Source: Patescibacteria group bacterium
GTDB taxonomy: Bacteria; Patescibacteriota; Patescibacteriia; UM-FILTER-42-10
DNA length: 64,000 nt
Direction: 5' to 3'
NCBI GenBank assembly: GCA_041664365.1
Contig: JBAYKW010000001.1
Coordinates: 144,862 to 208,861 of the forward strand
In this document: piece by piece, positions 1-64,000 of the stretch
How positions within the stretch are numbered: position 1 is the first letter of the stretch
Layout of the letters: each line of letters starts with the position of its first letter
The notes under the pieces: model-generated
What the model saw: the letters and a program-made list of their open reading frames with translations, nothing else
Database searches by the model: none
What the model was told of the DNA's origin: nothing
Made by a program: the position numbers and the translations under genes

Positions 1-417
1 TTCGACTGGAAGTCGTTCCGGTGCGTCACCAAGCTTGACATCAAGGATTACTACTGGCCGGACATCAGGTTCGGGTGCAAGGTGACGAAGCACGTCAAGT
101 CCAATTCCGTGATCGTGGTTTGGAAAGGGCGCACGATCGGTATCGGCAATGGACAGACCAGCCGAATCAAGTCGACCCGGCTCGCGCTGGAACAGGCCAT
201 GCATAACATGGAAGAGCAGAACATGGATCTGCACCACGCGGTGCTGATCTCGGACAGTTTCTTCCCGTTCGACGACTGCGTGCGCCTTGCGGGCGAGTTC
301 GGCATCAGGACGATTGTACAGCAGGGCGGATCGATGCGTGACCAGGATTCAATCAAGGCTGCAGACGAACTGGGCATCGCGATGCTGTTCACCGACCGCA
401 GGATGTTCTGGCACTAG
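1..417 (+). CDS. purH: bifunctional AICAR transformylase/IMP cyclohydrolase PurH, C-terminal fragment (5' end lies outside window)
   Basis: Frame 1 is open from nt 1. The translation ...CKVTKHVKSNSVIVV...QQGGSMRDQDSIKAADELGIAMLFTDRRMFWH matches the conserved PurH C-terminal region (KHVKSNAIV, GGSxRD). GC is ~60%, against ~35% in the downstream genes. Confidence 0.7.
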   Translation, partial: FDWKSFRCVTKLDIKDYYWPDIRFGCKVTKHVKSNSVIVVWKGRTIGIGNGQTSRIKSTRLALEQAMHNMEEQNMDLHHAVLISDSFFPFDDCVRLAGEFGIRTIVQQGGSMRDQDSIKAADELGIAMLFTDRRMFWH

Positions 418-480
418 AGGGCGGTTCGCTCATTTTTCACGGACCCTGTCTTAACTGCGGAAGTTTTGACAGGTTTTTTT

Positions 481-583
481 ATCCCGTTAGAAGCAGGATA
501 CCTCGCACCTCGTTGCGGGGATGGATGGACATAAGGTATAGAGAATACGGGTTTTAATACCTAAAGTGAGCTTCTAACGGGAT
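481..583. repeat. 14-bp perfect inverted repeat (ATCCCGTTAGAAGC ... GCTTCTAACGGGAT) enclosing ~75 nt; MITE-like or structured-RNA candidate at the high-GC to low-GC junction
   Basis: Read directly: 481-494 atcccgttagaagc and 570-583 gcttctaacgggat are exact reverse complements. The region is non-coding and lies between the purH 3' end and the next gene. Confidence 0.5.
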
Positions 584-629
584 TTATTCCGTAAAATGCG
601 ATATAATATGGGTAATGAAGGAATAAAAT

Positions 630-1154
630 ATGAACGAAAAAAATGAATTGATGATTGTCGTTGATAATAGTAATAATGCTATTGGGAAAGCGACAATGGA
701 GGAAATTAGGAAAAAGGGGCTTAATCACCGTTCAGTACACATTTTCATTTTCAATAAAGATAATGAACTCCTAATCTGTAAACGCCCTCATTTTAAAAAA
801 GCATACCCAAACATGTATACATCTTCTGCTGGAGGAAAAGTTAACTTTGGCGAGACATTTGAAGAATCCGCAAATCGAGAATTAAAAGAGGAATTAGGCA
901 TAGTAACTGAACTGTCAAAAGTTGGGTCTTACGTTATAGAAAATGAGCTGAAAAATAATAAAGTATTTCATGAACTATTTTATGGTATGTCAGAAGGACC
1001 GTTCAATCTTGATCCAAATGAGATTGTACAATGTGAATTTGTTAAATTAGATGAGATTAGTAAAAGAATAAAAAAGGATAATAATAATTTTGTAAGACCA
1101 TTTATTGATGCTTTTAAACTGTATTTAAAAATAAATGATACAAAGAAAAGTTGA
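630..1154 (+). CDS. Nudix hydrolase, isopentenyl-diphosphate isomerase (IDI type 1)-like
   Basis: The GETFEESANRELKEELGI Nudix box (GX5EX7REUXEEXGU) is present. Overall layout resembles small IDI-like Nudix proteins. Confidence 0.6.
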   Translation: MNEKNELMIVVDNSNNAIGKATMEEIRKKGLNHRSVHIFIFNKDNELLICKRPHFKKAYPNMYTSSAGGKVNFGETFEESANRELKEELGIVTELSKVGSYVIENELKNNKVFHELFYGMSEGPFNLDPNEIVQCEFVKLDEISKRIKKDNNNFVRPFIDAFKLYLKINDTKKS

Positions 1155-2040
1155 TCTGCAGGTGCATTCTACCTACTCTGACGGGTCATTAACCCCCTTA
1201 GAGCTTTTTCGTATGGCGAAAAAAACAGGTGTGGAAATACTGGTAGTATGTGATCATGATGCGGCTGAAGGGATGACTGATGTAAAAAAAGCTGCAAAAA
1301 AATACGGATTTCCATTTATTTCCGGAATCGAAGTAACAGTAACTTTCAAAGGGGAAGAATTGCATTTATTAGGCTATGGATTTGATCATCAGCACATTGC
1401 GATAAAGAAAGCGGGGCAGTTTTATGTAAAAAGCAGAATAGTTCGCATTAAAAAGATGATTTCAAATCTTAATAGGCTTGGTTATATAGTCAGTTATAGC
1501 AAGGTTAGCAGAAGAGCAGAAAAAATTATAGGACGTCCGCACCTTGCTGACCAGGTAATATTTGATAAAAGAAATAATAAACAACTGATAAAAGATTTCG
1601 GGTTTGTCCCTGACCGCTCTCAATTCATTGCAAAATATTTGATCAAAGGAGCTAGTGCGTACGCGGAAAAGAAAAATCTTACCGCAAAGGATGCTATCAA
1701 TCTGATACACGACGCGGGCGGCTATGTATTTATATCCCATCCGCTGGGTAGAAGGTATTCGCCTGACCTGTCACTGTGGCCGGTAAAAGGTTCATGGAAA
1801 AGTAATCTGATGGAATTGAAGAAGCTTGGTCTGGACGGCATTGAAGCTTATGCCTCCGATCATTATGTTGAAGATATAAATAATCTGTTAAAATTTGCGA
1901 AGCGGAATAATCTGGAAGTGTCCGGTGGTAGTGATTTTCACAACAGTAACATTCCCGGATTGCCTCTGGGTCATATCTCAAAAACCCGTGCCGTGCCGTA
2001 TTCCGCAGGTGAAAAAATTTTGAAATTAGTTGCAAAATAA
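1135..2040 (+). CDS. PHP-domain phosphoesterase (TrpH/YcdX-like)
   Basis: N-terminal VDLQVHSTYSDGS matches the PHP-domain metal-binding signature (DLHxHSxxSDG). Further His/Asp motifs (CDHD, ISHP, GGSDFH) are present. Confidence 0.7.
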   Translation: MIQRKVDLQVHSTYSDGSLTPLELFRMAKKTGVEILVVCDHDAAEGMTDVKKAAKKYGFPFISGIEVTVTFKGEELHLLGYGFDHQHIAIKKAGQFYVKSRIVRIKKMISNLNRLGYIVSYSKVSRRAEKIIGRPHLADQVIFDKRNNKQLIKDFGFVPDRSQFIAKYLIKGASAYAEKKNLTAKDAINLIHDAGGYVFISHPLGRRYSPDLSLWPVKGSWKSNLMELKKLGLDGIEAYASDHYVEDINNLLKFAKRNNLEVSGGSDFHNSNIPGLPLGHISKTRAVPYSAGEKILKLVAK

Positions 2041-2077
2041 GCTATAATTATATAGGTTAATTATTAATATTATTACT

Positions 2078-2350
2078 ATGGATGAAGTAAAAAAACCGCT
2101 GAAGGAACAGGAAAAAATGTTTAATAAGCAGGAAGATGATCCGGAGCGGATGCTCCCGTCCGGGCATATGTCTCTCATGATGAAATTTCTGTTTCTGGTT
2201 GTACTAAATGTGGTAGTATTTGGCTCGATATATTTGATTGTGAAGTTCTTCTTTGCTCAGAGCAGTGACGTAGCAATCATGTTTTCTGAAATCTTTACGA
2301 TTGTAACATTAATAGGCAGTGTGCTATTCATCATGATAAAAAGAAAATAA
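2078..2350 (+). CDS. small hypothetical membrane protein
   Basis: 90-aa ORF with two hydrophobic helices. No recognisable family. Confidence 0.3.
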   Translation: MDEVKKPLKEQEKMFNKQEDDPERMLPSGHMSLMMKFLFLVVLNVVVFGSIYLIVKFFFAQSSDVAIMFSEIFTIVTLIGSVLFIMIKRK

Positions 2351-2354
2351 CTAT

Positions 2355-3041
2355 ATGCCAAAATCTGTTATCAAACTTCATAAAATTGATAAATCATACC
2401 AGTTAGGCAAGAAAAGATTCCTTCCTGTGATTAAACGTGTTTCACTCGAGATTAATAAAGGAGATTTTATCGCATTTATGGGTCCGTCGGGATCTGGTAA
2501 GTCAACGCTGATGAATATAATAGGATTATTGGACTGGCCGACTGACGGAATCTATGAACTGGACGGACAGAATATACTAGAAATTGCCAAACGTGAATTT
2601 CCAAAAATACGGGGAAAAAAAATTGGATTTATATTTCAAAGTTATAACCTGCTTCCCAGATATTCGGTATATAAAAATGTCGAACTGCCGCTGATTTATG
2701 CCAAAGAGCCGAGGGCTAAAAGAAAGCAAAAAGTCCTGGATGCGATAAAATCAGTAGGGATTACGGAGCGGATGCATCACAAGCCGAATGAACTTTCCGG
2801 CGGAGAAGCTCAAAGGGCGGCGATTGCCCGGGCACTGGTTAATCAACCGGAAATTATATTGGCCGACGAGCCGACCGGCAATTTAGATACTAAAACAGGG
2901 AAAGAAATTATGGAGTTGCTAAAAGCTGCCAATCAGAAAGGCACAACTTTATTGATCGTAACGCATGATCCGGAAATAGCTAAATGGGCAAATAAAACTA
3001 TCAGAATAGTTGACGGAGAATTGGAAGGAGAAAAGGTATGA
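2355..3041 (+). CDS. ABC transporter ATP-binding protein (MacB/LolD family)
   Basis: Walker A GPSGSGKST, ABC signature LSGGEAQR, Walker B ILADEPTGNLD and H-loop VTHD are all present. Confidence 0.85.
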   Translation: MPKSVIKLHKIDKSYQLGKKRFLPVIKRVSLEINKGDFIAFMGPSGSGKSTLMNIIGLLDWPTDGIYELDGQNILEIAKREFPKIRGKKIGFIFQSYNLLPRYSVYKNVELPLIYAKEPRAKRKQKVLDAIKSVGITERMHHKPNELSGGEAQRAAIARALVNQPEIILADEPTGNLDTKTGKEIMELLKAANQKGTTLLIVTHDPEIAKWANKTIRIVDGELEGEKV

Positions 3042-4276
3042 ATATATTTGAAAGCATCCGATTTGCATTTTCATCGATCTGGGCGAATCGCCTAAGGTCA
3101 GTTTTGACAATGCTTGGCATAATAATTGGCGTATTTTCAGTTATCACTTTGGTGAGTATTGGAGATGGCGTAAAACAGGAATTTACCGGTGCGATTGATT
3201 CCTTCGGCGGAAATCTGGCGGCTGTAATTGCAGGTGATATCACAAACGAAGAGATGAACCCCACTTCATTTATGAGCATGTCGTCACTGACAATGGGCGA
3301 TGTGGAAGCGATCAGCGGTGTTGAAAATGTAAATGCAGTCGCTCCACTCATGATAGTTCCGGGATCGGTTACTCCACCGGCGGGTAATCCCTATCTGCCG
3401 ATGGTTTTAGCCACAAACGATCGGATGGACGAGGTTGTTGATATTAAAACAATTGAAGGCAGAAATATTTCCGCGGAAGATATAGCAGAAAAGGCGAAAG
3501 TAATACTGGTGGGTCGCGATGCGGCAAAGAGTGATTTTAATGGGTCTGCTGTCGGACAGAAAGTGAAAGTGTTGGAAGAAGAATTTGAAGTAATAGGGGT
3601 GGTAGAAACAGATATGGAATTTCTGAGCGGTGGCGGTGAAGAAAGTAATATGATGACCAGTCAGCTGCCGAATCTGCATAAAGCATATACTATACCGATT
3701 ACCACAGCGGAAAATACCATGGATGCTTTGAATATATTCCGAATTATGATTGATTTCAAATCGACCGACGCAGTGATCCCCGGTGTTGATAAAATTGATG
3801 CATTAATGCTGGAAAGGCATAAGGGAATTAAGGATTTTACAGTAATGACAACAGATGACATGCTAGAATTATTTGATGAATTCTTTGGAATTTTGACAAA
3901 CGCGATTGCCGGAATAGCAGCAATATCTTTAATTGTGGGAGGAATCGGAATTATGAATATCATGCTTGTCTCTGTAACAGAAAGAACCAGGGAAATCGGA
4001 ATCAGGAAAGCACTGGGTGCTTCGGGATCAAATATTCTGTTCCAGTTTTTAGTTGAATCAAGCGTATTAAGCCTGGTCGGTGGTTTTATCGGGGTTGGAC
4101 TGGCATTTCTGGTTACGCAGTTTATTACGCAGTATTATGGGATTCCGGCATTGATAACTATAAATTCACTCGGGCTGGCATTTGGTGTTTCGGTGATTGT
4201 CGGAATAGTATTTGGAATAATGCCGGCATCAAAGGCCGCTAGAAAAAATCCAATAGAAGCATTGCGCTATGAATAA
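3038..4276 (+). CDS. ABC transporter permease, MacB/FtsX-like (periplasmic domain plus C-terminal 4-TM FtsX domain)
   Basis: There is an N-terminal TM helix, a large extracytoplasmic domain and a C-terminal FtsX-type membrane domain. It overlaps the upstream ATPase gene by 4 nt, which suggests an operon. Confidence 0.75.
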   Translation: MNIFESIRFAFSSIWANRLRSVLTMLGIIIGVFSVITLVSIGDGVKQEFTGAIDSFGGNLAAVIAGDITNEEMNPTSFMSMSSLTMGDVEAISGVENVNAVAPLMIVPGSVTPPAGNPYLPMVLATNDRMDEVVDIKTIEGRNISAEDIAEKAKVILVGRDAAKSDFNGSAVGQKVKVLEEEFEVIGVVETDMEFLSGGGEESNMMTSQLPNLHKAYTIPITTAENTMDALNIFRIMIDFKSTDAVIPGVDKIDALMLERHKGIKDFTVMTTDDMLELFDEFFGILTNAIAGIAAISLIVGGIGIMNIMLVSVTERTREIGIRKALGASGSNILFQFLVESSVLSLVGGFIGVGLAFLVTQFITQYYGIPALITINSLGLAFGVSVIVGIVFGIMPASKAARKNPIEALRYE

Positions 4277-4613
4277 AAAAACTGAGAAGAAAACCGCGAA
4301 AAAACTTCCAAAAAAAATTACCCGCCAGGACGCGGAAAATGCTCTAATGGAAGTGATCGATCCTGAATTAGGCATTAATATTGTTGATCTCGGACTGGTT
4401 TATAAACTTGTTATCCGAGACAATTCAATCACTCTGAAAATGACATTAACATTTCCGGGCTGTCCGCTGGCCGGGCCGATTACCAGGCAGGCACAGGATG
4501 TGCTGGAAAAAATACCAAACGTAAAAACTGTTAAAGTGTTTCTGGTTTGGGATCCGCCCTGGACACCGGATATGGTAAAAGAAAGCGCTAAAGATGAATT
4601 AGGACTATCGTAA
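4269..4613 (+). CDS. DUF59 / MIP18-family Fe-S cluster assembly protein (SufT-like)
   Basis: VIDPELGINIVDLGLVY...TLTFPGCP is the characteristic DUF59 motif with its conserved Cys. Confidence 0.6.
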   Translation: MNKKTEKKTAKKLPKKITRQDAENALMEVIDPELGINIVDLGLVYKLVIRDNSITLKMTLTFPGCPLAGPITRQAQDVLEKIPNVKTVKVFLVWDPPWTPDMVKESAKDELGLS

Positions 4614-5077
4614 TGAATAATAAAAAAATAACCGTAATAGTAGCAATTCTGTTTGGAATAATATTATTGTGGGTATGGCTTGCTCAAAATAATTATTTTA
4701 TGGATGAAAATGACAAAAGCAGTACTGCGGGTCAGGAGATTAATCTGGAGGACGAGCCGAAAGTTCGTTTAATATTTCCGGGAAACCAGGCAATACTGAA
4801 TCCCGGGCCGCTGGTCGCGCAATATTCATTATCCGGGGAAACAAGTAATGTACAAAGAGTTGATTTTGAATTAATAAAAAATGGCGAAACAGTTATCAAA
4901 GTTTCAGGTTCATTCAGTCCAGTGAGTAATTCGGGGAGTCAAATGATCAGGACGGTAGAGGAGGGAGAATACACGTTGAAAGCAATGCTTGTTAATCAGA
5001 CTGGAGAGTATTTTGAATCATCCGAATCAGCTTATATATCATTTTTTAAAGTTCAAAAATCGTATTTTGAAGAATAA
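4613..5077 (+). CDS. hypothetical N-terminally membrane-anchored protein
   Basis: Single N-terminal TM helix followed by a ~120-aa soluble domain. No family recognised. Confidence 0.3.
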   Translation: MNNKKITVIVAILFGIILLWVWLAQNNYFMDENDKSSTAGQEINLEDEPKVRLIFPGNQAILNPGPLVAQYSLSGETSNVQRVDFELIKNGETVIKVSGSFSPVSNSGSQMIRTVEEGEYTLKAMLVNQTGEYFESSESAYISFFKVQKSYFEE

Positions 5078-5095
5078 TTATTTTTCTAATTATCA

Positions 5096-5803
5096 ATGGC
5101 GGAATATTTAGCATTTCTTATGTGGTTTGTAATGTTGATAGTATTCAGTTTTGTGCTGGATTATTTGTGGAGCAGAATATTTCCAAAACACGGATACCGT
5201 TGGTTTATCACATTAGGAATAGTCATTCATGAGCTGAGCCATGCTGTAGCATGTGTTTTAGTTGGAGCTAAAATCATGAAGATCAGCTTTTTTGCCCCGA
5301 GTGGCGGAGAGGTGGAACATGGTCCTCCGAGAATCCCGATCATTGGAAAACCTATAATCGGCCTTGCTCCGTTAATCGGATGTTCATTATCACTATGGGG
5401 TCTTTTTGTGTTATTCGGTTATCATAATTCACTGCCGGTAATTGATTTTTCAGCGGAATTTCTGCAAAATGTAAATACTCTTTTTCAGAGCGCATTAGAA
5501 TTTTTTAAACAGTACAGCAATAACTGGATGTTTTGGTTATTTTTGTACCTTGCAACAGGTATTTCAGCGTCTATAGCGCCAAGCACTGTTGATATAAGAA
5601 ACGCCATATGGGGAATTCTATTTCTAACCATTTTAGGTGGTGCTATGATGTATTATGGAATTGGGAATGAATTAATTGAAAAATTGATTAACAAATATCT
5701 CGGGCGCGTGGTATCATTAGGAGCGCTGATGGAATTTTTTGCCCTAATTGTGACCTTGCCGATATATTTTATAAAAAGCACGCTGATGAAGCGGCCAATA
5801 TAA
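5096..5803 (+). CDS. putative membrane zinc metalloprotease (HExxH within a TM segment; M50/DUF3267-like)
   Basis: Multi-TM protein carrying IHELSHAV, an HExxH motif, inside a hydrophobic segment. Confidence 0.35.
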   Translation: MAEYLAFLMWFVMLIVFSFVLDYLWSRIFPKHGYRWFITLGIVIHELSHAVACVLVGAKIMKISFFAPSGGEVEHGPPRIPIIGKPIIGLAPLIGCSLSLWGLFVLFGYHNSLPVIDFSAEFLQNVNTLFQSALEFFKQYSNNWMFWLFLYLATGISASIAPSTVDIRNAIWGILFLTILGGAMMYYGIGNELIEKLINKYLGRVVSLGALMEFFALIVTLPIYFIKSTLMKRPI

Positions 5804-5807
5804 TAGT

Positions 5808-6386
5808 ATGAAAAAAATTATACTTGCCTCTACATCACCAAGAAGAACTGAACTGCTGAAAAATATAGGTTTGAAATTTTCAGTTGAAGACAGCAAATAC
5901 CAGGAGGACATGGGGAAAAAAATATCACCGGTCCGTCTGGCCAAGTTTTTGGCTTTGAGCAAAGCACAGGCCGTGGCAAAAAGGCACGCAAAGGGGATTG
6001 TCATCGGTGCGGATACCTTTGTAGTGCTAGGCGGACAGTTACTGGGCAAGCCGAAGAATAAAGCTGATGCCCGAAAAATGCTGAAAAAGATCAGTGGAAA
6101 AGATGTTTTGGTGATAACCGGTTTTGCGATTATTGACGCGGGAACGGGAAAGAAACATTCCGGTCACAGTACCGCAAAGGTTTCTATTAAGAATCTGACG
6201 TCCGGTGAGATAGAATGGTACATCAGGACCGGAGAACCACTGGATAAAGCGGGCGCTTTCGCTGTTCAGGAATACGGTGCAGTACTGATCCGGAAGCTGT
6301 CTGGTGATTATTTCAGCGTTGTCGGGTTACCAATTTACATGGTTGCAGAAGCACTAAAAAAATTTGGAATTACAGTAATGAAATAA
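5808..6386 (+). CDS. maf: Maf-like nucleoside triphosphate pyrophosphatase
   Basis: N-terminal IILASTSPRRTELL and the downstream GADT..V.G...GKP pattern are typical of the Maf/YhdE family. Confidence 0.8.
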   Translation: MKKIILASTSPRRTELLKNIGLKFSVEDSKYQEDMGKKISPVRLAKFLALSKAQAVAKRHAKGIVIGADTFVVLGGQLLGKPKNKADARKMLKKISGKDVLVITGFAIIDAGTGKKHSGHSTAKVSIKNLTSGEIEWYIRTGEPLDKAGAFAVQEYGAVLIRKLSGDYFSVVGLPIYMVAEALKKFGITVMK

Positions 6387-6387
6387 A

Positions 6388-7389
6388 ATGCTAATCAATA
6401 CTATTATATTAATCGCGCTTCTACTGATTGCTGGTTTTTTTTCCGCAGCTGAAAGCGCATTGCTTTCCATAACCGATGTGAAAGTACGAACGTTCCTCAA
6501 ACAGAAAAAAAGGGGAGCGGGTACACTGCAAAAGTTAAAAAGAAATCCACGCAGAATGATTATTGTGATACTGGTCGGTAACAACGTAGCGAATATTTCT
6601 GCGGCATCGCTCATGTCAATAATCGTTAATGATAGTTTCGGTTCGGCAGCGCTTGGTTATGCTACCGGAATACTGACTCTACTGGTATTGATCTTCGGAG
6701 AGATTACCCCAAAAACATTTGCTAACCGGTTTTCTGGTACAATTTCACTGTGGATTTCGCGTCCAATATATTTGTTCGGCATAGTAATATTTCCTGTTAC
6801 CTGGCTATTGGAATGGATAACCAGCGCAATGCACAAATTAGTAAAGGTGCAGGATCATGAATCGATAACAGAAACAGAAATAAAAGAAATGATCCAGTTC
6901 GGTGTGGAAAAAAATGTAATCGAACCGCATGAGCAGTACATCATGAACCGCGCTCTGAAATTCAGTGATATATCGGTGAAAGAAATTATGGTGCCTTTTA
7001 AAAATATTTTTTCTCTACCTGGCGAGAAAAACGTTGCTGAAGCGATGAATAAAATAATTCTGAGTGGATATTCACGCGTCCCGATCTATGAGAGAGATCC
7101 CAAAAATATCGTTAGTGTGGCGCTGGCAAAAGACATTGCACGTCAGTTAGTGAAAAAAAATGATTCAATTCAGATAAATCAGATCGCCAAAAAGCCGATT
7201 ATTGTTGATGAGGATTTTAAGATAAAATATTTGTTCAAAATATTTCAAAGAACTCATGTCCACATTGCTGTGATTGTTGATAAACAACAGAGGACTGTTG
7301 GTATAGCCACTTTAGAGGACTTGTTGGAAGAACTGGTGGGGGAAATAGAGGACGAAAGTGACAAAATAGAAAGCGGACAGATTGCTTGA
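6388..7389 (+). CDS. HlyC/CorC (CNNM) family transporter, DUF21 plus CBS pair
   Basis: N-terminal 4-TM DUF21 region followed by a CBS pair and C-terminal CorC_HlyC-like region. This is the typical TlyC/CorC architecture. Confidence 0.75.
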   Translation: MLINTIILIALLLIAGFFSAAESALLSITDVKVRTFLKQKKRGAGTLQKLKRNPRRMIIVILVGNNVANISAASLMSIIVNDSFGSAALGYATGILTLLVLIFGEITPKTFANRFSGTISLWISRPIYLFGIVIFPVTWLLEWITSAMHKLVKVQDHESITETEIKEMIQFGVEKNVIEPHEQYIMNRALKFSDISVKEIMVPFKNIFSLPGEKNVAEAMNKIILSGYSRVPIYERDPKNIVSVALAKDIARQLVKKNDSIQINQIAKKPIIVDEDFKIKYLFKIFQRTHVHIAVIVDKQQRTVGIATLEDLLEELVGEIEDESDKIESGQIA

Positions 7390-7499
7390 TATTTATTGCT
7401 CAATCAGTTAAAGTAACGGACTGATCTGTTTTTGGTCAGTTTGCTCATAAAATTAGGTCGAAGTTAGTAACCAAAGTCTCAATTCCGGGAGGTTTCCGC

Positions 7500-8753
7500 A
7501 TGAGAACCCTTTTGTGTTTGTGTGCCATCATTCTGATGGTGCTGCCTGGTCTTTCGGCAACAGCTGCCGAGCTCCAGTACAAGGCCGTTGCCGGACTCGA
7601 TGCAAGCCCCCGGCAAGTGGGCGGTGAACAGGTTGGAGACATCACGGCGTTCGGCTTGAAGCTGTTCGCCACGGATCCGCGCACGCACAGCATGCTTTTT
7701 GGCTTCCAGTACAAGGAATACGACAACAACGTGCCGGAGAGCGCGGGACTCGCTCTGACCAAGCATGAATTTGCCGCAGGAGTAAGCCTGCAGTTCAGCC
7801 GGCCTCTTTCGCTGAAGGTGGCCTACACGCAGGCTGAATACATGAACGACGATCCCTATTCCGCGTTCGGACTGTACCCCTGCTACCGTGGCGGTGATCG
7901 GGGACTGGATGCCGGTCTGGAGCGTGATCTGGCCGGGACCACATTCACGTTCCTGCAGGCGAAACTGAACCGAGGACACGGTACGTGGTACGGCAACGGG
8001 TCGTACGAGCGGTTTCTGACGACTGGTCACGGTTCTTCTGCTGAAGCGGAGAGCTTCGAGCGAATCGGCGGAGGGTATCTGTATTCGGTGCCGGACACGC
8101 GCTTCCGTCTTTTGGCCGGCGCCAACTACAATTTCACTGAGGCGAAACCCACCTGGATTTTTGGCGCTTCACACCACACAAACTCCGGATCGTCCGGCGT
8201 GAATCCGGCCCTTTCGGTATTCTACCGTCTGAAGCCGAATTCGCGGTATGCGCTGGGGATTCTGGCACTTTGGGCGGATTTCGGTCAGCATGCAACGCTT
8301 GGGATTCACGAGGCCGCGTTGCGTGGCGGTTTGAAACGGACGCAGATCATCGCCGGACGGAACATGGGGGATCCGGGAATCGGATCGGCATACGACGCCA
8401 GTGATTTCGGTCTGATCACTTTCGCCGCATCACTGATGTCAGTGGACGCCGGGGATGCGACTTTGATCGAGAACGATCTGACCGGTTACGCGACCTATCC
8501 TGGTTCAATTCTGGGAGTCGCACGGCCGTACATCGGTGCTACGTGGGTCGAGTCGTCTGACCTGATCTATGACCCCTCTCTGCACAGTCTCACCGATCCC
8601 GAGCAGTCCAGGACGGAGTTCAAGCTGGGAGCGAAGATTCCGGTCGGCACGGTTAACCCTGATGACCGGAATTATGAGACTGGCTACCTGCGGGTTGAGC
8701 TGGTCGTAAACAACATCGGCGGTGGAAGCATCAAATTCCAGCACTGGTTCTAG
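7500..8753 (+). CDS. putative outer-membrane beta-barrel protein (signal peptide, C-terminal ...KFQHWF), lying in a high-GC island
   Basis: Signal peptide ends SATA-AE. There are alternating amphipathic strands and a terminal aromatic Phe typical of OMP beta-barrels. GC is ~60% with a strong GGGAGG RBS, both out of character for the backbone. Confidence 0.5.
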   Translation: MRTLLCLCAIILMVLPGLSATAAELQYKAVAGLDASPRQVGGEQVGDITAFGLKLFATDPRTHSMLFGFQYKEYDNNVPESAGLALTKHEFAAGVSLQFSRPLSLKVAYTQAEYMNDDPYSAFGLYPCYRGGDRGLDAGLERDLAGTTFTFLQAKLNRGHGTWYGNGSYERFLTTGHGSSAEAESFERIGGGYLYSVPDTRFRLLAGANYNFTEAKPTWIFGASHHTNSGSSGVNPALSVFYRLKPNSRYALGILALWADFGQHATLGIHEAALRGGLKRTQIIAGRNMGDPGIGSAYDASDFGLITFAASLMSVDAGDATLIENDLTGYATYPGSILGVARPYIGATWVESSDLIYDPSLHSLTDPEQSRTEFKLGAKIPVGTVNPDDRNYETGYLRVELVVNNIGGGSIKFQHWF

Positions 8754-8776
8754 CACATCGTGCCCATAGGGGTACA

Positions 8777-8813
8777 CGCGCTGTTTTGAGAGGGGAATAC
8801 AGCGCTTTTTTTA
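8777..8813 (+). terminator. rho-independent terminator after the OMP gene
   Basis: Stem GCGCTGT / ACAGCGC followed by TTTTTTT, read directly. Confidence 0.6.
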
Positions 8814-8961
8814 TTCTTGTATATTACGATTGATGAAAATATTTATATATTGAAGTTATTTTAATAAACCAAAAAGCAGAAGCAACCAGTTCATGGTGCT
8901 AAGTTCATACTTAGTTGTAATGGAGTTAAGAATCTAGGGAAATAGTATCCTAGATCCTATA

Positions 8962-9261
8962 TTAATAGCCTGACTGTAGTTCTCTGAGTATTCCTAAAAT
9001 TTCATCAGATGTTAGCGACTCCTGCTTACCCCCTGGGAATTGTATTAAATATTCGTCGTCTCCCGCTTCGTCGTGGCTATTGTCTAAGAAAGCTCCATTT
9101 TCAATCGCGAAGGGTATAATTTCTTCTGGTGATTCAAATCTTGCACCATCGTTAATTACGATACAATTATCGTAGTTTGCATCGTCTGCAGGAACAACTT
9201 TAAATTTTTTTGATGCTAAATCTGGATTTTGGTCTTGATCCATTTTGAAATCGCCTATCAT
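8962..9261 (-). CDS. hypothetical acidic protein
   Basis: 99-aa ORF with a strongly acidic composition. No recognised motif. Confidence 0.3.
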   Translation of the reverse strand: MIGDFKMDQDQNPDLASKKFKVVPADDANYDNCIVINDGARFESPEEIIPFAIENGAFLDNSHDEAGDDEYLIQFPGGKQESLTSDEILGILRELQSGY

Positions 9262-9372
9262 AGTTTTATTGTTAATAATTTAAGACTAATGCTAGCTTAT
9301 ACTATTTATCATGAAAAGTAAAATTAATCCCGGCTTATTTGATCCACGATACGCAAAATATGGGGACTGTCT

Positions 9373-9651
9373 TTATTTAAACCACTTCTTTGCACTTGGT
9401 CTGCGATGAGGGCAACCGGGCCAACAGCAGGGTCTGCGTTTTCCTTCAAGTAGTTCAGCTGACAAGCGTTCCAGATGTTCTTTTCTTGTCTCGGGTTTCT
9501 TTACAATTGTAACCCAGCAAATCCACTCATTGCGGGCAAGGGGAGTAAGATTGTCCCATACTGCCAGTAAATCAGAATTGGCTTTTAAAACTTCATTTAG
9601 ATCCTTTGGGACTTTATGAAGTGGGCCCGATTCTTTCTGCTTTTCAATCAT
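9373..9651 (-). CDS. YdeI/OmpD-associated (bacteriocin-protection, OmdA) family protein
   Basis: LTPLARNEWICWVTIVKKPETRKEHLERL closely matches the conserved YdeI/OmdA C-terminal motif. Confidence 0.55.
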   Translation of the reverse strand: MIEKQKESGPLHKVPKDLNEVLKANSDLLAVWDNLTPLARNEWICWVTIVKKPETRKEHLERLSAELLEGKRRPCCWPGCPHRRPSAKKWFK

Positions 9652-9764
9652 AGTATTTTGTAAATATTATTAAGCTAAACGTAATATCTGAACACAGGAT
9701 ATATTATAATTATATCCTCTTACAGATAAAAGGCAAAAATTGATAAATAAAACTTAGTAAATTA

Positions 9765-10175
9765 TTATATTTTAGCCAAATCTCCGTTCAATGTAATCGG
9801 TTGCATAGCCAGAATTTCATCAGAGTAAAACATGTCAGGAATATTGTTCAACATGAAAATTGTTTTGTTTAAACAATGCGCAAACCCCATCTCCAGAAAA
9901 GCGTTTCCGCCGATATAATTGTGAATACCATTTTTATCAACATTAACAATCAGCACTGCGTCAGCTTTTTTTATCTCTTCAAAATAATCACGTATCAGAT
10001 CTTGTTCAATCTTATCTTTGATTGATTCATAGGAAGTGTCCACACCTAATCCCATTTCAGCATACTCTTTTGTATGCTTTGGCAATATTACTTCATGATT
10101 ATGCTTAAGCAATTCCTTCTCTATATCTAACATTTGAACAGCGGATGACATGCTCCCGCATATTACGATTTTCAT
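9765..10175 (-). CDS. nucleoside 2-deoxyribosyltransferase-like protein (Rossmann-like, NDT/DNPH1 superfamily)
   Basis: IVICGSMSS ... VLIVNVDKNGIHNYIGGNAFLEMGFAHCLNKTIF resembles the NDT-family active-site region (E-x-G-x-A). A paralog lies at 38204-38635. Start is placed at the second Met, directly after the upstream kinase stop. Confidence 0.55.
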   Translation of the reverse strand: MKIVICGSMSSAVQMLDIEKELLKHNHEVILPKHTKEYAEMGLGVDTSYESIKDKIEQDLIRDYFEEIKKADAVLIVNVDKNGIHNYIGGNAFLEMGFAHCLNKTIFMLNNIPDMFYSDEILAMQPITLNGDLAKI

Positions 10176-10666
10176 ATTTTTGGTAAATATGAAAGTATTT
10201 TTTTTGTACATTCATCAATATTTTTAGTAACATCAATTTCTGTGCCATAAGTAAATTCAGTAGATTTTTTATGGACAACAGTGGCAGCATCTTTTCCATG
10301 AGCCTTATCCCTTTTCGCATCTCTCTCTATACAAAGCTCAACGGGGGCTTTTAGGGTAAATACATAATGGGGAAAATCAATCTTTTTTATTAAATCATCA
10401 ATTTGAGATTTCCAATAAAAATTACCATCAAAAATAATTGATTTACCGGATTTTAAAATTTTAATCGCTTCGGGGATTATTATATTATTTGCTTTTTTAA
10501 AACTTTCTTGTGAGACATAACCATCTTCTTCACTTAAGGTAAAATGACCCTCATCTAAAATTCTATCAATAGCAAAATATTTAGCATCAATTATTTTTGT
10601 TAATTTTTCAGAAATTGTGGATTTACCACAACCTAGTGGACCTCTAATTATAATATAATAGTTCAT
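10172..10666 (-). CDS. P-loop nucleoside/nucleotide kinase-like protein (AAA_33/zeta-toxin-like fold)
   Basis: Walker A IIIRGPLGCGKST at the N-terminus. The ~160-aa size fits small NMP-type kinases. Confidence 0.6.
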   Translation of the reverse strand: MNYYIIIRGPLGCGKSTISEKLTKIIDAKYFAIDRILDEGHFTLSEEDGYVSQESFKKANNIIIPEAIKILKSGKSIIFDGNFYWKSQIDDLIKKIDFPHYVFTLKAPVELCIERDAKRDKAHGKDAATVVHKKSTEFTYGTEIDVTKNIDECTKKILSYLPKI

Positions 10667-10738
10667 ATGAAGGATAAAAAATTATTTCTTTTTGCCTCAT
10701 ATCCGGTGCTCGGCGATGTATTTTTCAAAAATACTTGT

Positions 10739-11215
10739 TTATTCAAAAATTATTCCAGATAAATATCTTTCTATCAAAATTTTGTCTGCCGGGAATAGAT
10801 TAAGTTTTAAAGCATCCTTTGGTGTATACCATTGCCAATCCAATCGTCCCTCGTTCTCGAGATCGGAAAAGTTACCATCTACATAATCTGCCTTCATTCC
10901 AATAGTAACATAACTTTTTTCTTTATCGGTTCTATAAAAATCATATACCGAAATAAGTTGAATATTTTCTATTTTAATACCACTTTCCTCTTTAACCTCA
11001 CGAGCAGCACATTCTTTTAGCGTTTCGCCTGATTCCCAATGTCCACCTGGAACACCAAAGACAGCTTCTCCCTTACGAGTATCTTTGCCAATGGCAATTT
11101 TCCCCTCTTTTGCTACAACCGTAGCCACTCCAATAGATGGAGGATTGGATTCATTATTTTGAGACATAAGTTTATTTTTAATATATATTTTGAAAATATT
11201 TCGCCTAACAGACAA
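10739..11215 (-). CDS. Nudix hydrolase
   Basis: Nudix box GGHWESGETLKECAAREVKEESGI. Confidence 0.7.
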   Translation of the reverse strand: MSVRRNIFKIYIKNKLMSQNNESNPPSIGVATVVAKEGKIAIGKDTRKGEAVFGVPGGHWESGETLKECAAREVKEESGIKIENIQLISVYDFYRTDKEKSYVTIGMKADYVDGNFSDLENEGRLDWQWYTPKDALKLNLFPADKILIERYLSGIIFE

Positions 11216-11348
11216 GCGTATGCGACGTTATGAGCGAGCTTTGCGGTAAAATATTTGCGGAGCAAACCACCATAGTGTGCGTAGCAGTTTGATCGTAGGG
11301 CTGCAAGCCCGAACTCATTCTAGTGTCAAGCAGGGATTTTAAGCCGAT

Positions 11349-12326
11349 TCATGCCTGTTTTTGAATATAAAAGGAACCCGGCTCCCTTTCTGGAGTCAAT
11401 CTAGGGCATTTATCCTTTAATAATTTATATTTTTTATGATGTAAAAAGTTTAATGCCCCAATAATTCTCCATTTACTATTAGATGTTAGAAATGCTTCCA
11501 GCAAGTATTGTTCATTCCAGAACCTCACTTTTCCAATTACCCAATCTTCCGGATAGTCTTTAGGCGAAAAGATATCATGAATATGGACAATCACCCCGTT
11601 ATTTAAAGTAGGTAATAATTCAAGATACTCGTACAATACGTCTCCTTGAGGACGTATCATGTGTGATGAGTCAATGAAAAGAATATCATTAGTATCTAAT
11701 TTTTTAAATACTTCCTTGTTGACTTCTTCAACTTTCTTACGAATAACATCAACATTCAGTTCCTCAAGCCAAGGCATTTCGTATGGTTCAATACAAATAT
11801 GTTCGCATTTATAATTTTCATCTTCAATTATATTTTTTTTAATAGCCAATTGAGCAATCTTTGTTGAACTGCCACTACCAATTTCAACAATTGTCTTGGG
11901 TTTTTTAAGTCTAACAATATTATACCAGTATTCGGCATCACCTGATTCAAATGAATCATTATTAAAGTTAAATGACAGATCATCTATATAATCACTTGGG
12001 ATATTATCAAATTCATCATTGTAATGAAACTTCTCTAAAAGAGAAATTTGTTCTGTAATATTCCAATCAATTCCTGGCAATTCTCGATTTTCTGATAAGG
12101 GTTTGCGTAGGCATTTTTTATCAAATAGTGGCTCATAATAATGATTGCAAATCGGCATTACTCCAACTTTCAATAAAGCTTTTTTGGATATTTTCAGATG
12201 TTCTAAGCCGATGCGACGAACAGCACGTAAAATAACCGCTGAAATAAATACAAATGGAAATAATAATACATCAATTAATGGTGAATGTCCTATGCCTTTT
12301 ACAATAGATCTAAAATTCAGTTTCAT
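11349..12326 (-). CDS. class I SAM-dependent methyltransferase (TylF/Methyltransf_24-like) with N-terminal TM helix
   Basis: IVEIGSGSST is a motif I glycine-rich SAM-binding loop. An acidic ILFIDSSH follows downstream. Confidence 0.55.
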   Translation of the reverse strand: MKLNFRSIVKGIGHSPLIDVLLFPFVFISAVILRAVRRIGLEHLKISKKALLKVGVMPICNHYYEPLFDKKCLRKPLSENRELPGIDWNITEQISLLEKFHYNDEFDNIPSDYIDDLSFNFNNDSFESGDAEYWYNIVRLKKPKTIVEIGSGSSTKIAQLAIKKNIIEDENYKCEHICIEPYEMPWLEELNVDVIRKKVEEVNKEVFKKLDTNDILFIDSSHMIRPQGDVLYEYLELLPTLNNGVIVHIHDIFSPKDYPEDWVIGKVRFWNEQYLLEAFLTSNSKWRIIGALNFLHHKKYKLLKDKCPRLTPEREPGSFYIQKQA

Positions 12327-12334
12327 AATAAATA

Positions 12335-13159
12335 TTAATCCTTTTTTTCTAATATAATTCTTGAGATTTCTGCGGCTATAAATTTCATTTCTTGCCTTGC
12401 TTTTTTTACTTCTTCCATTGTTGAAGGGGAGGAATTTTTAGTTGGATGGGCACTGATTTGATTAGTTTTTTCAACGCCAGTAAACATTCTTTTGTAAAAA
12501 GATAATCCAGCAAAATCCGTAGATCCATAAATAATTTTTTTGTTTTTCAGAGTTTCTAAATTTCCGAGATCTTGTGGATCATCTACGGATAATGATGCAA
12601 TGTCAAAATCTACATCCTGCTTTTCAAGTATTCTAGCTAAAGATCCTATACTGTATCCGGTTTGTATGTGTTCTGTTACCAGTAAAGCTTTATCGATGGA
12701 TAATTTTTTTTCAGCAATAAATTGTTGGATAGCTTCATTGATTTGAGCATTATGATGTTGTCCTCCTGCTATAAAGAATGTTTGTACAGGTTCTTCTTCT
12801 AATTCAGCTTTTTTTCTGTTAATTACTTCTCTTAAAAATAAGGATATAATCCTACCGCTAGCGTCATCACTAATTATAGTATCATAATTTGTTATCCTAT
12901 CTTCCAACTCAATGACTAAGCGGGCAAGAGACATAATCACTTCTATCGCTTTTTTTTGCCCCCAGTATTCTAATAAAAATGGAATATTTTTTAGTACATA
13001 ATCCGCGTCAATACAGTCCATTATTCTTTTTTCCGCAATTTCATCCACTTGTCTGGTTATCAGTATGTCTTCAGGGGGGTTTTCAGATTCGACGGCAGTT
13101 TGTTCGGTAGGTTTTTTATCAGAGCTTTCTCTTGTTGGTGATTCAAAAAAAGTTTTCAT
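12335..13159 (-). CDS. hypothetical protein with possible phosphoribosyltransferase-like PRPP motif
   Basis: ALLVTEHIQTGYSIGSL loosely resembles the type I PRTase PRPP-binding loop (four hydrophobics, two acidics, TG). The match is weak. Confidence 0.3.
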   Translation of the reverse strand: MKTFFESPTRESSDKKPTEQTAVESENPPEDILITRQVDEIAEKRIMDCIDADYVLKNIPFLLEYWGQKKAIEVIMSLARLVIELEDRITNYDTIISDDASGRIISLFLREVINRKKAELEEEPVQTFFIAGGQHHNAQINEAIQQFIAEKKLSIDKALLVTEHIQTGYSIGSLARILEKQDVDFDIASLSVDDPQDLGNLETLKNKKIIYGSTDFAGLSFYKRMFTGVEKTNQISAHPTKNSSPSTMEEVKKARQEMKFIAAEISRIILEKKD

Positions 13160-13232
13160 ACTTTTTATAATTTATTACTATTCAATATAATTGGCCTGCA
13201 AATGAGAAGTTGACCGTGAGTAATTGTGATAA

Positions 13233-13310
13233 AATTATAACATCACAGGCACAAGAAGACAATTTGCGAAAACCAGCTCTTTTAAGCTGGCTTTCTTGCG
13301 TACGCTCGCC
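13233..13310 (+). repeat. ~75-bp direct repeat copy 1, containing hairpin CCAGCTCTTTTAAGCTGG
   Basis: ...catcacaggcacaagaagacaatttgcgaaaaccagctcttttaagctggctttcttgcgtacg... recurs at 14063-14140 at roughly 90% identity. Confidence 0.75.
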
Positions 13311-13346
13311 TATACTTGCAGTCTATGGCGAGACGCACGCCGTTGG

Positions 13347-13979
13347 TTATTTAATAAAACTTAATATTTGTGACAGGTCATCAATAACGATGTCTGCACT
13401 GGATAAGTCATTACTAATTCTCGATTTGAAACCAATTGTTGTAATACCTAGCTTTTGTGCGACGGGAAAAATAGTAGACATATCATCGATATAAACAATA
13501 TTTTTTGGTTCAATATTAAGGAAACTAAGCGCTTTTTTCAGGCCCTCTGGGTGTGGTTTTGGATGTTCAACGTCCTGACCACTAATTATAAAAGAAAAAT
13601 ATTCTTGGAGATTAAATTTGTTTAAGCCAGAATTTATTCCATATTTATCTACACTGCTTAAAATTCCCATTTTAATTCCTTTTTGAGAAAGTGCCACTAG
13701 AACGTCGTTTGCATTTTTGGTGAGTTTCACAAAATCAGCGTACTTAGGATAGAAAGTTTTCATCATTGGCAATACCTTTTCTATATCTTTTTTTGATACT
13801 CCGTTGTCAAAAAAGAACTTATGCCAGTCTTGTTTTATTTCTTGAAACCAAGTAGAGGGGCCAACTGTTTTTCCGCTAAGTGCTTTAACGATGTCACAAT
13901 TTGCTCGAGCAACGGCATCTAAATCATCAATAATTACTCCATTCCAATCAAAGATAATAGCCTTTATTGTTTTATTCAT
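13347..13979 (-). CDS. HAD-family hydrolase (beta-phosphoglucomutase/phosphatase-like)
   Basis: Motif I IIFDWNGVI (DxDGV-type) and a C-terminal YIDDM motif IV. Confidence 0.75.
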   Translation of the reverse strand: MNKTIKAIIFDWNGVIIDDLDAVARANCDIVKALSGKTVGPSTWFQEIKQDWHKFFFDNGVSKKDIEKVLPMMKTFYPKYADFVKLTKNANDVLVALSQKGIKMGILSSVDKYGINSGLNKFNLQEYFSFIISGQDVEHPKPHPEGLKKALSFLNIEPKNIVYIDDMSTIFPVAQKLGITTIGFKSRISNDLSSADIVIDDLSQILSFIK

Positions 13980-14062
13980 AAATCATATATTCTATAATAA
14001 GCCCATAGAATTTCGCACAATAGGTAGTATATGCGAAGATGCCTTTGTGGTGACTATGATAC

Positions 14063-14140
14063 AATTTTAACATCACGGGCATAAGAAGACAATTTACAGA
14101 AAACCAGCTCTTTTAAGCTGGCTTTCTTGCATACGCGATG
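14063..14140 (+). repeat. ~75-bp direct repeat copy 2 (same orientation as 13233-13310)
   Basis: ...catcacgggcataagaagacaatttacagaaaaccagctcttttaagctggctttcttgcatacg... Confidence 0.75.
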
Positions 14141-14231
14141 ATAGAGTATATTCATTTTTATTACATCTTTATCATTAGAGTCAGTAACTCTATAACTGAG
14201 TAAGAAAAAATTTTAGATTCCCAATGTTAGC

Positions 14232-14894
14232 TTACTCGGGTAATCCGGCTCGTTCCCTTATAGCATTAACTTTTTCCTCGACTGTGGTGAAAAGATTCTC
14301 TATGGCTTCTATTTTTTCTAAATATGTTTTTCCACTATAAATTATTATTTCATCAAATCCAGGGTCCCTCTTCATTATTTCTTCAAATGCTTTAATATTA
14401 TCTTCTTGACCACCTTTTTCTTTTAATGCAGCTATATATTTATTTATTTTTCTAAAAAGTATCTCTGATCGTCTGTCAACAAATTTATCAGATAATTTTG
14501 ATATTACTGCTTCATTTTCAAACATACCCCTTTTTTGTGTTTCTTTCTCATACGCTTCAAACCTACTATTAAAACTATTATTACAAGCATATAGTAGTTT
14601 CAATTTTTCTGCTTCACTAATACTTTCATCGCTTGTAATTTCGTCTATATCAGAAATTAAGTATTCTAGAATAGCGTCAAGGCGACGTTCATCATGTGGG
14701 TGTTCAGCAACTTCATTGTACCTTTCATTTCCACTCTTTTGATTTAATACACGTTTGTTTGCCGATGCAATTATTTCTTCTCGTACTTCAGCGTATGATT
14801 CTGTACTATTGTCTATTGTTGGCATCTCATCAGCTGGAGGTATTTGCTCATCGGTTTCGTCTACTATTGGGGATGGGGATCCAAATTCGTTCAT
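14232..14894 (-). CDS. hypothetical acidic protein
   Basis: 220-aa ORF predicted to be helical and acidic. No family recognised. Confidence 0.3.
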   Translation of the reverse strand: MNEFGSPSPIVDETDEQIPPADEMPTIDNSTESYAEVREEIIASANKRVLNQKSGNERYNEVAEHPHDERRLDAILEYLISDIDEITSDESISEAEKLKLLYACNNSFNSRFEAYEKETQKRGMFENEAVISKLSDKFVDRRSEILFRKINKYIAALKEKGGQEDNIKAFEEIMKRDPGFDEIIIYSGKTYLEKIEAIENLFTTVEEKVNAIRERAGLPE

Positions 14895-15024
14895 ATTTTA
14901 TAATTATTCAATTATATCTATATTATAAATAAATAATGTAATTTTGCAAATAGCAGCCATTAGCATAGCTGAATGGCCGGTTTTCATGTATTATTAAATG
15001 TAGATAAGCATTAACTAAATACAT

Positions 15025-15360
15025 ATGAAAATACTTATAAGGTGGCTATTAGCAACAGTTGCTATTATGATCGCGGCATATTTATTGCCGGGTGTGGAAG
15101 TGGACGGCTTTTTTTCCGCATTAATCGGAGCGTTGGTATTGGGTTTGATTAATGCATTTATTAAACCGATATTGGTGATTTTTACCCTCCCGATCAATAT
15201 TCTGACCCTTGGTCTGTTTACCCTGGTGATCAACGCGCTATTGGTCATGCTCATGGCGATGATCGTCTCGGGATTCTCCGTGGCAAGTTTTTGGTGGGCA
15301 TTGCTATTTGGTGTGGTGCTGGCAACTGTGAACTGGTTTCTTTCGCAATTGTCCAAATAG
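15025..15360 (+). CDS. phage-holin-family 4 / DUF360 (YvlD-like) membrane protein
   Basis: Four TM helices. ALIGALVLGLINAFIKPIL...TLGLFTLVINAL is typical of the DUF360 / Phage_holin_4_2 family. Confidence 0.55.
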   Translation: MKILIRWLLATVAIMIAAYLLPGVEVDGFFSALIGALVLGLINAFIKPILVIFTLPINILTLGLFTLVINALLVMLMAMIVSGFSVASFWWALLFGVVLATVNWFLSQLSK

Positions 15361-15470
15361 AAAGCTGTAGTATGAATTAGCCAGAAATTTCTTTACTATT
15401 TTAGAATGTTTCGGCAATTTATTTCAAATCAAACATAATTTTATATAATTTACAATTAATAAATAAACTT

Positions 15471-15836
15471 ATGGAATCACCAAAAATTGGCATGGATGAT
15501 CCAAAACCAAAACCCGAGCAAGTAAAAAAGGAATTTCAATTTGGTCTATTAGTGAGTCCAAAACAACTTTGGAATGTTCTTTATGAGAGAGATATTAATG
15601 CCCCTTGGACGGTTGCTAAGCAACAAATCCTAAATAATATAACTAAATTTCTTCAGGATAGAGGCAGACATGTAGATGGAGTAGAGATGGAAAGAATAGA
15701 TAAAATTTTAGAAGGTGCCGATGAGGAATTTAAAAATCCAGCTGGAAATACGGAAAAATATCCCAGCGGAACACTCGCTTGGGGTATGGACAAACTCCAA
15801 CAAGCTATAGCGGAAGAATTAAATAGAAGAGAATAA
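15471..15836 (+). CDS. hypothetical protein
   Basis: 121-aa ORF with no recognised motif. Confidence 0.3.
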   Translation: MESPKIGMDDPKPKPEQVKKEFQFGLLVSPKQLWNVLYERDINAPWTVAKQQILNNITKFLQDRGRHVDGVEMERIDKILEGADEEFKNPAGNTEKYPSGTLAWGMDKLQQAIAEELNRRE

Positions 15837-16035
15837 ATTGCAAAAACTGTAAGAGGAAATTTTTTGTTTACATAACTTAATAGTACATAAGCGGTTCTGC
15901 TTATTACACTTTGTCACATTACTCATATTTGCCGAGTTGTAGCCATCGGTATATCACGTAACATGTAGTAGTTGCTTATGCGCAAACGTTAAACAAGTAA
16001 ATAAAAAAAGCGCTGATTGAATATCAACGCGCGCT

Positions 16036-16335
16036 TTAGTCTTCCCCGGATTCTCTCCAACTCTTTGTGCAGTTCTGGCAGCGGTATTCTACCTGTGTTT
16101 TTCCGAAGGAGAATATTCCGGAGAATGATGAGAAGGTGCGTTGACGAGTGGGAAAGACCAGGTAGTGGCGTGTCTTACAGACGGGACAGCAACGTTTCCC
16201 TTCTTCATCGCGAGGGATGAGATGATCTTCTAAAGGTGCAAGGTATATGACCGCCGCGATGGTCAGAAACAGGGGGTGGATGAAAAGTCCGAAAAGAAGC
16301 ATTATACAGAAAAGAACACGCTGGTTGCCTGACAT
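16036..16335 (-). CDS. small membrane protein with C-terminal zinc-ribbon (CPVC...CQNC), in a high-GC island
   Basis: GGAGGAGGTG RBS upstream of the second Met. Two TM helices, then CxxC...CxxC. A terminator hairpin AGCGC...GCGCT plus a T-run follows on the minus strand at about 16000-16035. Confidence 0.3.
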   Translation of the reverse strand: MSGNQRVLFCIMLLFGLFIHPLFLTIAAVIYLAPLEDHLIPRDEEGKRCCPVCKTRHYLVFPTRQRTFSSFSGIFSFGKTQVEYRCQNCTKSWRESGED

Positions 16336-16482
16336 TTTCACCTCCTCCATGAATTAATAAGTCAGCCTACAGGACAGTTAACAATGCTAATCTATTTGCG
16401 TTTTGCTGTCAATATTTGTAAATAAAAAATGGGCGAGTTTTGTGGACTCGCCCGGTGTGCATCTCAACGATGATCTTCTTCT

Positions 16483-16938
16483 CTACGCCTTCGCGTAGGC
16501 TGCGACAATTTCGGATGACAGGGCATCCGGTCCGATCCGCTGAATCAGCGCGGCAGCCTGCTTTCTGGTCGGCTTCGCCGTGCCGGTTCGTGGGTCGAGC
16601 TTCGGAATGCTCAGGAGGTTGACGGGGGGCGAGTAGCCTCCCGCCATGGCATCAGTCACATCCTGATCGAAGCAGCGCTGCAGGTAGCTGTGCAGGGGTC
16701 CTGCGGGGGTCATGGGGTTGTTGGAGTTCATGCAGCTCCCGCAGACGCACAACAGGACGGTGCGCGCGCATCCGACGGGGGATTCCTTGTCCTTGGGGGA
16801 CACTGACTGGACTACGAGCACGTGGCTCGAAGACCATTGGGTTTTGTCGCACATGCGAGATCCTCTCATCATTAGAGTCGTGGGCATTGACTGCTCTGAC
16901 GGAGAAGATCGCATGTCAACCGAACCCGCGATGTGCAT
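16483..16938 (-). CDS. hypothetical cysteine-rich protein (high-GC island); reading frame uncertain
   Basis: Longest ORF in the ~60% GC segment and contains a CVCGSC cluster. Several overlapping alternative frames are open, as expected at high GC, so the call is weak. Confidence 0.25.
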   Translation of the reverse strand: MHIAGSVDMRSSPSEQSMPTTLMMRGSRMCDKTQWSSSHVLVVQSVSPKDKESPVGCARTVLLCVCGSCMNSNNPMTPAGPLHSYLQRCFDQDVTDAMAGGYSPPVNLLSIPKLDPRTGTAKPTRKQAAALIQRIGPDALSSEIVAAYAKA

Positions 16939-17224
16939 GACACCACGAGTACATAGTGGGTACCTCCCTGTAGGATCGGGGTTGTGGGGTGGCCAACAGA
17001 TACGGACAGAGTGTCCGCACTACAAAATGGTAGAAGAAAGTGGGGTAGGAGGACACGCATTTAGCAAATCCCAGAGGGCAACATCTGCCCACGGGCGAGC
17101 GAACTCGCCAGTCAATGTTACCCAATGGGTAGCATTTCTGCCTGCTTTTTGGTGTTGCGGTCCTCCCACCCACATCGTTGTTTCAAAGGTCAATATACAA
17201 AGAAAGTAATACAAATATGCCCTA

Positions 17225-17269
17225 TTGTCAAGACTAGTGTAATATTGTACAAAGCTGCCAGCTTGACAA
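17225..17269. promoter_or_regulatory. candidate ArsR operator: inverted repeat TTGTCAAG-n25-CTTGACAA containing palindrome AAGCTGCCAGCTT
   Basis: Read directly, upstream of the arsR-family gene. ArsR/SmtB regulators typically bind imperfect 12-2-12 inverted repeats overlapping their own promoter. Confidence 0.4.
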
Positions 17270-17307
17270 ATTAATAAAACTGATATAACATTAAAACAGT
17301 TGAGCAA

Positions 17308-17658
17308 ATGATAAAACGTAATATGCTGACACAGAAACAGGTATTAAAAAATAAAAACTGGTTACTTAAAAACGGTAAACATATAAAAATCCAAAGTGAT
17401 CTTTGTAATGTTTTATCTGATCCGACCAGGATAAAAATATTGCTGTTATTAAAACATTACAAAGAGATTTGCGTTTCAGATATCGCATCCATTTTGGATG
17501 TAAGTGTCAGTGCGGTATCACATCAGCTGAGTATGATGGAACGCTCCAATATTGTGACTAAATACAAAATGGGTAAACATGTCTGCTACTTGCTTGAAAT
17601 TAATGATAAAAAGATGGTTGGAATGCTGGATAATCATTTAGATAAACATATTCACTAA
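17308..17658 (+). CDS. ArsR/SmtB-family transcriptional regulator
   Basis: LSDPTRIKILLLL...ICVSDIASILDVSVSAVSHQLSMM is a winged-HTH ArsR signature. Confidence 0.75.
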   Translation: MIKRNMLTQKQVLKNKNWLLKNGKHIKIQSDLCNVLSDPTRIKILLLLKHYKEICVSDIASILDVSVSAVSHQLSMMERSNIVTKYKMGKHVCYLLEINDKKMVGMLDNHLDKHIH

Positions 17659-17797
17659 TTATGCCTGTATAATATGCAGGTAAATATGAAAGGAACATAC
17701 AAATGACATCAGGTCCTGATTGCGGTTGCTAACCGATTTAATAAAACTCCTGCCATGAAAATGGAAGGAGTTTTACTTAATATTAAATATAAGATAT

Positions 17798-18313
17798 ATG
17801 AGTAAAAAAATGGGAATAATACTAACTGTACTGATAATCATTTTGTTTGGCGGTTGGTATGTCTGGAATGCAGGATCGGATAGTTCTGACGGTAACGCAA
17901 ACACCAACAGTATAGTTTTAGTAAATCAAAATGCCGGAATTAATAAATCCGCAACATCTGATGATAACACAAATGTAGCAGCAGAGGTTTTGCCGGAGAC
18001 GAAAAATAGTCCTGGAAAATACATAGATTATTCTGACTCCGCATTCTCGAAAGAAGTGGGAAAAAAGAGGGTTATATTTTTTCATGCCACTTGGTGTCCG
18101 ACCTGCAAGATTGCAAATCAGGTATTTATCGACAAGGCAAATGAAATACCAGAGGGTGTTGTAATTTTCAAAACTGACTATGATTCAGAAAAAGAATTAA
18201 AAAGTAAATACGGGATAACTTATCAGCATACTTTTGTTTTAGTGGATGAAGAAGGAAACGAAATTAAAAAGTGGAATGGCGGTGATATTGACCAATTAGT
18301 TAACAATATATAA
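17798..18313 (+). CDS. membrane-anchored thioredoxin-like protein
   Basis: N-terminal TM helix. WCPTC active site in FFHATWCPTCKIANQVF. Confidence 0.7.
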   Translation: MSKKMGIILTVLIIILFGGWYVWNAGSDSSDGNANTNSIVLVNQNAGINKSATSDDNTNVAAEVLPETKNSPGKYIDYSDSAFSKEVGKKRVIFFHATWCPTCKIANQVFIDKANEIPEGVVIFKTDYDSEKELKSKYGITYQHTFVLVDEEGNEIKKWNGGDIDQLVNNI

Positions 18314-18315
18314 TA

Positions 18316-20055
18316 ATGTTCCTACTTATTTTATTTGCGTTTATTGGCGGTGTTGTAACAATTCTTTCCCCGTGCATTCTGCCTGTTCTGCCTATTATAC
18401 TGTCCGGGTCAGTTGGGGGAGGTAAGCGCAAACCATTGGGCATTGTATTCGGATTTGTTCTGAGTTTTACTTTCTTTACACTATTCTTAACGTCAATTGT
18501 TAATATTTTAGGTGTCCCCGCAGATTCGCTAAGAAATTTATCAGTAATTATAATACTGATTTTTGGAATTTTCCTGTTTGTACCTAGATTTCAGATTTTA
18601 TTAGAAAAATTGTTTTCGAAACTTGCCAGCAAAGCGCCAAGACAGGGAAACTCAACCGGTTTTTCCGGCGGAATACTAATCGGATTAAGCCTGGGACTTA
18701 TCTGGACTCCTTGCGTTGGACCAATTTTAGCGTCAGTTATTTCCCTTGCTCTTACCGGAACAGTAACGGGTTCGGCTTTGCTTATCACGCTGGCATATTC
18801 ACTCGGTACTGCTATACCGATGCTGATAGTAATGCAGGGCGGCAGGAAAATTTTACTGAAAGTGCCGGGACTTATGAAAAATACAGTTAAAATACAGAAG
18901 GTGTTTGGTTTAATAATGGTATTGACTGCTTTCGGAATATTTTTTAATATTGACCGTTCTTTTCAAACATATATTTTAAATGTATTCCCGAATTATGGCA
19001 GCGGATTAACGGCAATTGAAGACAATAATGCGGTAAAACAGCAACTGGATAAAATTAGAAATGGCACAATCAATGAGGAAGACATGGGAAAGACATTAGA
19101 TCAAATTACAAATCTGGCACCGGAACTGATCCCTGGAGGAGAATGGATAAATTCTGACCCACTGACACTAAAGGAGCTAAGGGGAAAGGTTGTATTATTA
19201 GATATTTGGACATACTCTTGCATTAATTGTATTCGTACGCTGCCCTATATCCAGGCCTGGCACGAAAAGTACCGAGATCAGGGCTTGGTGATAATCGGTG
19301 TTCATACGCCGGAATTTGAGTTTGAAAAGATTGCGGATAACGTACGAAAAGCGACAGTTGATTTCGGTTTGACTTACCCAATCATGCAGGACAATAACTA
19401 TGCCACATGGCGGGCGTATAAAAATAACTACTGGCCACGTAAATTCCTGGTGGATCATACGGGAAAAATTATTTATGATCACATTGGAGAAGGTGATTAT
19501 GCTCAAACGGAAATGGAAATTATCAAAGCCCTAGAAAATATGAATGAATCTAACGGGGATTCATCAGAGATTAGCAATGATTTGGTAAATGCAGTAAAAA
19601 CGGATACTAATTATTTACAACAAAGAAGCCCAGAGACATATTTTGGTTCAGCCAGAAATAGTAATTTAGCAAATGGTACTCCCTCCAAAAGCGGTGTGCA
19701 AAATTTTATTGTTCCCAATACTATAAAATCCAATAAATTGTATCTGGAAGGTGAATGGGATATCACGGCGGAATATGCGCAAAATATTAATCCTGGTGAC
19801 AAAATTGTGTTTGAATATCAGGGGAAGGACGTTTATTTAGTTGCGAGCGCAGAAGATTCAGTACAATTATCAATACTTCGGGACGGTCAAAAGGCGGGTG
19901 AGGATGGCGGTGCGGATTTATCATCTGAAAGCACTATGAATATTACGGATGAACGGTTATATAGAATTATCGAGGCCAGCGATTATGGTACGCATACATT
20001 AGAAATAATTATCAATCAGCCCGGCTTGCGGGCATTTGCATTTACGTTTGGCTAG
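18316..20055 (+). CDS. cytochrome c biogenesis CcdA/DsbD-like membrane domain fused to TlpA/ResA-type redoxin and a C-terminal extracytoplasmic domain
   Basis: LSPCILPVLP and TPCVGPIL Cys motifs in a 6-TM DsbD core. Followed by a thioredoxin-like domain with WTYSCINCIRTLPY (CxxC). Confidence 0.75.
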   Translation: MFLLILFAFIGGVVTILSPCILPVLPIILSGSVGGGKRKPLGIVFGFVLSFTFFTLFLTSIVNILGVPADSLRNLSVIIILIFGIFLFVPRFQILLEKLFSKLASKAPRQGNSTGFSGGILIGLSLGLIWTPCVGPILASVISLALTGTVTGSALLITLAYSLGTAIPMLIVMQGGRKILLKVPGLMKNTVKIQKVFGLIMVLTAFGIFFNIDRSFQTYILNVFPNYGSGLTAIEDNNAVKQQLDKIRNGTINEEDMGKTLDQITNLAPELIPGGEWINSDPLTLKELRGKVVLLDIWTYSCINCIRTLPYIQAWHEKYRDQGLVIIGVHTPEFEFEKIADNVRKATVDFGLTYPIMQDNNYATWRAYKNNYWPRKFLVDHTGKIIYDHIGEGDYAQTEMEIIKALENMNESNGDSSEISNDLVNAVKTDTNYLQQRSPETYFGSARNSNLANGTPSKSGVQNFIVPNTIKSNKLYLEGEWDITAEYAQNINPGDKIVFEYQGKDVYLVASAEDSVQLSILRDGQKAGEDGGADLSSESTMNITDERLYRIIEASDYGTHTLEIIINQPGLRAFAFTFG

Positions 20056-20214
20056 CTGCGAATAAAAGTAGGAAACAGATCATTAAGGAGAATATATTCA
20101 ATTTTAAAATTTATAAAATACTGAAATAGTATCTGTAGTTATGTAAATACAAAATCAGAATTGAACAGCTGGCTGGATCCTAAACAATATATTTAAAAAT
20201 TAGCTTTAAATAAT

Positions 20215-20781
20215 ATGTCAGAGAATACTTTGAATATACCGATCATTCTTGGTACGACTAGGGAAGGCCGTGAAAGTGAGAAAGTTGCGAAATATATTGA
20301 GAAAAAGGTAAAAGAAAAAACGGAAATTGTTACTAAATTAATTGATGTAAGGAAACTGGATTTCTCCGGCACAGAAGGACGTGACTTAGGTGATAAGAAT
20401 ATTGAGTTTAAAGAATCAATTACTAATGCTGATGGTTTGATTATAGTTACACCCGAGTATAATCACAGTTTCCCGGGTAGTTTAAAAATGGCATTGGATA
20501 TGTTTTTGCCTGAATATAAACATAAAGCGGTCGGGTTATGCGGTGTTTCCGACGGCGGGTTTGGTGGCGCAAGAGCAATTGAAGGTCTGGTGTCTGTTAT
20601 GAAAACACTCCGATTATCTATGATTAAACCTGATTTGAATTTCTCATTGGTTGATCAACTATTCGACAAAAATGGTAACGTTTTAGATAACTCATACGAT
20701 AAAAGAATAGAGAGCTTTTTGGAGGAACTAATTTGGATGACAAAAACCCTTAAATGGGGAAGAAATAGTATTATAAATTAA
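20215..20781 (+). CDS. NADPH-dependent FMN reductase (flavodoxin-like FMN_red family)
   Basis: IPIILGTTREGRESEKVAKYI...GLIIVTPEYNHSFPGSLKMALD is a typical FMN_red family pattern. Confidence 0.7.
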   Translation: MSENTLNIPIILGTTREGRESEKVAKYIEKKVKEKTEIVTKLIDVRKLDFSGTEGRDLGDKNIEFKESITNADGLIIVTPEYNHSFPGSLKMALDMFLPEYKHKAVGLCGVSDGGFGGARAIEGLVSVMKTLRLSMIKPDLNFSLVDQLFDKNGNVLDNSYDKRIESFLEELIWMTKTLKWGRNSIIN

Positions 20782-20795
20782 TATTAGGAGGAAAT

Positions 20796-20990
20796 ATGCC
20801 AAATAGGGAATATTTCTTTGCCGGTGACAAAGCACCGGAGACTGGCGAATATCTTTGTATGCCATGCGCGTATAAATCTAAAATAAAAAAAGGAGAAAAA
20901 TTCCCAGAATGCGTTTCGTGCCTGGTTCCTCAGAAAAAAATAGATATTGAGGAAGTCGCTGATGATGCGTTTTGGGAAAAGGTGAGTTAA
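20796..20990 (+). CDS. small zinc-ribbon protein (rubredoxin-like CxxC...CxxC)
   Basis: 64 aa with CMPC and CVSC pairs. Confidence 0.4.
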   Translation: MPNREYFFAGDKAPETGEYLCMPCAYKSKIKKGEKFPECVSCLVPQKKIDIEEVADDAFWEKVS

Positions 20991-21007
20991 TTATTAATAT
21001 AAGAAAT

Positions 21008-21457
21008 ATGAAAAAGGGGATCTTTATCGCTGTTATATTATTAATCATTATAATTGCCGGTGTGTTAGCATTGACTAGGGGCAGCGAGAATAAAACGGCA
21101 AATCAAAATACTAATTCATTTGTTAATTCTGCCAATACAAATACGCGATTGAATGCCAATACAGATTCTCAATCCGAGGACGCAGTCAGAATATTTAATA
21201 TCACCGGCGAAAGTTATGCTTTTTCTGTGAAAGAAATTAGAGTGAAAAAAGGTGATCTAGTTAGAATTAATTTTTCCAGCAACGGTGGAATGCATGATTG
21301 GAATATTGACGAGTTTAATGCGTCAACAATATTGGTTGATGATGGAGATTCAGATTTTGTGGAATTTACAGCAAGTAAAACGGGAACATTTGAATATTAC
21401 TGCAGTGTTGAAAACCACCGAAGTATGGGTATGGTAGGCAAACTGATCGTAGAATAA
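21008..21457 (+). CDS. cupredoxin-like copper-binding protein (plastocyanin/azurin fold)
   Basis: N-terminal TM/signal anchor. Candidate type-1 Cu ligands H (GGMHDW) and C-x2-H-x4-M (YYCSVENHRSMGM). Start placed at the second Met to avoid overlap with the upstream gene. Confidence 0.55.
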   Translation: MKKGIFIAVILLIIIIAGVLALTRGSENKTANQNTNSFVNSANTNTRLNANTDSQSEDAVRIFNITGESYAFSVKEIRVKKGDLVRINFSSNGGMHDWNIDEFNASTILVDDGDSDFVEFTASKTGTFEYYCSVENHRSMGMVGKLIVE

Positions 21458-21501
21458 GACACACCGGTAATTACTTTTATAGAGCTGTTTTGTTTGCTAG
21501 T

Positions 21502-22992
21502 CTACCTTTTTGCTGATTTAGTCAGTTTTCTGATATTGACGGCCAGTTCTTCTGATAGTGCGTCATTTTTCATGCGCCATTGCCAATTTTTCTTTCTGGT
21601 TGATGGTTTATTCATGCGCGCTTCAGAACCTAAATTCAGGGCATCCTGAATCGGGAAGATAAACCAGCACGCTTTCGAGCGCAGGCCCAATTCAATCAGC
21701 CTCCACGCGAAATGTTTTTTATCTGTTTTAGTGTATTTTAGAGCAAATCTTTTCTGCTGTGTTTTGCCGGATTTTGTTATCCAACCGTAAGTTGTATCGT
21801 TATCATGCGTGCCGGTATATGCCACGCAGTCAGTTGTAAAATTAGTAGGTAAATGAAAATTATTCCGTTTTCCACTGAAACCGAACTGCATTACTCTCAT
21901 GCCGGGAAATTTCAGATCTTTCTTAAGCATCACAACGTCACGGGTGATATATCCCAAATCTTCTGCGATGATTGAGAGATTTTTAAATTTTGTCTTTACC
22001 TGTTTGAAAATATTTTTTCCTGGAACTATTACCCATTTTCCTTTTTTCGATGTTCGGGATTTCGGGTCAACATGCCATACAGCAGCGTACCCTCGGAAAT
22101 GATCCAGTCTGACATCATCATAAAACTGAGCGGCCATCTCAATTCTGCGTACAAACCACTGGAAATTATTTTTTTTCATTTTTTCCCAGTCGTATTGAGG
22201 GTCACCCCACAGCTGTCCGCGCTTGCTGAAATAATCCGGTGGTACGCCTGATTTAGCAAGTGGCTGGTTATTTTCATCCAGCAGAAAAAGATCTCTACTG
22301 ACCCAGACGTTAACACTGTCGTGAATTACAAAAAACGGAATATCGCCGAAAATCCTAACACGTTTTTTATTCGCATATTTTTTTACTTTGGCGTATTGTG
22401 AAAAAAAGATCCACTGTCCATATTGATATACTCTGATTTGCCGGTGGAGTTTTTTTTGCCAGAATTCAATCGCATGCTTGTTTCTTTTGGCAATATCCTC
22501 AGGCCAATTGAACCAGCGTGCGCCTTTGAAATGATCCTTCAGCGACATAAACAATCCAAAATCATTAAGCCATTTCGAATGGTGCTGGATGAATTTTTCC
22601 AGGCTGTCTTTTTGCTCGATCGACGCGTGTCTACGGAAATATTCATATGATGTTTCAATCAGCCTTCTTTTTTCCTGAAAAACTTTTGAATACTTCACTG
22701 GGCCAACGCGTTTTTCTTTTGGGAGAGAATTTTTATGCAATAATCCTTCATTAACTAATTCGTCCGGGCTGATTAAAAGCCAGTTACCAGCAAAAGCTGA
22801 TGGTGAGGCGTATGGTGATCCTATGGAGTCGGGGATTGTCAACGGAAGAATTTGCCAAATACTCTGGCCGGACATGCTTAAAAAATCAATAAATCGGAAT
22901 GCTTCTTTTCCCAAATCACCGATTCCGTACGGACTGGGTAGTGATGTGATATGCAATAATATTCCGGATTGTCTTTTCATAATACCAATCAT
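21502..22992 (-). CDS. malQ: 4-alpha-glucanotransferase (amylomaltase, GH77)
   Basis: N-terminus RQSGILLHITSLPSPYGIGDLG and ~500-aa length are typical of MalQ. Confidence 0.85.
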   Translation of the reverse strand: MIGIMKRQSGILLHITSLPSPYGIGDLGKEAFRFIDFLSMSGQSIWQILPLTIPDSIGSPYASPSAFAGNWLLISPDELVNEGLLHKNSLPKEKRVGPVKYSKVFQEKRRLIETSYEYFRRHASIEQKDSLEKFIQHHSKWLNDFGLFMSLKDHFKGARWFNWPEDIAKRNKHAIEFWQKKLHRQIRVYQYGQWIFFSQYAKVKKYANKKRVRIFGDIPFFVIHDSVNVWVSRDLFLLDENNQPLAKSGVPPDYFSKRGQLWGDPQYDWEKMKKNNFQWFVRRIEMAAQFYDDVRLDHFRGYAAVWHVDPKSRTSKKGKWVIVPGKNIFKQVKTKFKNLSIIAEDLGYITRDVVMLKKDLKFPGMRVMQFGFSGKRNNFHLPTNFTTDCVAYTGTHDNDTTYGWITKSGKTQQKRFALKYTKTDKKHFAWRLIELGLRSKACWFIFPIQDALNLGSEARMNKPSTRKKNWQWRMKNDALSEELAVNIRKLTKSAKR

Positions 22993-23248
22993 ACCATTTT
23001 ATCCGGTGATATAATAGTTGCGATATTATCAGTTTAATATTCAATAGGTAATTTCAAACAGTAAAAAAATGGCTAAAATTAGCCAATAAAAAATCATAAA
23101 AAAAATTATTATTGACATAAAAATAATTTTAGCTGATGAAAATAGTTATAAACAAAGGGGAATCTATGCAAATATTGCAAATTGGTATATACTACGCATG
23201 TAATCATTAACATGTGAATAACTAATTAAGTAAAGGAATGAGAACATT

Positions 23249-23530
23249 ATGGCATCAATGACCAAGTCTCAATTCATCGGAGCACTGGTTGAAAAAACCG
23301 GACTCCAAAAAAAAGAGGTTGTTTCGTTCATGGATAACCTGAACGAGCTGGTTTACAAGGAATGTAAATCAAACGGCGAAATCACTCTCCCGGGTTTGGG
23401 AAAGATGATCAAGAAACATCGTGAAGCACGCATGGGCCGAAACCCAGCCACAGGCGAATCGATTCAGATCAAAGCCAAAACTGTGCTGAAATTCAGAGTC
23501 GCCAAAGCAGCTAAAGACGCAATTCTCTAG
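23249..23530 (+). CDS. hup: HU-family DNA-binding protein
   Basis: [21 protein letters not shown]...GLGKM...[21 protein letters not shown] matches the HU signature (GFGxF...R.GRNP.TGE). Confidence 0.85.
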
Positions 23531-23558
23531 TAAAATAGAAATTGAAAAGGAGGAAGAA

Positions 23559-23594
23559 GGACCCCGATCCGCTTTGCGCGGTGGGGTCTTTTTT
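23559..23594 (+). terminator. rho-independent terminator after the HU gene
   Basis: GGACCCC...GGGGTC stem followed by TTTTTT. Confidence 0.65.
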
Positions 23595-23648
23595 ATAGAT
23601 ATGATTCTTTATTATATGGTTTAAATAAGGTATAATTGCTGTAATGCA

Positions 23649-23987
23649 ATGAAAAGCGAATCAAAAAAATGGCTAGGAAAAAAAGTGCAGGTAATAATTG
23701 ACCGTCCGATCGGATCAATCCATCCTGATTTTCCGGAAACCAAGTACAAAGTGAATTACGGATATATTCCCGGAACTTTAGCTGGAGACGGAGATCCGAT
23801 TGATGCCTATGTACTGGGAGTCAGTAATCCAATCAATGAATACGATGGTGTGGTCATTGCGTTTGTGGAAAGGGATGATGATAATGAATTTAAATTAGTA
23901 GTTGCCCAAGGTAAATACACTATCAATGAAATTAGTAACCTGATTGATTTTCAGGAGAAATATTTTAAATCAAAAATCATAATCTAA
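23649..23987 (+). CDS. short inorganic-pyrophosphatase-like protein (core of the family I PPase fold only)
   Basis: DRPIGSIHP...YKVNYGYIPGTLAGDGDPIDAYVL parallels the E. coli Ppa motif DRF...YPCNYGYI..T...DGDPVDVLV. At 112 aa it is far shorter than the ~175 aa of a canonical Ppa. Confidence 0.5.
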   Translation: MKSESKKWLGKKVQVIIDRPIGSIHPDFPETKYKVNYGYIPGTLAGDGDPIDAYVLGVSNPINEYDGVVIAFVERDDDNEFKLVVAQGKYTINEISNLIDFQEKYFKSKIII

Positions 23988-23988
23988 T

Positions 23989-24858
23989 ATGCCGGAACTT
24001 CCCGAAGTACAAACTATTGTTTCTGACTTAAATGTAAAATTGAAAGGACATTCCGTTCAAAAGATTTGGACTGATTGGCCAAAAAGTTTTCATCCATCCG
24101 TCTTAAGAGTTAGAAAAGGTATCGTTGGCAGGAAAGTAAACGGTGTCCGCAGACGGGCAAAAAATATTCTGATTGATTTTCAAGGCGACCAGACACTGCT
24201 GATTCATCTGAAAATGACCGGTCATTTGCTGTATCGTGATCATGATTGGAAGAACAAGGAAAGAAAAGACAGCCCGTTTTATGATTCATTCAATCAGTTT
24301 ATACGCACCTGCTTTTATCTGGATAAAAATAAAGAGCTGGCCTTTTCGGATGTGCGCAGGTTCGGGGAGATTAAACTGTTTAAAACAAGTGAAGAAAATG
24401 ATATTCCCCGTTTGAAAAAACTTGGTCCGGAACCGCTGAGCCGTGAATTCAAATTTGCGTTGTTTAAAACAAGACTGAAAAATAAAAAAGGATTTATTAA
24501 ATCAGTTTTACTGGATCAGAATACAATATCAGGAATAGGGAACATATATGCCGATGAGATTTTGTGGGAAGCGAAGATTAATCCTAAGCAGAAAACGGAC
24601 AGTTTGAATACCAAGCAAAGTATAGCAATCCACAAGGCTATTGTTAAAATACTGAAAAAAGCGGTAAAGTATCGTGGTACATCTATTTCGGATTACCGCG
24701 ATGCCCTCGGCAGAAAAGGTAATTATCAAAATGTGAGAAAAGTATATAAACGAGATGGATTAAATTGCTATCGTTGCAAAACAAAACTGTCCAGGACCAA
24801 AGTGAATAACCGCGGAACAACGTATTGTTCCAAATGCCAAAAATTATATGTTCAATAA
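23989..24858 (+). CDS. mutM: formamidopyrimidine-DNA glycosylase (Fpg/MutM)
   Basis: N-terminal MPELPEV with the catalytic Pro2/Glu3. C-terminal zinc finger CYRC...CSKC. Confidence 0.85.
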   Translation: MPELPEVQTIVSDLNVKLKGHSVQKIWTDWPKSFHPSVLRVRKGIVGRKVNGVRRRAKNILIDFQGDQTLLIHLKMTGHLLYRDHDWKNKERKDSPFYDSFNQFIRTCFYLDKNKELAFSDVRRFGEIKLFKTSEENDIPRLKKLGPEPLSREFKFALFKTRLKNKKGFIKSVLLDQNTISGIGNIYADEILWEAKINPKQKTDSLNTKQSIAIHKAIVKILKKAVKYRGTSISDYRDALGRKGNYQNVRKVYKRDGLNCYRCKTKLSRTKVNNRGTTYCSKCQKLYVQ

Positions 24859-26338
24859 ACTATCTGATTACCGTAAATATCGAATACTGGAAATTATACC
24901 CGGTGCGCTGACTTGGACGACTTTTATCACTGCAATTTCCCTGTCGTTTTTTCAGCCGATCTGGGTCATATATTTTGTAATTGTATTTGATTTGTTATGG
25001 CTCATGCGCATACTGTATCTGCAACTGTACATGATTATCTCATATCGCCGTTTTAAGAAAGCGATCAAAGTAAATTGGCTGGAGGAATGCAAAAAAAATC
25101 CCAGGTGGAATGATATGTATCATTTCATTATGTTACCGACATACAAAGAACCGATTGAAGTTATCCGGTCGACTTTCCAAAGTCTGGTAAACTCTAACTA
25201 TCCGAAAGACAAATTTATCGTTACATTTGCAATTGAAGAACGTGATAAAGAGAGAGCAAGGGGAATTGCGGAAATTATGCAAAGAGAATTCGGCGATATG
25301 TTTCATAAATTACTGGTGGTTGAACACCCGGCTGGAATTCCAGGAGAAATGCCCGGCAAGGGTTCGAATATCGCCTGGGCGGGAAGAAAAACAAAAGAGT
25401 ATATTGATAGTCAGAGTATCCCGTATGAAAACGTTATTGTGTCATCATTTGATGTGGATACATGTGTACACAGTGAATATTTTTCCTATTTGACGAACAT
25501 GTATCTCAATCATCCGAATCCGACTAAAACCAGTTTCCAGCCAGTACCGTTGTTTAACAATAATATCTGGGATTCGCCGGCTCTGATGCGAGTAGTGGCG
25601 AACGGTACGACATTCTGGCTGATGACCGAACAGCTGCGACCGGAAAGATTATTTACATTTTCATCGCACAGCATGAGCTTCCGCGCATTAGTAGACATTG
25701 ATTTTTGGCAAAATGACATTGTGACGGAAGATTCCAGAATATTTTTGCAGTGCTTTTTGGAATACGACGGTGACTATACTGTAACCCCGATGTATATACC
25801 GGTTTCCATGGATACGGTTATGGGGAGTACACTTTGGCAGAGTCTGAAAAATCAATACAAACAGCAAAGGCGCTGGGCATACGGCATAGAGCATTTTCCA
25901 TACATGCTTTGGTTTTTTAAGAAGAATAAAAAAATTAAATGGCATCAAAAATTCCACTATGTGTGGAATATGGCGGAAGGCCACTATTCATGGGCAACCG
26001 CGCCTATTCTGATATTTATTTTAGGCAGATTACCAATAGCGGTGGCGCACTATCAGGAATCTTCTTCAATAGCTGCTCAAACAGTGCCGTACGTTCTGGA
26101 ATGGCTGATGACGGCTGCGTTGATCGGTCTGATTTTAATGGCAATATTCAGTACTACACTGCTTCCAAAAAGACCGGAGCAAAAGCACAGGATTAAATTT
26201 GTTGAAATGCTTTTGCAGTGGGTGTTATTTCCAATCACTATGATTGTATTCGGATCTATTCCGGCAATCGATGCTCAGACCAGGCTGATGCTGGGTAAAT
26301 ACATGGGTTTTAATGTGACGGAAAAAATTAGAAAATAG
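24848..26338 (+). CDS. processive family-2 glycosyltransferase (cellulose/chitin-synthase-like, QxxRW motif) with TM domains
   Basis: GT2 fold with D,D,D motifs (FDVD) and QQRRW. TM helices sit N- and C-terminal. Confidence 0.7.
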   Translation: MFNKLSDYRKYRILEIIPGALTWTTFITAISLSFFQPIWVIYFVIVFDLLWLMRILYLQLYMIISYRRFKKAIKVNWLEECKKNPRWNDMYHFIMLPTYKEPIEVIRSTFQSLVNSNYPKDKFIVTFAIEERDKERARGIAEIMQREFGDMFHKLLVVEHPAGIPGEMPGKGSNIAWAGRKTKEYIDSQSIPYENVIVSSFDVDTCVHSEYFSYLTNMYLNHPNPTKTSFQPVPLFNNNIWDSPALMRVVANGTTFWLMTEQLRPERLFTFSSHSMSFRALVDIDFWQNDIVTEDSRIFLQCFLEYDGDYTVTPMYIPVSMDTVMGSTLWQSLKNQYKQQRRWAYGIEHFPYMLWFFKKNKKIKWHQKFHYVWNMAEGHYSWATAPILIFILGRLPIAVAHYQESSSIAAQTVPYVLEWLMTAALIGLILMAIFSTTLLPKRPEQKHRIKFVEMLLQWVLFPITMIVFGSIPAIDAQTRLMLGKYMGFNVTEKIRK

Positions 26339-26418
26339 GGTGTTTAAAAAGGGTATAGGGATTAGGGGAAAGGTGGAGAAAATACGGAGTATAAATGGTA
26401 AATACGAATTGCCAGCTT

Positions 26419-27384
26419 TCATTCAAGCTGAGCATTTTTAAAATCTGGATTACCGTTGATAAACTCATTGGCGGTTTGCAACCTTTTTCCTTCTAGCTGG
26501 AGTTTTAAAATTTTCAAATTGCCTTTGCCTGAACCGATTAATATTGAATTATCAGTATAGGATATTTTGCCCGGATCAAGCTGAATTTTTGCATCTGAAA
26601 TATCCGCAGAATGTATTTTCAATGTTTTTCTGTCATGCTTGCAAAAAGAACCCGGCCACGGATAATACGCTCTGATCTGTCTAGCTATCTGCTGCGCATC
26701 TTTAGTCCAGTCTATTCTGCCGTCTTCTTTTTTTATGATTGCTGTTTTTGTAGCAATTGAGTCGTCTTGTGGTATGGGCTTTAACTTTTCGTTCAAATAA
26801 TCAATCAGTGAATCTTTCAGTATATCCGCTCCGAGCAGAGCCAATTTATCATGCAGTGATTCAAAATTATCTTCATTACTGATCGGAATTATTTTTTGTT
26901 TGATAATTGCACCCGTATCCAGACCGGCATCAATCTTCATTAGAGTAACTCCCGTTTCTGTTTCACCATTTAAAATTGCCGCTTGAATCGGTGAAGCTCC
27001 TCGGAATTTCGGCAAAAGCGATCCATGAATATTTAGCCATCCATGCTTAGGCATATCTAGGACTTTTTCCGGTATGATTTTTCCGTAAGCCACAACTATT
27101 GCAACGTCAAGTTCAAGATCAGAAAGGCACTGATCGAACTTTGTTGATTTAATTCGTTCCGGCTGACAGACCGGCAGATTATATTTTTCTGACAGTTTTT
27201 TAACCGGCGGGGCAGTCAACTCCTGTTTTCGACCGACCGGCTTGTCCGGTTGAGTAACAGCGGTAACCATATCTATCTCCGGCATGGAAAGCAGTGCCTG
27301 CAGTGCGGGTACGGCAAAATCCGGAGTACCAAAAAAAGCAACTCGGAATTTATGGTTATTAGTATTTTGGTTCTTATCAGTCAT
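26419..27384 (-). CDS. fmt: methionyl-tRNA formyltransferase
   Basis: FRVAFFGTPDFAVPAL, HGSLLPKFRGASPIQAAI and the C-terminal domain are all present. Confidence 0.85.
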   Translation of the reverse strand: MTDKNQNTNNHKFRVAFFGTPDFAVPALQALLSMPEIDMVTAVTQPDKPVGRKQELTAPPVKKLSEKYNLPVCQPERIKSTKFDQCLSDLELDVAIVVAYGKIIPEKVLDMPKHGWLNIHGSLLPKFRGASPIQAAILNGETETGVTLMKIDAGLDTGAIIKQKIIPISNEDNFESLHDKLALLGADILKDSLIDYLNEKLKPIPQDDSIATKTAIIKKEDGRIDWTKDAQQIARQIRAYYPWPGSFCKHDRKTLKIHSADISDAKIQLDPGKISYTDNSILIGSGKGNLKILKLQLEGKRLQTANEFINGNPDFKNAQLE

Positions 27385-27480
27385 GATTCAAAGTATGGTA
27401 TACTACTGCTACAGTATGACCCAAGTTCAGATAATATTCAAGAATAATCATTAATAAAACTAGAATCGAGAACAACGGAT

Positions 27481-27759
27481 ATGGTCAAAAATGCGGTTGC
27501 CAGGATAGCACTGCTTGATCGGATCATGTATTTTATGGGTATTGCGATACCAATATTGACCTCCTCACAAGTATTGAAAATTTGGCTGAGTAAAAATGCT
27601 GATGGAGTCTCATTATTGGCCTGGGCCACTTATGCGATTAATTCAATATTGTGGGTGTACTACGGAAAACTGCATAGGAAAAAACCGGTAATATTTGCAA
27701 ACCTGATGTGTTTTGTAATCAATATCATGGTTGTTATCGGGACAATAATTTATAGCTAA
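27481..27759 (+). CDS. SemiSWEET / PQ-loop family small sugar-transporter-like protein (3 TM)
   Basis: 92 aa with three TM helices. The PQ-loop-like segment is ...ILTSSQVLKIW...LLAWATYAINSILWVYYG (W..YG). Confidence 0.5.
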   Translation: MVKNAVARIALLDRIMYFMGIAIPILTSSQVLKIWLSKNADGVSLLAWATYAINSILWVYYGKLHRKKPVIFANLMCFVINIMVVIGTIIYS

Positions 27760-27894
27760 AATTTCCAGTATTGAGCCCGTTAGAGGATTTTTTTCAAACG
27801 GGCTTGACAAAATTATTTTGGAGTGATACAATTCCGAGAAGCTCATTTTGTTTTCACCCCGAACGCGCTGTTTCAGCTTTGAAAGGACAGAGCA

Positions 27895-28095
27895 ATGACG
27901 GAAGAACCGCTCAAAGAACTGCATGATTTGGATCAACGTGATCCTCTCATCGATGGGGGCATCGAGTTCTGGAAAGGCGAATGGCACGCGGTGCCGCGCG
28001 CCGGAAAGATCTTCATTATTGTCCTTACGGTGGCGTTTATGATGATGTTTGTCCACGACATCTACGTGGAAATCAATCTCCCAGCAGTGCAATAA
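27895..28095 (+). CDS. small hypothetical membrane protein in a locally GC-enriched patch
   Basis: 66 aa with one TM helix. Local GC is ~50% against ~35% in the flanks. Weak call. Confidence 0.2.
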   Translation: MTEEPLKELHDLDQRDPLIDGGIEFWKGEWHAVPRAGKIFIIVLTVAFMMMFVHDIYVEINLPAVQ

Positions 28096-28426
28096 AGAGT
28101 GTCTGAAATGAGCTCTTTTTTTATAGTAAAAATATTTAAATATGGATAATATACTGACGAAAATTATAGAATGACTATTTGTTAGAGACTAAATAAACGC
28201 TAATATTAGAACTATACTACAAATAATTCATATGTATGCATATCCTTATTCTTTACATATATATGACAATTTAGTAAAATTAATAGTGTCTTTTATCATA
28301 AAATTAGCAGTTTTGCATGAATTAAGTAATGATTCAGCTTCAGCAAAAATTATGTAAATAAAATAAATTATAAAAAATTAAAGAATCATTATTACAAATC
28401 AAACTTAATGATTCTAACCAAATTAA

Positions 28427-30718
28427 ATGGTAAAGAACATTACATCTCAAGAATCGAAAAATATATTAATCAAATCTGAGCTTCGTTATCGCAGACTTTT
28501 TGAAACCGCACAGGATGGCATACTATTGGTTGATTATAGCAATGGAATGATTCTGGATGTAAATCCTTACTTAATAAAAATGCTTGGTTACCCCAAGTCT
28601 ATTTTTTTAAAAAAATATCTTTGGGAAATTGGAATTTTTAAAGACATTGCGGCATCTAAAAATAATTTCAAAATACTAAAGAAAAAGAATTATGTCCGCT
28701 TTGAAGATCTACCGCTTGAATCAAAAAATGGAAATAGAGTAGATGTTGAATTTGTCTCTAACGTCTATAAAGTCGGTAATGAAACAATCATTCAGTGCAA
28801 CATACGGAATATCACAGATCGTGTGGATGCGGTAAAGCGCATGAAGGACAGTGAAAGGCAATTCAGGCATCTCTTTGAAAATATGGATAGCGGAGCTATT
28901 ATTTATCGGCCAATAAAAAATGGTAATGATTTTATAATTATAGATTTAAATAAAGCGGTAGAAAAGATAGAAAAAGTTCAAAAAGATAAGATAATTGGTA
29001 AAAGTATTTTGAAAGTATTCCCGGGTATAAAAGATTTCGGTCTTTTTAGTGTTTTGCAAAAAGTATGGAAAACCGGCAGATCAGCACATCATCCAATTTT
29101 GTTTTATCAAGATAAACGAATAACCGGTTGGAGAGAAAATAGGGTCAATAAGCTTCCGAACGGAGATATTTTTACTATCTATAATGATCTTTCCGAGCGT
29201 CGAGAAATGGAGCATCATATCGAAACATCTGAACTTCGATATCGGAGACTTTTCGAAACGGCTAAAGATGGAATTTTGCTATTAGACTTTTATACCGGTA
29301 TGATCATCGATGTGAACCAATATCTGATTGATATGTTAGGGTATCCTAAGTCAGTTTTTTTGAAAAAATATCTTTGGGAGATCGGTACATTTAGAGATAT
29401 AGCAGCTTCAAAAGATAATTTTAAGACACTGCAGAAAAAGAAATATGTCCGCTTTGAAGATCTGCCACTGGTAACAAAAAAAGGAGAAAAGGTGGCGGTT
29501 GAGTTTGTTTCAAATGCCTACAAGGTAGATGGGGAAAAAATTATTCAGTGTAACATTCGTAACATTACAGATCGGAAAAGGGCTCAACAAGAGACGATAG
29601 ATAAAGTAAATGAGATTAGTTTGAGAGATGAGGCAATCTTAGATTCAATCGGAGAGGCTGTCTTTGCGTGTGATCGGAATGGAATAATATTTATCTACAA
29701 CAGAATTGCTGAACAAATGATCGGTGTTTCTGTAAAAAACGCTATTGGTAAACATTACAATAAAATAGTAGATTTTGTTAAAGCAAGTGACGGTAAACCC
29801 GGGGATGATTTTATAAAAAAAGCAATCAAAGAGGATAAAATTACAAGAATGTCTATTAAGACACTTTTAATCAATACCAATGGCGATAAAATACCGGTGC
29901 TGGAGGTTGCTTCGCCAATAAAAGATTTAGCGGATAAAATTGTCGGCACGGTCGTTGTTTTTCATGATGTTACGAAGGAATTTCAAATAGATAAGGCAAA
30001 AACGGAATTTGTTTCACTTGCATCACATCAACTCCGCACTCCCTTAGCCAGTATCAACTGGACCAGCGAAATGCTTCTTAATAACGATTTCGGCAAAATC
30101 TCAGAAAAACAAAAGGAAGGTTTGAAAATAGTTCACAGTTCAGGCAGAAGAATGGCCGTGCTAATTAGCGCGCTTCTGAATGTTTCCAGATTGGAACTTG
30201 GTACTTTTCCCGTTAATTCAAGGCCATTAAAATTAGCAAAAATCTGTGATGAAGTGCTGGAAGAATTACGTGAAGATACTAGATCAAAGCAAATCAAGAT
30301 CGTGAAAGAATATTTTAAAGGTGAATTTCAGATTAATGCCGATCCAATTCTTTTGAAAATTATATGCCAGAATATAATTGCTAATGCTATTCGTTACTCG
30401 AAATCACAATCAGAAGTTACTATTAAAATTGATAAAGATAAATATAATATTTTACTGAGTGTCAGTGATCATGGGATTGGTATTCCAAAAGAAGAACAAG
30501 TAAAAGTATTTACTAAATTGTTCCGCGCGAGTAACGCTCAGCAAATGGAGACAGATGGTACTGGATTAGGGCTATATATTGTAAAATCAATTTTGGATTC
30601 AACTGGTGGTAAGATTTGGTTTAGTTCCGTGCTAGGTAATGGTTCTAAATTTTATGTGTCAATTCCACTGACTGGCATGCTATCTAAAAAGGGGACCAAA
30701 CCACTCGAAATTTTATAA
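28427..30718 (+). CDS. multi-PAS sensor histidine kinase (HisKA plus HATPase_c)
   Basis: PAS repeats (LFETA.DGILL.D...NIRNITDR), H-box FVSLASHQLRTPL, and N/G-boxes in the C-terminal ATPase. Confidence 0.85.
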   Translation: MVKNITSQESKNILIKSELRYRRLFETAQDGILLVDYSNGMILDVNPYLIKMLGYPKSIFLKKYLWEIGIFKDIAASKNNFKILKKKNYVRFEDLPLESKNGNRVDVEFVSNVYKVGNETIIQCNIRNITDRVDAVKRMKDSERQFRHLFENMDSGAIIYRPIKNGNDFIIIDLNKAVEKIEKVQKDKIIGKSILKVFPGIKDFGLFSVLQKVWKTGRSAHHPILFYQDKRITGWRENRVNKLPNGDIFTIYNDLSERREMEHHIETSELRYRRLFETAKDGILLLDFYTGMIIDVNQYLIDMLGYPKSVFLKKYLWEIGTFRDIAASKDNFKTLQKKKYVRFEDLPLVTKKGEKVAVEFVSNAYKVDGEKIIQCNIRNITDRKRAQQETIDKVNEISLRDEAILDSIGEAVFACDRNGIIFIYNRIAEQMIGVSVKNAIGKHYNKIVDFVKASDGKPGDDFIKKAIKEDKITRMSIKTLLINTNGDKIPVLEVASPIKDLADKIVGTVVVFHDVTKEFQIDKAKTEFVSLASHQLRTPLASINWTSEMLLNNDFGKISEKQKEGLKIVHSSGRRMAVLISALLNVSRLELGTFPVNSRPLKLAKICDEVLEELREDTRSKQIKIVKEYFKGEFQINADPILLKIICQNIIANAIRYSKSQSEVTIKIDKDKYNILLSVSDHGIGIPKEEQVKVFTKLFRASNAQQMETDGTGLGLYIVKSILDSTGGKIWFSSVLGNGSKFYVSIPLTGMLSKKGTKPLEIL
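28465..28823 (+). repeat. PAS-domain coding repeat copy A (intragenic tandem duplication; partner at 29227-29575)
   Basis: SELRYRRLFETAQDGILLVDYSNGMILDVNPYLIKMLGYPKSIFLKKYLWEIG... is nearly repeated as SELRYRRLFETAKDGILLLDFYTGMIIDVNQYLIDMLGYPKSVFLKKYLWEIG... Confidence 0.7.
29227..29575 (+). repeat. PAS-domain coding repeat copy B
   Basis: See copy A. About 80% nucleotide identity over ~350 bp by eye. Confidence 0.7.
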
Positions 30719-30757
30719 CAAAATAAATTTAAATATTAGAACAACTATTTCACACCT

Positions 30758-31141
30758 ATGACAAATACAAAAAAGAAACTACTAATTATAGAAGATGATG
30801 AGGCAATCCTTTTTTCTTTAAAGAAAAAACTTGAATTAATACCAGAAATTCAGATTTTTAGTGCTTTGAATGGTGAGGAAGGGTTAAAGATTGCAATCGA
30901 TGAAACACCGGACCTGATATTATTGGATATTGTATTGCCAAAAATGAATGGTTTAGAGATGCTGAAAAAATTTCGGCAGAAAAATCCATCGAAAGATGTA
31001 AAAGTGATTATTTTGTCAAATCTTTCTAATACCAATGTGGAAGCAGAAGCAGTGGAGTTAGGAGTGAAAATGTATATAATTAAGGCGGACTGGAAGCTCG
31101 AGGATGTAATAACCAAGGTTAAAGAGAGTCTGGAAATATAA
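30758..31141 (+). CDS. stand-alone response-regulator receiver (CheY-like REC) protein
   Basis: LLIIEDDE...DLILLDIVLPKMNGLEML...K carries the conserved Asp pocket and phospho-acceptor. Confidence 0.8.
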   Translation: MTNTKKKLLIIEDDEAILFSLKKKLELIPEIQIFSALNGEEGLKIAIDETPDLILLDIVLPKMNGLEMLKKFRQKNPSKDVKVIILSNLSNTNVEAEAVELGVKMYIIKADWKLEDVITKVKESLEI

Positions 31142-31236
31142 TAGTATATTTCAAAATGATAATCTTAATTATCAATGATTTTTGTGATTAATAATATATC
31201 TAGGTAAAAATTTGTATAGTAATTTATCATAATAAA

Positions 31237-31866
31237 ATGACAATTTGGAATAATATATATAGCGATTATCAAAAAGGTGGGGAGGCTTGGGCGAGTTTAA
31301 AAGAAAGTCTGCTTCCACGTTTTGTCACTTTCGTTCAGAATAATGAATTTAATGAAAAAAGTGCTTTTGATATCGGAGTTGGCACAGGAAAATATTTGGC
31401 TTATCTGAAGAATTTAGGATTTGCAATCGCCGGAATTGATTCAAGTGAGGTTGCTGTTGAGATGACCAAAAAAGTTTTGGACAGTGATACAAATGTGCTG
31501 TGCGTTAACATGTATGAATATGAAATTCCGGAAAATAGATATGATTTTATATTTTCAATTTCTACAATATATCATGGCACAAAGAAGGAAGTAATAAGCC
31601 TGTTAGATCAAATTTATTATAAAATTATGCCTGGAGGCAAGATATTTATAACTCTGCCGGATACGGCAAGTAGCAAAAATTGGAAAACATTTAAAGAGAG
31701 TAAAGAAACATCTCCCGGAACATATATCCCTCAAACCGGACCGGAAAAAGGTTTACCACACAGTTTTTTTTCAGCGCAGGAAATTAGTAATATTTTTTCG
31801 AAATTTAGTAAAGTTGAATTTGAGTTAGGAGACAAAGGGAAATGGTGTATCATGGGGCAGAAGTAG
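31237..31866 (+). CDS. class I SAM-dependent methyltransferase (Methyltransf_11/23-like)
   Basis: FDIGVGTGKYLAYLKNLGFAIAGIDSS is a motif I glycine loop with an acidic motif II. Confidence 0.65.
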   Translation: MTIWNNIYSDYQKGGEAWASLKESLLPRFVTFVQNNEFNEKSAFDIGVGTGKYLAYLKNLGFAIAGIDSSEVAVEMTKKVLDSDTNVLCVNMYEYEIPENRYDFIFSISTIYHGTKKEVISLLDQIYYKIMPGGKIFITLPDTASSKNWKTFKESKETSPGTYIPQTGPEKGLPHSFFSAQEISNIFSKFSKVEFELGDKGKWCIMGQK

Positions 31867-32023
31867 TTATCAAGTTTGAATAAAGTATTATCTTTGCGAC
31901 AAACTTATCAAAATGCTTGTCTATGGTGGCAATAAAAAAACAAGCTGTGAAAACAGCTAAGGGTGATGGTAAGATATACCGTGAATTGAAAAATAGTTTT
32001 ATTAAGTCAATTATCAAAAATAA

Positions 32024-32530
32024 CTAAAGGATATTGTCATCCTGCGGATCGCGGGTTTTTTTGACCATCTTGTCGATAAAAAGTATGCCATTCAGGTGGT
32101 CAACCTCGTGCTGGATTACTCTGGCGAGCAAACCTTCCGCCTTAATTGTAAATAACTTTCCAGTGCTGTCCAAGGCATTGGCCTTAATTTTTTTTGATCG
32201 CTTAACCATGCCAAAAATTCCTGGTACACTGAGGCATCCTTCTTCAGCAATCTCGGTGCGGATCGATTTTATTATAATTTTCGGATTGATCATCACCAAT
32301 GGTTTATCTTTATGATTGATAATAATCATCTGAATTGATTCGCCGACCTGCGGGGCGGCGATACCAATCCCGTCCTCTTGAATCATAGTTTCTGTAAGTA
32401 TTGGGATCAGTTTCTGAATAGCTGCATCTAGCGGATTTTTGATTGTTTCCGCTTTTTTTCTCAATATTGGACTAGGGTTGATAACAATGGGTAGAGTTGG
32501 CATTTGATTGAAATATTGGTAATTTTGCAC
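32024..32530 (-). CDS. def: peptide deformylase
   Basis: GIGIAAPQVG, EGCLSVPG and HEVDHLNG are the three PDF motifs. Confidence 0.85.
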   Translation of the reverse strand: MQNYQYFNQMPTLPIVINPSPILRKKAETIKNPLDAAIQKLIPILTETMIQEDGIGIAAPQVGESIQMIIINHKDKPLVMINPKIIIKSIRTEIAEEGCLSVPGIFGMVKRSKKIKANALDSTGKLFTIKAEGLLARVIQHEVDHLNGILFIDKMVKKTRDPQDDNIL

Positions 32531-32664
32531 AAATCACGGGTTATAAGTATAATTAGACTACCGCATGTTTGCAAAATGTGCAAATTTGCCTGAATTTAGA
32601 TTTTAGAGTACTGCTTGGCTAGAGGCAGGCTCAATAAATATTAAACTGTAGAGAATTAATCTAT

Positions 32665-33498
32665 TTGAGCAACTTGTTACCCGGAATCATCATGTCATTT
32701 CGGGAGGGGCTGGAGGCATTTTTAATCCTAATATTGATATTCAGATTTTTAACAAAAACTGAAAATCAACATTTAAATCGAAGCGTTATCTATGGCTTTA
32801 TATCCAGTATCGTCTTTTCTTTAGTTTTCGGGGGGCTACTGTTTATTATCGGATCACAGTTCGATAACCTGGATGAAATCGGTAAGGTATGGGAAAGCAT
32901 AATCAGCATTGTAGCTGTCGGATTTGTTACGTCGTTTATTATCTGGATGATACGTCATGGCGACGGTATAAAAAGTTATGTAGAAAGCAAAACGGCTTTC
33001 AGACTTACAAAAAAGGGGATATACATTATATCGTTTGTGCTGGTGGGTAGAGAGGGTGTGGAAATCGCGTTATTCTCATTTGCCGGTCAGTACCATTACT
33101 TATCAGTTGTCATCGGAATATTCCTTGCTATGATTGTTGCGCTGGGAATATTCTTCTCACTGTTTAGGATAAATATTTCTGTTTTATTTAAAATCACACT
33201 CCTTTATATAATTATTCAGGTTGGTTATTTATTGGGATATGGAATCCACGAGGGATTATCGGCACTTAATTCCACCGGTTACCTGGAATCAAATAGCTTC
33301 CTGCTGACCAAAGCATATGATATGTCAAATACTGTTTTGAATCACAAGGAAGGTATAATCGGATTGCCCTTGAATATTCTGGTCGGTTGGTATTCCAAAC
33401 CGGAATGGACCCAGTTATTTGCACAATATACATTTACAATCTACCTATTACTCTACTGGTTAAGTTACAATCGGAAAAAATCGAAATTAAGCGTATAA
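32665..33498 (+). CDS. FTR1/EfeU-family iron permease-like membrane protein
   Basis: Two REXXE motifs (REGLEAF, REGVEIAL) within a 7-TM protein. Confidence 0.55.
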   Translation: MSNLLPGIIMSFREGLEAFLILILIFRFLTKTENQHLNRSVIYGFISSIVFSLVFGGLLFIIGSQFDNLDEIGKVWESIISIVAVGFVTSFIIWMIRHGDGIKSYVESKTAFRLTKKGIYIISFVLVGREGVEIALFSFAGQYHYLSVVIGIFLAMIVALGIFFSLFRINISVLFKITLLYIIIQVGYLLGYGIHEGLSALNSTGYLESNSFLLTKAYDMSNTVLNHKEGIIGLPLNILVGWYSKPEWTQLFAQYTFTIYLLLYWLSYNRKKSKLSV

Positions 33499-33580
33499 TG
33501 GTATAATATGATAATATAAAGATATTAAACTATTCTTTAGTATTGTAATAATTTATTGAAAATCAGGCATTTCTCATAAT

Positions 33581-34138
33581 ATGAAATTTCCAAAAAATTC
33601 GAAAAAGGTATTTACAGGAAAAATATTCAGTGTATATCAATGGCGCCAGAAGATGTATGACGGGACGTATAAGATATTTGAAGGTGCCTATCGAAAGGCA
33701 ACTGTTGATATTATTGCAACGGTTGGTGATAAAATAATCGTACTGAAGCAGGAACAGCCAACTAAACCGCTTTTTCCGTCGCTTCCGGGTGGTGGTATTG
33801 AAAGCGGCCAAACTGCTTTACAAACCGTAAAAAGGGAACTGCTGGAAGAAACCGGGTTTGCTGCAAAAAAAATTATTAAATATAAATATTTTGAAGGAAC
33901 TCCCAAGATAATATTTCATCAGTTTGTTTTTATAGCCAAAGAATGTGCCAAAGTTTCCGATCAGCATCTGGATAGCGGTGAAAGAATTACAGTTACTTTT
34001 AAAACCTTTGATCAGTTTTTGCAGCTTTGCCGTGACGAACGTTTTACCGCAGTACTCGGCCTACGATTTATAATGTATGAAGCACTTTTGGATCGGAAAA
34101 AATATATGGAATTGAAAAAAGTGATATTCAAAAAATAG
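33581..34138 (+). CDS. Nudix hydrolase (ADP-ribose pyrophosphatase-like)
   Basis: Nudix box GGGIESGQTALQTVKRELLEETGF. Confidence 0.7.
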   Translation: MKFPKNSKKVFTGKIFSVYQWRQKMYDGTYKIFEGAYRKATVDIIATVGDKIIVLKQEQPTKPLFPSLPGGGIESGQTALQTVKRELLEETGFAAKKIIKYKYFEGTPKIIFHQFVFIAKECAKVSDQHLDSGERITVTFKTFDQFLQLCRDERFTAVLGLRFIMYEALLDRKKYMELKKVIFKK

Positions 34139-34148
34139 ACGAAAACTT

Positions 34149-34604
34149 ATGCCCAAGAGAGACTATTACCACATATCTTTAAAGCTGATTTTAAAAAATG
34201 AAAAAGACGAAGTTTTGGTATTGGGTTCAGACCCGAAAGGGAGTCTGTTAGGCAAATATGATTTGCCCGGCGGTAGAATTGACGAGTCGGAATTTAGTAC
34301 TCCCTATGAGCAAATTATCAGACGCGAAGTTTCCGAGGAAGTCGGTAATATTGAATTATCACTAAATCAAAAGCCGGTCGCCATCGGTCGCCATTTAATT
34401 CCGAAAAAATTAACGAGTGAGAATAAGGATATTCACATCATGTATATATTTTTTGAAGCAAAAATGATCAGTGGCAACATACAGATCAGTTCAGAACATA
34501 ATGGATATAAATGGGTTAAACTTGGCGAGAATGATCCCGCTGACTATTTCACATCCGGTATTTTGGAAGGAATAAATATGTATCTATCTAATTCTAATAA
34601 ATAA
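34149..34604 (+). CDS. Nudix hydrolase
   Basis: Nudix box GGRIDESEFSTPYEQIIRREVSEEVG. Confidence 0.65.
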   Translation: MPKRDYYHISLKLILKNEKDEVLVLGSDPKGSLLGKYDLPGGRIDESEFSTPYEQIIRREVSEEVGNIELSLNQKPVAIGRHLIPKKLTSENKDIHIMYIFFEAKMISGNIQISSEHNGYKWVKLGENDPADYFTSGILEGINMYLSNSNK

Positions 34605-34612
34605 TTTATAAA

Positions 34613-35053
34613 ATGAAGATCAAAGTCATTTGCGGTGCCGTGGTTGTAAAAGATAATAAATTTGTGATAGTCCAGGAAGCACAAGGTCTCGTGCGCGGTC
34701 TGTGGAATATTCCGGCCGGCCATCTGGATGACGAAGAGGATCTTAAAAGTGCGGCTGTACGAGAGGTGAAAGAGGAGACGGGTCTGGATGTTAAACTGGA
34801 AGGTCTGATTGGCATTTACCAACATAAAAGCTTGCATGGCAATAATGTCGTTGGCTTTTATTTCAAAGCGTCTGTACTAGGCGGTGAGCTGTTAATTAAT
34901 CCTGTTGAAATCCTTGATTCCAAATGGGTAACTTTTGAGGAGTTTTTGAATTACCCAGAAAATATTGTCCGAGCGCTACTGTTGAAAACAGTCATCAAAG
35001 ACTATTTGGATCATGGCTCTGTTGATAATAGAATAAATAGCGGAATTAATTAG
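34613..35053 (+). CDS. Nudix hydrolase
   Basis: Nudix box AGHLDDEEDLKSAAVREVKEETGL. Confidence 0.7.
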   Translation: MKIKVICGAVVVKDNKFVIVQEAQGLVRGLWNIPAGHLDDEEDLKSAAVREVKEETGLDVKLEGLIGIYQHKSLHGNNVVGFYFKASVLGGELLINPVEILDSKWVTFEEFLNYPENIVRALLLKTVIKDYLDHGSVDNRINSGIN

Positions 35054-35117
35054 TAACCTGTTAACATTGACAGCTAGATTTAGTTGATATATACTTGATA
35101 TGTTAAGTAAATATTAA

Positions 35118-35555
35118 TTGACCATTATGACAACAGTAAATCCTTCGCTAAAACTATTTATTAATTTATCCCGTGTTCTGACCGAAAACAGCCGTAGATT
35201 CAACGGCGGACTGGACGGAATAGGATTTAACGAATTTGTGATACTTTTTCATTTGAACCAAGCGGAAGGTGCTAAAATGCGCCGGATTGATTTGGCTGAA
35301 AAAATGGGTCTGACCGCGTCCGGCGTGACCAGAATTCTGGCACCAATGGAGAAAATAGGACTGGTGAAAAGAGAAGCTTCAACCGGTGATGCCCGCGTAA
35401 GTTTTGTAGCTATAACTACAAGCGGGCAACGCAATTTAAAAGAGACTCTAGTCCATTCGGAACCGTTTTTTGAGGAGATATTTCCAAGCGAGAAATTGAA
35501 AAAAATTTCCGGTCTATCAGATTTACTGATCGAACTGGGTGGGGCGGTTAAATAA
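35118..35555 (+). CDS. MarR-family transcriptional regulator
   Basis: NEFVILFHLNQAEGAKMRRIDLAEKMGLTASGVTRILAPMEKIGLVKRE is a winged HTH of MarR type. Confidence 0.7.
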   Translation: MTIMTTVNPSLKLFINLSRVLTENSRRFNGGLDGIGFNEFVILFHLNQAEGAKMRRIDLAEKMGLTASGVTRILAPMEKIGLVKREASTGDARVSFVAITTSGQRNLKETLVHSEPFFEEIFPSEKLKKISGLSDLLIELGGAVK

Positions 35556-35587
35556 TATTATTAGCTAATTAGCATTATTGTTAAAAC

Positions 35588-36523
35588 ATGAAAAAAATCA
35601 TTGTCACCGGTGCAACCGGGCAAATCGGGTCGGAACTTGTGGATGAGTTAAGAAAAAAGTACGGCAAGGATCAAGTCGTTGCTGTCGGCCATTCCAAACC
35701 TAAAGCGGGCGACGACAATAGCGGACCGTTTGAAAGTGTGGATGTAACAAATAAACAAGCATTGGATGAATTGGTAAAAAAGCATGAGCCGGATACAATT
35801 TTTCATTTGGTTGGAATATTGTCGGCTACCGGAGAGAAAAATCCGGAATTAGCCTGGAATGTAAACATGGGTGGTCTGAAAAACGTCCTGGATATTTCTA
35901 TCGCCCGCGGAGTGAAACATGTTTTTTGGCCAAGTTCAATTGCAGCGTTCGGACCGACTACGCCCCGCGATTTTACTCCTCAGCATACAATTTTAGAACC
36001 GACCACAATATACGGTGTAACAAAGGTTGCCGGGGAACTTTTGTGCCAGTACTATTTTAAAAAATTTGCACTGGATATCCGCAGTCTGCGCTACCCGGGG
36101 TTAATTAGCTATAAAACCCCTCCGGGTGGAGGCACGACAGATTACGCAGTGGCAATATATTTTGATGCAATAAAAAATAAAACATATGATTGTTTTGTCG
36201 GACCGGATACTGTCCTGCCAATGATGTACATGGCTGACGGTGTCCGTGCAACGATAGAATTAATGGAGGCTCCGGCGGAAAATATCAAGGTGCGTACAAG
36301 TTACAACCTTACTGCTATGAGTTTTTCTGCGGAAGAGCTGGCAGAGTCAGTCGCCAAGCACATTCCTGATTTTGTATGTACATACAATCCGGATGAACGT
36401 CAGAAAATAGCTGACTCGTGGCCGAAATCGATAGATGACAGCGCTGCCAGAGCGGATTGGGGTTGGAAACATGAATTTGATCTGGATAGGATGACGGCTG
36501 ACATGCTTAAAAATGTGAAATAA
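35588..36523 (+). CDS. NAD-dependent epimerase/dehydratase family protein (L-threonine 3-dehydrogenase-like extended SDR)
   Basis: TGATGQIGSEL Rossmann motif and YGVTKVAGELL (YxxxK). Overall resembles short-chain-type L-threonine dehydrogenases. Confidence 0.7.
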   Translation: MKKIIVTGATGQIGSELVDELRKKYGKDQVVAVGHSKPKAGDDNSGPFESVDVTNKQALDELVKKHEPDTIFHLVGILSATGEKNPELAWNVNMGGLKNVLDISIARGVKHVFWPSSIAAFGPTTPRDFTPQHTILEPTTIYGVTKVAGELLCQYYFKKFALDIRSLRYPGLISYKTPPGGGTTDYAVAIYFDAIKNKTYDCFVGPDTVLPMMYMADGVRATIELMEAPAENIKVRTSYNLTAMSFSAEELAESVAKHIPDFVCTYNPDERQKIADSWPKSIDDSAARADWGWKHEFDLDRMTADMLKNVK

Positions 36524-36584
36524 TTATTGATTATTAATCAAAATTTATAAGGATTAATTTTCTAGGAAGGTCTAGTCATAATTT

Positions 36585-36947
36585 ATGAAGGATTTTAAAA
36601 CGATTAATGATTACATCAAATCGTTTCCGGAAAGTACGCAAGTGCTGCTAAAGAAGATGAGAAAGACAATTACGGAGGCCGCGCCCACCGCAGATGAAGC
36701 AATAAGATATGGCATGCCAACATTCAGGCTTAATGACAGAAATCTGGTACATTTTGCTGGGTATGCCAAGCATATTGGTTTTTATCCGGCGCCGAGCGGT
36801 ATTATTGCATTCAAAAAGGAATTATTTAATTTCAAAACTTCCAAAGGCGCAATTCAGTTTCCGATTAGTGAAGAACTACCACTTGCTCTGATAAAAAAGA
36901 TTGTAAAATATCGAGTAAAAGAGAATGCAGGACGAATAAAGAAGTAA
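36585..36947 (+). CDS. DUF1801 (YdhG-like) domain protein
   Basis: INDYIKSFPESTQVLLKKMRKTI...YGMPTF...LVHFAGYAKHIGFYP is the typical DUF1801 pattern. Confidence 0.5.
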   Translation: MKDFKTINDYIKSFPESTQVLLKKMRKTITEAAPTADEAIRYGMPTFRLNDRNLVHFAGYAKHIGFYPAPSGIIAFKKELFNFKTSKGAIQFPISEELPLALIKKIVKYRVKENAGRIKK

Positions 36948-36958
36948 AAGAAAGATAC

Positions 36959-37447
36959 ATGATAAAAGCAATTGTCAGTGATTTTTCCAGGGTAGTGTTA
37001 CTACCGAATGATGAAACCTATACCGGGGGTCTTAATGCGTTGCATAAAAAATTATCCAAAGACGGGGAATATGATTTTTGGAATTACTTCCGATTAAACA
37101 GTGATTTAGTTGATTTTTACAAATCTATCAGTAGTAAAGTTGATGTATATATTTTTACAAAAGGATATATCCAAGAATACCCTGTATTGAAAGAAAAAAT
37201 TAGAGGAAGTTTTAAGAATATTTTTAGCGCCTCAGAATTAGGAATAAAAAAAGATAACGACGAATCATATCGGATAATTGCGGATCTAATTAAAATTGAG
37301 CCAGAACAAGTAATTTATATCGACGACAATCAGGATAATTTAAATTCAGCAAAAAAAGCAGGTATGCACGTAATTTGCTATAATTCAAATGAACAGGTGA
37401 TCAATAGTATTAGTGAGGAACTAAAATTAAACATTAATAAAAATTAA
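36959..37447 (+). CDS. HAD-like hydrolase
   Basis: C-terminal IYIDDNQDNLNSAKKAGMHVI (motif III/IV). The N-terminal motif is degenerate. Confidence 0.45.
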   Translation: MIKAIVSDFSRVVLLPNDETYTGGLNALHKKLSKDGEYDFWNYFRLNSDLVDFYKSISSKVDVYIFTKGYIQEYPVLKEKIRGSFKNIFSASELGIKKDNDESYRIIADLIKIEPEQVIYIDDNQDNLNSAKKAGMHVICYNSNEQVINSISEELKLNINKN

Positions 37448-37449
37448 AT

Positions 37450-38187
37450 ATGAGATTAGAAAATAAGGTCGCAATAGTAACAGGATCAGCATCCGGAATA
37501 GGCAAAGCGATCGCTGAACAATTTATAAAAGAAGGAGCCAAAGTTGTTTTCAGTGACATTAACGGAGATGATTCAATTTCTGCGGAATTTGGTGACAAGG
37601 CAATATTTGTAAAATGTGATGTATCAAAATCGCAGGATGTAAAGAATTTAGTTGAAAAAACATTAGCACATTTCGGACAGCTGGATGTAATGGTGAATAA
37701 TGCCGGAATCGGCGGTTTGGGCGGGATTATTGATATTACGGATGAGAGTTGGGAAAAAACAATCGGAATCAACCTTTCCGGAACAATGTTTGGGATGAGA
37801 GCAGCGGCTGGCGTCATGAAAGATAAAGGTATAAAAGGTTCAATTATTAATTTGAGTTCAATACTTGGAAAAGTGGGTTTCAGCGGTGCGATAGCCTACT
37901 GTGCGTCAAAAGGAGGAGTTGTTCAGTTAACTCATGCCGGGGCTTTGGACTTAGCACCGGACCAAATCAGGGTAAATGCCATTGCGCCGGGATTTATAGA
38001 AACGAATATGACTAAGGATGTTCTTGAGATGAAAGAGTTTAACGATTTAGTTATATCATCAACGCCACTCGGTTATGTCGGCAAGACTGAGGACATTGCT
38101 AACGCAGCAGTATATTTGGCATCGGACGAATCCGGCTATGTAACCGGTACCGTGATTTATGTAGACGGCGGTTGGACAGCTAAATAA
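37450..38187 (+). CDS. SDR-family oxidoreductase (FabG / glucose 1-dehydrogenase-like)
   Basis: TGSASGIGKAIA, NNAGI and YCASKGGV (YxxxK) are present. Confidence 0.85.
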   Translation: MRLENKVAIVTGSASGIGKAIAEQFIKEGAKVVFSDINGDDSISAEFGDKAIFVKCDVSKSQDVKNLVEKTLAHFGQLDVMVNNAGIGGLGGIIDITDESWEKTIGINLSGTMFGMRAAAGVMKDKGIKGSIINLSSILGKVGFSGAIAYCASKGGVVQLTHAGALDLAPDQIRVNAIAPGFIETNMTKDVLEMKEFNDLVISSTPLGYVGKTEDIANAAVYLASDESGYVTGTVIYVDGGWTAK

Positions 38188-38203
38188 ATACAAAAATATT
38201 CAT

Positions 38204-38635
38204 ATGAAAATAGGATTAATGCACAGCCTGGATTTTTCTAACGAAGTTCTGGCGATAAAAAAGCAACTGGAGGAAAAAGGACACAGTGTTTCCATGTGTT
38301 ATTCAGTTTCAAAAATAGAGAACGGAATATTCAGTGTTCAGGAAGTATTGGATTTGAAAAAATCCGGTAATTTTTCTGACTATACTATTTCCAAGGATTT
38401 GATCAGATGGAATTGGGAACGGATGAAGAAAGATGATGCTATCCTGGTTATCAATCTAGATAAAAATGGAATTGAAAATTATATCGGCGGTAATACATTC
38501 CTAGAAATAGGATTTGCGCATGTACTGAATAAGAAAATATTTTTGTGGAATGATGTCCCGGCAATGCCTTATTCTGACGAGATAAAAGCAATGCAGCCAG
38601 TGGTAATTAACCACAATTTAGATTTGATTGTTTAG
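38204..38635 (+). CDS. nucleoside 2-deoxyribosyltransferase-like protein (paralog of 9765-10175)
   Basis: DAILVINLDKNGIENYIGGNTFLEIGFAHVLNKKIFLWNDVPAMPYSDEIKAMQP aligns almost residue-for-residue with the motif block of the 9765-10175 protein. Confidence 0.55.
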   Translation: MKIGLMHSLDFSNEVLAIKKQLEEKGHSVSMCYSVSKIENGIFSVQEVLDLKKSGNFSDYTISKDLIRWNWERMKKDDAILVINLDKNGIENYIGGNTFLEIGFAHVLNKKIFLWNDVPAMPYSDEIKAMQPVVINHNLDLIV

Positions 38636-38701
38636 GTATTAGAGCGTTGCCGGTTTAGGTTCACGATGATATAATTACTGATAATATTTAATAAAATTTC
38701 A

Positions 38702-39661
38702 ATGCTAACGTATATCTTGTTTGTAATTGGATTCGTAGTTTTAATTAAAGGAGCGGATCTCCTGGTGGACGGCGCGGCTTCGGTCGCCAAAAAAATGAAA
38801 GTATCCAGCATCGTGATTGGACTCACGATTGTGGCTTTTGGAACGTCCGCGCCGGAGTTCATTGTAAATATCTTCGCCAGTTTTCAGGGCAATACTGAAA
38901 TTGCCATTGGTAATATTTTGGGCAGTAATATCGCCAATATACTTCTTATTCTGGGAATCTCAGCCATTATATTTCCATTAGTATCAAAGAAAAATACAGT
39001 TTGGAAAGAAATACCACTCGCACTGCTCGCGGCGCTTTTGCTTGGGGTTATGGCAAACGACATTCGAATTGATAATGGAATATATTCCGGTTTGACCAGG
39101 ATTGACGGTATGGTACTTTTAAGTTTCTTTATCATATTCATGTATTATACTTTCGGAATATCAAAAGTAACTGGAGATGGTGCGGACGATGGTAATATCA
39201 AAAAGATGAGTTATCCAATGGCTACACTCTACATAATTGGTGGACTAGTACTATTGATATTTGGAGGAAAATGGATTGTGGATGGTGCGGTTAAAATTGC
39301 CGAAGCATTTAATGTTAGTGAGTCGCTGATCGGTTTGACGGTTGTTGCGGTCGGCACATCCCTACCTGAGCTTGCGACGTCCGCAATCGCCGCCCGCAAA
39401 AAACAAACTGATATTGCAATTGGAAATATCGTCGGGTCGAACATCTTTAATATTTTCTGGATTCTGGGTGTAAGTGCTTTGATTCGACCACTCCCTTTCA
39501 GCCCCACAAATAATGTAGATATTATAATGACGGTTGTAGCAAGCGTGATTCTTTTTATGATTATGTTTATCGGAAAGCGCCATACGATAGAAAGATGGCA
39601 GGGGGTGTTAATGATCATGATTTATGTCGGTTATGTCGTATTTTTGGTCATGACTAAATAG
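38702..39661 (+). CDS. Ca2+/Na+ antiporter (CaCA family, YrbG-like)
   Basis: Two alpha-repeats, GNILGSNIANILLILG and GNIVGSNIFNIFWILG. Confidence 0.8.
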   Translation: MLTYILFVIGFVVLIKGADLLVDGAASVAKKMKVSSIVIGLTIVAFGTSAPEFIVNIFASFQGNTEIAIGNILGSNIANILLILGISAIIFPLVSKKNTVWKEIPLALLAALLLGVMANDIRIDNGIYSGLTRIDGMVLLSFFIIFMYYTFGISKVTGDGADDGNIKKMSYPMATLYIIGGLVLLIFGGKWIVDGAVKIAEAFNVSESLIGLTVVAVGTSLPELATSAIAARKKQTDIAIGNIVGSNIFNIFWILGVSALIRPLPFSPTNNVDIIMTVVASVILFMIMFIGKRHTIERWQGVLMIMIYVGYVVFLVMTK

Positions 39662-39681
39662 ATTAAATATTCCTAAATTAC

Positions 39682-40209
39682 TTGAAAGTATTAGATTTCC
39701 CGTCAATTCGGCAAACATATAAATGGGACTGCGGAGCAAACGTCGTCCAATCTCTTTTGGAGTATTACGGCATTGACCGGCGGGAAGATAATACAATTAA
39801 ATCAGTCGGAACAGATCAGAGTGGCACATCGGTTATTCAAATACAGAAAGCATTTAAAAAGTTCGGGTTAAATGTATATGCCGGTGAAATGATGGTAGAT
39901 GATATAAAAAAATATATCGATAATAAAATTCCGATAATTATACCGCTTCAGGCCTGGACAAATAAGAAAAAAGTAAATTGGGAGGAAAATTGGACGGACG
40001 GGCATTACGTTGTGGTTATCGGTTATGATCAAAAGAAAATATATTTTGAGGACCCTTCATCTTTTAATCGCACATATCTTGCATATGCAGAGCTAAAAAA
40101 ACGCTGGCATGATGAAGGAGTGGACGGAAAAAAATATATCAACTGGGGGATTGCCGTTTACGGAAAAAAACCGGTTTATAACTCCAGAAAAATAAAGCAC
40201 ATGGATTAA
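39682..40209 (+). CDS. papain-like cysteine peptidase, C39-like (Peptidase_C39_2-type)
   Basis: QTYKWDCGANVV suggests a catalytic Cys in a Q...C context. GHYVVVIGYD gives a downstream His. Confidence 0.5.
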   Translation: MKVLDFPSIRQTYKWDCGANVVQSLLEYYGIDRREDNTIKSVGTDQSGTSVIQIQKAFKKFGLNVYAGEMMVDDIKKYIDNKIPIIIPLQAWTNKKKVNWEENWTDGHYVVVIGYDQKKIYFEDPSSFNRTYLAYAELKKRWHDEGVDGKKYINWGIAVYGKKPVYNSRKIKHMD

Positions 40210-40328
40210 CAATTAGATAGCGCAATATTAGGCAATATGCGTCAGGAGTTGACAGAAACATCGTTATCAGGCATACTGTACGAGTTAATCAATCTAGTCG
40301 CAATTTGCGCGACTTTTTTTAATAAAAT

Positions 40329-42086
40329 ATGGAAATTAGAAATATAGCGATCATTGCTCATGTTGATCACGGAAAAACCGCTTTGACGGATGCTTTGATG
40401 CGCCAGTGCAACATGGTTGAAGAAGGCGTTAGTATGGACAGCAATGATTTGGAATTGGAAAGAGGAATCACGATTTATTCCAAGAATACGTCGGTTTTTT
40501 ACAAAGACACAAAAATTAATATCGTGGATACCCCGGGACATGCTGATTTCGGTTCCGAAGTGGAACGGGTATTGCGTTCGATTGATTGCGTATTGCTGGT
40601 TGTGGATGCTCAGGAAGGTCCGATGCCCCAGACCACATTTGTATTGAGAAAATCGCTGGAACTGGGATTGAAACCGATTGTTGTTCTGAATAAGATTGAT
40701 AAGCCGGCAGCGAGACCAGACTGGGCGCATGACGCCGTATTTGAACTGTTTATGAGTCTCGGCGCATCTGACGAACAGCTGGATTTTGCCGTGATATACA
40801 CAATCGGCAGAGACGGCTTAGCCAAATTAAAAATGGAAGATGAGGCGAAGGATCTGACTCCGCTTCTGGATTTAATTTTGCGTGAAGTACCGCCGGCGTC
40901 ATCAGAAGTATTTGAAGAAAAGGATTTGGCAGCACAAGTTTTTAATCTGGGTTATGATAATTTTCTGGGTCGTATGGCTGTTTCCAGAATATACACAGGC
41001 AAGCTGAAAGTCGGAGATAGTGTATTTATCAAGAAGATCGGCGGTGAGACCAATTCAAATAAGATTACAAAAATATATACATTTGAGGGTATAAAGAAAA
41101 AGGAAGTACCTGAGGCCTCCGCGGGAGATATTGTTATGATTGCCGGCATCCCCGATATATTTATTGGTGAAACAATTTGTGAAAAAGAAGATCGCGAGGC
41201 ACTACCAGCTATTATGGTGGACGAACCGACAATCTCTTTGGACTTCCTCGCTAATAATTCACCATTTGCGGGAAAGGACGGAAAGTATGTTACTACCAGG
41301 CAAATAAAAGAACGCCTGCAGAAAGAACTGGAGATCAATGTCGGTTTGAAGATTGATTTTTCATCAACAGATCACTATAAAGTGTTCGGCAGGGGAGAAT
41401 TGCACATTGCTATTCTGCTCGAGAACATGCGCAGAGAAGGATATGAACTGCAGGTTTCCCAACCGCAGGTCATCATCAAAGAAATTGACGGAGTAAAATG
41501 CGAACCTTTTGAGGAGATAACTGTGGATGTTCCGGTAGACTATTCCGGCATTGTGATAGAAAAGCTTTCCAAACGCAAAGCGAACATGCTGGAAATGCGT
41601 CCGGAACTGAGTCATATCCGAATAATTTTTGAAATACCAACCAGAGGTTATCTCGGTTATCGTAATGAATTTGTGATTGATACCAAAGGCGAGGGGATCA
41701 TCAGTTCGCGCATTACAGGATTTAAACCGTATGTTGAAGGAATAGAAAAACACAGCTTTGGTTCCATGATTTCCATGGCGACCGGCAAAGCGCTCGGATT
41801 TTCACTTTCCAATTTGCAGGATAGAGGAACTCTGTATATTGGACCTGGAGTAGATGTATATGAAGGAATGATAATTGGTAGCGCTGCAAAGGGATATAAT
41901 ATGGATGTAAACCCGATCAAAGGAAAACATCTGACCAATATGCGCGCTTCGGCAGCCGACGATGCTCTGAATCTGGCGCCTCCGATGGAGCTGACCCTGG
42001 AACGCGGTCTGGAAATAATCAAAGAAGATGAATATTTGGAAATAACTCCGAAAAATATCCGCCTTAGAATCAACAAACGGAAATAA
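40329..42086 (+). CDS. typA: translational GTPase TypA/BipA
   Basis: [15 protein letters not shown] (G1), DTPGHADF (G3) and NKID (G4). At 585 aa it carries the EF-G-like domains typical of BipA. Confidence 0.9.
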
Positions 42087-42097
42087 TATTATTAGTT

Positions 42098-42135
42098 AAA
42101 ATCGACTGTAAAATTGAGCAGTCGGTTTTGATTTA
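42098..42135 (+). terminator. rho-independent terminator after typA
   Basis: AAAATCGACTG...CAGTCGGTTTT hairpin plus T-run. Confidence 0.55.
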
Positions 42136-42138
42136 CAG

Positions 42139-42167
42139 TTGATTTTTAAGCTAAAATATGCTAAGAT
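42139..42167 (+). promoter_or_regulatory. sigma70-like promoter (TTGATT-17-TAAGAT) for paralog 1; duplicated at 42844-42872
   Basis: ttgatttttaagctaaaatatgctaagat. The same string with 4 substitutions lies upstream of paralog 2. Confidence 0.5.
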
Positions 42168-42196
42168 ACGGTCATCTAAGTATTAATCAAAATATT

Positions 42197-42688
42197 ATGG
42201 CAGATCCAAAAATGCCAATGCCTGGCACACCAGATGATAATATGCCTGACGAGACTTCAGTTGATGAGAATAATCAGGAGACAATGGAGGCGGAAGTAAA
42301 CGAAAAAATAAGAGTATTTTTTGCTGATATAACAGAGTTGCGAGCTACCGGTGAGTTTGCTAGGAAAGACATATATAGTCAGTATTTTGACCAAGTATTT
42401 GATTCAATAAGTAAAAGTAAAGGTGAATATGTAAATTTTGATCATGTTGCTAACCAAGTTGACAATGCTACAGATATAATAAGAAGACTTCAGTTTAAAT
42501 GCGAAGCCGAAGCGCGTCATAAAAAGGATGAAGGAAATGATGTTATTAGTGAAAAAATGAATCAATTAGTAAAAAGAGCAGAAGAGATCTTACATCAGAT
42601 AATGGTAATAGCTTATAGAAAACATTACGATCTAGATTATGATGAGGTCCAGAGGGCATATGCAGAAATTCAAAAAGACGAAGAATGA
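42197..42688 (+). CDS. hypothetical acidic protein, M-A-D-P-K-x-P N-terminal family, paralog 1
   Basis: Starts MADPKMPMPG. The C-terminal RAEEILHQIM is shared with paralog 2. The ORF-track start at 42158 lies inside the conserved promoter string and is rejected. Confidence 0.4.
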   Translation: MADPKMPMPGTPDDNMPDETSVDENNQETMEAEVNEKIRVFFADITELRATGEFARKDIYSQYFDQVFDSISKSKGEYVNFDHVANQVDNATDIIRRLQFKCEAEARHKKDEGNDVISEKMNQLVKRAEEILHQIMVIAYRKHYDLDYDEVQRAYAEIQKDEE

Positions 42689-42843
42689 CATTTTGATGAA
42701 AATTTAAACAATAGTAAGAAAGATCAAGTGAAATTGTAACTCATAGAATTGGTGATTGATAGCAATCATCATGATCAGTAATCTTAGAAAAGAATAGTCA
42801 GTAAAATAGACCACAATAGTAGGTGGTCTATTGTTTTGTAGCT

Positions 42844-42872
42844 TGATTTTTAAGCTAAAATGTGGTAAACTT
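42844..42872 (+). promoter_or_regulatory. duplicated sigma70-like promoter (TTGATT-17-TAAACT) for paralog 2
   Basis: ttgatttttaagctaaaatgtggtaaact. Near-identical to 42139-42167. Confidence 0.5.
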
Positions 42873-42899
42873 CACTTAATTAAGTATTAAAACAATATT

Positions 42900-43307
42900 A
42901 TGGCTGATCCAAAACTACCAACATATGGGCAGGATAAAGAGTCTGAAAATAATGTGGAAGTAATGAAGTCATTAGTAAGTCAAAAAACAGAATCGCTATT
43001 TTCTGATTTAATGGAATCATATTCAGAAGATGAAGATCTTAACCTGGAGGATTATCATAGTCAGAATTTTGAATATTATCTAAATAGAATAAGACAATAT
43101 AGTTATATATATCCAGATGGACAGAATCCTGATATGGAGGAAGATGAGCGTTCCTTTTTAAAAAGAATTAAAACTATATGTGAAATGGAAAAAGAATTTC
43201 AGGCAGAAAATATGAATGAAGTTCTGCGAAATAAATATCAAAATTTTACTGAAAGAGCCGAAGAAATTTTACAACTGATAGGTGCCATAATTGATGCGTC
43301 AAAATAA
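42900..43307 (+). CDS. hypothetical acidic protein, M-A-D-P-K-x-P family, paralog 2
   Basis: Starts MADPKLPTYG. C-terminal ERAEEILQLIGAI. Confidence 0.4.
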   Translation: MADPKLPTYGQDKESENNVEVMKSLVSQKTESLFSDLMESYSEDEDLNLEDYHSQNFEYYLNRIRQYSYIYPDGQNPDMEEDERSFLKRIKTICEMEKEFQAENMNEVLRNKYQNFTERAEEILQLIGAIIDASK

Positions 43308-43338
43308 ATAATTATAGTGATAAATAAAGAAAATATTT

Positions 43339-43896
43339 ATGCAAGAAAAACAAGATCCGATATACGCAGATGATGATTATGAATCTGTCGGACTGCTATT
43401 TCGGCTACGCGCGCCGGCACTGATTATTGGGCTGTTTTTGGGCATTATCATTTCTTTTGTTACTTCTAATTTTGAGAAAGTTTTGGAAAAAGACTTTCAA
43501 GTTGCCTATTTTATTCCGTTTATTGTCTATATCGCAGACGCGATTGGCTCACAGACGACGGCTATCTATTCGCGCGACTTAAAGTCCGGAACGACAAAGC
43601 TTGGGAACTATATGAAAAAAGAGTTTTTGCTCGGCCTGTTATTTGGAACAGCGTTTGGTGTTGTATCAGGATTCGTGACTTATTTATGGCTACATAATTA
43701 TTTATTATCAATTACGATAGCTATTTCGGCGGTGCTGGCTATTACTACCGCACCATTAGTAGCCTTGGTTGTAGCCACTTTGTTCCAAAGATCGCACAGA
43801 GATCCGGCGGCGGGAACCGCTCCTATCGCAACCGTACTCCAGGATATTCTAAGCGTTGTGATATACGGTACTGTGGCAAGTATCATAATATTATAA
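43339..43896 (+). CDS. MgtE-family divalent-cation transporter membrane domain only (no N-terminal MgtE_N/CBS module)
   Basis: YFIPFIVYIADAIGSQT and GTAPIATVLQDILSVVIY match the MgtE TM-domain signatures. At 185 aa it has no cytosolic sensor domains. Confidence 0.6.
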   Translation: MQEKQDPIYADDDYESVGLLFRLRAPALIIGLFLGIIISFVTSNFEKVLEKDFQVAYFIPFIVYIADAIGSQTTAIYSRDLKSGTTKLGNYMKKEFLLGLLFGTAFGVVSGFVTYLWLHNYLLSITIAISAVLAITTAPLVALVVATLFQRSHRDPAAGTAPIATVLQDILSVVIYGTVASIIIL

Positions 43897-43921
43897 ACAC
43901 ATAATAAACTAACTAAATTTT

Positions 43922-44461
43922 ATGGGAGATCCAAAACCACCGTTACCAGATGAATTTAACGATCCGCAAATTGACCGTGTGCTTGGCGATGCAGAAATGA
44001 GTGATACGAACCACCTCATTGATAGTGCTGCAAGTGCGGGCAATCCTGAGCAAGGCACCTACCGTGAACCAGCCGACCTAGAAGCACACATCGCGTTGCG
44101 AGACGAGATGTTGGATCAATACTACCGCTATAAAGATAAGTCAAAGCGACCAACTCAAAGAATTGGAGAAAATTTTGAGCCAGCGGCAGATCTGGATGGT
44201 CTTTTGCGACAGATAGAGGTTGTTACCGATGAGTGGCACCGTGATCTGGGTCCTGACGATTCACTAGATTATATGCGAAACGAAGCAGTTCGTGTACTAG
44301 AACTACCACTTATTCAATCACTCGCAATACGTATTAACGAGATACCTGAAGAAAAGCGTAGCGACGTCATTGCACTTCTAGAAGACTTTGCAACTATTGG
44401 TGATGATAGGCGCGCAAGAGAAGAAGCACAATCCATTATTGAACGTCTTCAAGGTGCATAG
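43922..44461 (+). CDS. hypothetical acidic protein, M-G-D-P-K-P-P family, divergent paralog 3 (higher GC)
   Basis: Starts MGDPKPPLPDE. C-terminal ...ARREEAQSIIERLQGA resembles the RAEEIL tail of paralogs 1 and 2. GC is ~47%. Confidence 0.35.
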   Translation: MGDPKPPLPDEFNDPQIDRVLGDAEMSDTNHLIDSAASAGNPEQGTYREPADLEAHIALRDEMLDQYYRYKDKSKRPTQRIGENFEPAADLDGLLRQIEVVTDEWHRDLGPDDSLDYMRNEAVRVLELPLIQSLAIRINEIPEEKRSDVIALLEDFATIGDDRRAREEAQSIIERLQGA

Positions 44462-44462
44462 T

Positions 44463-45107
44463 ATGGTAAAAGCTGTAATATTCGACATGGATGGTGTGAT
44501 ATCAGACACGCAGAAATTCCACTCAAAAGTTGAAAGTGAATTACTTGGTCGTTTCGGGATTGTTATAACCCCGGCGCAGATAACCGAAAGGTATGCCGGA
44601 GTAAAGACGACTGAATTTTTTACAGATTTGCTGGAAAAAAACGGCGCAAGTTTTGATCTGGATGAACTGATGAAAGAAAAATGGGTGATGATGGAAAATT
44701 TATCAAAGTCACATGTAGATGAAATTACTGGATCCGTCTCTCTGATAAAAATGCTGACTGAGATGAATATTAAACTAGCAGTGGCATCGGCGTCTGATAC
44801 AAAATATGTAATTTCAGTATTGGATAAATTAGCGATAAGGGACTATTTTGAAGCGGTTGTAACGGGACAAATGGTTTCTCGCGGAAAGCCCGATCCGGAA
44901 ATATTTCTGCTGGCTGCGGAAAAAATTGGTGTTGATCCGAAAAATTGCGTAGTTATTGAAGACGGAAAAAGCGGGATGCAGGCAGCAGCTGCTGCGCAAA
45001 TGAAAAGTATTGGCTTGGTTAACGATAAAAATGCTGATTACCCGACAAAAAACCTGGTAACTACTTTGCCTGAAATTACATTTGGATATATTAATAAATT
45101 GGTTTGA
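44463..45107 (+). CDS. HAD-family hydrolase (beta-phosphoglucomutase-like)
   Basis: VIFDMDGVISDT motif I, LAVASAS motif II, and C-terminal VVIEDGKSGMQAA motif IV. Start moved to the Met at 44463 to remove overlap with the upstream gene. Confidence 0.75.
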   Translation: MVKAVIFDMDGVISDTQKFHSKVESELLGRFGIVITPAQITERYAGVKTTEFFTDLLEKNGASFDLDELMKEKWVMMENLSKSHVDEITGSVSLIKMLTEMNIKLAVASASDTKYVISVLDKLAIRDYFEAVVTGQMVSRGKPDPEIFLLAAEKIGVDPKNCVVIEDGKSGMQAAAAAQMKSIGLVNDKNADYPTKNLVTTLPEITFGYINKLV

Positions 45108-45400
45108 ATATGAACCGTGCACCGTTAAAAAAATCAGAAATGGAAAATATCGGTGATATTTTCAAGAAAAAAACCCCCGGCAAAAAACCGCCCGCTTACC
45201 AGTGGCAGGATCTGGCATTGCGGGTGATTGAGGATTTACATATACCCAGTTTCAAAAGGAATTCCGTCTTTAAAGCCTGCCGGGATCATGATAAATATTT
45301 TATCCAGAAGTGTGTAGCAGACACGAAAGAATTGGCGGATGAAGGAGAAAAGTGGAAATACTTTTTCAAACTGGTTGGTAAAAAGCCTGAGGAAAAATAA
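45104..45400 (+). CDS. hypothetical basic protein
   Basis: 98 aa, lysine-rich. No motif recognised. Confidence 0.3.
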   Translation: MNMNRAPLKKSEMENIGDIFKKKTPGKKPPAYQWQDLALRVIEDLHIPSFKRNSVFKACRDHDKYFIQKCVADTKELADEGEKWKYFFKLVGKKPEEK

Positions 45401-45432
45401 AAAAGAGTTTAGTCGCTAAGCTCTTTTTTTGT
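45398..45432. terminator. bidirectional rho-independent terminator between convergent genes
   Basis: AAAAAGAG-loop-CTCTTTTT with A/T runs on both sides. Confidence 0.6.
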
Positions 45433-45436
45433 TTGA

Positions 45437-46231
45437 TTACCCAAGCAAAAAATTACAGGTCAGATAACCGACGCCGAATGGATGTTCGTACGCCAAAACG
45501 TTTGCGCGATAATTAATCCCTTTCAAAATTCCCATCAGCATCACCATTGAACGGTATCCGCATTCTGCAGCTTCTTCCACAAATTTGGGATCCAATTTTA
45601 ATATGTTTTGTTCCTGTTTATTCTTCAGCATATCGACTATCATTTCATCAAATTCTTTCCCTTTTTCGTTGAAACCGGCCGGAGCTTCGGAAGTTATGGC
45701 GTGAGAAAGGTCGCCGGAAGCGATTACGGCAATTCTTTTATTCGTCTTCATTATTTCTCTTTGTAAAAGCTTTCCGAATTCAAAGTGCGTCTTTACGTCC
45801 AAAAAACTGAAACTGATCGGAACTATCGGTACGCTTTTAAGATTTTTCATAAGGTAAAAAAGCGGAACAGCACAGCCGTGATCCAGCTTTGATTCACAGA
45901 TCAGATTTAGAGGAATACCCTCATCCTGAGTGCGCATTTTTATATTGGCGGAAAGTTCCAGATCAGGCTTGAAGGAAAAGGAAGTTTCGAAATCACCAAA
46001 ATCTTCAAAATCGCAGTTAAATTTTTCGCAAGCATTAATAAAAAAAGTGTCCTCGGAAATCGGAGCGTGCGGGGAAATTATAATAACTGTATCCGGCTTT
46101 GAAGCGTAAAGTTCATTCGCCAGACTATGCAGGGCCTGTTCTGATTTCTTAACCCTCTCTAAATTTTCCCGTCCGACATTCGGGATGAGCAGGGGAGGAT
46201 GCGGTGTGATGGCGCTGAAAATAAGCGACAT
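45437..46231 (-). CDS. class III extradiol dioxygenase-like protein (LigB/YgiD/MEMO1 superfamily)
   Basis: ITPHPPLLIP, IISPHAP and ASGDLSHAI parallel the His-containing motifs of YgiD/LigB (GHGSP, SAHW, ASGNVVHNL). Confidence 0.5.
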   Translation of the reverse strand: MSLIFSAITPHPPLLIPNVGRENLERVKKSEQALHSLANELYASKPDTVIIISPHAPISEDTFFINACEKFNCDFEDFGDFETSFSFKPDLELSANIKMRTQDEGIPLNLICESKLDHGCAVPLFYLMKNLKSVPIVPISFSFLDVKTHFEFGKLLQREIMKTNKRIAVIASGDLSHAITSEAPAGFNEKGKEFDEMIVDMLKNKQEQNILKLDPKFVEEAAECGYRSMVMLMGILKGINYRANVLAYEHPFGVGYLTCNFLLG

Positions 46232-46249
46232 AACTTTTATGTGAGTTAT

Positions 46250-47671
46250 TTATTCTACCTTAATCGAAGGCCCGGTTGGGTGAATGTCTAGCGATCTTTG
46301 ATTGGTATGGATGATATTATCCCATTTGTAGCCGAAGGAAACAAAAGCATCGCCATTTTTGAACGGTCTTTTCTCGCCGTTGGAGATAACGTAAACTATA
46401 CCTGTCTGATCGGATGTAACTAATTCACCATCCTTGAATTTGACGTAATCTCCCTTGGGATATTTTTCCATATCAGCCTGGTCAACCTGTGTCAGCACTC
46501 TGTTTCGATAGCGGGATTGCAGAATCTCTTTGGACATTATTGGATGGAGGACGCCGTCTTCAATATAGGCAACACCGCCAGTCTCTTTGGATTGGAGCAG
46601 TATGCCCGTTGGAAAAACGGAATCAATTGTAATCGGTTCTCCTTCCGCTATTGAATTAATCTCATTCCAACTGGCAGGGATTACTTCTTCCGGATTGAAT
46701 CCGAGATACGCAAAAACATCCTGAGAAGTCATCCCACGTCTTTCACCGTTGATAATTATATAAACAGTTCCTTTTGGCGATTGGATCAATACATTATCAG
46801 GAAATTTTATCTCAGGCCCGTCTTCATAAGCATCAAGTTCGTTCGGGCTGACGATGATTATTTTGTTCGGGTCATAATTAGCCAGTAAAGTAGTCCTGTT
46901 TCGGAATGGATACTTTTTTCCGTTCTTAATCAGATAAACACCGTTCTGTCCTTCTGCCTGAACAAGTGTCCCGTCCAGATAGTGTCTGACAAACCATTCC
47001 TGGAAAAGTTTGCCAACAAGCGATGTCCCACCCCAGTTTGTAGCACCGCCGCCGTATTTTCCAACCCATGGCGTATAGGTGTATAGGGCAGCAGTTGCCG
47101 CATTTTCAGGAGTAACCGCTATACCTTCTTGCGTTATTTTTGTTATGCCTGGTCCCCAGCCGCTGATAGTTGTACCTGTTGTAGCAATACGGGTTAAATA
47201 TCCTCTAGGGTTACCATATTTATCAAGTTCTTCATTAATAAAAACTTTTGCACCCCAATTAATCTGATTAAAAAATCCTATATATTCCGGATTACATGGT
47301 CGTCCATCCGCGCAGGAATATCCCATAGCATAATCTACTTGTCTCTGAGTAGGATCATTATCATATATCAGGCTTTGTTCCACCTGTAATCTAACTAGTA
47401 AATATTTAGGGCTTATTTGGTAAAAATTAGCGGCATCAAAGATAATTTCTGCCGCGGTTTTAGGAGCCCCACCGACACCTTCTGTCATGTAACCAGCAAG
47501 ATAACTGCCTTTATCTTTCAAAAAATTCTGAATTCTCACTATTGACATAGAATCGTAATCAAGTAATTCCGAATCTGAAAGAATATTATTCCTATTGATT
47601 GAATAAGCCTGTGTAATAGTAGGTAAAACCAGTGAGAAAGCAACTGAAAAAATAGCGATTTTTTTGAGCAT
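46250..47671 (-). CDS. secreted protein with N-terminal domain and four ~55-60-aa C-terminal tandem repeats (possible cell-wall-binding repeats)
   Basis: Signal peptide MLKKIAIFSVAFSLVLPTITQA. Four repeats of the form G.VY.I.NG.(K)RP/G..., for example VYLIKNGKKYPF, VYIIINGERRGM, VAYIEDGVLHPI, VYVISNGEKRPF. Confidence 0.5.
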   Translation of the reverse strand: MLKKIAIFSVAFSLVLPTITQAYSINRNNILSDSELLDYDSMSIVRIQNFLKDKGSYLAGYMTEGVGGAPKTAAEIIFDAANFYQISPKYLLVRLQVEQSLIYDNDPTQRQVDYAMGYSCADGRPCNPEYIGFFNQINWGAKVFINEELDKYGNPRGYLTRIATTGTTISGWGPGITKITQEGIAVTPENAATAALYTYTPWVGKYGGGATNWGGTSLVGKLFQEWFVRHYLDGTLVQAEGQNGVYLIKNGKKYPFRNRTTLLANYDPNKIIIVSPNELDAYEDGPEIKFPDNVLIQSPKGTVYIIINGERRGMTSQDVFAYLGFNPEEVIPASWNEINSIAEGEPITIDSVFPTGILLQSKETGGVAYIEDGVLHPIMSKEILQSRYRNRVLTQVDQADMEKYPKGDYVKFKDGELVTSDQTGIVYVISNGEKRPFKNGDAFVSFGYKWDNIIHTNQRSLDIHPTGPSIKVE

Positions 47672-47754
47672 ATTTTGTATCTATTTTAATATTATTACGA
47701 ATTTAAGTATATCATAAAATGTGATATAATTCAATTGAATAAATATATGAAATT

Positions 47755-48303
47755 ATGAAATATCGTGCATTTTTAGCGATTTATCCTAGCACTGAGATTA
47801 TAAAATTACTGGGCAGGGTACTCGCGGATTTAAAAGGCAGTTCAATTCCCGCGAAGTGGGTTGAGAAGCAGAATCTGCACCTGACTTTGAAATTTTTCGG
47901 CGCGCAAGCTGACGATCGGATATATGATATTGAACAGGTACTGGAGGATGTTTTGTCAGACTTTAATCCCTTTACATTACGATTGAAGGGAGTTTCCATA
48001 TTTCCTGAGGGCAATCCGAAAATTGTCAGTGCTGATCTGGATGTTTCGCAGGAACTTACAAAAATTAAAAGAACGATTGACAGCGAGGTTTCTAATCTGC
48101 CGTTTGTCCAAGGAGACCGGCGTTCTTTCCTGACGCACATTACTCTGGGTAGAATCAGTTCGCAATTGTCGGAAGATCATAGAAAGTTATTGAGCAATAT
48201 TGTACTTGATGACGTGTGGGAAGTAGGCTCCGTGCATCTGATGGAGAGCGATCTCACAGGAGCATCGCCTAATTATTCCGTATTACAATCATATCAATTA
48301 TGA
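47755..48303 (+). CDS. thpR: RNA 2',3'-cyclic phosphodiesterase (2H phosphoesterase, ThpR/LigT)
   Basis: Two HxT/Sx motifs, HLTLKFFG and HITLGRI, at the expected spacing. Confidence 0.75.
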   Translation: MKYRAFLAIYPSTEIIKLLGRVLADLKGSSIPAKWVEKQNLHLTLKFFGAQADDRIYDIEQVLEDVLSDFNPFTLRLKGVSIFPEGNPKIVSADLDVSQELTKIKRTIDSEVSNLPFVQGDRRSFLTHITLGRISSQLSEDHRKLLSNIVLDDVWEVGSVHLMESDLTGASPNYSVLQSYQL

Positions 48304-49064
48304 AACAGGATATATTAGGGGTACAAGTCAGTAGGATTAATATGAAGGAAGCGCTGGATGTTATAGAACAATGCGTAGTTTTTCCGCGCTTGAATTATAT
48401 CGTTACTCCCAACCCGGAATTCATTGTACGCGCACAAAAAGATAAAATATTCCGGGACATTTTGAATAACGCTGTGATTGCGCTTCCAGATGGATTTGGT
48501 CTGATGCTCGCCGCGAAGTTTTTGAAACGCCCGCTTAACCAGCGCATAACTGGAGTTGATTTTATCTGGCATGTTGCTGAGCTTGCCGAGAAAAATGATT
48601 ATTCAATATATTTATACGGCGCTGGAAAAGGCATTGCAAAAAAAACAGCACAGAGATTACAGAAAAGATTTCCACATTTGAAAATTCTGGGTGCGGAAAG
48701 CGGGTATGACAAAGATGGTAAAATGAATGATGCTTTGTTTGTTGAAGACATCCGGTTAAAATCCCCGGATATACTGCTGGTTGCGCTGGGAGCACCAAAA
48801 CAGGAAAAATGGATCGCCGCGCATTTGCCGGATTTTACCGGTGTGAAAGTGGCAATGGGCGTGGGCGGAGCATTCGATTATATTTCCGGCAGTATCAAGC
48901 GAGCGCCAAAACTTATTCGAAAGATTGGACTGGAGTGGCTCTACCGTTTAATTCTTCAGCCATGGCGCATAAAGCGGATTTTTACCGCTACAATTCATTT
49001 TACATATTTAGTTATTAAGGTAAAGATAATGGATTCCCGCCTGCGCGGGAATGACATACAATAA
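48300..49064 (+). CDS. WecB/TagA/CpsF-family glycosyltransferase; its C-terminal 10 codons are read from a palindromic repeat unit
   Basis: ILGVQVSRINMKEALDVIEQ...NYIVTPNPEFIV is typical of the TagA/WecG family. The tail ...MDSRLRGNDIQ* is encoded by repeat unit C1 (ggattcccgcctgcgcgggaatgaca). Confidence 0.7.
   Translation: MKQDILGVQVSRINMKEALDVIEQCVVFPRLNYIVTPNPEFIVRAQKDKIFRDILNNAVIALPDGFGLMLAAKFLKRPLNQRITGVDFIWHVAELAEKNDYSIYLYGAGKGIAKKTAQRLQKRFPHLKILGAESGYDKDGKMNDALFVEDIRLKSPDILLVALGAPKQEKWIAAHLPDFTGVKVAMGVGGAFDYISGSIKRAPKLIRKIGLEWLYRLILQPWRIKRIFTATIHFTYLVIKVKIMDSRLRGNDIQ
49031..49056. repeat. palindromic repeat unit C1 (GGATTCCCGC-ctgc-GCGGGAATGACA)
   Basis: 7-bp perfect stem, read directly. 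Reverse-orientation member of the family GTCATyyyCGG...CCGrrATCCA. Confidence 0.7.
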
Positions 49065-49075
49065 CAATTCAATAG

Positions 49076-49095
49076 TGTCATCTTCGGACTCGACT
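49076..49095. repeat. partial repeat unit A' (TGTCATCTTCGGACTCGAC)
   Basis: Matches the first 15 nt of unit A. Confidence 0.5.
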
Positions 49096-49120
49096 TTAAT
49101 GTAATTACCGCTATCTCTCT

Positions 49121-49153
49121 GTCATTATCGGGCTTGGCCCGGTAATCCAAAAA
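49121..49153. repeat. palindromic repeat unit B1 (GTCATTATCGGGCTTGGCCCGGTAATCCAAAAA)
   Basis: Hairpin CGGGC-ttgg-CCCGG. About 75% identical to unit A. Confidence 0.7.
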
Positions 49154-49160
49154 CAATCAA

Positions 49161-49205
49161 TGGATCCCCGGACCACCTTCTGCGAAGGCGTCCGAGGATG
49201 ACAAT
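49161..49205. repeat. palindromic repeat unit D (GGATCCCCGGACC-loop-GTCCGAGGATGACA) with internal hairpin CCTTC-tgc-GAAGG
   Basis: Same terminal arms as C1 with a longer loop. Confidence 0.6.
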
Positions 49206-49242
49206 ACTGGGGTTTACTGACATGTCAAATACAATTTTTAAT

Positions 49243-49272
49243 GTCATCTTCGGACTTGGTCCGGAGATCCAC
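49243..49272. repeat. palindromic repeat unit A1 (GTCATCTTCGGACTTGGTCCGGAGATCCAC)
   Basis: Exact 30-nt copy recurs at 49645-49674. Hairpin CGGAC-ttg-GTCCG. Confidence 0.8.
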
Positions 49273-49281
49273 GAATAGAAT

Positions 49282-49569
49282 ATGAACCAATACTACGTTT
49301 ACATAATGGCAAGTAAAAAGAATGGAACGCTTTACATAGGCGTTACGAATAATATTATCAGAAGAGTATATGAGCATAAGAATAATGAAGTTGAAGGATT
49401 TTCGAAGAAATATAAAGTGCATAGACTAGTCTATTACGAGCAAACAGAAAATGTGGAGAGTGCATTGAATCGTGAAAAGCAATTAAAAAAGTGGAATAGA
49501 GAGTGGAAAATTAATTTAATACAAAAAGAAAATCCGAATTGGAAAGATTTATATAACGAGCTAATATAA
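49282..49569 (+). CDS. GIY-YIG nuclease-family protein (UPF0213/YhbQ-like)
   Basis: YYVYIMASKKNGTLYIGVTNNIIRRVYEHK contains the GIY...YIG...R...E catalytic motifs. At 95 aa it resembles E. coli YhbQ. Confidence 0.75.
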   Translation: MNQYYVYIMASKKNGTLYIGVTNNIIRRVYEHKNNEVEGFSKKYKVHRLVYYEQTENVESALNREKQLKKWNREWKINLIQKENPNWKDLYNELI

Positions 49570-49575
49570 AGACAT

Positions 49576-49626
49576 GGATTCCCGTTCCCCGATCAAGTCG
49601 AGGACAAGCTTTGCGGGAATGACAAA
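49576..49626. repeat. palindromic repeat unit C2 (GGATTCCCG-long loop-CGGGAATGACA)
   Basis: Same arms as C1 with an expanded loop. Confidence 0.6.
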
Positions 49627-49644
49627 CAATGTAGTATAACAAAT

Positions 49645-49674
49645 GTCATCTTCGGACTTGGTCCGGAGATCCAC
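49645..49674. repeat. palindromic repeat unit A2 (exact copy of A1)
   Basis: gtcatcttcggacttggtccggagatccac is identical to 49243-49272. Confidence 0.8.
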
Positions 49675-49689
49675 AAACAATCTAAAACT

Positions 49690-49722
49690 GTCATTCTCGG
49701 GCTTGACCCGGGAATCCAAAAA
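49690..49722. repeat. palindromic repeat unit B2 (GTCATTCTCGGGCTTGACCCGGGAATCCAAAAA)
   Basis: Differs from B1 at 4 positions. Confidence 0.7.
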
Positions 49723-49748
49723 ATAAATAAAATAAGTAATATAACAGC

Positions 49749-51203
49749 ATGAAAAATAAAGAAGTCAGAGTCCGAATTGCTCCATCACCAACCGGCTCCT
49801 TGCATTTAGGAACGGCGAGGTCCGCTTTGTATAACTATTTATTTGCCAAAAGAGAAGGCGGAACATTTATTCTGCGCATAGAAGATACCGACCTGGAACG
49901 CTCTGAAGAAAGATTCACCAAACAAATTATAGAGGGTTTGGAATGGCTAGGCATAGAGTGGGACGAAGGTCCGACATTAGACGGAAAAGAAAAAGGCAAA
50001 TATGGTCCGTATTTCCAGACCAAACGAACCGCAACTTATGAAAAATATATAAAACAGCTTCTGGATGAAGACAAGGCGTATTATTGCTACTGCACCAAAG
50101 AAGAGCTGGAAGCGGAAAGAAAAGCGATGGGAGAAAAAGGTGAAGCGCCGATCTATAGCGGTAAATGCGCGCATTTATCAAAAGAAGAAAAAGAAGCATT
50201 TGAAAAAGAAGGAAGGAATTCAATCATCCGATATCGTGTGCCGGAAAGTACGATCAAATTCAAAGACATGATCAGGGGCGATATGAGTTTTGAAGCCGGG
50301 CTGATGGGCGATATTGCCGTGGCACGCGATGTTAAAACTCCGCTCTACAATCTGGCAGTCGTGATCGACGACTACATGATGGAGATATCGCACGTGATCC
50401 GTGGAGAGGATCATTTATCCAACACACCAAAGCAGATATTAATGACCGAGGCGCTGGGATTTCCCGTGCCGGAATTTGGGCATCTGCCTTTGATTCTCAA
50501 TGAAGATAAAACCAAACTTTCCAAACGCAAGACCAAGGTAACGATAGATGATTATAAAGAAGAGGGCTATCTGCCGGAAGCAATCTTAAACTTTGTATTA
50601 CTTCTCGGTTGGAACCCGAAAACCGAACAGGAAATGTTTACTCTGCCTGAGATGGTTCATGTATTCAATATCGGCGGTGTGCACAAGGGTGGTGCGGTTT
50701 TCGCCAAGGATAAATTGGACTGGATCAATTCCCAATATCTGCGCAAACTTTCTCCCGACCAATTCCTGGAACTTGCTTTACCATTCTTAGAAAAAGCGGG
50801 GATTAATATTAGCGACAAAGAATATGTGAGGAAAGCAATCGTGTTGGAACAGGAGCGGATTAAAAAACTTTCCGACCTGCCCGAAATGGTGAAATTCTTC
50901 TTCAATGACATTTCCTACGACCCGAAACTTTTGGTCTGGAAAAAATCCGATCCGGAAGTTACAAAAGTAAATTTAAAATTGGCTTTGGAATTCTTTGAAA
51001 GCCTGGATGAAAAAGACTGGTCCGAGGAGAAAATAGAAAATGGATTGATGAAACTGATTGAAGAAAAGGGATTGAAAAACGGTGAAATCCTCTGGCCGAT
51101 CCGCGTGGCTTTGACGGGGGAAGAAAAATCCCCAAGTCCTTTTGAAGTCGCGGGGGTTTTGGGTAAGGAGAGGGTGGTGGAGAGGTTAAATAATGTTGTT
51201 TAA
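49749..51203 (+). CDS. gltX: glutamate--tRNA ligase
   Basis: RVRIAPSPTGSLHLGTARSALYNY (HIGH region), KLSKRK (KMSKS) and a C-terminal anticodon-binding domain. Confidence 0.9.
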   Translation: MKNKEVRVRIAPSPTGSLHLGTARSALYNYLFAKREGGTFILRIEDTDLERSEERFTKQIIEGLEWLGIEWDEGPTLDGKEKGKYGPYFQTKRTATYEKYIKQLLDEDKAYYCYCTKEELEAERKAMGEKGEAPIYSGKCAHLSKEEKEAFEKEGRNSIIRYRVPESTIKFKDMIRGDMSFEAGLMGDIAVARDVKTPLYNLAVVIDDYMMEISHVIRGEDHLSNTPKQILMTEALGFPVPEFGHLPLILNEDKTKLSKRKTKVTIDDYKEEGYLPEAILNFVLLLGWNPKTEQEMFTLPEMVHVFNIGGVHKGGAVFAKDKLDWINSQYLRKLSPDQFLELALPFLEKAGINISDKEYVRKAIVLEQERIKKLSDLPEMVKFFFNDISYDPKLLVWKKSDPEVTKVNLKLALEFFESLDEKDWSEEKIENGLMKLIEEKGLKNGEILWPIRVALTGEEKSPSPFEVAGVLGKERVVERLNNVV

Positions 51204-51220
51204 TTTTTTCAAATGTAAAT

Positions 51221-51817
51221 ATGAAGTTTGAAGTTGAAAAAAGAAGTAAAATAGATGATGCTGAAGAAATAGAAAGAGTTAAGGAATACTTATCTGCACA
51301 CGGAGAGTACCTGGGCTCAAAAATGATGCGCTCTTTTCTATTTCGGAATCCTACATCTCTACGAATTCGTCTGATTGAAGGAAAGGATTCAGCATTGGTT
51401 ACAATAAAGAAAGGTGAATATGCTGATCCGGCGATGGAAGAAGAGGAGTATGAAGTACCATTAACAGAATTAGATGCTTTTATTGAGCAAAAAAAAGTTG
51501 AAGGCTATGAGGCATGTTCAGAAGTAAATACTTTTCGCGAAACATATATTTTAAATGGATTGAAAATTGAGATAAATGATATTGATTCTTTGGGTTTGAT
51601 TATTGAGATAGAGGCATTGACTGAAGATAAAGATGAAATAGATGGTTTAGAAGAACGAATTCGTGAGACAATGCAGGAATTAAATTTGCCGGAACTCGAT
51701 CCATCTGAATATAAATTGATGATGGACGCAATGCAGGACGAAACAAATAGGCCAGTAAGTGAGCAAGTTTTTACAGTTGATTGGGATGAAGATATTAATG
51801 AGAAGAAAATTAAGTAA
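51221..51817 (+). CDS. CYTH-domain protein (triphosphate tunnel metalloenzyme, CyaB/ThTPase-like)
   Basis: N-terminal MKFEVEKRSKI resembles the CYTH ExExK motif. Acidic beta-strand pattern throughout. Confidence 0.45.
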   Translation: MKFEVEKRSKIDDAEEIERVKEYLSAHGEYLGSKMMRSFLFRNPTSLRIRLIEGKDSALVTIKKGEYADPAMEEEEYEVPLTELDAFIEQKKVEGYEACSEVNTFRETYILNGLKIEINDIDSLGLIIEIEALTEDKDEIDGLEERIRETMQELNLPELDPSEYKLMMDAMQDETNRPVSEQVFTVDWDEDINEKKIK

Positions 51818-52374
51818 TGAGTCTAATGAGTAGAACCTGGAAAAAATTGAATTCAAAGATTGTATATAGTAACTCTTGGATAAAAGTCCATGAGGATCAA
51901 GTTTTGAAGCCGGATGGTAAGGAAGGTATCTATGGTTATCTGGAAAAAAACCAAGCTTGCTTTGTGATAGCGCTGGATAATGAAGAAAATATCTATCTGG
52001 TAAAACAGTTCAGATATGCTCTGCAAAAAACAATTCTGGAATTACCGGCCGGTACGGTAAATAATGAAGATATCGCTGATAGAGCAAAAGCGGAACTTTT
52101 GGAAGAAGCAGGAATAGAAGCAAAGGAATGGAAAAGGCTGGGTGGGTTTTACGTAGCACCAGGGCATGAATCTACTTATATTAATGTTTACCTCGCGACG
52201 GATTTAGATTTATCCAAACTATCTACCAGTGGGCAAGATGATGATGAATCAATATTGGAGATAGTTAAAGTAAGTCAGCCAGAATTAAAGAAGATGTTAA
52301 CAGATGGAAAGATTGAATGCGGAATATCGATAGCCGCTTTGAATCTGTTTTTTCTGAGTCATAATAAAAGTTAA
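51817..52374 (+). CDS. Nudix hydrolase (ADP-ribose pyrophosphatase NudF-like)
   Basis: Nudix box AGTVNNEDIADRAKAELLEEAGI. N-terminal substrate-recognition beta-domain. Confidence 0.7.
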   Translation: MSLMSRTWKKLNSKIVYSNSWIKVHEDQVLKPDGKEGIYGYLEKNQACFVIALDNEENIYLVKQFRYALQKTILELPAGTVNNEDIADRAKAELLEEAGIEAKEWKRLGGFYVAPGHESTYINVYLATDLDLSKLSTSGQDDDESILEIVKVSQPELKKMLTDGKIECGISIAALNLFFLSHNKS

Positions 52375-52384
52375 GATTGTGAGT

Positions 52385-52460
52385 ATGAAAAAGATTGAGA
52401 AAAAAGTTTGGCAGGAATATTTTCAGTAAATATTGGATGGTAACAAAAAATTAAAAACTT
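52385..52460 (+). pseudogene. decayed 5' fragment of the DUF3850 gene (intact copy at 53479)
   Basis: atgaaaaagattgagaaaaaagtttggcaggaatattttcagTAAatattggatgg... is ~88% identical to 53479-53550 and translates MKKIEKKVWQEYFQ* with an in-frame stop. Confidence 0.7.
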
Positions 52461-52478
52461 TATTGTTAAATAAATATT

Positions 52479-53420
52479 ATGCTAGAAAAATCAACCCAGG
52501 AGAAAGAGCAAAAACGTATTGTTAAAAAAATTAGCGGTTTTACAATATTAGGAATATTTTTGACTGTAGGTTCCTTGCCGGTTTGGTTTGGTGGTAATAT
52601 GGTAGGATACTTGCTACGTTTTGAAGAGTGGTATGCCTTCAATATTTTTAATTATTTTGCATTTGTCATGCTTCTTGTTGGTGTGTATTTCCTCATCAAG
52701 GCAAACCAAAAAAGCCAACAAAAAAATATACCAACAAATTCTACTAAGTATGCATTTATCGCTGCATCTTTTTGTCTATTGATAATATTCTTAACAATAG
52801 TGTTTCCCAGTTTAAACACAATTATTAAAAAAAACATAACTCCTTTATCAACATTTGTTCTTGATGACGGATCATTTATTAGTGTACGTGAATATAGAGA
52901 ATACTCAAAAAAATTGATTGGCATTTTACCTGGAAATAATTTAAATGAGGATAGAGTTGATGTTGTAAGAGCACGTGTTGTAAACAGCAAATACGAATTT
53001 ATTTGGGAAAATGTATATTTGAGAAAATCAACACAAGGTTTAAGTGTGACGCCAGGTACAGCAATAGAGGGTGCAAACATTATGGAAGAGATTTCTAATA
53101 GAATTCCAAATGTTCTGCATTTGGATAACTATGATGGTAAGACGATTAGGAAATGTTCAGATGGAAGTATTCAAATTGCCTGGGAAAAAACAAGTCGGGA
53201 TAGTTCCCCAATAAATGATGCACATATAGATATTGATACAGGAAAAACTGTTGCATTTCAGAATGTTGCATTTCCACATCTGGAATTTGAGCAACCATTA
53301 TGTGACGAAACTATACCTGAAAGTATATGGCAAGATATGAGTCACTGTCTTGGAAACAGCCAGATCGAAACATTATCTGGCAAAGAGTGTTCCGAGGCTG
53401 TCTTTAAGACTTTGCAATGA
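52479..53420 (+). CDS. hypothetical membrane protein (2-3 N-terminal TM helices plus a soluble domain)
   Basis: 313-aa ORF with N-terminal hydrophobic helices. No recognised motif. Confidence 0.3.
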   Translation: MLEKSTQEKEQKRIVKKISGFTILGIFLTVGSLPVWFGGNMVGYLLRFEEWYAFNIFNYFAFVMLLVGVYFLIKANQKSQQKNIPTNSTKYAFIAASFCLLIIFLTIVFPSLNTIIKKNITPLSTFVLDDGSFISVREYREYSKKLIGILPGNNLNEDRVDVVRARVVNSKYEFIWENVYLRKSTQGLSVTPGTAIEGANIMEEISNRIPNVLHLDNYDGKTIRKCSDGSIQIAWEKTSRDSSPINDAHIDIDTGKTVAFQNVAFPHLEFEQPLCDETIPESIWQDMSHCLGNSQIETLSGKECSEAVFKTLQ

Positions 53421-53478
53421 GAATCATTATTAGTAAATATAGATATTAGTTTATATTAGAGTATATAATACCCAGAAA

Positions 53479-53742
53479 ATGAAAAAAATTGAGAAAAAAG
53501 TTTGGCCGGAATATTTTCAGCAAATACTGGACGGTGACAAGAAATACGAACTTCGTCTTGCTGATTTTGACTGCCAACCCGGTGATGTATTGCTATTAAA
53601 AGAATGGGACAATAAAACCAAAAAATATACCGGCAGGGAAATTGAAAAGGAAGTAACTTCCATTTTGAAAACAAAGGATGTAAAATTTTGGAATGAAGAG
53701 GAAATAGATAAACATGGGTTTCAGATTATTTCTTTTAAGTAA
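53479..53742 (+). CDS. DUF3850 (ASCH/PUA-like) domain protein
   Basis: KVWPEYFQQILDGDKKYELRLADFDCQPGDVLLLKEWD matches the DUF3850 consensus (W.EYF..V..G.K.FE.R.ND..FQVGD.L.L.E). Confidence 0.55.
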   Translation: MKKIEKKVWPEYFQQILDGDKKYELRLADFDCQPGDVLLLKEWDNKTKKYTGREIEKEVTSILKTKDVKFWNEEEIDKHGFQIISFK

Positions 53743-53788
53743 TGTAATAATCACGTTTAAGAAATTAGATTATTAAATAAATAGTTAT

Positions 53789-54286
53789 ATGGAAAAATTC
53801 AGTCTGCCGATTATTTCCGCGATTATTGAGAGGCAAAAAGACGGAGAAACAGAAATATTGGTTCAAACTAGGTGGAAACCGGAAGAAGATCCTGTATATA
53901 CGGGATGTTTGGAAATTCCGGCAGGAAAAATAAGGGAATTTGAAAATGTCTATGATGCTTTAAATAGAGAGGTGAAGGAAGAAACGGGGTTGAAAATAAC
54001 CAGTATTTTTCCAGATATTAAAACAAAAACGCATTCTCCAAAGGATGACGGATCGTTCGCTTTTCAGCCGTTTTGCTGCCAGCAACAAACAAAAGGAGGA
54101 CGACCATGGATCGGTTTCGTTTTTATTTGCAATGTTGAGGATAAGACACCATTAAAGGAGGGGGATAATACAAGAGATATTCGTTGGATAAAAAAATCTG
54201 AATTGAAGAGAATTTTTGAAGAAACACCAGAAAAGATATTTACCCTGCAATTAGGGGTTTTGGATTATTACTTTAATAAAAGTTAG
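53789..54286 (+). CDS. Nudix hydrolase
   Basis: Nudix box AGKIREFENVYDALNREVKEETGL. Confidence 0.65.
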   Translation: MEKFSLPIISAIIERQKDGETEILVQTRWKPEEDPVYTGCLEIPAGKIREFENVYDALNREVKEETGLKITSIFPDIKTKTHSPKDDGSFAFQPFCCQQQTKGGRPWIGFVFICNVEDKTPLKEGDNTRDIRWIKKSELKRIFEETPEKIFTLQLGVLDYYFNKS

Positions 54287-54321
54287 GTATTATTTTGTGA
54301 TTAAAACATTCAAGGCATTAC

Positions 54322-54418
54322 ATGATCAAAATCAGAAAACACTTGCCGAAAGATATTCCGTACCGTGTTTTATGGTTAATTACCACAAGGTAAACAGGTT
54401 CACTGGTGAGGGAGTTTG
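54322..54418 (+). pseudogene. decayed 5' fragment (~100 nt) of the GNAT acetyltransferase gene (intact copy at 56592)
   Basis: atgatcaaaatcagaaaacacttgccgaaagatattccgtaccgtgttttatggtt... is ~88% identical to 56592-56695. It translates MIKIRKHLPKDIPYRVLWL then frameshifts (1-nt deletion) to a stop. Confidence 0.7.
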
Positions 54419-54476
54419 CTTCGAAACCACAATAAAATGATTTTACTAATTATTTAATGATGTGTTCATAGAATTT

Positions 54477-54953
54477 ATGGCATTAATATACGAGTCAATA
54501 AACTATATAGTAGAAGCAGTAGAGAAACCTCATGTGGATAGAAATGATGGTGGTCATATTAAGATATATCCAAAAGTTAGAATCATAGATAGGCAGCAAC
54601 TTTCTCCAAAACTGGCTATTGAATTGATGAGATTGACAATGGTTGTCGGAGAGGCAATGAAGATCGCAATGGCCAAAAGTGGTATTAAAATAATGAGAGT
54701 TAATTATCAGGATATGGGTAATTGGGCTTTTAAAAAAAATGAAAAACCATATTTTCATATCCATATTTATGGGAGAGCAAAAAATGCAAAATTTCAACCA
54801 TTTCAGGAAGCAGTCAAACTGCCTGATAGAGCTTCTGGATTCTATGATAAATTTATTCCCTTAAATCCTGTAGATATCAAGGGCATAAGAGCTGAGATTA
54901 ACAGGCTAATAAAAGAAAATAAATATTCTGAGTCTGATTGGGGAATTCTATAA
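54477..54953 (+). CDS. HIT-like domain protein (histidine-triad-like FHIHIYGR motif)
   Basis: YFHIHIYGRAKN resembles the HIT HxHxH(xx) loop. The ORF-track start at 54462 is a GTG, so the first ATG is used instead. Confidence 0.35.
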   Translation: MALIYESINYIVEAVEKPHVDRNDGGHIKIYPKVRIIDRQQLSPKLAIELMRLTMVVGEAMKIAMAKSGIKIMRVNYQDMGNWAFKKNEKPYFHIHIYGRAKNAKFQPFQEAVKLPDRASGFYDKFIPLNPVDIKGIRAEINRLIKENKYSESDWGIL

Positions 54954-54971
54954 AAAATATATGAATAAAAT

Positions 54972-55880
54972 ATGAAATTCAAACAGATAGTATTATTAGA
55001 CAAGGTGGGACTTTCTGATAACGCGGTTGAGAAACTTGCGAAATTTTCTGATAGCCCGATAAAGACATTTTCCTCTGATCCTGCGGATGAAGCGGAAGTG
55101 TGTAAAAGAATCTCGGATGCTGACTGCATCATGCTGACCTGGCGGACATCAATATCAAAAGAAGTGCTTGCAAAGTGTGAGAACCTGAAATTCATCTGCC
55201 TTTGCTCTACTAATTCCAATAATATTGATCTGAATGAATGTGCAAAAAGAGGTATCACAGTTTCCAACGTGCGCGATTATGGAGACGAGGGAGTTGTGGA
55301 GTGGATTATCATGCAGTTATTGCTCCTGTTCAGAGGAGTCGGAAAAAATCAATATAAAGGGTTTAGTTCAGAACTAAGCGGGAAAACAATCGGGATATTT
55401 GGTATGGGTGTTGTAGGAAAACTGCTTGCCAAGGCAGCAAAAGGTCTTGGTATAAATGTTTTGTATAACAGTAAAACCAGGAATTCTGATCTGGAAAAAC
55501 AGGGGATACAGTTTGTGGAGAAAAGCAGTCTGCTGGCGAAGAGTGATATCATTGGCCTGCATACACCGAAGAATGTAAAGATTTTGGACAAATCGGACTT
55601 CGATCTGATGCAAGGAAAAATTCTCGTTAATACAACCCTGGGAAAAGCATTTGATTCAAGCGATTTTATGAGATGGATTAAGCGTGAAAATAATTTTGCG
55701 ATATTTGATGGAGCGTCAGAATTTGGCGCGGAATTTGAGGGATTGGATAGAGTAATATATTCAGATGTAGTCTCTGGTTTAACAAATGAAGCAATAGAAA
55801 GATTGAGCCAAAAAACCTTAGATAATGTAGCCTCATATATTTCGGGTAATCCGATTAATGTAGTCACAGGTTTAAAATAA
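54972..55880 (+). CDS. D-isomer-specific 2-hydroxyacid dehydrogenase family protein
   Basis: GIFGMGVVGKLLAKAAKGLGINVLY (GxGxxG NAD-binding motif) plus downstream catalytic R/E/H positions. Confidence 0.8.
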   Translation: MKFKQIVLLDKVGLSDNAVEKLAKFSDSPIKTFSSDPADEAEVCKRISDADCIMLTWRTSISKEVLAKCENLKFICLCSTNSNNIDLNECAKRGITVSNVRDYGDEGVVEWIIMQLLLLFRGVGKNQYKGFSSELSGKTIGIFGMGVVGKLLAKAAKGLGINVLYNSKTRNSDLEKQGIQFVEKSSLLAKSDIIGLHTPKNVKILDKSDFDLMQGKILVNTTLGKAFDSSDFMRWIKRENNFAIFDGASEFGAEFEGLDRVIYSDVVSGLTNEAIERLSQKTLDNVASYISGNPINVVTGLK

Positions 55881-55892
55881 ATATAATAATTC

Positions 55893-55945
55893 ATGCTCAA
55901 AATCCGAAAAAATTTACCGAGAGATATTCCATGCCGGTTTTTTTA
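55893..55945 (+). pseudogene. decayed 5' fragment (~50 nt) of the GNAT acetyltransferase gene
   Basis: atgctcaaaatccgaaaaaatttaccgagagatattccatgccggttttt is ~85% identical to 56592-56641. It translates MLKIRKNLPRDIPCRFF*. Confidence 0.65.
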
Positions 55946-55958
55946 AACAAAAAAATAT

Positions 55959-56588
55959 ATGAATAAAAAAAGAATACTATGTTATGGCGATTCCAATACT
56001 TGGGGATGTGTCCCTGGAACCAGGTTTGAAAGATTTTCTGAGGAAATCAGATTTCCAAAGCGCCTCCAAAAACTATTAGGGACTGATTTTGAAATTATTG
56101 AAGAAGGACTATACAGCCGGACACTGGCATCTGAATATGATCGACCGAATAAAGAGGGTAGAAATGGGAGTACGTATTTTGTCCCATGCCTTTTATCTCA
56201 TGATCCGCTAGATTTGGTAATTATAATGCTTGGAACTACAGAATTAAAAGCAGAATTCAATAATTCGGTGGAAGAAATTGGTAGATATCTGGAGGACTAT
56301 TATATTAGAGTTATTTCGAAAATCAAATATCTGACTCGAGATGAATCTCCTGAATTATTAATTATATGTCCACCAATAATTAACGAGAGTCTTACGTCCA
56401 AAAGATATGCCGGTGGGGAGGAGAAATCGAAACAGTTAGCTGGGGTGTATTCAAAAATTTCCAATAGTAACAAATGTGCGTTTATTGACGCAAGTAAACT
56501 AATGGTTGGTTCTGACGGAGTTCATATGACGGAAGAAAGTCATAAGAAACTTGCGGAAATGATTGCATATGAAATAAATAAGAAGTAA
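55959..56588 (+). CDS. SGNH/GDSL-family hydrolase
   Basis: ILCYGDSNTWG (block I GDS), block III GTTE and block V DGVHMT. Confidence 0.75.
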   Translation: MNKKRILCYGDSNTWGCVPGTRFERFSEEIRFPKRLQKLLGTDFEIIEEGLYSRTLASEYDRPNKEGRNGSTYFVPCLLSHDPLDLVIIMLGTTELKAEFNNSVEEIGRYLEDYYIRVISKIKYLTRDESPELLIICPPIINESLTSKRYAGGEEKSKQLAGVYSKISNSNKCAFIDASKLMVGSDGVHMTEESHKKLAEMIAYEINKK

Positions 56589-56591
56589 TTT

Positions 56592-57101
56592 ATGCTCAAA
56601 ATCAGAAAACATTTACCGAAAGATATTCCGTACCGTGTTTTATGGTTGAATGACCATAAGGTAAACAAGTTTACTGGTGAGGAAGTTTGGGAAGAGACAA
56701 CACTGAGGAAACAAAAACAGTGGTTTGCCGAATATCAAAAGTCTGACGAAAAACGTTTTTTTACCATCTGTGACGGAACGAAGCCGGTTGGATTCATGGG
56801 ACTGTCTAAAATATCCAAGATAAATAAAAATGCGGATTTGTTTGTTGCCATCGGTGATGCTGATTACCGCGGAAAAGGCGTAGGAAGATTAGTAATGACC
56901 TGGATAATTGATTACGGTTTTAATAAGCTCAAACTGCATAAAATTTATTTGAACGTCTATGAGGATAATATTCCGGCAGTTAATTTATATAAATCTTTGG
57001 GCTTTGTCGTAGAGGGGAAGATAAAAGATGATGTTTTCTTTGGAGGGAAATTCCATAACACTTTGTACATGGCAAAATTTTATAAACGATCTAAAAAGTA
57101 A
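56592..57101 (+). CDS. GNAT-family N-acetyltransferase
   Basis: YRGKGVGRLVMTWIIDYGF...LKLHKIYLNVYEDNIPAVNLYKSLGF contains acetyl-CoA-binding motif A (R/QxxGxG/A). Confidence 0.75.
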   Translation: MLKIRKHLPKDIPYRVLWLNDHKVNKFTGEEVWEETTLRKQKQWFAEYQKSDEKRFFTICDGTKPVGFMGLSKISKINKNADLFVAIGDADYRGKGVGRLVMTWIIDYGFNKLKLHKIYLNVYEDNIPAVNLYKSLGFVVEGKIKDDVFFGGKFHNTLYMAKFYKRSKK

Positions 57102-57117
57102 TTTGAAATTTACCAAT

Positions 57118-57576
57118 ATGCGCCACAAAGCTTTTTCTTCCATCGTCAATATACTTACGCTTTGCATAATCATCGGAGCAGTAAGTTTTTATTCAATTGA
57201 TCATTCTGAATGGACCGGAATTATTCTTATTCTATTATCCGTTATCTGCGTAGTTTCATTGTTGCCGTTTAAAATAAAATTAAAATCATTGAAACCAGAT
57301 ATTATATTCGGTTTGATTGATAATGGCATTCTCGCCGTGATGGCGATATTCGGCGGACATTTTGCCGGGGTGGCTGGCGCGGTTATGGGTGGAGTGGTTG
57401 GCAATGCCATCACGGACGGTATCGCGGGCATCTTTGAGGGACGGTCGGCGGAAAAACTGCGCCAACAGCTGATACCGGAAGAGCGTACTATGCTGAAATC
57501 AGCAGTCGGCAAAATGGCCGGGTGTCTTTTGGGTGCCGGGATAATTTTATTAATTGCGGATTTATTTAACTTTTAA
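57118..57576 (+). CDS. membrane protein with glycine-zipper segment
   Basis: Two TM helices followed by GGHFAGVAGAVMGGVVGNAITDGIAGIFEG. Start placed at the ATG at 57118 (MRHKAFSS), after the GNAT stop. Confidence 0.35.
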   Translation: MRHKAFSSIVNILTLCIIIGAVSFYSIDHSEWTGIILILLSVICVVSLLPFKIKLKSLKPDIIFGLIDNGILAVMAIFGGHFAGVAGAVMGGVVGNAITDGIAGIFEGRSAEKLRQQLIPEERTMLKSAVGKMAGCLLGAGIILLIADLFNF

Positions 57577-57578
57577 AT

Positions 57579-57983
57579 ATGTCAGAAAAAAGAGTTTCAG
57601 CAGTGATTATCAGTGGAGATAAACAAATATTGTTAGTCCATAGGATAAAAAATGGCAGTGAATATTTTGTTTTGCCCGGCGGGAGTGTTGAGACGGAAGA
57701 AGATCATATATCTGCCCTGATCAGAGAAGTAAAAGAGGAAACAAATTTAGATGTGAAAATTGGAAAAGAACTTTGGCAGGTAAAAAGTGATGCTGATCGG
57801 AGAATTCAACATATATTCCTAGTTTCAAAATATGCTGGTAATCTGGAATTAGGCAGTCCGGAAAAAGAAAGGCAATCAGAAAGTAACAAATACTTTTTGG
57901 AGTGGCGTAAGATTGAAGATATTAGCAATATTGATTTTTATCCAGAAGAAATTAGATTAAACATTATTAAAGAATTCGCATGA
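57579..57983 (+). CDS. Nudix hydrolase
   Basis: Nudix box GGSVETEEDHISALIREVKEETNL. Confidence 0.7.
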   Translation: MSEKRVSAVIISGDKQILLVHRIKNGSEYFVLPGGSVETEEDHISALIREVKEETNLDVKIGKELWQVKSDADRRIQHIFLVSKYAGNLELGSPEKERQSESNKYFLEWRKIEDISNIDFYPEEIRLNIIKEFA

Positions 57984-58567
57984 GCACAGTAACAACCATT
58001 ATCGAAGGATATGTTCGCGATGAAGGCGAAGATGAATACGCCTCATCTTCAGTTACGCTGGTTCGTGATGGCAATATAAATATTCTCGTGGATGTCGGTA
58101 TGGACCGGGAGCGCCTGCTGGATGCGCTGAACAATGAAAATTTAAGACCGATTGATATTGACTTTGTTGTTTTGACTCATACCCATTTGGATCATTGTTT
58201 ACTCACTGGAATATTTGAGAACGCAAAAATTTTGGATGTCTCAAGCATCTATTCTTTTGACGGTAAAATTACCGAACATAAAGGTAAAATTCCCGGAACA
58301 GAAATAGAAATAATTCCTACACCCGGTCACGACCATCACCACTCGGCAGTACTCGTTAAAACTGAGGAATTCGGCATGGTAGCAATCGTCGCGGATCTCT
58401 TCTGGTGGGAAGACGGCCAGGAGCAGAAAACTGATCGCATGAGTTTACTCAATCTGAAAGATCCGTATCTGAATGACGGTGTTATTTTGAGAATGAGCCG
58501 TGAAAAAGTTCTAAAAATGGCTGACTATATCATTCCTGGTCACGGCAAACCATTTAAGCTACAATAG
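57980..58567 (+). CDS. MBL-fold metallo-hydrolase
   Basis: VLTHTHLDH (HxHxDH), downstream PTPGHDHHH and final PGHG. Confidence 0.75.
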   Translation: MSTVTTIIEGYVRDEGEDEYASSSVTLVRDGNINILVDVGMDRERLLDALNNENLRPIDIDFVVLTHTHLDHCLLTGIFENAKILDVSSIYSFDGKITEHKGKIPGTEIEIIPTPGHDHHHSAVLVKTEEFGMVAIVADLFWWEDGQEQKTDRMSLLNLKDPYLNDGVILRMSREKVLKMADYIIPGHGKPFKLQ

Positions 58568-58598
58568 ACTTGAATAGGGTAATTAAACTTCATAAAAA

Positions 58599-58916
58599 AT
58601 GTCAATTGAAGGCGAGCAAAACGTAGATCGGGACCGAAAACCGCAAGCATTTATCCGCTTCGGTCTGCCGGGCCATGAGACGGAATATGTGTTCAAAACA
58701 CAGGCGAATAAGTACAGCGAAGCTGAAACGATGTCGGACGAATGGGAATACGCAATTACGCAACAACTGGGCGCGGAATGGGCTGTGATGAATCGCGGTG
58801 AAAGAATAGAAATAATCCCTCCGCGTAGTCAGCGGACTCCAGAAACGGATCAAAAAGTTAATCAAGTGATAATGTCTGTAATTGGGGATGGTTACGAATT
58901 TCCTGAGGAAGAATAA
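58599..58916 (+). CDS. hypothetical acidic protein
   Basis: 105-aa ORF with no recognised motif. Confidence 0.3.
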   Translation: MSIEGEQNVDRDRKPQAFIRFGLPGHETEYVFKTQANKYSEAETMSDEWEYAITQQLGAEWAVMNRGERIEIIPPRSQRTPETDQKVNQVIMSVIGDGYEFPEEE

Positions 58917-58920
58917 TAGT

Positions 58921-59568
58921 ATGAAACCAAAAAAACAAAATGAACCGCTCAGCGCACTAACCCATTTGATTGGGGCGATTTTATCTGTTGTTGCCTTGGT
59001 TCTGATGGTTGTATTTGCGTCAATGAAGGGAACGGCAGTACATGTCATTGGTGTTTCTATTTTCGGCGCCAGTTTAATAATTCTTTATACAACCAGCACG
59101 TTGTATCATTTTTTTCCGCAGGAAACGAAAGTTAAAACTGTTTTCCAGCGTTTGGATCATGCCATGATCTATTTTTTAATTGCCGGCTCATATACGCCAA
59201 TTACTTTACTGATGCCCCAGAGAGTATGGGGCTGGAGTATTTTCGGTGTTGTCTGGGCTATTGCAATCGCTGGAATAATTATGAAAAGTCTCGGCATCAA
59301 AATGACCGGCTGGCTTTCCGTGGTTATGTATATCGGAATGGGCTGGATGCTCCTGATTGCAATTCGCCCACTGGCTGAGTGGCTTTCTCCCGGTGCTTTG
59401 ACGTGGCTGTTTGTTGGTGGAGTGATGTACACTGCTGGATGCCTTTTTTACGCGCTGGACAAATACGTTCCGCGTACCAGATGGTTCGGGATGCACGAAA
59501 TATTCCATCTCTTTGTAATCGCCGGAAGCTTCAGTCATTTTTGGATGATGATTAAATACGTTGTATAA
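58921..59568 (+). CDS. hemolysin III / PAQR-family channel protein
   Basis: 7-TM protein. YHFFP, HAMIYFLIAGSYTP and HLFVIAGSFSHFW are hlyIII motifs. Start at the Met after the upstream stop. Confidence 0.75.
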   Translation: MKPKKQNEPLSALTHLIGAILSVVALVLMVVFASMKGTAVHVIGVSIFGASLIILYTTSTLYHFFPQETKVKTVFQRLDHAMIYFLIAGSYTPITLLMPQRVWGWSIFGVVWAIAIAGIIMKSLGIKMTGWLSVVMYIGMGWMLLIAIRPLAEWLSPGALTWLFVGGVMYTAGCLFYALDKYVPRTRWFGMHEIFHLFVIAGSFSHFWMMIKYVV

Positions 59569-59608
59569 TTTTAATACTTTTTGATTAGAAATCAGTTTGA
59601 AAAAAAAT

Positions 59609-60040
59609 ATGGATAATGTTTGGATAATTTACGCGTTGCTTTCGGCTTTTGGCGCGGCGCTTGTAGCCATTTTCGGAAAAATTGGTTTGCAGGGGATTGA
59701 TACAAATGTCGCGACCGCGATCAGGGCAGTAGTCATGGCACTTTTTTTGATTGGTATAATCTTTATTCAAGGCAAGCTGGTTGATATCAAACCGGTTCTG
59801 ACGAATCACAAAGCACTGCTTTTTATTGTTTTGAGCGGAGTGGCCGGAGCGGTGTCGTGGCTTTTCTATTTCATTGCGCTGAAAAACGCCAAGGTGTCGC
59901 AGATTGTACCGATTGACCGCCTGAGCGTAGTATTTGCTCTGCTACTGGCATTTATTATCTTGGGTGAAAAGATATCACTACAGGCGTGGATTGGCGCGGT
60001 ACTGGCGGTGATTGGTGGCATACTGATTGCGCTGGGATAA
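59609..60040 (+). CDS. small EamA/DMT-family transporter (single EamA domain, 4 TM)
   Basis: Four TM helices with an EamA-like pattern ...LSAFGAALVAIFGKIGLQGID...ATAIRAVVMALFL. The ORF-track start is a TTG, so the first ATG is used. Confidence 0.5.
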   Translation: MDNVWIIYALLSAFGAALVAIFGKIGLQGIDTNVATAIRAVVMALFLIGIIFIQGKLVDIKPVLTNHKALLFIVLSGVAGAVSWLFYFIALKNAKVSQIVPIDRLSVVFALLLAFIILGEKISLQAWIGAVLAVIGGILIALG

Positions 60041-60060
60041 AAGATTAATTTAATAAATAT

Positions 60061-60678
60061 ATGCTGAATATTTACGTAGCACGGCACGGGCAGGATGAGG
60101 ATAACCGGAGGGGAATCCTGAACGGCAGGAGAAACATGGGTCTGACCAGTCTGGGGATTGAGGAAGCAATATCGGTCGGGAAGAGGATCGCAGAGCACCA
60201 AATAAACTTTGATCAGATTTATTCCTCTCCCTTAAAAAGGGCCATGCATACGGCAGAACTGATTGCTTCTGAAGCCGGCGGTCCCCAGCCGCAAATTATC
60301 GAAGACCTAATTGAGCGGGATTTCGGCGTTATGACCGGGCTTCCGCATTCCAGCATTATCCCGATGTGCTCGCCGGATGTAATTATTTCGGAACATGTGG
60401 ACTACTTTCTTAATCCGGAAAACGGCGAAACATTTCCACAACTGATTGAAAGAGGGAAAAGGGTAATCAATGATCTACACATAGCCCACCCGGAAGGAAA
60501 TATACTGTTGGTTACTCATGGCGACACAGGTATGATGATGTATAATGAATTTTACAAACTGGAATGGATGAAAACTTTGAAAGATTTCTATTTTCATAAC
60601 GCGGAACTCATTTTGCTTTCCAAAGATACATCGCCTGAAAATCCGCATGTATTTAGAATTAATGATTACAAAAAGTAA
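60061..60678 (+). CDS. histidine phosphatase family protein (phosphoglycerate-mutase-like)
   Basis: IYVARHGQDEDNRRGILNG is the RHG catalytic motif. LLVTHGDT downstream. Confidence 0.75.
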   Translation: MLNIYVARHGQDEDNRRGILNGRRNMGLTSLGIEEAISVGKRIAEHQINFDQIYSSPLKRAMHTAELIASEAGGPQPQIIEDLIERDFGVMTGLPHSSIIPMCSPDVIISEHVDYFLNPENGETFPQLIERGKRVINDLHIAHPEGNILLVTHGDTGMMMYNEFYKLEWMKTLKDFYFHNAELILLSKDTSPENPHVFRINDYKK

Positions 60679-60681
60679 CCA

Positions 60682-61479
60682 ATGAAGATTATCAGCTTAA
60701 ATGTCGGGATTAAGATTGACAACTCAAAACAAGTTGGTGAGTTTATTCAATCACAGAATCCGGATATAGTTGCATTTCAGGAAATTATCCGAAATTTGGA
60801 TGAATCAGTTTATGATATTTACCGCTCAAAAGAACATATCGAGAAAATAATCGGTAAAGAACTGCCGTATTCTTTTTTCGGTCCGCTTTTTGTTGCTAGA
60901 GATTTTACGAAGGATGGAAAGATTCATAGAGATTTTGGCGGTTACATAGAACAGGGGAATGAGGTTATCTCAAAATTTCCGATTAATGAAGCAACAAACG
61001 AATTTTATTATAAAGCGTATTCATACGATAAAGACCGCACGAACTTTGCAACAGAGGATAATTCAAGGGCACTACAGGTTGTTGATTTGGATATCGCTGG
61101 TCAAAAATTGATTATTATCAATGTGCACGGAACATACTCAAAAGATAAGCAGGATAGCGAAAGATCACTCGCGCAGTCAAAATATGTAATTAAAGTAGCG
61201 TTAAGGAAAAAATTGCCAACTATAATAGTCGGTGATTTTAACCTGTTTCCGGAGACAAACAGTATTAAAATTATCAACAGAAAATTCAGAAATTTAGTTG
61301 TTGAAAATAAAATAAAAACAACCAGGCCTAAATTTGATGATGGTTTAGATAAAGGAGAAAATGTCGTGGATTATATTTTTGTTAATGATCAGATCAAAGT
61401 TAATAAGTTTGAGCTTATTGATACCAATATTTCAGACCATCTTCCAATAATACTGGATTTCGATATTATAAAAAAATAA
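60682..61479 (+). CDS. endonuclease/exonuclease/phosphatase (EEP) family protein
   Basis: N-terminal IISLNVG...IVAFQEI and C-terminal SDHLPI are EEP catalytic motifs. Confidence 0.75.
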   Translation: MKIISLNVGIKIDNSKQVGEFIQSQNPDIVAFQEIIRNLDESVYDIYRSKEHIEKIIGKELPYSFFGPLFVARDFTKDGKIHRDFGGYIEQGNEVISKFPINEATNEFYYKAYSYDKDRTNFATEDNSRALQVVDLDIAGQKLIIINVHGTYSKDKQDSERSLAQSKYVIKVALRKKLPTIIVGDFNLFPETNSIKIINRKFRNLVVENKIKTTRPKFDDGLDKGENVVDYIFVNDQIKVNKFELIDTNISDHLPIILDFDIIKK

Positions 61480-61493
61480 TTTGTAAATATATT

Positions 61494-61901
61494 ATGTGGA
61501 CATGTCCAAAATGCAAAAGGGTGTTTCAGCGCGCCGGGCAACAGCACTCATGTGCGACAAAACCACTGAGTGAACACTTTAAGAACAAGCAGGAGGCTTT
61601 TAGTTTATATAAAAATCTTTTGAAAGTAATTGAAAACAAAGTTGGCAAGTTCAAAGTAATATCAATTCCTTGCTGTATCCATTTGTTCGGCAAGTATGAC
61701 TTTTTAGCAATATTGCCAAAAAAAGATGGTGTAATTGAAATACGGATTGCACTGAATCATGCAATTAAAGACAAAAGCATTGTTAACTGTGTTCCACTTT
61801 CCTCGACATGCTATAAGAATTGCATGAATATTAAATCGTCTGCAGATATTAATTCAAAACTGATCGGATGGTTGAAGGAGTCGTATGATTTGCAACGGTA
61901 A
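61494..61901 (+). CDS. hypothetical protein with N-terminal zinc-ribbon (CPKC...HSC)
   Basis: MWTCPKCKRVFQRAGQQHSC, then a ~110-aa domain with no recognised motif. Confidence 0.3.
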   Translation: MWTCPKCKRVFQRAGQQHSCATKPLSEHFKNKQEAFSLYKNLLKVIENKVGKFKVISIPCCIHLFGKYDFLAILPKKDGVIEIRIALNHAIKDKSIVNCVPLSSTCYKNCMNIKSSADINSKLIGWLKESYDLQR

Positions 61902-61904
61902 AAT

Positions 61905-61975
61905 ATTTTGATCAAATAAAAAAACCGCATTCAGCAAAGATTGCTGGTGCGGTGTGGGGAATGAACGGCGTTCAG
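61905..61975. terminator. bidirectional terminator-like hairpin between convergent genes
   Basis: AAAAAACCGC...GCGGTTTTTTT with internal complementarity. Marks the boundary into the high-GC segment. Confidence 0.45.
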
Positions 61976-63969
61976 CGCGGTTTTTTTGCATGCAGCAGAT
62001 CTTTGAGAAATGCTGAAAACAGCGCTAGGTCAGCATGAGCGAAACGGATTGTTCTGGCGCTGAAAAGTAGCCAGATCCTTCCGTGGGCAACTCTGTGTTT
62101 CAAAATCCGCCAATGCTCCTCAATGTCCACCCGTGTGTTTCTGGCTGAAGTACGCATGTTGGCCAGTCGTAAACCACTTGGTACCTTATGACCATGTGAT
62201 TTATACAAACTCCTTAGCTCAGAGAGTTTGAGGTTCGGCCAATGGCCCGCATGCTTCTTTTCAACCAGCTGGATGACCTCTTCCTCGATCTTGCCCTGTT
62301 CACGGGTTTGTAGCCACACTTCCAGCATGATCCGCAGGAACCGGGCTGTCTCCCGGGCTAGGCGGATGTTTTCACGCGTGTTGTAGACCCAAAACTGGAA
62401 CAGATTGAGCTGAGGAAAACTGCTCCTCCTCGAATGCCGGGATCGCACCCGGGCAAAACCCGCCACCATCGGATGGCGTTTCGGCACCATCAGCGCGTAT
62501 TTGTACCAGACGAGGTTCCAGAAGATCTTCCAGTAATCCTGCCTTTCCGTATGTTTGAGGATACGTACCATGTTCTCGGTGGAATAGAACGTCTCCCACG
62601 CAGACCGGTAGGCGGATAGCCACTCCTCCCGGGTCATCAGCGGGTGATCTATGACCGGATGTGAGAATGAGTCGAAGGAGTTCAGGTCCGAATCCATCGG
62701 TACACCGGCTAGGAACAGCCGTTTGTGATCCATTGCTCCCGGCAGTGGTGTGGCAATGAAAAACGACACGGTATCCGGTTCCAGCTCCATCAGCTGAAGA
62801 ACGTCCTTATGCACTGATTCCGGCGTGTCGTGCGGCAGGCCGATCATGAAGGCAAGGTGGGTCGCGATGCCGTGCTTTTTGAAGGCAGACATCATTTCCC
62901 GGAACTGCTCCACGTGGTTTTGGCCTTTGCCGACCGCAGACAAGTTCAAAGGGTTCAGACTTTCGATCCCGATGAACGCCATCGAACAGCCGGCCAGCGC
63001 CGCTTTTTCTAGGAATTGCGGAATCTTGTGGCACTGGGTATCCACCTGCATCAGGAAGTGAATATGGATTCTTTCTTCTTTCTGCATGGCGATCAGCGTG
63101 TCGAAGCGCTCTTCCCAAAAAGGATCTCGGGCTGTGTTGTCAGAAGTCAGGAAGTAGACCCGAATGCCCAATCTCCAGTTGGCTCGGATCGCGTCCGCGA
63201 AACCCTGAACGCCTCGCGCCCTAATCACCCTGCCTTGGACTACCCAGATCGTGCAGTACTGGCAGTTGAATGGGCATCCACGGCACGCGTCGATGGTGCT
63301 GGTGTTCGGATAGACGAATCGGTGCTTAATCTCCGCAATGGACATTGGAACCGGTTCCTCCAGAAGGCTCGGCGGATCGTCGACGTAGTTGTATGTCGGC
63401 TTGAGACCGCCGGACAGAAAGTCCTGCAGCAATCCCAGCATCCTGCCTTCTGCTTCACCGGCAAACAGCGCCACGCCATTGTCGGTCAGAGCTTTCAGAC
63501 CCAGTTCCTTGTAGGCTCTCATGTTATCCGCGCTCCCGTCCTGCGGAAACTGCTTCAGGATTCCGGACACATGGTATCCGCCCATGATCACGGAAATTCC
63601 CCGTTTCCTGAACTCGAGCGCAAGATCGGAAGCTCGTACGAACTGGCTGGTTTGAACACCGGCCAGCATTACCAGAGTACGTCCGGGAAGGGTACGGCAG
63701 AGAAAAGCTATCCTGCTCGGCAGAACAGCCTCCACCGCCTCGTCGTAGATTCTGACGACGATGTGCACCTTGATTCCCAGTCGCAGATTTTGCCTCACAT
63801 CCTGAATCAGGCTGTAAAGCGTCGCCAGCGTATTGCTGGGATACACGCCCCGGAAGTCCTGCCAGACAAAGCCGTTCTCATCGTCGTATTTTGACGGTTT
63901 GATCAGCACCAAGTTGAGGACTTTCTTTCCCGAAAGCACAGCCCAGAAAGACGTTGTTTGTCTCGCCAA
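61972..63969 (-). CDS. B12-binding-domain radical SAM protein (cobalamin-dependent rSAM with DUF4070-like C-terminus), in a high-GC segment
   Basis: N-terminal Rossmann-like B12-binding region, then CRGCPFNCQYC (the CxxxCxxC radical SAM cluster motif) and a ~250-aa C-terminal domain. GC is ~58%. Confidence 0.75.
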   Translation of the reverse strand: MARQTTSFWAVLSGKKVLNLVLIKPSKYDDENGFVWQDFRGVYPSNTLATLYSLIQDVRQNLRLGIKVHIVVRIYDEAVEAVLPSRIAFLCRTLPGRTLVMLAGVQTSQFVRASDLALEFRKRGISVIMGGYHVSGILKQFPQDGSADNMRAYKELGLKALTDNGVALFAGEAEGRMLGLLQDFLSGGLKPTYNYVDDPPSLLEEPVPMSIAEIKHRFVYPNTSTIDACRGCPFNCQYCTIWVVQGRVIRARGVQGFADAIRANWRLGIRVYFLTSDNTARDPFWEERFDTLIAMQKEERIHIHFLMQVDTQCHKIPQFLEKAALAGCSMAFIGIESLNPLNLSAVGKGQNHVEQFREMMSAFKKHGIATHLAFMIGLPHDTPESVHKDVLQLMELEPDTVSFFIATPLPGAMDHKRLFLAGVPMDSDLNSFDSFSHPVIDHPLMTREEWLSAYRSAWETFYSTENMVRILKHTERQDYWKIFWNLVWYKYALMVPKRHPMVAGFARVRSRHSRRSSFPQLNLFQFWVYNTRENIRLARETARFLRIMLEVWLQTREQGKIEEEVIQLVEKKHAGHWPNLKLSELRSLYKSHGHKVPSGLRLANMRTSARNTRVDIEEHWRILKHRVAHGRIWLLFSARTIRFAHADLALFSAFLKDLLHAKKPR

Positions 63970-64000
63970 TTCACGCAGAACGGCGATGACAGCATGCGAC

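What the first reader, a model, noticed from the sequence alone, without database searches (positions are those of the whole stretch)
1..430. Window opens in the 3' end of a high-GC purH, then switches sharply to low GC at a 14-bp inverted-repeat element
The first 417 nt encode the PurH C-terminus at ~60% GC. The next gene (a Nudix) is ~33% GC. A CPR-like host would not be expected to carry de novo purine synthesis. The other high-GC blocks are the OMP gene, the 16-17 kb block and the B12-radical-SAM gene at 61972-63969. Taken together this looks like either a mosaic of acquired segments from one high-GC donor, or contig chimerism.
Basis: partly seen in the sequence, partly recalled or inferred. 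Interest (0 to 1): 0.5.

Follow-up and report, generated by a model that had tools for sequence, protein, structure and literature searches.

The report
Long-lived GC-rich purH in a Patescibacteria genome
The GC jump at the start of the window is real and is not an assembly error: purH is one of a few single genes that have stayed GC-rich at the same chromosomal spot in at least seven related AT-rich Patescibacteria (CPR) lineages. No donor can be found, so it looks like a maintained gene-specific composition rather than a recent import.

Summary
Window 1-417 is the PurH C-terminus at 57% GC (whole gene 59%, GC3 0.75). The Nudix gene is 30% GC. A perfect 14-nt inverted repeat lies at 481-494/570-583. 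OMP-like 7500-8753, the 16.4-17.2 kb block and the radical SAM gene at 61972-64000+ are the only other GC3 outliers among 84 ORFs.

Chimerism is refuted. The host is a Patescibacteria MAG on a 392-kb contig, and GC-rich purH sits at the same locus, upstream of the PHP phosphoesterase-domain gene (PHP), hyp, ABC and FtsX, in seven lineages from independent assemblies, including Ca. Kerfeldbacteria. PurH identity across them falls to 51%. The GC rise is confined to the coding sequence.

No donor exists in the databases. An exhaustive HMMER search gives a CPR PurH as best hit, then a gap to 44% identity. The OMP-like family exists only in this CPR group.

Substitution models tied to the neighbours' tree reject decay towards the neighbours' GC, and favour a separate GC-rich equilibrium (about 0.8 and 0.6 in two clades). 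With free branch lengths, slow decay from an ancestor at about 95% GC3 is not excluded.

The inverted repeat is not the island border. It is a single-locus 103-nt structured insertion found in three lineages only.

The parts
1..417 (+). 3' end (138 codons plus stop) of purH, the bifunctional AICAR transformylase / IMP cyclohydrolase gene. The full gene is 529 aa and begins 1173 nt upstream of the window (L001 8199-9788). It is a GC-rich island confined to the CDS: GC 0.57 here, 0.59 for the whole gene, GC3 0.75.
   Evidence: Pfam AICARFT_IMPCHas. The full-length protein passes the NCBIfam equivalog NF002049 at 589.6 bits against a cut-off of 402. Source contig and gene calls are, and the fine GC profile.
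419..441 (+). First small hairpin, GGGCG-GTT-CGCTC, followed by ATTTTT. Terminator-like.
   Evidence: Terminator scan and RNA fold.
445..480 (+). Main purH intrinsic terminator: hairpin CCUGUC...GACAGG followed by T7. Its 3' half and T-run (G[G/A]CAGGTTTTTTTAT) are conserved in six lineages of two clades; Ca. Kerfeldbacteria (L019) carries a variant (TGCAGGTTTTTCTAT).
   Evidence: Fold. Spacer comparison across L001, L005, L008, L011, L012, L022 and L019.
481..583 (+). 103-nt inverted-repeat element: a 14-bp closing stem (481-494/570-583) around three predicted inner hairpins. It is an insertion present only in three clade-A lineages and occurs at this one locus. Candidate structured RNA or protein-binding element; function unknown.
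   Evidence: Repeat search. Fold of the spacer, z = -3.9. Filled versus empty sites. A metagenome-wide pattern scan finds only this locus. It is 92% identical to L008 and 80% to L011, against 0.38-0.65 identity at 4-fold sites. No Rfam hit. No compensatory changes in three sequences.
584..629 (+). AT-rich promoter and RBS region of the next gene: TATAAT at 602-607, GAAGGA at 617-622, ATG at 630. The block AAAATG[C/A/G]GATATAAT is conserved upstream of the next gene in clades A and B; L022 carries a variant (AAAATAAGATATAAT).
   Evidence: Direct reading. Spacer comparison.
630..1154 (+). Nudix hydrolase gene, 30% GC. It lies between purH and the PHP phosphoesterase-domain gene only in the window's lineage; in the other five clade-A and clade-B lineages purH is followed directly by PHP, and in L019 by two other genes.
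   Evidence: Pfam NUDIX. Synteny tables.
7500..8753 (+). 'OMP-like' hypothetical protein of 417 aa (signal-peptide-like N-terminus, predicted all-beta, C-terminal ...HWF). GC 0.58, GC3 0.67. Orthologues after CNNM are also GC-rich in L005/L006, L012 and L022; the gene is absent in L008 and L011.
   Evidence: No Pfam or NCBIfam hit. Only 4 clusters in 5.8e9 proteins. GC in relatives. A Logan contig spans both junctions at 100% identity. The AF2 model is unusable at pLDDT 31.
16036..16350 (-). Small conserved protein of about 99-104 aa with a TM helix and CxxC...CxxC motifs. Moderately GC-rich (0.49).
   Evidence: ORF conserved in L008 at 19757-20071. Gene call.
16483..16851 (-). Conserved Cys-rich protein of about 122 aa (MCDKTQW...), in the GC-rich block. 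No family match.
   Evidence: ORF conserved in L008 at 20228-20593. No Pfam or NCBIfam hit.
16852..17200 (-). About 350 nt of GC-rich sequence upstream of the Cys-rich gene. It is strongly conserved with L008 but has no conserved ORF. Candidate structured leader or ncRNA.
   Evidence: Alignment showing frameshifts and a 33-nt insertion in L008. Fold z = -5.6. No Rfam match.
61972..64000 (-). Radical SAM protein with weak, below-cut-off similarity to B12-binding radical SAM families. The real gene is 695 aa and runs 59 nt past the window end. Single-gene GC-rich island: GC 0.54, GC3 0.67.
   Evidence: Pfam Radical_SAM. NCBIfam similarities to BchE/HpnJ-type families, all below cut-off. Gene call and flanks. 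GC values, and a Logan contig at 100% identity over both junctions.

Best explanation
The window opens inside a genuine chromosomal purH of a Patescibacteria (CPR) bacterium. purH is a single-gene GC-rich island confined to its coding sequence, in a genome of about 38% GC.

The island is old. The gene has been inherited at the same locus (...purH - [PHP phosphoesterase-domain gene] - hyp - ABC - FtsX - FeS - ... - Maf - CNNM) since the common ancestor of at least three clades, one of which is Ca. Kerfeldbacteria. An ancient horizontal origin is possible, but that is inference only, because no donor is detectable.

The GC-rich codon composition has not decayed at the pace of the neighbouring genes. 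It behaves as a gene-specific, quasi-stationary composition, with GC3 about 0.75-0.80 in the window's clade and about 0.60 in a sister clade. I infer that a GC-favouring force acts on the coding sequence. Selection on synonymous sites or the mRNA is most compatible with the CDS-limited boundaries. Biased gene conversion is the alternative.

Three other loci in the window share the feature: the OMP-like gene, the Cys-rich gene with its leader, and the radical SAM gene. The first and last share purH's codon signature.

Functionally, a lone PurH would convert AICAR (ZMP) to IMP. That is a salvage step, not full de novo purine synthesis. This point is inferred.

The 14-bp inverted repeat is a separate feature. 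It is the closing stem of a 103-nt structured element inserted between the purH terminator and the next promoter in one subclade, and it has been conserved there above the neutral level.
For: Shown:
1. Seven lineages from independent samples and assemblers carry GC-rich purH (GC 0.54-0.61, GC3 0.60-0.81) in the same synteny, with flanks at GC 0.30-0.47. The terminator and downstream promoter motifs are orthologous across six of them, with variant forms in Ca. Kerfeldbacteria.
2. The PurH identity matrix gives clade A 0.76-0.85, clade B 0.82, A-B 0.52-0.55 and Kerfeldbacteria 0.51-0.58. All score 0.43-0.48 against a 69%-GC bacterium with a full pur operon. Exhaustive HMMER finds the CPR PurH as best hit at 508 bits, then a gap to 414 bits.
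3. The GC rise is confined to the CDS. The leader is 0.30-0.48 and the sequence after the terminators is 0.26.
4. A two-state non-stationary ML model on synonymous third positions, tied to the tree of 814 flank sites, gives these log-likelihoods: flank clock plus flank equilibrium about -850; scaled clock (r = 0.31, root GC3 0.94-0.98) -682 to -699; flank clock plus own equilibrium (0.80 and 0.60) -673. In 60 simulations under slow-clock decay, the own-equilibrium model never won (mean difference -23, maximum -4). The observed difference is +8.9 to +25.
5. A four-taxon analysis gives pi* = 0.78 (about 0.60-0.87). The flank value of 0.40 is rejected with LRT 8-10.
6. Polarised changes at codon positions 1+2 are balanced in all three clades: 77:75, 24:34 and 23:29.
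7. At 4-fold sites purH, the OMP-like gene and the radical SAM gene share G>C>T>A with a G/C ratio of about 1.5. That matches the resident AT-rich genes (1.4) and differs from the high-GC bacterium, where C is at least G.
8. The inverted-repeat element occurs at a single locus, has filled and empty sites, and is 92% and 80% identical between lineages whose 4-fold sites are 38-65% identical.
Against: - With fully free branch lengths for purH, the flank equilibrium is not rejected (LRT 5.3, 2 df, p about 0.07). The data then fit a root GC3 of about 0.97 and branches about 0.3 times the flank lengths.
- Parsimony-polarised 4-fold singletons show S>W 34 against W>S 7 in clade A. This is the direction expected for decay, although the statistic is biased that way in GC-rich sequence.
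- The model has two states, no among-site rate variation, and uses only 210-346 sites.
- The flanks show signs of inter-lineage recombination, so the purH genealogy may differ from the flank tree.
- In Ca. Kerfeldbacteria the contrast is small: GC3 0.61 against 0.44-0.54.
- No mechanism for a gene-specific GC-favouring force has been demonstrated.
- No compensatory base changes support the inverted-repeat structure in three sequences.
Confidence: 0.55

Rival explanations
1. Ancient HGT followed by ordinary but slow neutral amelioration. purH and the other blocks entered an ancestor of these CPR clades from a very GC-rich donor (GC3 at least 0.95) and are still decaying. Their synonymous sites simply turn over about three times more slowly than the neighbours', or the purH alleles coalesce more recently because of inter-lineage recombination.
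For: - A free-branch fit with flank equilibria is not rejected (LRT 5.3, 2 df). It gives a root GC3 of 0.97.
- There is a parsimony excess of S>W, 34:7.
- Divergence of purH at 4-fold sites is about half that of the flanks within clade A.
- Bacteria with purH GC3 of 0.92 do exist, for example L014.
- Mosaic identity patterns in the flanks show that recombination occurs among these lineages.
Against: - It needs two special assumptions at once: a near-100% GC3 ancestor and a threefold slower clock in each of several unrelated genes.
- When tied to the flank tree it fits worse by 9-25 lnL, and it is rejected by simulation.
- Codon positions 1+2 show no net AT-ward flux.
- The G/C ratio at 4-fold sites is already the resident one.
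- No donor homologue is known.
- Non-coding DNA next to the CDS is fully AT-rich.
Confidence: 0.28
2. GC-biased gene conversion at recombination hot spots. These genes are exchanged unusually often among co-occurring related CPR populations, and biased repair of heteroduplex DNA keeps them GC-rich.
For: - Synonymous divergence of purH is lower than in the flanks among three lineages that co-occur in one metagenome.
- Recombination-like mosaics are seen in the flanks.
- An own-equilibrium model fits.
Against: - The GC rise stops exactly at the CDS ends, whereas conversion tracts should spill into the leader and spacer.
- The same genes would have to stay hot spots in clades that diverged to 51-58% PurH identity.
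- No direct recombination test was done on purH.
Confidence: 0.1
3. Recent mosaic of segments imported from one high-GC donor.
For: - There is a sharp GC contrast with GC3 outliers.
- purH, the OMP-like gene and the radical SAM gene share a codon pattern.
Against: - The same GC-rich genes sit at orthologous positions in up to seven lineages.
- The nearest homologues are CPR proteins.
- No mobility genes, tRNAs or flanking repeats bracket the blocks.
Confidence: 0.04
4. Contig chimerism or mis-assembly joined reads of a GC-rich organism to an AT-rich CPR genome.
For: Two short contigs from other data sets (L002, L003) end at window 533 and 472, inside the purH-Nudix spacer.
Against: - Those ends fall inside stretches of 63 nt and 32 nt that are identical in a co-occurring relative (L008). 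That explains the graph breaks.
- Other contigs span the OMP-like and radical SAM junctions at 100% identity.
- purH in the same context is assembled independently by JGI, ENA/MEGAHIT, SPAdes and Logan, and in an NCBI MAG, including a 1.18-Mb contig.
- AT-rich genes lie on both sides of every block.
Confidence: 0.02

Closest known systems
Compositionally atypical horizontally acquired genes undergoing amelioration (Lawrence and Ochman 1997 model; own knowledge)
   Same: Single genes whose GC, and especially GC3, deviate strongly from the resident genome. Each has its own promoter and terminator, and the functions are metabolic or accessory.
   Different: - The deviation is shared by orthologues at the same locus across lineages with saturated synonymous divergence.
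- No donor or patchy distribution is seen for purH.
- No mobility genes are present.
- The composition fits a separate equilibrium better than decay.
- The foreign-looking genes are GC-rich in an AT-rich host, whereas most atypical bacterial genes are AT-rich.
PurH (AICAR transformylase / IMP cyclohydrolase; Pfam MGS plus AICARFT_IMPCHas; NCBIfam NF002049)
   Same: The full-length protein on the source contig passes the equivalog model and has both domains. The window holds its C-terminal 138 residues, ending in the conserved ...RMFWH.
   Different: - It occurs without a pur operon at this locus in six lineages; in Ca. Kerfeldbacteria (L019) an AIRS-domain gene lies next to it.
- The CPR sequences form their own long-branched cluster, at most 48% identical to the non-CPR sequences seen.
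GC-content heterogeneity attributed to selection or biased gene conversion in bacteria (Hildebrand 2010; Hershberg and Petrov 2010; Lassalle 2015; own knowledge)
   Same: The equilibrium GC at synonymous sites is higher than the local mutational expectation.
   Different: The published effects are genome-wide or regional and modest. Here the offset is about 0.3-0.4 in GC3, is limited to individual coding sequences, and persists across clades.
MITEs and REP-like intergenic palindromic elements
   Same: The element at 481-583 is short (103 nt), has perfect 14-bp terminal inverted repeats, lies in an intergenic region next to a terminator, and shows insertion polymorphism between lineages.
   Different: It is single-copy: a metagenome-wide scan finds only this locus. 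It has no clear target-site duplication, and it is conserved well above neutral expectation.

Membership tests
PurH (bifunctional AICARFT / IMPCHase) | Match to the curated equivalog HMM above its cut-off, with both the MGS-like and AICARFT_IMPCHas domains | tested here: met
   NF002049 scores 589.6 bits against a cut-off of 402 for the full-length P0001. Pfam PF02142 and PF01808 are recorded for the gene. The window fragment matches PF01808 positions 250-311 of 311.
Classical horizontally acquired genomic island | Atypical base composition and codon usage relative to the genome | tested here: met
   GC3 is 0.75 against a median of 0.37 (MAD 0.05).
Classical horizontally acquired genomic island | Patchy distribution: present in this genome but absent at the same locus in close relatives | tested here: not met
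   purH is present at the same locus in all 7 lineages examined. The OMP-like gene is partly patchy, being absent in L008 and L011.
Classical horizontally acquired genomic island | Closest homologues lie in a different (donor) lineage | tested here: not met
   For PurH, the best hits outside its own clade are CPR proteins (Kerfeldbacteria, 508 bits), followed by a gap to 414 bits. The OMP-like family is restricted to this CPR group.
Classical horizontally acquired genomic island | Mobility signatures at the borders: tRNA, integrase or transposase, flanking direct repeats | tested here: not met
   There are no tRNAs in the window. No such domains appear in the gene tables around purH, the OMP-like gene or the radical SAM gene. 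The inverted repeat lies on one side only and is absent in four lineages that still have the island.
MITE | Terminal inverted repeats and small size | tested here: met
   14-bp perfect terminal repeats on a 103-nt element.
MITE | Multiple copies in the genome or in related genomes | tested here: not met
   It is unique in the window. The pattern scan of 241 million metagenome records returned only the purH-downstream locus of the L008 and L011 lineages. The scan needed two exact conserved blocks, so diverged copies could be missed.
MITE | Target-site duplication | tested here: inconclusive
   Comparison of filled and empty sites shows no clean duplication. Only an ambiguous TTTAT/ATTTAT is present.
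Intrinsic (Rho-independent) terminator | GC-rich hairpin followed directly by a T-run downstream of the stop codon | tested here: met
   Hairpins at 419-431 plus ATTTTT and at 445-473 plus T7. The second is conserved across clades.
Any Rfam family (including ZTP/pfl riboswitch, tRNA-like RNAs, ribozymes) | Covariance-model score at or above the gathering threshold | tested here: not met
   No hit at the gathering threshold in the whole window. Only chance-level hits were found for 380-700, for the purH leader and for 15900-17400.
   No Pfam or NCBIfam match. The AF2 model has pLDDT 31 and is unusable. Its secondary structure is mostly beta after an N-terminal helix.
B12-binding (class B) radical SAM enzyme | Radical_SAM core plus an N-terminal B12-binding domain, or a match above a family cut-off | tested here: inconclusive
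   Pfam Radical_SAM only. The similarities to BchE, HpnJ and other B12-binding radical SAM models all fall far below their cut-offs.

The most novel reading that the evidence does not exclude
A small set of coding sequences in these Patescibacteria is held at a GC-rich compositional equilibrium. The set comprises purH, an OMP-like secreted protein, a Cys-rich small protein with its leader, and a radical SAM enzyme. Their GC3 is about 0.3-0.4 above the rest of the genome. The state has lasted for the whole history of several clades, through a gene-specific force acting on synonymous sites. That would make them stable, heritable 'micro-isochores' at single-gene resolution, not fading traces of transfer. 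It would be a mode of intragenomic composition control not described in bacteria. It would also mean that GC-based HGT calls in CPR genomes can be systematically wrong.
Probability: 0.4. Interest if true: 0.8.

Novelty: new variant of a known kind. Interest (0 to 1): 0.55.

Why it matters
- Composition-based calls of horizontal transfer and of contamination or chimerism are routine in curating CPR and other MAGs. Here blocks that look foreign are orthologous, ancient and stable, so such filters would wrongly remove or misdate real genes.
- If the GC-rich state is actively maintained, it gives a tractable natural case for separating mutation bias from selection or biased conversion at synonymous sites. 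The same genes can be compared across many co-occurring lineages with different background GC.
- The locus also shows that this CPR group has long kept a lone PurH. This bears on how organisms without de novo purine synthesis obtain IMP, possibly by AICAR salvage.

Tried and rejected
- Chimerism: rejected (see rival explanations). The ends of short contigs at 472 and 533 are explained by exact stretches of 63 nt and 32 nt shared with a co-occurring relative.
- Overlapping antisense gene as the cause of constrained synonymous sites: the long antisense stop-free frames in purH break at different places in each lineage. They are equally present in an unrelated GC-rich purH. Rejected.
- Riboswitch upstream of purH (ZTP/pfl was the obvious candidate): no Rfam hit in the leader.
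- The inverted repeat as a known RNA, tRNA-like element or integron attC site:
  - No Rfam hit and no tRNA.
  - The GTTAGAA/TTCTAAC motifs lie in the opposite order to attC R''/R' and miss the consensus at one position (direct reading).
- The inverted repeat as a multicopy MITE: only one locus was found.
- Covariation support for the inverted-repeat fold: 0 compensatory pairs among 3 sequences, so uninformative.
- Parsimony polarisation at third positions with outgroups: dominated by ascertainment bias, with opposite artefacts in purH and in the flanks. Not used.
- A constant logit offset between purH GC4 and flank GC4 looked tidy for clades A and B (about 1.3-1.6) but fails for Kerfeldbacteria (about 0.5). 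Dropped as an argument.
- Structure prediction of the OMP-like protein: pLDDT 31, so no fold search was run.
- DNA context of the closest radical SAM homologue (P0126): no DNA was available, so the GC of the radical SAM orthologues could not be checked.
- The first exact look-up of the radical SAM and Cys-rich proteins failed because my ORF starts were wrong. The radical SAM gene runs off the window.
- Two literature searches found nothing on GC-rich gene islands in CPR.
Full report
**1. Observation**

Window 1-417 is the last 138 codons of purH. It matches Pfam AICARFT_IMPCHas to the end of the model, and the frame ends in TAG at 415-417. Its GC is 57.1%, against 30.1% for the Nudix gene at 630-1154.

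A perfect 14-nt inverted repeat lies at 481-494/570-583 with 75 nt between the arms. It is unique in the window.

A 200-nt sliding profile finds only four long stretches above 50% GC: 1-550, 7451-8800, 16401-17200 and 61951-64000. Among 84 non-overlapping ORFs the median GC3 is 0.37 (MAD 0.05), and only the genes in these four blocks exceed 0.55.

One correction is needed. GC falls in steps: 0.57 in the CDS, 0.46 in the terminators, 0.47 in the repeat element, and 0.26 after position 584. The repeat is therefore not the compositional border.

**2. Source and host**

- The Nudix protein is encoded on ENA ERZ27249449 contig k141_744634, which is 392,022 bp. Window position 1 corresponds to L001 position 9372.
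- NCBI holds the same proteins as 'MAG... [Patescibacteria group bacterium]'.
- The nearest GTDB representative carrying a close PurH (83% identity) is 'Patescibacteria group bacterium isolate SO_2016_GW1_116'.
- A PurH at 49-51% identity belongs to Ca. Kerfeldbacteria.
- The rest of the window holds ordinary bacterial genes (BipA, GluRS, 4-alpha-glucanotransferase, DsbD, a histidine kinase) and many Nudix paralogues.

**3. Not a chimera**

Upstream of the window, only purH (L001 8199-9788, 529 aa) is GC-rich. The nine genes before it are again 0.32-0.45 GC.

Logan contigs from SRR6484324 are 100% identical to the window over 4480 bp spanning both junctions of the OMP-like gene. They are also identical over 6615 bp spanning both junctions of the radical SAM gene.

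Two short contigs carrying the Nudix gene end at window 472 and 533. Those positions fall inside exact stretches of 63 nt (442-504) and 32 nt (531-562) shared with a related population (L008) from the same metagenome. Graph branching explains the breaks.

**4. The island is orthologous and old**

GC-rich purH lies at the same locus, upstream of the PHP phosphoesterase-domain gene (PHP), a hypothetical gene (hyp), ABC, FtsX, FeS-assembly, Maf and CNNM, in:

- L005/L006/L007 (JGI 1.18-Mb contig, Logan, JGI)
- L008/L009/L010 (ENA, JGI, NCBI MAG)
- L011/L017 (ENA, JGI)
- L012/L013 (SPAdes assembly, Logan)
- L022 (ENA)
- L019/L020 (Ca. Kerfeldbacteria GCA_002784945.1 and ENA). Here an AIRS-domain gene and a 140-aa gene lie between purH and PHP, and the contig ends after FtsX.

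| Lineage or clade | purH GC | purH GC3 | Flank GC3 |
|---|---|---|---|
| Clade A (L001, L005, L008, L011) | 0.58-0.61 | 0.75-0.81 | 0.36-0.49 |
| L012 | 0.565 | 0.65 | 0.25-0.38 |
| L022 | 0.54 | 0.60 | 0.18-0.32 |
| L019 (Kerfeldbacteria) | 0.54 | 0.61 | 0.44-0.54 |

PurH identities are 0.76-0.85 within clade A and 0.82 within clade B. They are 0.52-0.55 between A and B, and 0.51-0.58 to Kerfeldbacteria.

The 3' half and T-run of the terminator (G[G/A]CAGGTTTTTTTAT) are shared across clades A and B, with a variant (TGCAGGTTTTTCTAT) in Kerfeldbacteria. The next promoter block (AAAATGCGATATAAT) is shared across clades A and B. The locus is therefore homologous and was not colonised repeatedly.

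The other blocks show the same persistence:

- The OMP-like gene follows CNNM and is GC-rich in L005/L006, L012 and L022 (GC 0.51-0.60). It is absent in L008 and L011.
- The 16-17.2 kb block aligns over about 1.45 kb with L008 (75% by BLAST) and is GC-rich there too.

**5. No donor**

An exhaustive HMMER search of 1.84 billion cluster representatives returns the Kerfeldbacteria PurH first (508 bits, 51%). The next hit scores 414 bits at 44% identity.

The word-indexed search of 5.8 billion proteins finds nothing between the CPR sequences and generic bacterial PurH at about 46-47% identity. One such hit (L014) sits in a 69%-GC genome with a full pur operon.

The OMP-like protein has four clusters in all, each from this CPR group. 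The closest radical SAM homologues are 53-57% identical. Those labelled Patescibacteria are 46-47% identical, ahead of the Acidobacteriota-type proteins at about 41-42%.

The 'one high-GC donor' idea therefore has no positive support.

**6. Is the GC-richness a fading relic?**

*Within clade A*
- Identity at 4-fold sites is 0.57-0.70 for purH against 0.38-0.48 for the flanks.
- With codon-family-specific chance levels, purH keeps about twice the signal of the flanks.

*Between clades A and B*
- 4-fold identity in purH is 0.40-0.43, against a chance level of 0.33-0.37. That is about the same as against an unrelated GC-rich purH (0.33-0.38), so these sites are nearly saturated.

*Parsimony*
- A singleton count gives S>W 34 against W>S 7 for purH, and 94:86 for the flanks.
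- This statistic is biased towards common-to-rare changes in skewed sequence, so I fitted models.

*Four-taxon model*
- A two-state non-stationary model on 346 synonymous sites gives an equilibrium GC3 of 0.78 for purH (about 0.60-0.87). Stationarity is not rejected, and the flank value of 0.40 is rejected with LRT 8-10.

*Six-taxon model tied to the flank tree*
- The flank tree comes from 814 sites, with pi* 0.36 and 0.21 and a path of about 2.5 relaxation units between clades. Fits of purH to that tree:

| Model for purH | lnL |
|---|---|
| Flank clock plus flank equilibrium | about -850 |
| Clock scaled by r = 0.31, root GC3 0.94-0.98 | -682 to -699 |
| Flank clock plus own equilibria (0.80 and 0.60-0.62) | -673 |
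| Scaled clock plus own equilibria (r = 0.7-0.8) | -670.5 to -671.6 |

- In 60 simulations under the slow-clock decay model, the own-equilibrium model never fitted better (mean -23, maximum -4). The observed advantage is +8.9 to +25.

*Independent support*
- Polarised changes at codon positions 1+2 in purH are balanced in all three clades (77:75, 24:34, 23:29).
- At 4-fold sites purH, the OMP-like gene and the radical SAM gene share G>C>T>A with a G/C ratio near 1.5. That equals the resident AT-rich genes (1.4) and differs from the 69%-GC bacterium, where C is at least G.
- The GC rise stops at the CDS ends.

*Caveat*
- If all purH branch lengths are free, the flank equilibria are not rejected (LRT 5.3, 2 df). 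The data then fit a root GC3 of 0.97 and branches about 0.3 times those of the flanks.
- The models are simple, with no rate heterogeneity and few sites. The flanks also show recombination-like mosaics.

I conclude that decay at the neighbours' pace is excluded. A maintained gene-specific GC-rich state is the best fit. Slow decay from an extreme ancestor remains a live rival.

**7. Mechanism (inferred)**

A force favouring G/C at synonymous sites of these coding sequences is required under the best model. The CDS-limited borders fit selection on the coding sequence or the mRNA better than biased gene conversion, because conversion tracts should spill into the leaders and spacers.

An overlapping antisense gene was tested and rejected. 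No riboswitch was found upstream. What the selected property might be is not known.

**8. The inverted-repeat element**

The purH-Nudix spacer holds two terminator hairpins (419-441 and 445-480). They are followed by a 103-nt element whose 14-bp arms close three predicted inner hairpins. The whole spacer folds with z = -3.9.

The element is present in L001, L008 and L011. It is absent in L005, L012 and L022, where the empty site reads ...GGCAGGTTTTTTT|ATTTGnnAAAAT...GATATAAT.

A scan of the metagenome collection for two conserved blocks of the element finds only this locus. The element is 92% identical to L008 and 80% to L011, while 4-fold sites are 38-65% identical, so it is under constraint.

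It has no Rfam match, no clear target-site duplication, and no compensatory changes in three sequences. I read it as a single-locus structured insertion, a candidate small RNA or binding site. It is unrelated to the origin of the GC island.

The Nudix gene itself lies between purH and PHP only in the window's lineage.

**9. Verdict**

- The chimerism reading is refuted.
- The 'recent mosaic from one donor' reading is not supported.
- What is there is an ancient, orthologous GC-rich purH with CDS-limited borders, together with three similar loci, in Patescibacteria. The composition appears to be maintained.
- This is a new variant of a known kind (compositional islands), of moderate to high interest. 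The deciding data would be population polymorphism and many-lineage non-stationary models.

Noticed in passing
window 16852-17200 (minus strand): About 350 nt of GC-rich sequence upstream of a conserved Cys-rich 122-aa gene. It is strongly conserved with lineage L008 but has no conserved ORF on either strand (frameshifts, and a 33-nt hairpin-like insertion in L008). It folds with z = -5.6 and has no Rfam match. Candidate new structured leader or ncRNA. The ENA gene call of a 163-aa plus-strand ORF here (16718-17209) is probably spurious.
   Followed up: partly
window 16036-16350 (-) and 16483-16851 (-): Two small conserved proteins without any family match. One has a TM helix plus CxxC...CxxC motifs. 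The other is Cys-rich (CARTVLLCVCGSC). They lie between a Phage_holin_4_2 gene and an ArsR/HTH_20 - thioredoxin - DsbD cluster, which might suggest a redox or metal link.
   Followed up: partly
window 7500-8753: The 'OMP-like' protein family has only four 90%-identity clusters in 5.8 billion proteins, all from this Patescibacteria group. It has a signal-peptide-like N-terminus, predicted beta strands and a C-terminal aromatic ...HWF. That is odd for bacteria thought to lack an outer membrane. The AF2 model was unusable (pLDDT 31).
   Followed up: partly
window 61972-64000 and beyond (L015 10479-12566): The radical SAM gene is 695 aa and starts 59 nt beyond the window end, so the 665-aa ORF listed from the window is truncated. 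It is followed outside the window by a 1781-aa A2M/PT-HINT/Big_5 giant protein.
   Followed up: yes
L015 19341-20408 (about 7 kb past the window end): Another GC-rich gene on the same contig (NMO / nitronate monooxygenase-like, GC 0.53, GC3 0.57). The set of GC-rich genes therefore extends beyond the window.
   Followed up: no
L019 9901-11889 (Ca. Kerfeldbacteria): Next to purH lie an AIRS/AIRS_C-domain gene (PurM-like, 476 aa, GC 0.55) and a 140-aa gene (GC 0.58). Both are also GC-rich against flanks of 0.43-0.47. This hints that the ancestral island may have held more purine-related genes.
   Followed up: no
L001/L005/L008/L011/L012 flanking genes (rSAM330, alpha/beta hydrolase): Identity patterns are mosaic. 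For rSAM330, L001-L008 is 0.90 and L005-L011 is 0.94, but cross pairs are 0.78-0.80. The L001 hydrolase is closer to clade B (0.61) than to its own clade (0.45-0.49). This suggests allele exchange among co-occurring CPR populations.
   Followed up: no
window 630-1154, 10739-11215, 33581-34604 and the L015 and L005 gene tables: There is an unusually large number of Nudix hydrolase paralogues in the window, and more on the adjoining parts of the contig and in relatives. This fits a lifestyle centred on nucleotide salvage.
   Followed up: no
L012 1-4453: Clade B carries GMP synthase, an IF-2B-family gene (R15P isomerase-like), a RuBisCO large subunit and an AMP/thymidine phosphorylase-like gene just upstream of the purH neighbourhood. 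The phosphorylase, isomerase and RuBisCO genes form the CPR nucleoside-salvage RuBisCO pathway, sitting next to the lone purH.
   Followed up: no

What the first reader, a model, noticed from the sequence alone, without database searches (positions are those of the whole stretch)
9765..11215. P-loop kinase / nucleoside-2-deoxyribosyltransferase-like / Nudix gene trio, with a second transferase-like paralog at 38204
On the minus strand a Walker-A kinase (10172-10666) ends at the start codon of an NDT-like protein (9765-10175), and a Nudix hydrolase lies just upstream (10739-11215). The NDT-like protein has a near-identical motif block (…DKNGIxNYIGGNxFLExGFAHxLNKxIF…PxMxYSDEIxAMQP) in a second gene at 38204-38635, next to an SDR and a HAD gene. 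The NDT/DNPH1 superfamily cleaves or transfers the N-glycosidic bond of deoxynucleosides or dNMPs. Coupled to a kinase and a pyrophosphatase this could be a compact deoxynucleotide salvage or remodelling module, important for an organism lacking de novo synthesis. It could equally be a nucleotide-targeting toxin/immunity pair.
Basis: partly seen in the sequence, partly recalled or inferred. Interest (0 to 1): 0.52.

Follow-up and report, generated by a model that had tools for sequence, protein, structure and literature searches.

The report
NDT-fold enzyme beside unrelated kinase
The three genes are real, but their adjacency is an accident of one lineage; the interesting part is the small NDT-fold protein, which belongs to a large unstudied family of ultra-small bacteria and archaea that probably cleaves the base from unwanted nucleotides after a pyrophosphatase has acted on them.

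Summary
On the minus strand lie a Nudix gene (10739-11167), a P-loop kinase (10172-10666) and an NDT-like gene (9765-10175). The kinase stop and the NDT-like start overlap as ATGA. A paralog 44% identical to the NDT-like protein sits at 38204-38635.

The trio is not a module. No kinase lies near the NDT-like gene in 80 loci, and no NDT-like gene lies near the kinase in 80 loci. Close relatives lack window 10189-14981 (kinase through a 220-aa ORF), which sits in a variable hotspot just upstream of the NDT-like gene. The window also carries eight Nudix genes. The kinase belongs to AAA_33 and is closest to PSTK/KTI12, not to nucleoside or nucleotide kinases.

The family does have a link to pyrophosphatases. 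Its domain is fused to four unrelated NTP pyrophosphatase families (YjjX, Nudix, Maf, MazG), and Nudix and HD genes are its commonest immediate neighbours. The most likely function is a DNPH1-like (d)NMP N-glycosidase.

The parts
9765..10175 (-). NDT-like protein 1 (136 aa), subfamily A of an uncharacterised CPR/DPANN family with the NDT fold. Key residues are S8, D72, Y87, G89-G90-N91, E95 and K104.
10172..10666 (-). P-loop kinase (164 aa) of a highly conserved CPR/DPANN family in AAA_33, PSTK/KTI12-like. Its substrate is unknown, and it is not a conserved partner of the NDT-like gene.
10739..11167 (-). Nudix hydrolase (142 aa from the ATG; the ORF extends to a TTG at 11215). It is one of eight Nudix genes in the window.
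   Evidence: PF00293 at 2e-18 with a perfect Nudix box. Best NCBIfam hits are below threshold: NAD diphosphatase and pyrimidine dNTP diphosphatase. Count of eight Nudix genes.
38204..38635 (+). NDT-like protein 2 (143 aa), a divergent branch of subfamily B. S8, D78 and E101 are kept, but the N-terminal CGS motif has degenerated to MHS.
   Evidence: 44% identity to copy 1. Subfamily alignment. Profile-profile probability 100%, E 7e-67.
10189..14981 (.). Lineage-specific block in a variable hotspot immediately upstream of NDT-like 1. It carries the kinase, Nudix, a Methyltransf_24 gene, a 274-aa unknown, a HAD gene and a 220-aa unknown.
   Evidence: blastn synteny: window 9373-10188 and 14982-15359 match L163, and nothing in between does. 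L163 carries an integrase plus Vpar_1526 at this site. L001, L165 and L166 carry a 349-aa gene, a SLOG LDcluster4 gene and a 68-aa gene.

Best explanation
The window holds three real but functionally unlinked genes. A 4.8-kb lineage-specific block, inserted into a variable hotspot, brought the kinase and the Nudix gene next to the NDT-like gene. The NDT-like gene (and its paralog at 38204) is the resident gene at this site. It belongs to a large, uncharacterised family of CPR bacteria and DPANN archaea within the nucleoside 2'-deoxyribosyltransferase/DNPH1 superfamily. Shown here: the fold, the conserved Glu and Asp, the family's distribution, the lack of a conserved trio, and the recurrent fusion or adjacency of the family to nucleotide (tri)phosphate hydrolases. 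Inferred: the protein cleaves an N-glycosidic bond by the double-displacement chemistry of NDT and DNPH1, with E95 as nucleophile forming a covalent sugar intermediate and D72 protonating the leaving base. Also inferred: its substrate is most likely a (deoxy)nucleoside 5'-monophosphate made by a house-cleaning NTP pyrophosphatase (Nudix, Maf, MazG or YjjX). The pair would then convert an unwanted or scavenged (d)NTP into free base plus (deoxy)ribose 5-phosphate. The kinase is a separate, highly conserved PSTK/KTI12/AAA_33-type enzyme of unknown substrate. It is probably co-transcribed with the NDT-like gene here only because of where the block landed.
Against: No biochemistry exists for any member. 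The Tyr of the NDT/DNPH1 triad is replaced by Val or Ile, and the residue six positions before the Glu (Asp92 in NDT, phosphate-binding Ser98 in DNPH1) is an invariant Gly. Neither the nucleoside nor the nucleotide binding mode is therefore reproduced, and the preference for a monophosphate rests on the fusion partners plus motif resemblance recalled from memory (CGS loop as in DNPH1, GGN loop as in LOG). YjjX is reported to produce diphosphates rather than monophosphates (own knowledge), which fits a simple two-step scheme less well. Only the top 150 of 1,519 clusters could be inspected for fusions. The ATGA overlap with the kinase is compatible with translational coupling in this genome, so a local, recently acquired functional link cannot be excluded. 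The Nudix enrichment near the gene is modest, and in this window Nudix genes are so frequent (8 of 83) that adjacency carries little weight.
Confidence: 0.6

Rival explanations
1. Kinase, NDT-like protein and Nudix form one compact deoxynucleotide salvage or remodelling module: the Nudix enzyme makes dNMP, the NDT-like enzyme swaps or removes the base, and the kinase re-phosphorylates the product.
For: The three genes lie on one strand with an ATGA overlap and a 72-nt gap. The NDT fold and catalytic residues are present. The family is linked elsewhere to pyrophosphatases.
Against: The kinase is never a neighbour in 160 loci, and no fusion partner among the 20 long proteins scanned individually was a kinase; no kinase family appeared among the nine families matched by the 37 long proteins scanned together. 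The block carrying the kinase and Nudix is missing in the nearest relatives. The kinase falls below threshold for dNK, NMP-kinase and uridine kinase models and is nearest to PSTK/KTI12, chloramphenicol phosphotransferase and gluconate kinase. This Nudix gene is not the orthologue of the fused or adjacent ones.
Confidence: 0.1
2. The protein is a genuine nucleoside 2'-deoxyribosyltransferase. It exchanges bases between deoxynucleosides for salvage in organisms lacking de novo synthesis, and it acts independently of its neighbours.
For: The best structural matches are active short NDTs, 7o62 and 6evs. There are weak but consistent PF05014 hits. Its hosts are CPR and DPANN organisms, which depend on salvage (own knowledge). 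Adjacent HD phosphohydrolases could supply nucleosides.
Against: The Tyr7 and Asp92 equivalents that position the Glu and bind the sugar hydroxyl are absent. Fusion partners that release nucleotides, not nucleosides, predominate. The N-terminal CGS loop resembles DNPH1 rather than the YxAGP motif of NDTs.
Confidence: 0.2
3. The protein is a glycohydrolase for NAD or NMN (TIR-like or NMN nucleosidase). It works with NAD-diphosphatase-type Nudix enzymes in pyridine nucleotide turnover.
Against: There are no TIR Pfam or PADLOC hits. The fusion partners YjjX, Maf and MazG act on NTPs, not NAD. NDTs outrank TIRs in the fold search.
Confidence: 0.07
4. The genes form a nucleotide-targeting toxin/immunity or anti-phage defence pair.
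For: The genes sit at a variable hotspot that carries an integrase in a relative. Members of the NDT/TIR superfamily occur in defence systems (own knowledge).
Against: The NDT-like gene is the conserved resident, not the cargo. In many genomes it lies between lysS and serS in a housekeeping string. PADLOC gives nothing for either NDT-like protein and only weak, non-specific hits for the kinase. One viral hit among 2.9 million contigs.
Confidence: 0.03

Closest known systems
Short type II nucleoside 2'-deoxyribosyltransferases (Desulfotalea psychrophila 7o62, Bacillus psychrosaccharolyticus 6evs, Chroococcidiopsis thermalis 8rh3/8pqp; Pfam PF05014)
   Different: 13-18% identity. The score is below the PF05014 cutoff. 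There are no sequence-level hits to any solved structure. The Tyr7 and Asp92 equivalents are replaced by Val/Ile and Gly. The loop before the Glu differs in length and carries invariant N78, Y87 and GGN. The family is fused to NTP pyrophosphatases.
DNPH1/Rcl, 2'-deoxynucleoside 5'-phosphate N-hydrolase (hmdUMP pool sanitiser)
   Different: Y24 is replaced by Val or Ile. Phosphate ligand S98 is replaced by an invariant Gly, and S128' could not be mapped. There is no detectable sequence similarity by HMMER and hhalign to a single DNPH1 sequence failed. The family is prokaryotic, from CPR and DPANN.
LOG/SLOG phosphoribohydrolases and PpnN-type nucleotide 5'-monophosphate nucleosidases
   Same: Rossmann-like fold with a Gly-rich loop followed by a catalytic Glu (GGNxFLE here; PGGxGTxxE in LOG, from own knowledge). 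These are base-releasing enzymes acting on nucleoside monophosphates. A SLOG LDcluster4 gene sits next to the NDT-like gene in close relatives.
PSTK/KTI12 and AAA_33 kinases (comparison for the kinase gene)
   Same: Walker A GxxGxGKST. The profile matches the Methanocaldococcus PSTK kinase domain over residues 4-137 (E 1.9e-7). The Pfam AAA_33 and KTI12 gathering scores are passed.
   Different: Only 164 aa, so it lacks the tRNA-binding C-terminal domain. The PSTK equivalog score is 31.8 against a cutoff of 290. The best fold matches are small-molecule kinases: chloramphenicol phosphotransferase and gluconate kinase.

Membership tests
Nucleoside 2'-deoxyribosyltransferase (PF05014) | NDT flavodoxin-like fold | tested here: met
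Nucleoside 2'-deoxyribosyltransferase (PF05014) | Score at or above the Pfam gathering threshold (28.8 bits) | tested here: not met
   15.8 and 15.7 bits for the two window proteins. 34 of 42 relatives hit at E<=0.1, best 3.4e-6. One tandem relative, P0364, reaches 43.3 bits.
Nucleoside 2'-deoxyribosyltransferase (PF05014) | Glu nucleophile (LlNDT E98) | tested here: met
   E95 is invariant. It aligns to VELG of CtNDT and MELG of LlNDT. E101 in the paralog.
Nucleoside 2'-deoxyribosyltransferase (PF05014) | Acid Asp directly before beta3 (LlNDT D72) | tested here: met
   D72 is at least 90% conserved in subfamily A and D78 is present in the paralog. In the wider subfamily B this position is D, E or N.
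Nucleoside 2'-deoxyribosyltransferase (PF05014) | Tyr of the N-terminal YxxG motif (LlNDT Y7) and Asp six residues before the Glu (D92) | tested here: not met
   The Tyr position is V4 or I4, and the position six before the Glu is the invariant G89.
Nucleoside 2'-deoxyribosyltransferase (PF05014) | Deoxyribosyl transfer between bases | not testable with these tools
   Needs an enzyme assay.
DNPH1/Rcl dNMP N-hydrolase | Catalytic triad Y24, D80, E104 (PMC10603095) | tested here: inconclusive
   The Asp and Glu equivalents are present with 23-residue spacing (24 in DNPH1). The Tyr is replaced by Val or Ile.
DNPH1/Rcl dNMP N-hydrolase | Phosphate ligands S98 and S128' from the partner subunit | tested here: not met
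   The S98 position is the invariant G89. S128' cannot be mapped without a dimer model.
DNPH1/Rcl dNMP N-hydrolase | Detectable sequence homology | tested here: not met
TIR-domain NADase | TIR profile match or membership of a defence system | tested here: not met
Nudix hydrolase (PF00293) | Nudix box GX5EX7REUXEEXGU and the Pfam threshold | tested here: met
   67.1 bits against a cutoff of 21.1, and the box GHWESGETLKECAAREVKEESGI is present. No NCBIfam equivalog threshold is reached, so the substrate is unassigned.
AAA_33 / KTI12-PSTK kinases | Pfam thresholds; the PSTK equivalog threshold; a tRNA-binding C-terminal domain | tested here: inconclusive
   AAA_33 scores 39.1 (cutoff 27) and KTI12 30.6 (cutoff 22), so both are met. 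PSTK TIGR03574 scores 31.8 against 290, so it is not met. The protein ends at residue 164, with no C-terminal domain.
Deoxynucleoside, NMP, shikimate and gluconate kinases | Family model thresholds | tested here: not met
   dNK 17.4 against 27. SKI 13.1 against 22.1. Gluconokinase TIGR01313 17.4 against 113.75. dTMP, CMP, AMP and GMP kinase models are all far below their cutoffs.
Conserved kinase/NDT-like/Nudix operon | Recurrence of the gene trio in related genomes | tested here: not met
   0 of 80 and 0 of 80 loci. Absent in the nearest relatives.

The most novel reading that the evidence does not exclude
The family may be a (deoxy)nucleoside-monophosphate N-glycosidase specific to CPR and DPANN organisms. 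Together with interchangeable NTP pyrophosphatases (Nudix, Maf, MazG, YjjX), it would form a two-step route that strips bases from non-canonical or host-scavenged nucleotides and feeds (deoxy)ribose 5-phosphate into central metabolism. That would be a core trait of ultra-small symbionts that cannot make nucleotides themselves, using an active site (Val/Ile for Tyr, a GGN loop for the Asp or Ser ligand) not seen in characterised NDT or DNPH1 enzymes.
Probability: 0.25. Interest if true: 0.6.

Novelty: new variant of a known kind. Interest (0 to 1): 0.4.

Why it matters
CPR bacteria and DPANN archaea depend on scavenged nucleotides, yet many of their conserved small proteins have no assigned role. 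This analysis removes a tempting but false three-gene module. It also gives a testable function to a family of about 1,500 clusters that is present in hundreds of species of both radiations. Four unrelated house-cleaning NTP pyrophosphatase families have each been fused to the same NDT-fold domain. That is the kind of independent, repeated association that usually marks consecutive steps of one pathway. If confirmed, the family would be a prokaryotic counterpart of the human nucleotide-pool sanitiser DNPH1, with a different set of substrate-binding residues.

Tried and rejected
- Searches of the NDT-like protein against solved structures, with a single sequence and with a profile, gave only chance hits. 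Only one bridging relative, P0097, reached CtNDT, at E 1.3.
- hhalign of the family profile against single LlNDT and DNPH1 sequences was not significant. It was used only for motif register.
- Rfam at gathering thresholds and the tRNA scan found nothing in the window.
- Promoter and terminator scans around the trio did not exceed the shuffled controls.
- PADLOC gave no meaningful hit.
- The first single-linkage clustering of neighbours overcounted Nudix, because the L034 fusion bridged the NDT-like paralogs into the Nudix cluster. It was replaced by an HMM-based Nudix count and a Pfam census.
- The HD neighbours were tested for YfbR-type 5'-deoxynucleotidase identity. They match only generic HDIG/PRK10119 phosphohydrolase models.
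- The two unknown proteins of the inserted block (274 aa and 220 aa) are not paralogs and have no Pfam family.
- No flanking direct repeats mark the ends of the inserted block.
- Literature searches pairing deoxyribosyltransferase with CPR, Patescibacteria, DPANN or house-cleaning found nothing about this family.

Full report
**What is in the sequence.** Window 9765-11215 carries three consecutive ORFs on the minus strand.
- A Nudix gene occupies 10739-11167. The ORF runs up to a TTG at 11215, but a hairpin overlaps that TTG, so the ATG at 11167 is the likelier start.
- A 164-aa Walker-A protein occupies 10172-10666.
- A 136-aa protein occupies 9765-10175.

Every homologue of the 136-aa protein begins MKI[VIA]ICGS, so its start is 10175. 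That start overlaps the kinase stop as ATGA. A second copy at 38204-38635 on the plus strand is 44% identical to it (E 6e-37), with an almost identical C-terminal block. It lies after a HAD gene and an SDR-like gene.

**Identity of the small protein.**
- Pfam PF05014 (Nuc_deoxyrib_tr) scores 15.8 and 15.7 bits against a cutoff of 28.8. NCBIfam gives nothing.
- Neither the sequence nor a 42-member profile finds any solved structure.
- The fold is nevertheless clear. An AlphaFold2 model built on the family alignment has pLDDT 91.6.
- 34 of 42 family members hit PF05014 weakly (best E 3.4e-6), and a tandem relative passes the cutoff.
- A bridging member aligns FLEMGFAhvLeK with MVELGMAiaLNK of the Chroococcidiopsis NDT. 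hhalign puts E95 on LlNDT E98.
- The motif [MVY]ELG is the one that carries the nucleophile E104 of human DNPH1. D72 lies immediately before beta3, as DNPH1 D80 and LlNDT D72 do (PMC10603095).

Two other canonical residues are missing. The Tyr of the triad is Val or Ile. The residue six positions before the Glu, which is Asp92 in NDT and the phosphate ligand Ser98 in DNPH1, is an invariant Gly inside a YIGGN loop. The N-terminal beta1-CGS loop matches the CGS of DNPH1.

**Family.**
- The exact protein is NCBI WCW66_00810 from a Patescibacteria MAG, on a 392-kb contig. The paralog is WCW66_00995.
- A profile search of 1.84 billion representatives finds 1,519 clusters at E<=1e-3 and 969 at E<=1e-10.
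They come from Falkow-, Moran-, Par-, Buchanan- and Paceibacteria and from Woese-, Nano- and other DPANN archaea.
- One weak hit exists among 2.9 million viral contigs.
- There are two main subfamilies: A, about 137 aa, with CGSMS (copy 1), and B, about 144 aa (copy 2 is a branch of B with a degenerate N-terminus). They match with hhalign probability 100%.
- Literature searches found nothing on this family.

**The trio is not a module.**
- In 80 GTDB loci centred on the NDT-like gene, no homologue of the kinase lies within 6 kb.
- In 80 metagenome loci centred on the kinase, no NDT-like gene is present, and the kinase has no recurrent neighbour at all.
- Nucleotide synteny with the closest relatives is decisive. 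Window 6532-8753 and 9373-10188 (OmdA plus the NDT-like gene) and 14982-15359 and 16069-16707 align with L163, where the NDT-like protein is 81% identical. Window 10189-14981 has no counterpart.
- That unmatched block carries the kinase, Nudix, a Methyltransf_24 gene, a 274-aa unknown, a HAD gene and a 220-aa unknown.
- At the same site L163 carries an integrase and a Vpar_1526 gene. L001, L165 and L166 carry a 349-aa gene, a SLOG LDcluster4 gene and a 68-aa gene.
- Homology resumes 13 nt upstream of the NDT-like start codon. The ATGA overlap therefore results from where this block ends.
- A 90%-identical kinase (L168) and a 79%-identical NDT-like gene (L169) also lack the partner.
- The paralog's SDR and HAD neighbours are absent in an 83%-identical relative, where DUF1801 directly precedes it.

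**Nudix.** The window has eight Nudix genes among about 83 genes, so adjacency here carries little weight. The Nudix gene at 10739 is not the orthologue of the Nudix genes found next to or fused with the family elsewhere. Across the 77 usable loci, however, Nudix genes make up 17 of 294 genes at offsets 1-2 from the NDT-like gene and 11 of 611 further away (odds ratio 3.3, Fisher p 0.002).

**Fusions and neighbours.** Among the 150 best cluster representatives, ten are fused to four unrelated NTP pyrophosphatase families:
- six are NDT-like + NTPase_I-T/YjjX (inosine/xanthosine triphosphatase family);
- two are NDT-like + Nudix;
- one is NDT-like + Maf (it passes the TIGR00172 cutoff);
- one is two NDT-like domains + MazG.

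A further Nudix fusion is the 301-aa ORF at L034 7643-8548. The fused domains are 38-54% identical to copy 1, or 32-54% if the degenerate first domain of the MazG fusion is counted. The Nudix fusions are the closest, at 53-54%. Nearly all keep the ICGS and YIGGNxxLEMG motifs. A Pfam census of 119 immediate neighbours puts NUDIX (9) and HD (7) first, with CYTH (2) and Maf (1). The HD genes often overlap the NDT-like gene by 1-17 nt. None of the 20 long proteins scanned individually has a kinase partner, and no kinase family appears among the nine families matched by the 37 long proteins or among the 25 commonest neighbour families shown. In many Patescibacteria the gene sits in a same-strand string GreA-LysRS-[small genes]-NDT-like-SerRS. 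That is a housekeeping setting.

**The kinase.**
- It passes the Pfam AAA_33 and KTI12 thresholds.
- Its profile finds the kinase domain of archaeal PSTK at E 1.9e-7 over residues 4-137.
- The dNK, NMP-kinase, shikimate and gluconate kinase models are all far below threshold.
- The family is very well conserved. The 120 listed cluster representatives, from CPR bacteria and DPANN archaea, are at least 62% identical to the query. A 35-sequence alignment of the family has 40 invariant residues.
- Its substrate is unknown, and nothing ties it to nucleosides.

**Most likely mechanism.** Shown: the fold, the Glu/Asp pair, and repeated physical fusion to enzymes that hydrolyse (non-canonical) NTPs. 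Inferred: the protein cleaves an N-glycosidic bond by double displacement through E95, with D72 as the acid. Also inferred: it acts on the nucleotide produced by the partner pyrophosphatase, as DNPH1 does in human nucleotide-pool sanitation (PMC10603095), yielding base plus (deoxy)ribose 5-phosphate. The CGS and GGN loops at two helix N-termini are candidate phosphate binders; this rests on motif resemblance and is not tested. I put about 0.5 on a (d)NMP glycosidase, about 0.2 on a true nucleoside transferase, and less on NAD/NMN cleavage or defence. I put about 0.85 on the statement that the kinase/NDT-like/Nudix adjacency is not a functional module.

**Verdict.** It is wrong on the central claim of a three-gene module and on the toxin alternative. 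What remains is a new, uncharacterised variant of the NDT/DNPH1 kind that is widespread in CPR and DPANN organisms. It is moderately interesting and directly testable.

Noticed in passing
window 630-1154, 10739-11167, 33581-34138, 34149-34604, 34613-35053, 51817-52374, 53789-54286, 57579-57983: Eight Nudix hydrolase genes among about 83 genes in 64 kb, three of them in tandem at 33.6-35.1 kb. This is an unusually high density.
   Followed up: partly
window 13220-13305 and 14050-14136: A direct repeat of about 87 nt (81-97% identical) flanks the HAD gene 13347-13979. Its 32-nt core occurs exactly twice, with none expected by chance. On the minus strand it reads as a terminator hairpin followed by a promoter-like TTGTCT...TGATGTTATAAT, which looks like a duplicated terminator-promoter cassette.
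   Followed up: partly
window 10172-10666 and loci L081-L160: The 164-aa kinase family is highly conserved. The 120 listed cluster representatives, from both CPR bacteria and DPANN archaea, are at least 62% identical to the query, and a 35-sequence alignment has 40 invariant residues. It has no conserved gene neighbourhood. It is a PSTK/KTI12-like kinase domain without a tRNA-binding domain, and its substrate is unknown.
   Followed up: partly
window 10189-14981; L163 1138-3323; L001 4156-5991; L165 2132-3754: A hypervariable site lies immediately upstream of the NDT-like gene. Three close relatives carry three different cargo sets there. One set has a tyrosine integrase. Another has a SLOG LDcluster4 protein, which is a further nucleotide-processing fold.
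   Followed up: yes
P0367, P0383, P0424, P0435, P0502 (relatives, not in the window): An N-terminal domain of about 120 aa with no significant Pfam match (P0424 has only a below-cutoff AMPK1_CBM hit) is fused in front of the NDT-like domain in at least five cluster representatives.
   Followed up: no
L005, L006, L007, L016, L025 and other GTDB loci: A same-strand string GreA-LysRS-NDT-like-SerRS with gaps of 4-50 nt recurs in several Patescibacteria lineages. Small HD, Nudix or other genes are sometimes inserted between LysRS and the NDT-like gene.
   Followed up: partly
window 7500-8753: A 417-aa ORF with a signal-peptide-like N-terminus and no Pfam match lies in a stretch of higher GC (about 44-45% against 33% for the neighbouring block). 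It is conserved at 76% nucleotide identity in relative L163.
   Followed up: no
window 62001-64000: The last 2 kb of the window is 54% GC against about 38% for the window overall. It is covered by a 665-aa minus-strand ORF (61972-63969) that was not examined.
   Followed up: no
P0477 (relative, not in the window): In the Maf fusion the catalytic position reads MDMG instead of LEMG (Glu replaced by Asp), and the GGN loop reads GSN. This may be a variant or an inactive domain.
   Followed up: no

What the first reader, a model, noticed from the sequence alone, without database searches (positions are those of the whole stretch)
13233..14140. Single HAD-hydrolase gene bracketed by ~75-bp direct repeats carrying a perfect hairpin
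Two same-orientation copies (~90% identical) of a ~75-nt sequence lie immediately upstream and downstream of the HAD hydrolase gene at 13347-13979. Each contains the perfect inverted repeat CCAGCT-CTTTTA-AGCTGG inside the conserved core ...AAGAAGACAATTTRCRGAAAACCAGCTCTTTTAAGCTGGCTTTCTTGCRTACGC.... The arrangement resembles attL/attR around a one-gene cassette. It could also be a repeated structured RNA or terminator unit (hairpin then GCTTTCTT). Together with the GNAT/DUF3850 pattern it suggests that small one-gene modules in this genome move or are exchanged.
Basis: seen in the sequence. Interest (0 to 1): 0.6.

Follow-up and report, generated by a model that had tools for sequence, protein, structure and literature searches.

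The report
Duplicated terminator-promoter spacer flanking HAD gene
In an uncultured Patescibacteria (CPR) chromosome, one HAD-hydrolase gene lies between two ~90%-identical copies of an ~86-nt intergenic unit made of a stem-loop and a strong promoter-like site; this is most likely a locally duplicated regulatory spacer, not a mobile-element attachment site or a common repeat.

Summary
Two same-orientation copies (13220-13305 and 14050-14136, weaker similarity to ~105 nt) bracket the HAD gene (13347-13979, minus strand). The core is 88.5% identical and includes a 32-nt identical block with the hairpin.

All genes here are on the minus strand. Read that way, each copy is an A-tract/12-bp stem-loop/U-tract followed by TTGTCT-17-TATAAT (TAAAAT in copy B) with a TG extension. 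These are among the best sigma70-type matches in the window. The next spacer upstream has the same hairpin-then-promoter layout with an unrelated sequence, so the layout is generic. What is unusual is that two adjacent spacers share one sequence.

- Only two copies exist in 81 kb of the contig.
- None were found in the genome, metagenome or viral collections, and there is no Rfam match.
- There are no attC core sites and no recombinase anywhere in the window.
- No close relative exists (best homologues 52-68% aa identity), so presence/absence could not be tested.

Best reading: a duplicated terminator-promoter spacer created when the HAD gene was gained or rearranged. It is analogous to phage PeSL cassettes but not a member of that family. 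Two other loci in the window show unrelated genes bracketed by ~90%-identical 5'-end fragments of the downstream gene, so recombination-driven exchange of single-gene modules remains plausible but unproven. Interest is modest.

The parts
14031..14136 (-). Repeat copy B. The core is 14050-14136 and the weaker tail runs to 14031. It lies in the 252-nt spacer between the 220-aa gene and the HAD gene.
13202..13305 (-). Repeat copy A. The core is 13220-13305 and the weaker tail runs to 13202. It lies in the 187-nt spacer between the HAD gene and the 274-aa gene.
14099..14126 (-). Stem-loop of copy B on the sense strand: GAAAGCCAGCUU-AAAA-GAGCUGGUUUUC. The stem is 12 bp including one G-U pair, with an A-tract before it and a U-tract after it.
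   Evidence: dG -18.4 on the sense strand against -12.5 on the antisense strand
13268..13295 (-). Stem-loop of copy A, identical in sequence to that of copy B.
14064..14092 (-). Promoter-like site of copy B: TTGTCT-17-TAAAAT with TG at the extended -10 position, about 85 nt upstream of the HAD ATG.
13234..13262 (-). Promoter-like site of copy A: TTGTCT-17-TATAAT with a TG extension, about 75 nt upstream of the ATG of the 274-aa gene. It ties for the top promoter score in the window.
13347..13979 (-). HAD-IA family hydrolase gene (210 aa), the only gene between the two copies.
13298..13340 (-). Unique GC-rich hairpin (dG -24.6) directly after the HAD stop codon. Its 3' arm uses the first 8 nt of repeat A. 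It has no U-tract and no other copy.
14232..14894 (-). Upstream neighbour, a 220-aa protein with no Pfam family. It is not a paralogue of the 274-aa gene.
12335..13159 (-). Downstream neighbour, a 274-aa protein with no Pfam family. Its homologues in other CPR contigs are not adjacent to a HAD gene.

Best explanation
The repeat is an ordinary intergenic regulatory spacer that exists in two copies.

**How it is built (sense = minus strand)**
- Each copy starts with a stem-loop flanked by an A-tract and a short U-tract. This would terminate or attenuate transcription coming from the upstream gene.
- About 10 nt later there is a sigma70-type promoter (TTGTCT, 17-nt spacer, TG-extended TATAAT/TAAAAT). 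This would start transcription of the downstream gene with a 5' leader of roughly 70-80 nt.
- Copy B would therefore end the 220-aa gene's transcript and drive the HAD gene. Copy A would end the HAD transcript and drive the 274-aa gene.

**How the two copies arose**
- They arose by a local duplication or recombination event tied to the gain or rearrangement of the HAD gene, without a dedicated recombinase.
- As 86-nt direct repeats with a 32-nt identical block, they could still allow RecA-type deletion of the 831-bp unit.

**Shown versus inferred**
- Shown: the repeat, its anatomy, its rarity, and the absence of recombinases and att-type motifs.
- Inferred: the terminator and promoter activities, and the mode of origin.
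For: - All neighbouring genes are co-oriented on the minus strand, each with its own spacer.
- The sense-strand hairpin is a continuous 12-bp stem (dG -18.4). The antisense version has a C-A mismatch (dG -12.5). Both spacers fold better than shuffles, z = -5.6 and -3.9.
- Sigma70-type hexamer pairs are enriched upstream of genes in this genome: 25% of 44 upstream regions score >=10, against 1% of coding controls. Copy A ties for the best score in the window (11.5) and copy B scores 10.5.
- The 10 differences between the copies avoid the hairpin and the -35 hexamer, and the -10 hexamer differs at one position, its third.
- The spacer upstream of the 220-aa gene has the same hairpin-then-promoter layout with an unrelated sequence: GCCATT...AATGGC, then TTGCAA-16-TATAAT.
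- Only 2 copies exist in 81 kb, with none in the genome, metagenome or viral collections and no Rfam family.
- No recombinase is present in the window.
- The HAD gene has the same low GC as its neighbours, 0.33.
Against: - The U-tract after the stem is short (UUUUC). Clear terminators elsewhere in the window carry 7 T's, so termination may be weak, or the palindrome may act as a DNA operator instead.
- With only two copies there is no covariation. The 32-nt identical run is only weakly non-random (P about 0.08).
- No transcript data are available.
- Only about 81 kb of a 392-kb contig, and of a genome of unknown total size, could be searched, so further copies elsewhere cannot be excluded.
- The origin cannot be determined without a closer relative. 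The possibilities are duplication with gene gain, Campbell-type insertion, or gene conversion between spacers.
Confidence: 0.55

Rival explanations
1. The unit is an operator plus promoter rather than a terminator plus promoter. The 12-nt-arm palindrome AGAAAGCCAGCT-N6-AGCTGGTTTTCT, centred at about -55 from the predicted start site, would be a binding site for a dimeric transcription factor. The two copies would be kept alike because the HAD gene and the 274-aa gene are co-regulated.
For: - The palindrome lies at a typical activator or repressor distance upstream of the -35 hexamer and is 100% conserved between the copies.
- The U-tract is short for a terminator.
- The neighbourhood looks functionally coherent and related to nucleotide metabolism: NUDIX, a P-loop kinase, a deoxyribosyltransferase-like 136-aa protein and the HAD.
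Against: - The G-U pair makes the stem perfect only at the RNA level on the sense strand, while the DNA palindrome has one mismatch.
- No regulator gene lies next to the unit; the nearest HTH genes are the ArsR-type gene at 17308 and the MarR-type gene at 35118.
- No other copy of the palindrome exists in the window.
Confidence: 0.2
2. The copies are members of a dispersed multi-copy intergenic repeat family (REP-, MITE- or Correia-like, or a genome-wide terminator family). Under this reading, their position on both sides of one gene is a coincidence.
For: - Hairpin-containing intergenic repeats are common in bacteria.
- Other hairpin repeats do exist in this window, at 49118-49722.
- Only part of the genome could be searched.
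Against: - Exactly two copies, 831 nt apart, are found in 81 kb by nhmmer at E<=1.
- Neither half occurs in 185,579 species genomes, JGI metagenome contigs or IMG/VR.
- There are no terminal inverted repeats beyond the internal hairpin.
Confidence: 0.08
3. The copies are attL/attR, or integron-type attC sites, of a one-gene cassette that a site-specific recombinase inserts and excises.
For: - Direct repeats bracket a single gene and share a 32-nt identical core that contains an inverted repeat.
- The region is an accessory-looking, low-GC block of small co-oriented genes.
Against: - No tyrosine or serine recombinase, transposase or IntI is present anywhere in the window or in the added flanks.
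- No RYYYAAC or GTTRRRY core sites occur on either strand.
- The hairpin covers only 28 of 86 nt, and the other spacers in the block lack the sequence.
- One boundary decays gradually.
- Each copy carries a promoter-like site, unlike promoterless integron cassettes.
Confidence: 0.05
4. Each copy encodes a structured non-coding RNA, either a small RNA or a cis-regulatory leader, present as two paralogous copies.
For: Both spacers fold significantly better than shuffled sequence.
Against: - There is no Rfam match, even at E<=1.
- The only conserved helix is a single simple hairpin, and it lies upstream of the predicted promoter, not inside the leader.
- Similarity decays within about 30 nt of the predicted transcription start.
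Confidence: 0.03

Closest known systems
PeSLs (promoter-early stem-loops), the composite terminator/promoter cassettes of T4-type phages (Arbiol et al. 2010, PMC2839356; Comeau et al. 2014, PMC4122927)
   Same: - Both are short composite units made of a stem-loop followed by a sigma70-type promoter.
- Both lie between co-oriented small genes.
- Both occur as direct repeats on each side of a single non-essential gene, so that homologous recombination between the copies could delete or circularise the gene (for the definition; for the anatomy here).
   Different: - This unit is in a CPR bacterial chromosome, not a phage.
- There are two copies in 81 kb rather than dozens clustered in hyperplastic regions.
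- The stem is not polyG/polyC.
- No indel polymorphism or mini-circle has been shown.
- There is no sequence similarity to PeSLs.
Bidirectional intrinsic (Rho-independent) terminators
   Same: A GC-core stem is flanked by an A-tract on one side and a T-tract on the other, so that either strand gives a hairpin followed by U's.
   Different: - The U-tract is short (UUUUC) compared with the 7-T tails of other terminators in this window.
- No plus-strand gene needs terminating here.
- The repeat extends about 55 nt beyond the hairpin into a promoter-like segment.
Integron gene cassettes with attC sites, including CALIN arrays
   Same: Small co-oriented accessory genes are separated by similar hairpin-forming sequences.
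   Different: - There are no R''/R' core sites.
- There is no IntI.
- Only two spacers share the sequence.
- The units carry their own promoter-like sites.
attL/attR direct repeats left by Campbell-type integration of a circular DNA
   Same: A single segment is bracketed by direct repeats of the target sequence. Similar brackets at the DUF3850 and GNAT loci have about the same ~90% identity.
   Different: - No integrase or mobile-element genes are present.
- The insert is a single metabolic gene.
- The copies are 88-91% identical, not identical.
- Neither an empty site nor a circular form has been observed.

Membership tests
PeSL (T4-type phage promoter-early stem-loop cassette) | One short unit that combines a stable stem-loop with a sigma70-like promoter | tested here: met
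   The 12-bp sense-strand stem (dG -18.4) is followed by TTGTCT-17-TATAAT/TAAAAT with a TG extension. Promoter scores are among the top in the window.
PeSL (T4-type phage promoter-early stem-loop cassette) | Many copies per genome, concentrated in hyperplastic regions | tested here: not met
   Two copies in 81 kb.
PeSL (T4-type phage promoter-early stem-loop cassette) | Resides in a T4-type phage genome | tested here: not met
   NCBI names the source a Patescibacteria MAG. The window carries chromosomal housekeeping genes such as BipA, Fpg, Maf and a glutamyl/glutaminyl-tRNA synthetase family (tRNA-synt_1c) gene. There is no phage or IMG/VR match.
PeSL (T4-type phage promoter-early stem-loop cassette) | Recombination between copies produces indels between close relatives, and mini-circles | not testable with these tools
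   The nearest relatives are 52-68% identical at the protein level. No reads were available.
Integron attC site / cassette array | R'' (RYYYAAC) and R' (GTTRRRY) core sites at the ends of an imperfect palindrome | tested here: not met
   A regex search on both strands of both spacers gave no match.
Integron attC site / cassette array | An integron integrase nearby, or an array of attC sites after successive cassettes | tested here: not met
   No Phage_integrase-type protein is in the window. The other spacers of the block lack the sequence.
attL/attR of a site-specific integrative element | A recombinase gene within or next to the bracketed segment | tested here: not met
   The bracketed segment holds only the HAD gene, and no recombinase is in the window (same calls).
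attL/attR of a site-specific integrative element | An identical core with sharp boundaries | tested here: inconclusive
   There is a 32-nt identical block. The boundary at 13305/14136 is sharp, while the boundary at 13202-13220 / 14031-14050 decays gradually.
attL/attR of a site-specific integrative element | An unoccupied site (attB) in related genomes or in the population | not testable with these tools
   No close relative exists. The only other contigs are identical (L002) or break inside the repeat (L016).
Dispersed intergenic repeat (REP / MITE / Correia-like) | Many dispersed copies in the genome | tested here: not met
   There are 2 adjacent copies in 81 kb and no exact core in any collection. 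The whole genome was not searched.
Intrinsic terminator | A GC-rich stem immediately followed by a U-rich tract on the transcribed strand | tested here: inconclusive
   The stem is present, but the tail is only UUUUC(G/U). The consensus scan flagged the site on the plus strand only. Activity was not measured.
Any Rfam RNA family | A covariance-model match | tested here: not met
   No hit at E<=1 in 9-18 kb, and none at gathering score in the whole window.
HAD-like hydrolase (Pfam HAD_2 / Hydrolase), for the bracketed gene | A profile match above the gathering score, plus the catalytic motifs | tested here: met
   HAD_2 scores 96 bits against a cutoff of 23.8. Motif I reads FDWNG (DxN, not DxD) throughout this clade, and motif IV DD is present.

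The most novel reading that the evidence does not exclude
The HAD unit would be one of at least three traces in this 64-kb stretch of a general gene-gain route in this CPR bacterium.

- In this route, circularised single-gene DNA from a relative about 90% identical integrates by a single homologous crossover in a short patch of 70-100 nt. The patch is either a promoter spacer or the 5' end of a gene.
- Integration leaves the new gene bracketed by two ~90%-identical copies of the patch.
- The terminator-promoter spacer would then act like a phage PeSL, both as a portable expression signal and as the recombination handle. That would make this a cellular counterpart of PeSL-mediated modular shuffling.
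Probability: 0.2. Interest if true: 0.6.

Novelty: new variant of a known kind. Interest (0 to 1): 0.3.

Why it matters
CPR/Patescibacteria have small genomes with few recognisable mobile elements, and how they gain accessory genes is poorly understood. If short regulatory spacers or gene 5' ends serve as homology handles for adding single genes, as PeSLs do in T4-type phages, that would be a recombinase-free route of gene gain in these episymbionts. It could be tested directly from existing read data. If instead this is only a one-off duplicated spacer, its value is practical. It marks a likely strong promoter and terminator for an uncultured lineage, and it explains why short-k assemblies break at this point.

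Tried and rejected
- **Phage origin:** megablast of 12-16 kb against 50,697 phage records found no match. Both halves of the repeat are absent from IMG/VR, and the only viral HAD relative is 28% identical.
- **Copies in other genomes:** the exact hairpin core was absent from genome contigs and metagenome contigs, and the promoter half was absent from metagenome contigs. The metagenome collection evidently lacks the short JGI contig L002 that does carry the repeat, so these negatives only cover what that collection holds.
- **Synteny in relatives:** the backbone DsbD-like protein found only distant MAGs at <=68% identity, and the best one was truncated at the contig end. HAD homologues (<=59%) sit in DPANN-archaeal contexts without the neighbouring genes. 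Homologues of the 274-aa gene have no adjacent HAD or 220-aa gene. At this distance nothing can be concluded about an ancestral empty site.
- **Empty-site variant:** other contigs carrying the 220-aa gene are either the same contig or a Logan contig that ends inside the repeat, so this is uninformative.
- **Tandem duplication of repeat plus gene:** rejected, because the 220-aa, HAD and 274-aa proteins are unrelated.
- **Structured RNA family:** no Rfam match.
- **Integron attC:** no core sites.
- **HAD as a compositionally foreign single gene:** rejected. Its GC (0.33) equals that of six neighbouring genes, and the whole ~9.7-15 kb block is low-GC.
- **The D6 repeat (42.1/42.8 kb) as another bracketed cassette:** rejected. 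The two genes are tandem paralogues.
- **The repeat in L006/L007 next to the 274-aa homologue:** it has an unrelated sequence and is a stem-loop without a promoter.

Full report
**1. What is in the sequence**

The region 12.3-14.9 kb carries three co-oriented minus-strand genes:
- a 220-aa protein with no known family (14232-14894);
- a 210-aa HAD-IA hydrolase (13347-13979; Pfam HAD_2 E=3e-27);
- a 274-aa protein with no known family (12335-13159).

The two spacers on either side of the HAD gene share a direct repeat: 13220-13305 and 14050-14136, 830/831 nt apart.
- A local alignment extends the similarity to 13202 and 14031, about 105 nt, with decaying identity.
- The 87-column core has 10 differences including one indel, which is 88.5% identity. 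A 32-nt block that includes the hairpin is identical in both copies.
- blastn self-comparison gives 91% over 80 nt, E=4.5e-24.
- Shuffled sequence gives essentially no matches to either half.

The arrangement is reproduced at 100% identity in a JGI contig that spans both copies (L002). A Logan contig stops at 14101, inside the identical block, as expected for a k=31 assembly graph.

**2. Where it is**

NCBI names the matching proteins as coming from a "MAG: Patescibacteria group bacterium". The window is part of a 392-kb metagenome contig (window position + 144849 = contig position).

The window is ordinary chromosome. It encodes BipA, Fpg, Maf, a glutamyl/glutaminyl-tRNA synthetase family (tRNA-synt_1c) gene, a 4-alpha-glucanotransferase and many small hydrolases, including at least eight NUDIX genes.

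No integrase, transposase or resolvase is present in the window or in the 17 kb added at its ends. The only nuclease-like mobile-type gene is a 95-aa GIY-YIG protein at 49282-49569.

The HAD gene lies in a low-GC block (about 33% against 38-45% elsewhere) spanning roughly 9.7-15 kb. Its own GC (0.33) is the same as that of its neighbours.

**3. Anatomy on the sense strand**

Read 5'->3' on the minus strand, each copy is:

GCGTAYGC-AAGAAAGCCAGCTTAAAAGAGCTGGTTTTC(T)G-YAAA-TTGTCT-(17 nt)-TAWAAT-...

- **Hairpin.** The hairpin is a continuous 12-bp stem, GAAAGCCAGCUU/GAGCUGGUUUUC, with an AAAA loop. One pair is G-U, so the stem is perfect only as sense-strand RNA (dG -18.4). The antisense version has a C-A mismatch (dG -12.5). 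An A-tract before the stem and a U-tract after it give the look of a bidirectional intrinsic terminator. The U-tract (UUUUC) is short compared with the clear terminators in this window, which have seven T's.
- **Promoter-like site.** About 10 nt after the hairpin comes TTGTCT, a 17-nt spacer and TATAAT (copy A) or TAAAAT (copy B), each preceded by TG at the extended -10 position.
- **Does this genome use such promoters?** I tested this directly. Among 44 upstream regions, 25% have a hexamer-pair score >=10, against 1% of 120-nt coding controls. Copy A ties for the best score in the window (11.5) and copy B scores 10.5.
- **Where the differences fall.** The differences between the copies avoid the hairpin and the -35 hexamer. 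The -10 hexamer differs at one position, its third. The differences cluster in the spacer and downstream of the -10. This fits functional constraint, but with two sequences it is weak evidence: P about 0.08 for a 32-nt clean run.
- **Is the layout special?** It is not. The spacer upstream of the 220-aa gene has a different hairpin (GCCATT...AATGGC) followed by TTGCAA-16-TATAAT. Hairpin-then-promoter is the local rule for these monocistronic genes. What is unusual is that two neighbouring spacers share one sequence.
- **HAD 3' hairpin.** Directly after the HAD stop codon there is an additional, unique GC-rich hairpin (13298-13340, dG -24.6). Its 3' arm uses the first 8 nt of copy A.

**4. How common it is**

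- nhmmer with a two-copy profile finds only these two copies in the window and in 81 kb of the contig overall.
- The 21-nt hairpin core is absent from one genome for each of 185,579 species, from the JGI metagenome contig collection and from IMG/VR. The promoter half is absent from the last two.
- Rfam has no match, even at E<=1.

**5. Tests of the mobile-cassette reading**

- There are no attC core sites (RYYYAAC / GTTRRRY) on either strand of either spacer.
- There is no recombinase (section 2).
- The other spacers of the block lack the sequence.
- One repeat boundary is sharp (13305/14136) and the other fades.
- Each copy carries its own promoter-like site, unlike promoterless integron cassettes.
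- A simple tandem duplication of repeat plus gene is excluded, because the three proteins are unrelated.

**6. Comparative evidence**

No close relative exists.
- The best homologues are 59% (HAD), 52% (274-aa protein) and 68% (the DsbD-like backbone gene) identical.
- The nearest HAD homologues sit in DPANN-archaeal contexts. L010 has a histone, a tRNA-intron endonuclease and XPG. L011 is a Woesearchaeota MAG. Neither has the neighbours seen here.
- Homologues of the 274-aa gene in other CPR contigs are not next to a HAD or a 220-aa gene. In L006/L007, however, a homologue of the 136-aa gene (window 9765-10175) lies 1.7 kb downstream, with different genes in between. This suggests a region with conserved anchors and variable filling.

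At these distances none of this proves insertion of the HAD gene at this site. Presence or absence between the flanking genes could not be tested.

**7. The wider pattern in the window**

Self-comparison finds five short local direct repeats outside protein-internal repeats. One, at 42128-42218 / 42831-42921, belongs to a pair of tandem paralogues and is ordinary. Two loci resemble the HAD case.
- **DUF3850 locus.** A 76-nt copy (90% identical) of the 5' end of the DUF3850 gene, starting at its ATG and carrying an in-frame TAA, lies upstream of an unrelated 313-aa gene. The intact DUF3850 gene follows that gene (52385-52460 and 53479-53553).
- **GNAT locus.** Two 5'-end fragments of a GNAT gene (54322-54418, 91% identical and frameshifted; 55875-55941, 84% identical) bracket three unrelated genes upstream of the intact GNAT gene at 56592.

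In all three loci the duplicated piece is the upstream region or 5' end of the downstream gene. Three of the brackets have nearly the same identity, 90-91%.

That similarity would fit single-crossover integration of circularised DNA from a lineage about 90% identical. It fits less well with target-site duplication, where the copies would start identical and would drift under different constraints. This is inference only.

**8. Explanation and comparison with known systems**

The best-supported reading is a duplicated terminator-promoter spacer. Copy B ends the 220-aa gene's transcript and drives the HAD gene. Copy A ends the HAD transcript and drives the 274-aa gene. The duplication dates from the event that placed the HAD gene here.

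The closest described system is the PeSL of T4-type phages. PeSLs are composite stem-loop plus sigma70-promoter cassettes that flank ORFans and recombine to shuffle them and to form mini-circles (PMC2839356; PMC4122927).

The unit here works like a PeSL pair in anatomy and placement. It fails the membership criteria of phage residence and high copy number, and the recombination criterion could not be tested. I therefore treat it as an analogue, not a member.

The main rival for the function of the hairpin is a DNA operator for a dimeric regulator. Dispersed-repeat, att-site and ncRNA readings are unlikely, for the reasons given above.

**9. Verdict**

This is a real, non-random feature with a mundane most-likely function and an unresolved origin. 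The attL/attR idea is not supported. The "common terminator" idea is not supported either. The module-exchange idea is plausible and can be tested cheaply from reads. Interest is modest (0.3). It would rise to about 0.6 if read-level evidence showed recombination between the copies at this locus and at the two analogous loci.

Noticed in passing
window 52385-52460 and 53479-53553: A 76-nt copy (90% identical) of the 5' end of the DUF3850 gene lies just upstream of an unrelated 313-aa gene (52479-53420). The copy starts exactly at the ATG and carries an in-frame TAA where the intact gene has CAA. The intact DUF3850 gene (53479-53742) follows. This is the same 'gene bracketed by a duplicated piece of the downstream gene' layout as at the HAD locus.
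   Followed up: partly
window 54322-54418, 55875-55941 and 56572-56689: Two 5'-end fragments of the GNAT gene at 56592-57101 lie upstream of it: one 91% identical with a 1-nt deletion, the other 84% identical. They bracket a 163-aa gene plus a 2-hydroxyacid dehydrogenase, and then an SGNH/GDSL hydrolase. The fragment nearer the intact gene is the more diverged one.
   Followed up: partly
window 42128-42218 and 42831-42921: An 80%-identical promoter-like segment (TTGATT-17-TAAGAT/TAAACT), leader and first codons (MADPK) precede two adjacent genes. The genes are tandem paralogues at only 29% aa identity, so the regulatory/5' part is much better conserved than the coding bodies.
   Followed up: yes
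window 49118-49722: Four copies of a ~36-nt palindromic unit (TGTCATC/TTCGGxCTTGxCCGxxGATCCA) flank a 95-aa GIY-YIG gene (49282-49569), two on each side. A further GGATTCCCG...CGGGAATGACA palindrome follows the gene. This may be a small GIY-YIG-associated repeat element.
   Followed up: no
window 8796-8832 and 15983-16018: Two similar terminators (CAGCGCTTTTTTTATT..CTTGT..ACG.TTG) in inverted orientation flank the 7.2-kb block that holds the low-GC minus-strand genes, including the HAD gene. The alignment score is 39 against a shuffle maximum of 27. They could be boundaries of an inserted or inverted segment, or merely similar terminators of the two genes that face the block.
   Followed up: partly
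window 13347-13979 (HAD protein) and homologues P0002-P0016: This HAD clade has FDWNG (DxN) instead of the canonical DxDG in motif I, conserved in all homologues down to 34% identity. More distant Bacillus-type relatives keep DxD. The closest homologues (52-59%) are encoded in DPANN-archaeal contexts, which hints at transfer between CPR bacteria and DPANN archaea.
   Followed up: partly
window 15471-15836 (+): The 121-aa ORF shows weak similarity (34% over 50 aa, E about 2e-4 in a nine-protein comparison) to the C-terminal KPxPE region of the HAD protein. It could be a degraded HAD fragment on the opposite strand. It has no Pfam hit.
   Followed up: no
window-wide (630-1154, 10739-11167, 33581-35053, 51817-52374, 53789-54286, 57603-57983): At least eight NUDIX-domain genes lie in 64 kb, three of them in tandem, together with several HAD, metallo-beta-lactamase, histidine-phosphatase and other small hydrolase genes. 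This is an unusually dense set of 'house-cleaning' or salvage enzymes.
   Followed up: no
L006/L007 6828-6926 and 7209-7306: In the CPR contigs carrying the 52%-identical homologue of the 274-aa gene, a 99-nt direct repeat (77% identical) brackets a 60-aa ORF immediately downstream of that gene. The repeat folds into a conserved stem-loop (GCGTAT...ATACGC outer helix) and is unrelated in sequence to the HAD repeat.
   Followed up: partly
window 9.7-15 kb, gene starts: By eye, the genes of this block have A/T-rich leaders without a recognisable Shine-Dalgarno sequence, for example AAATTATAAAAAGT-ATG and TATATGATTT-ATG. This was not quantified.
   Followed up: no
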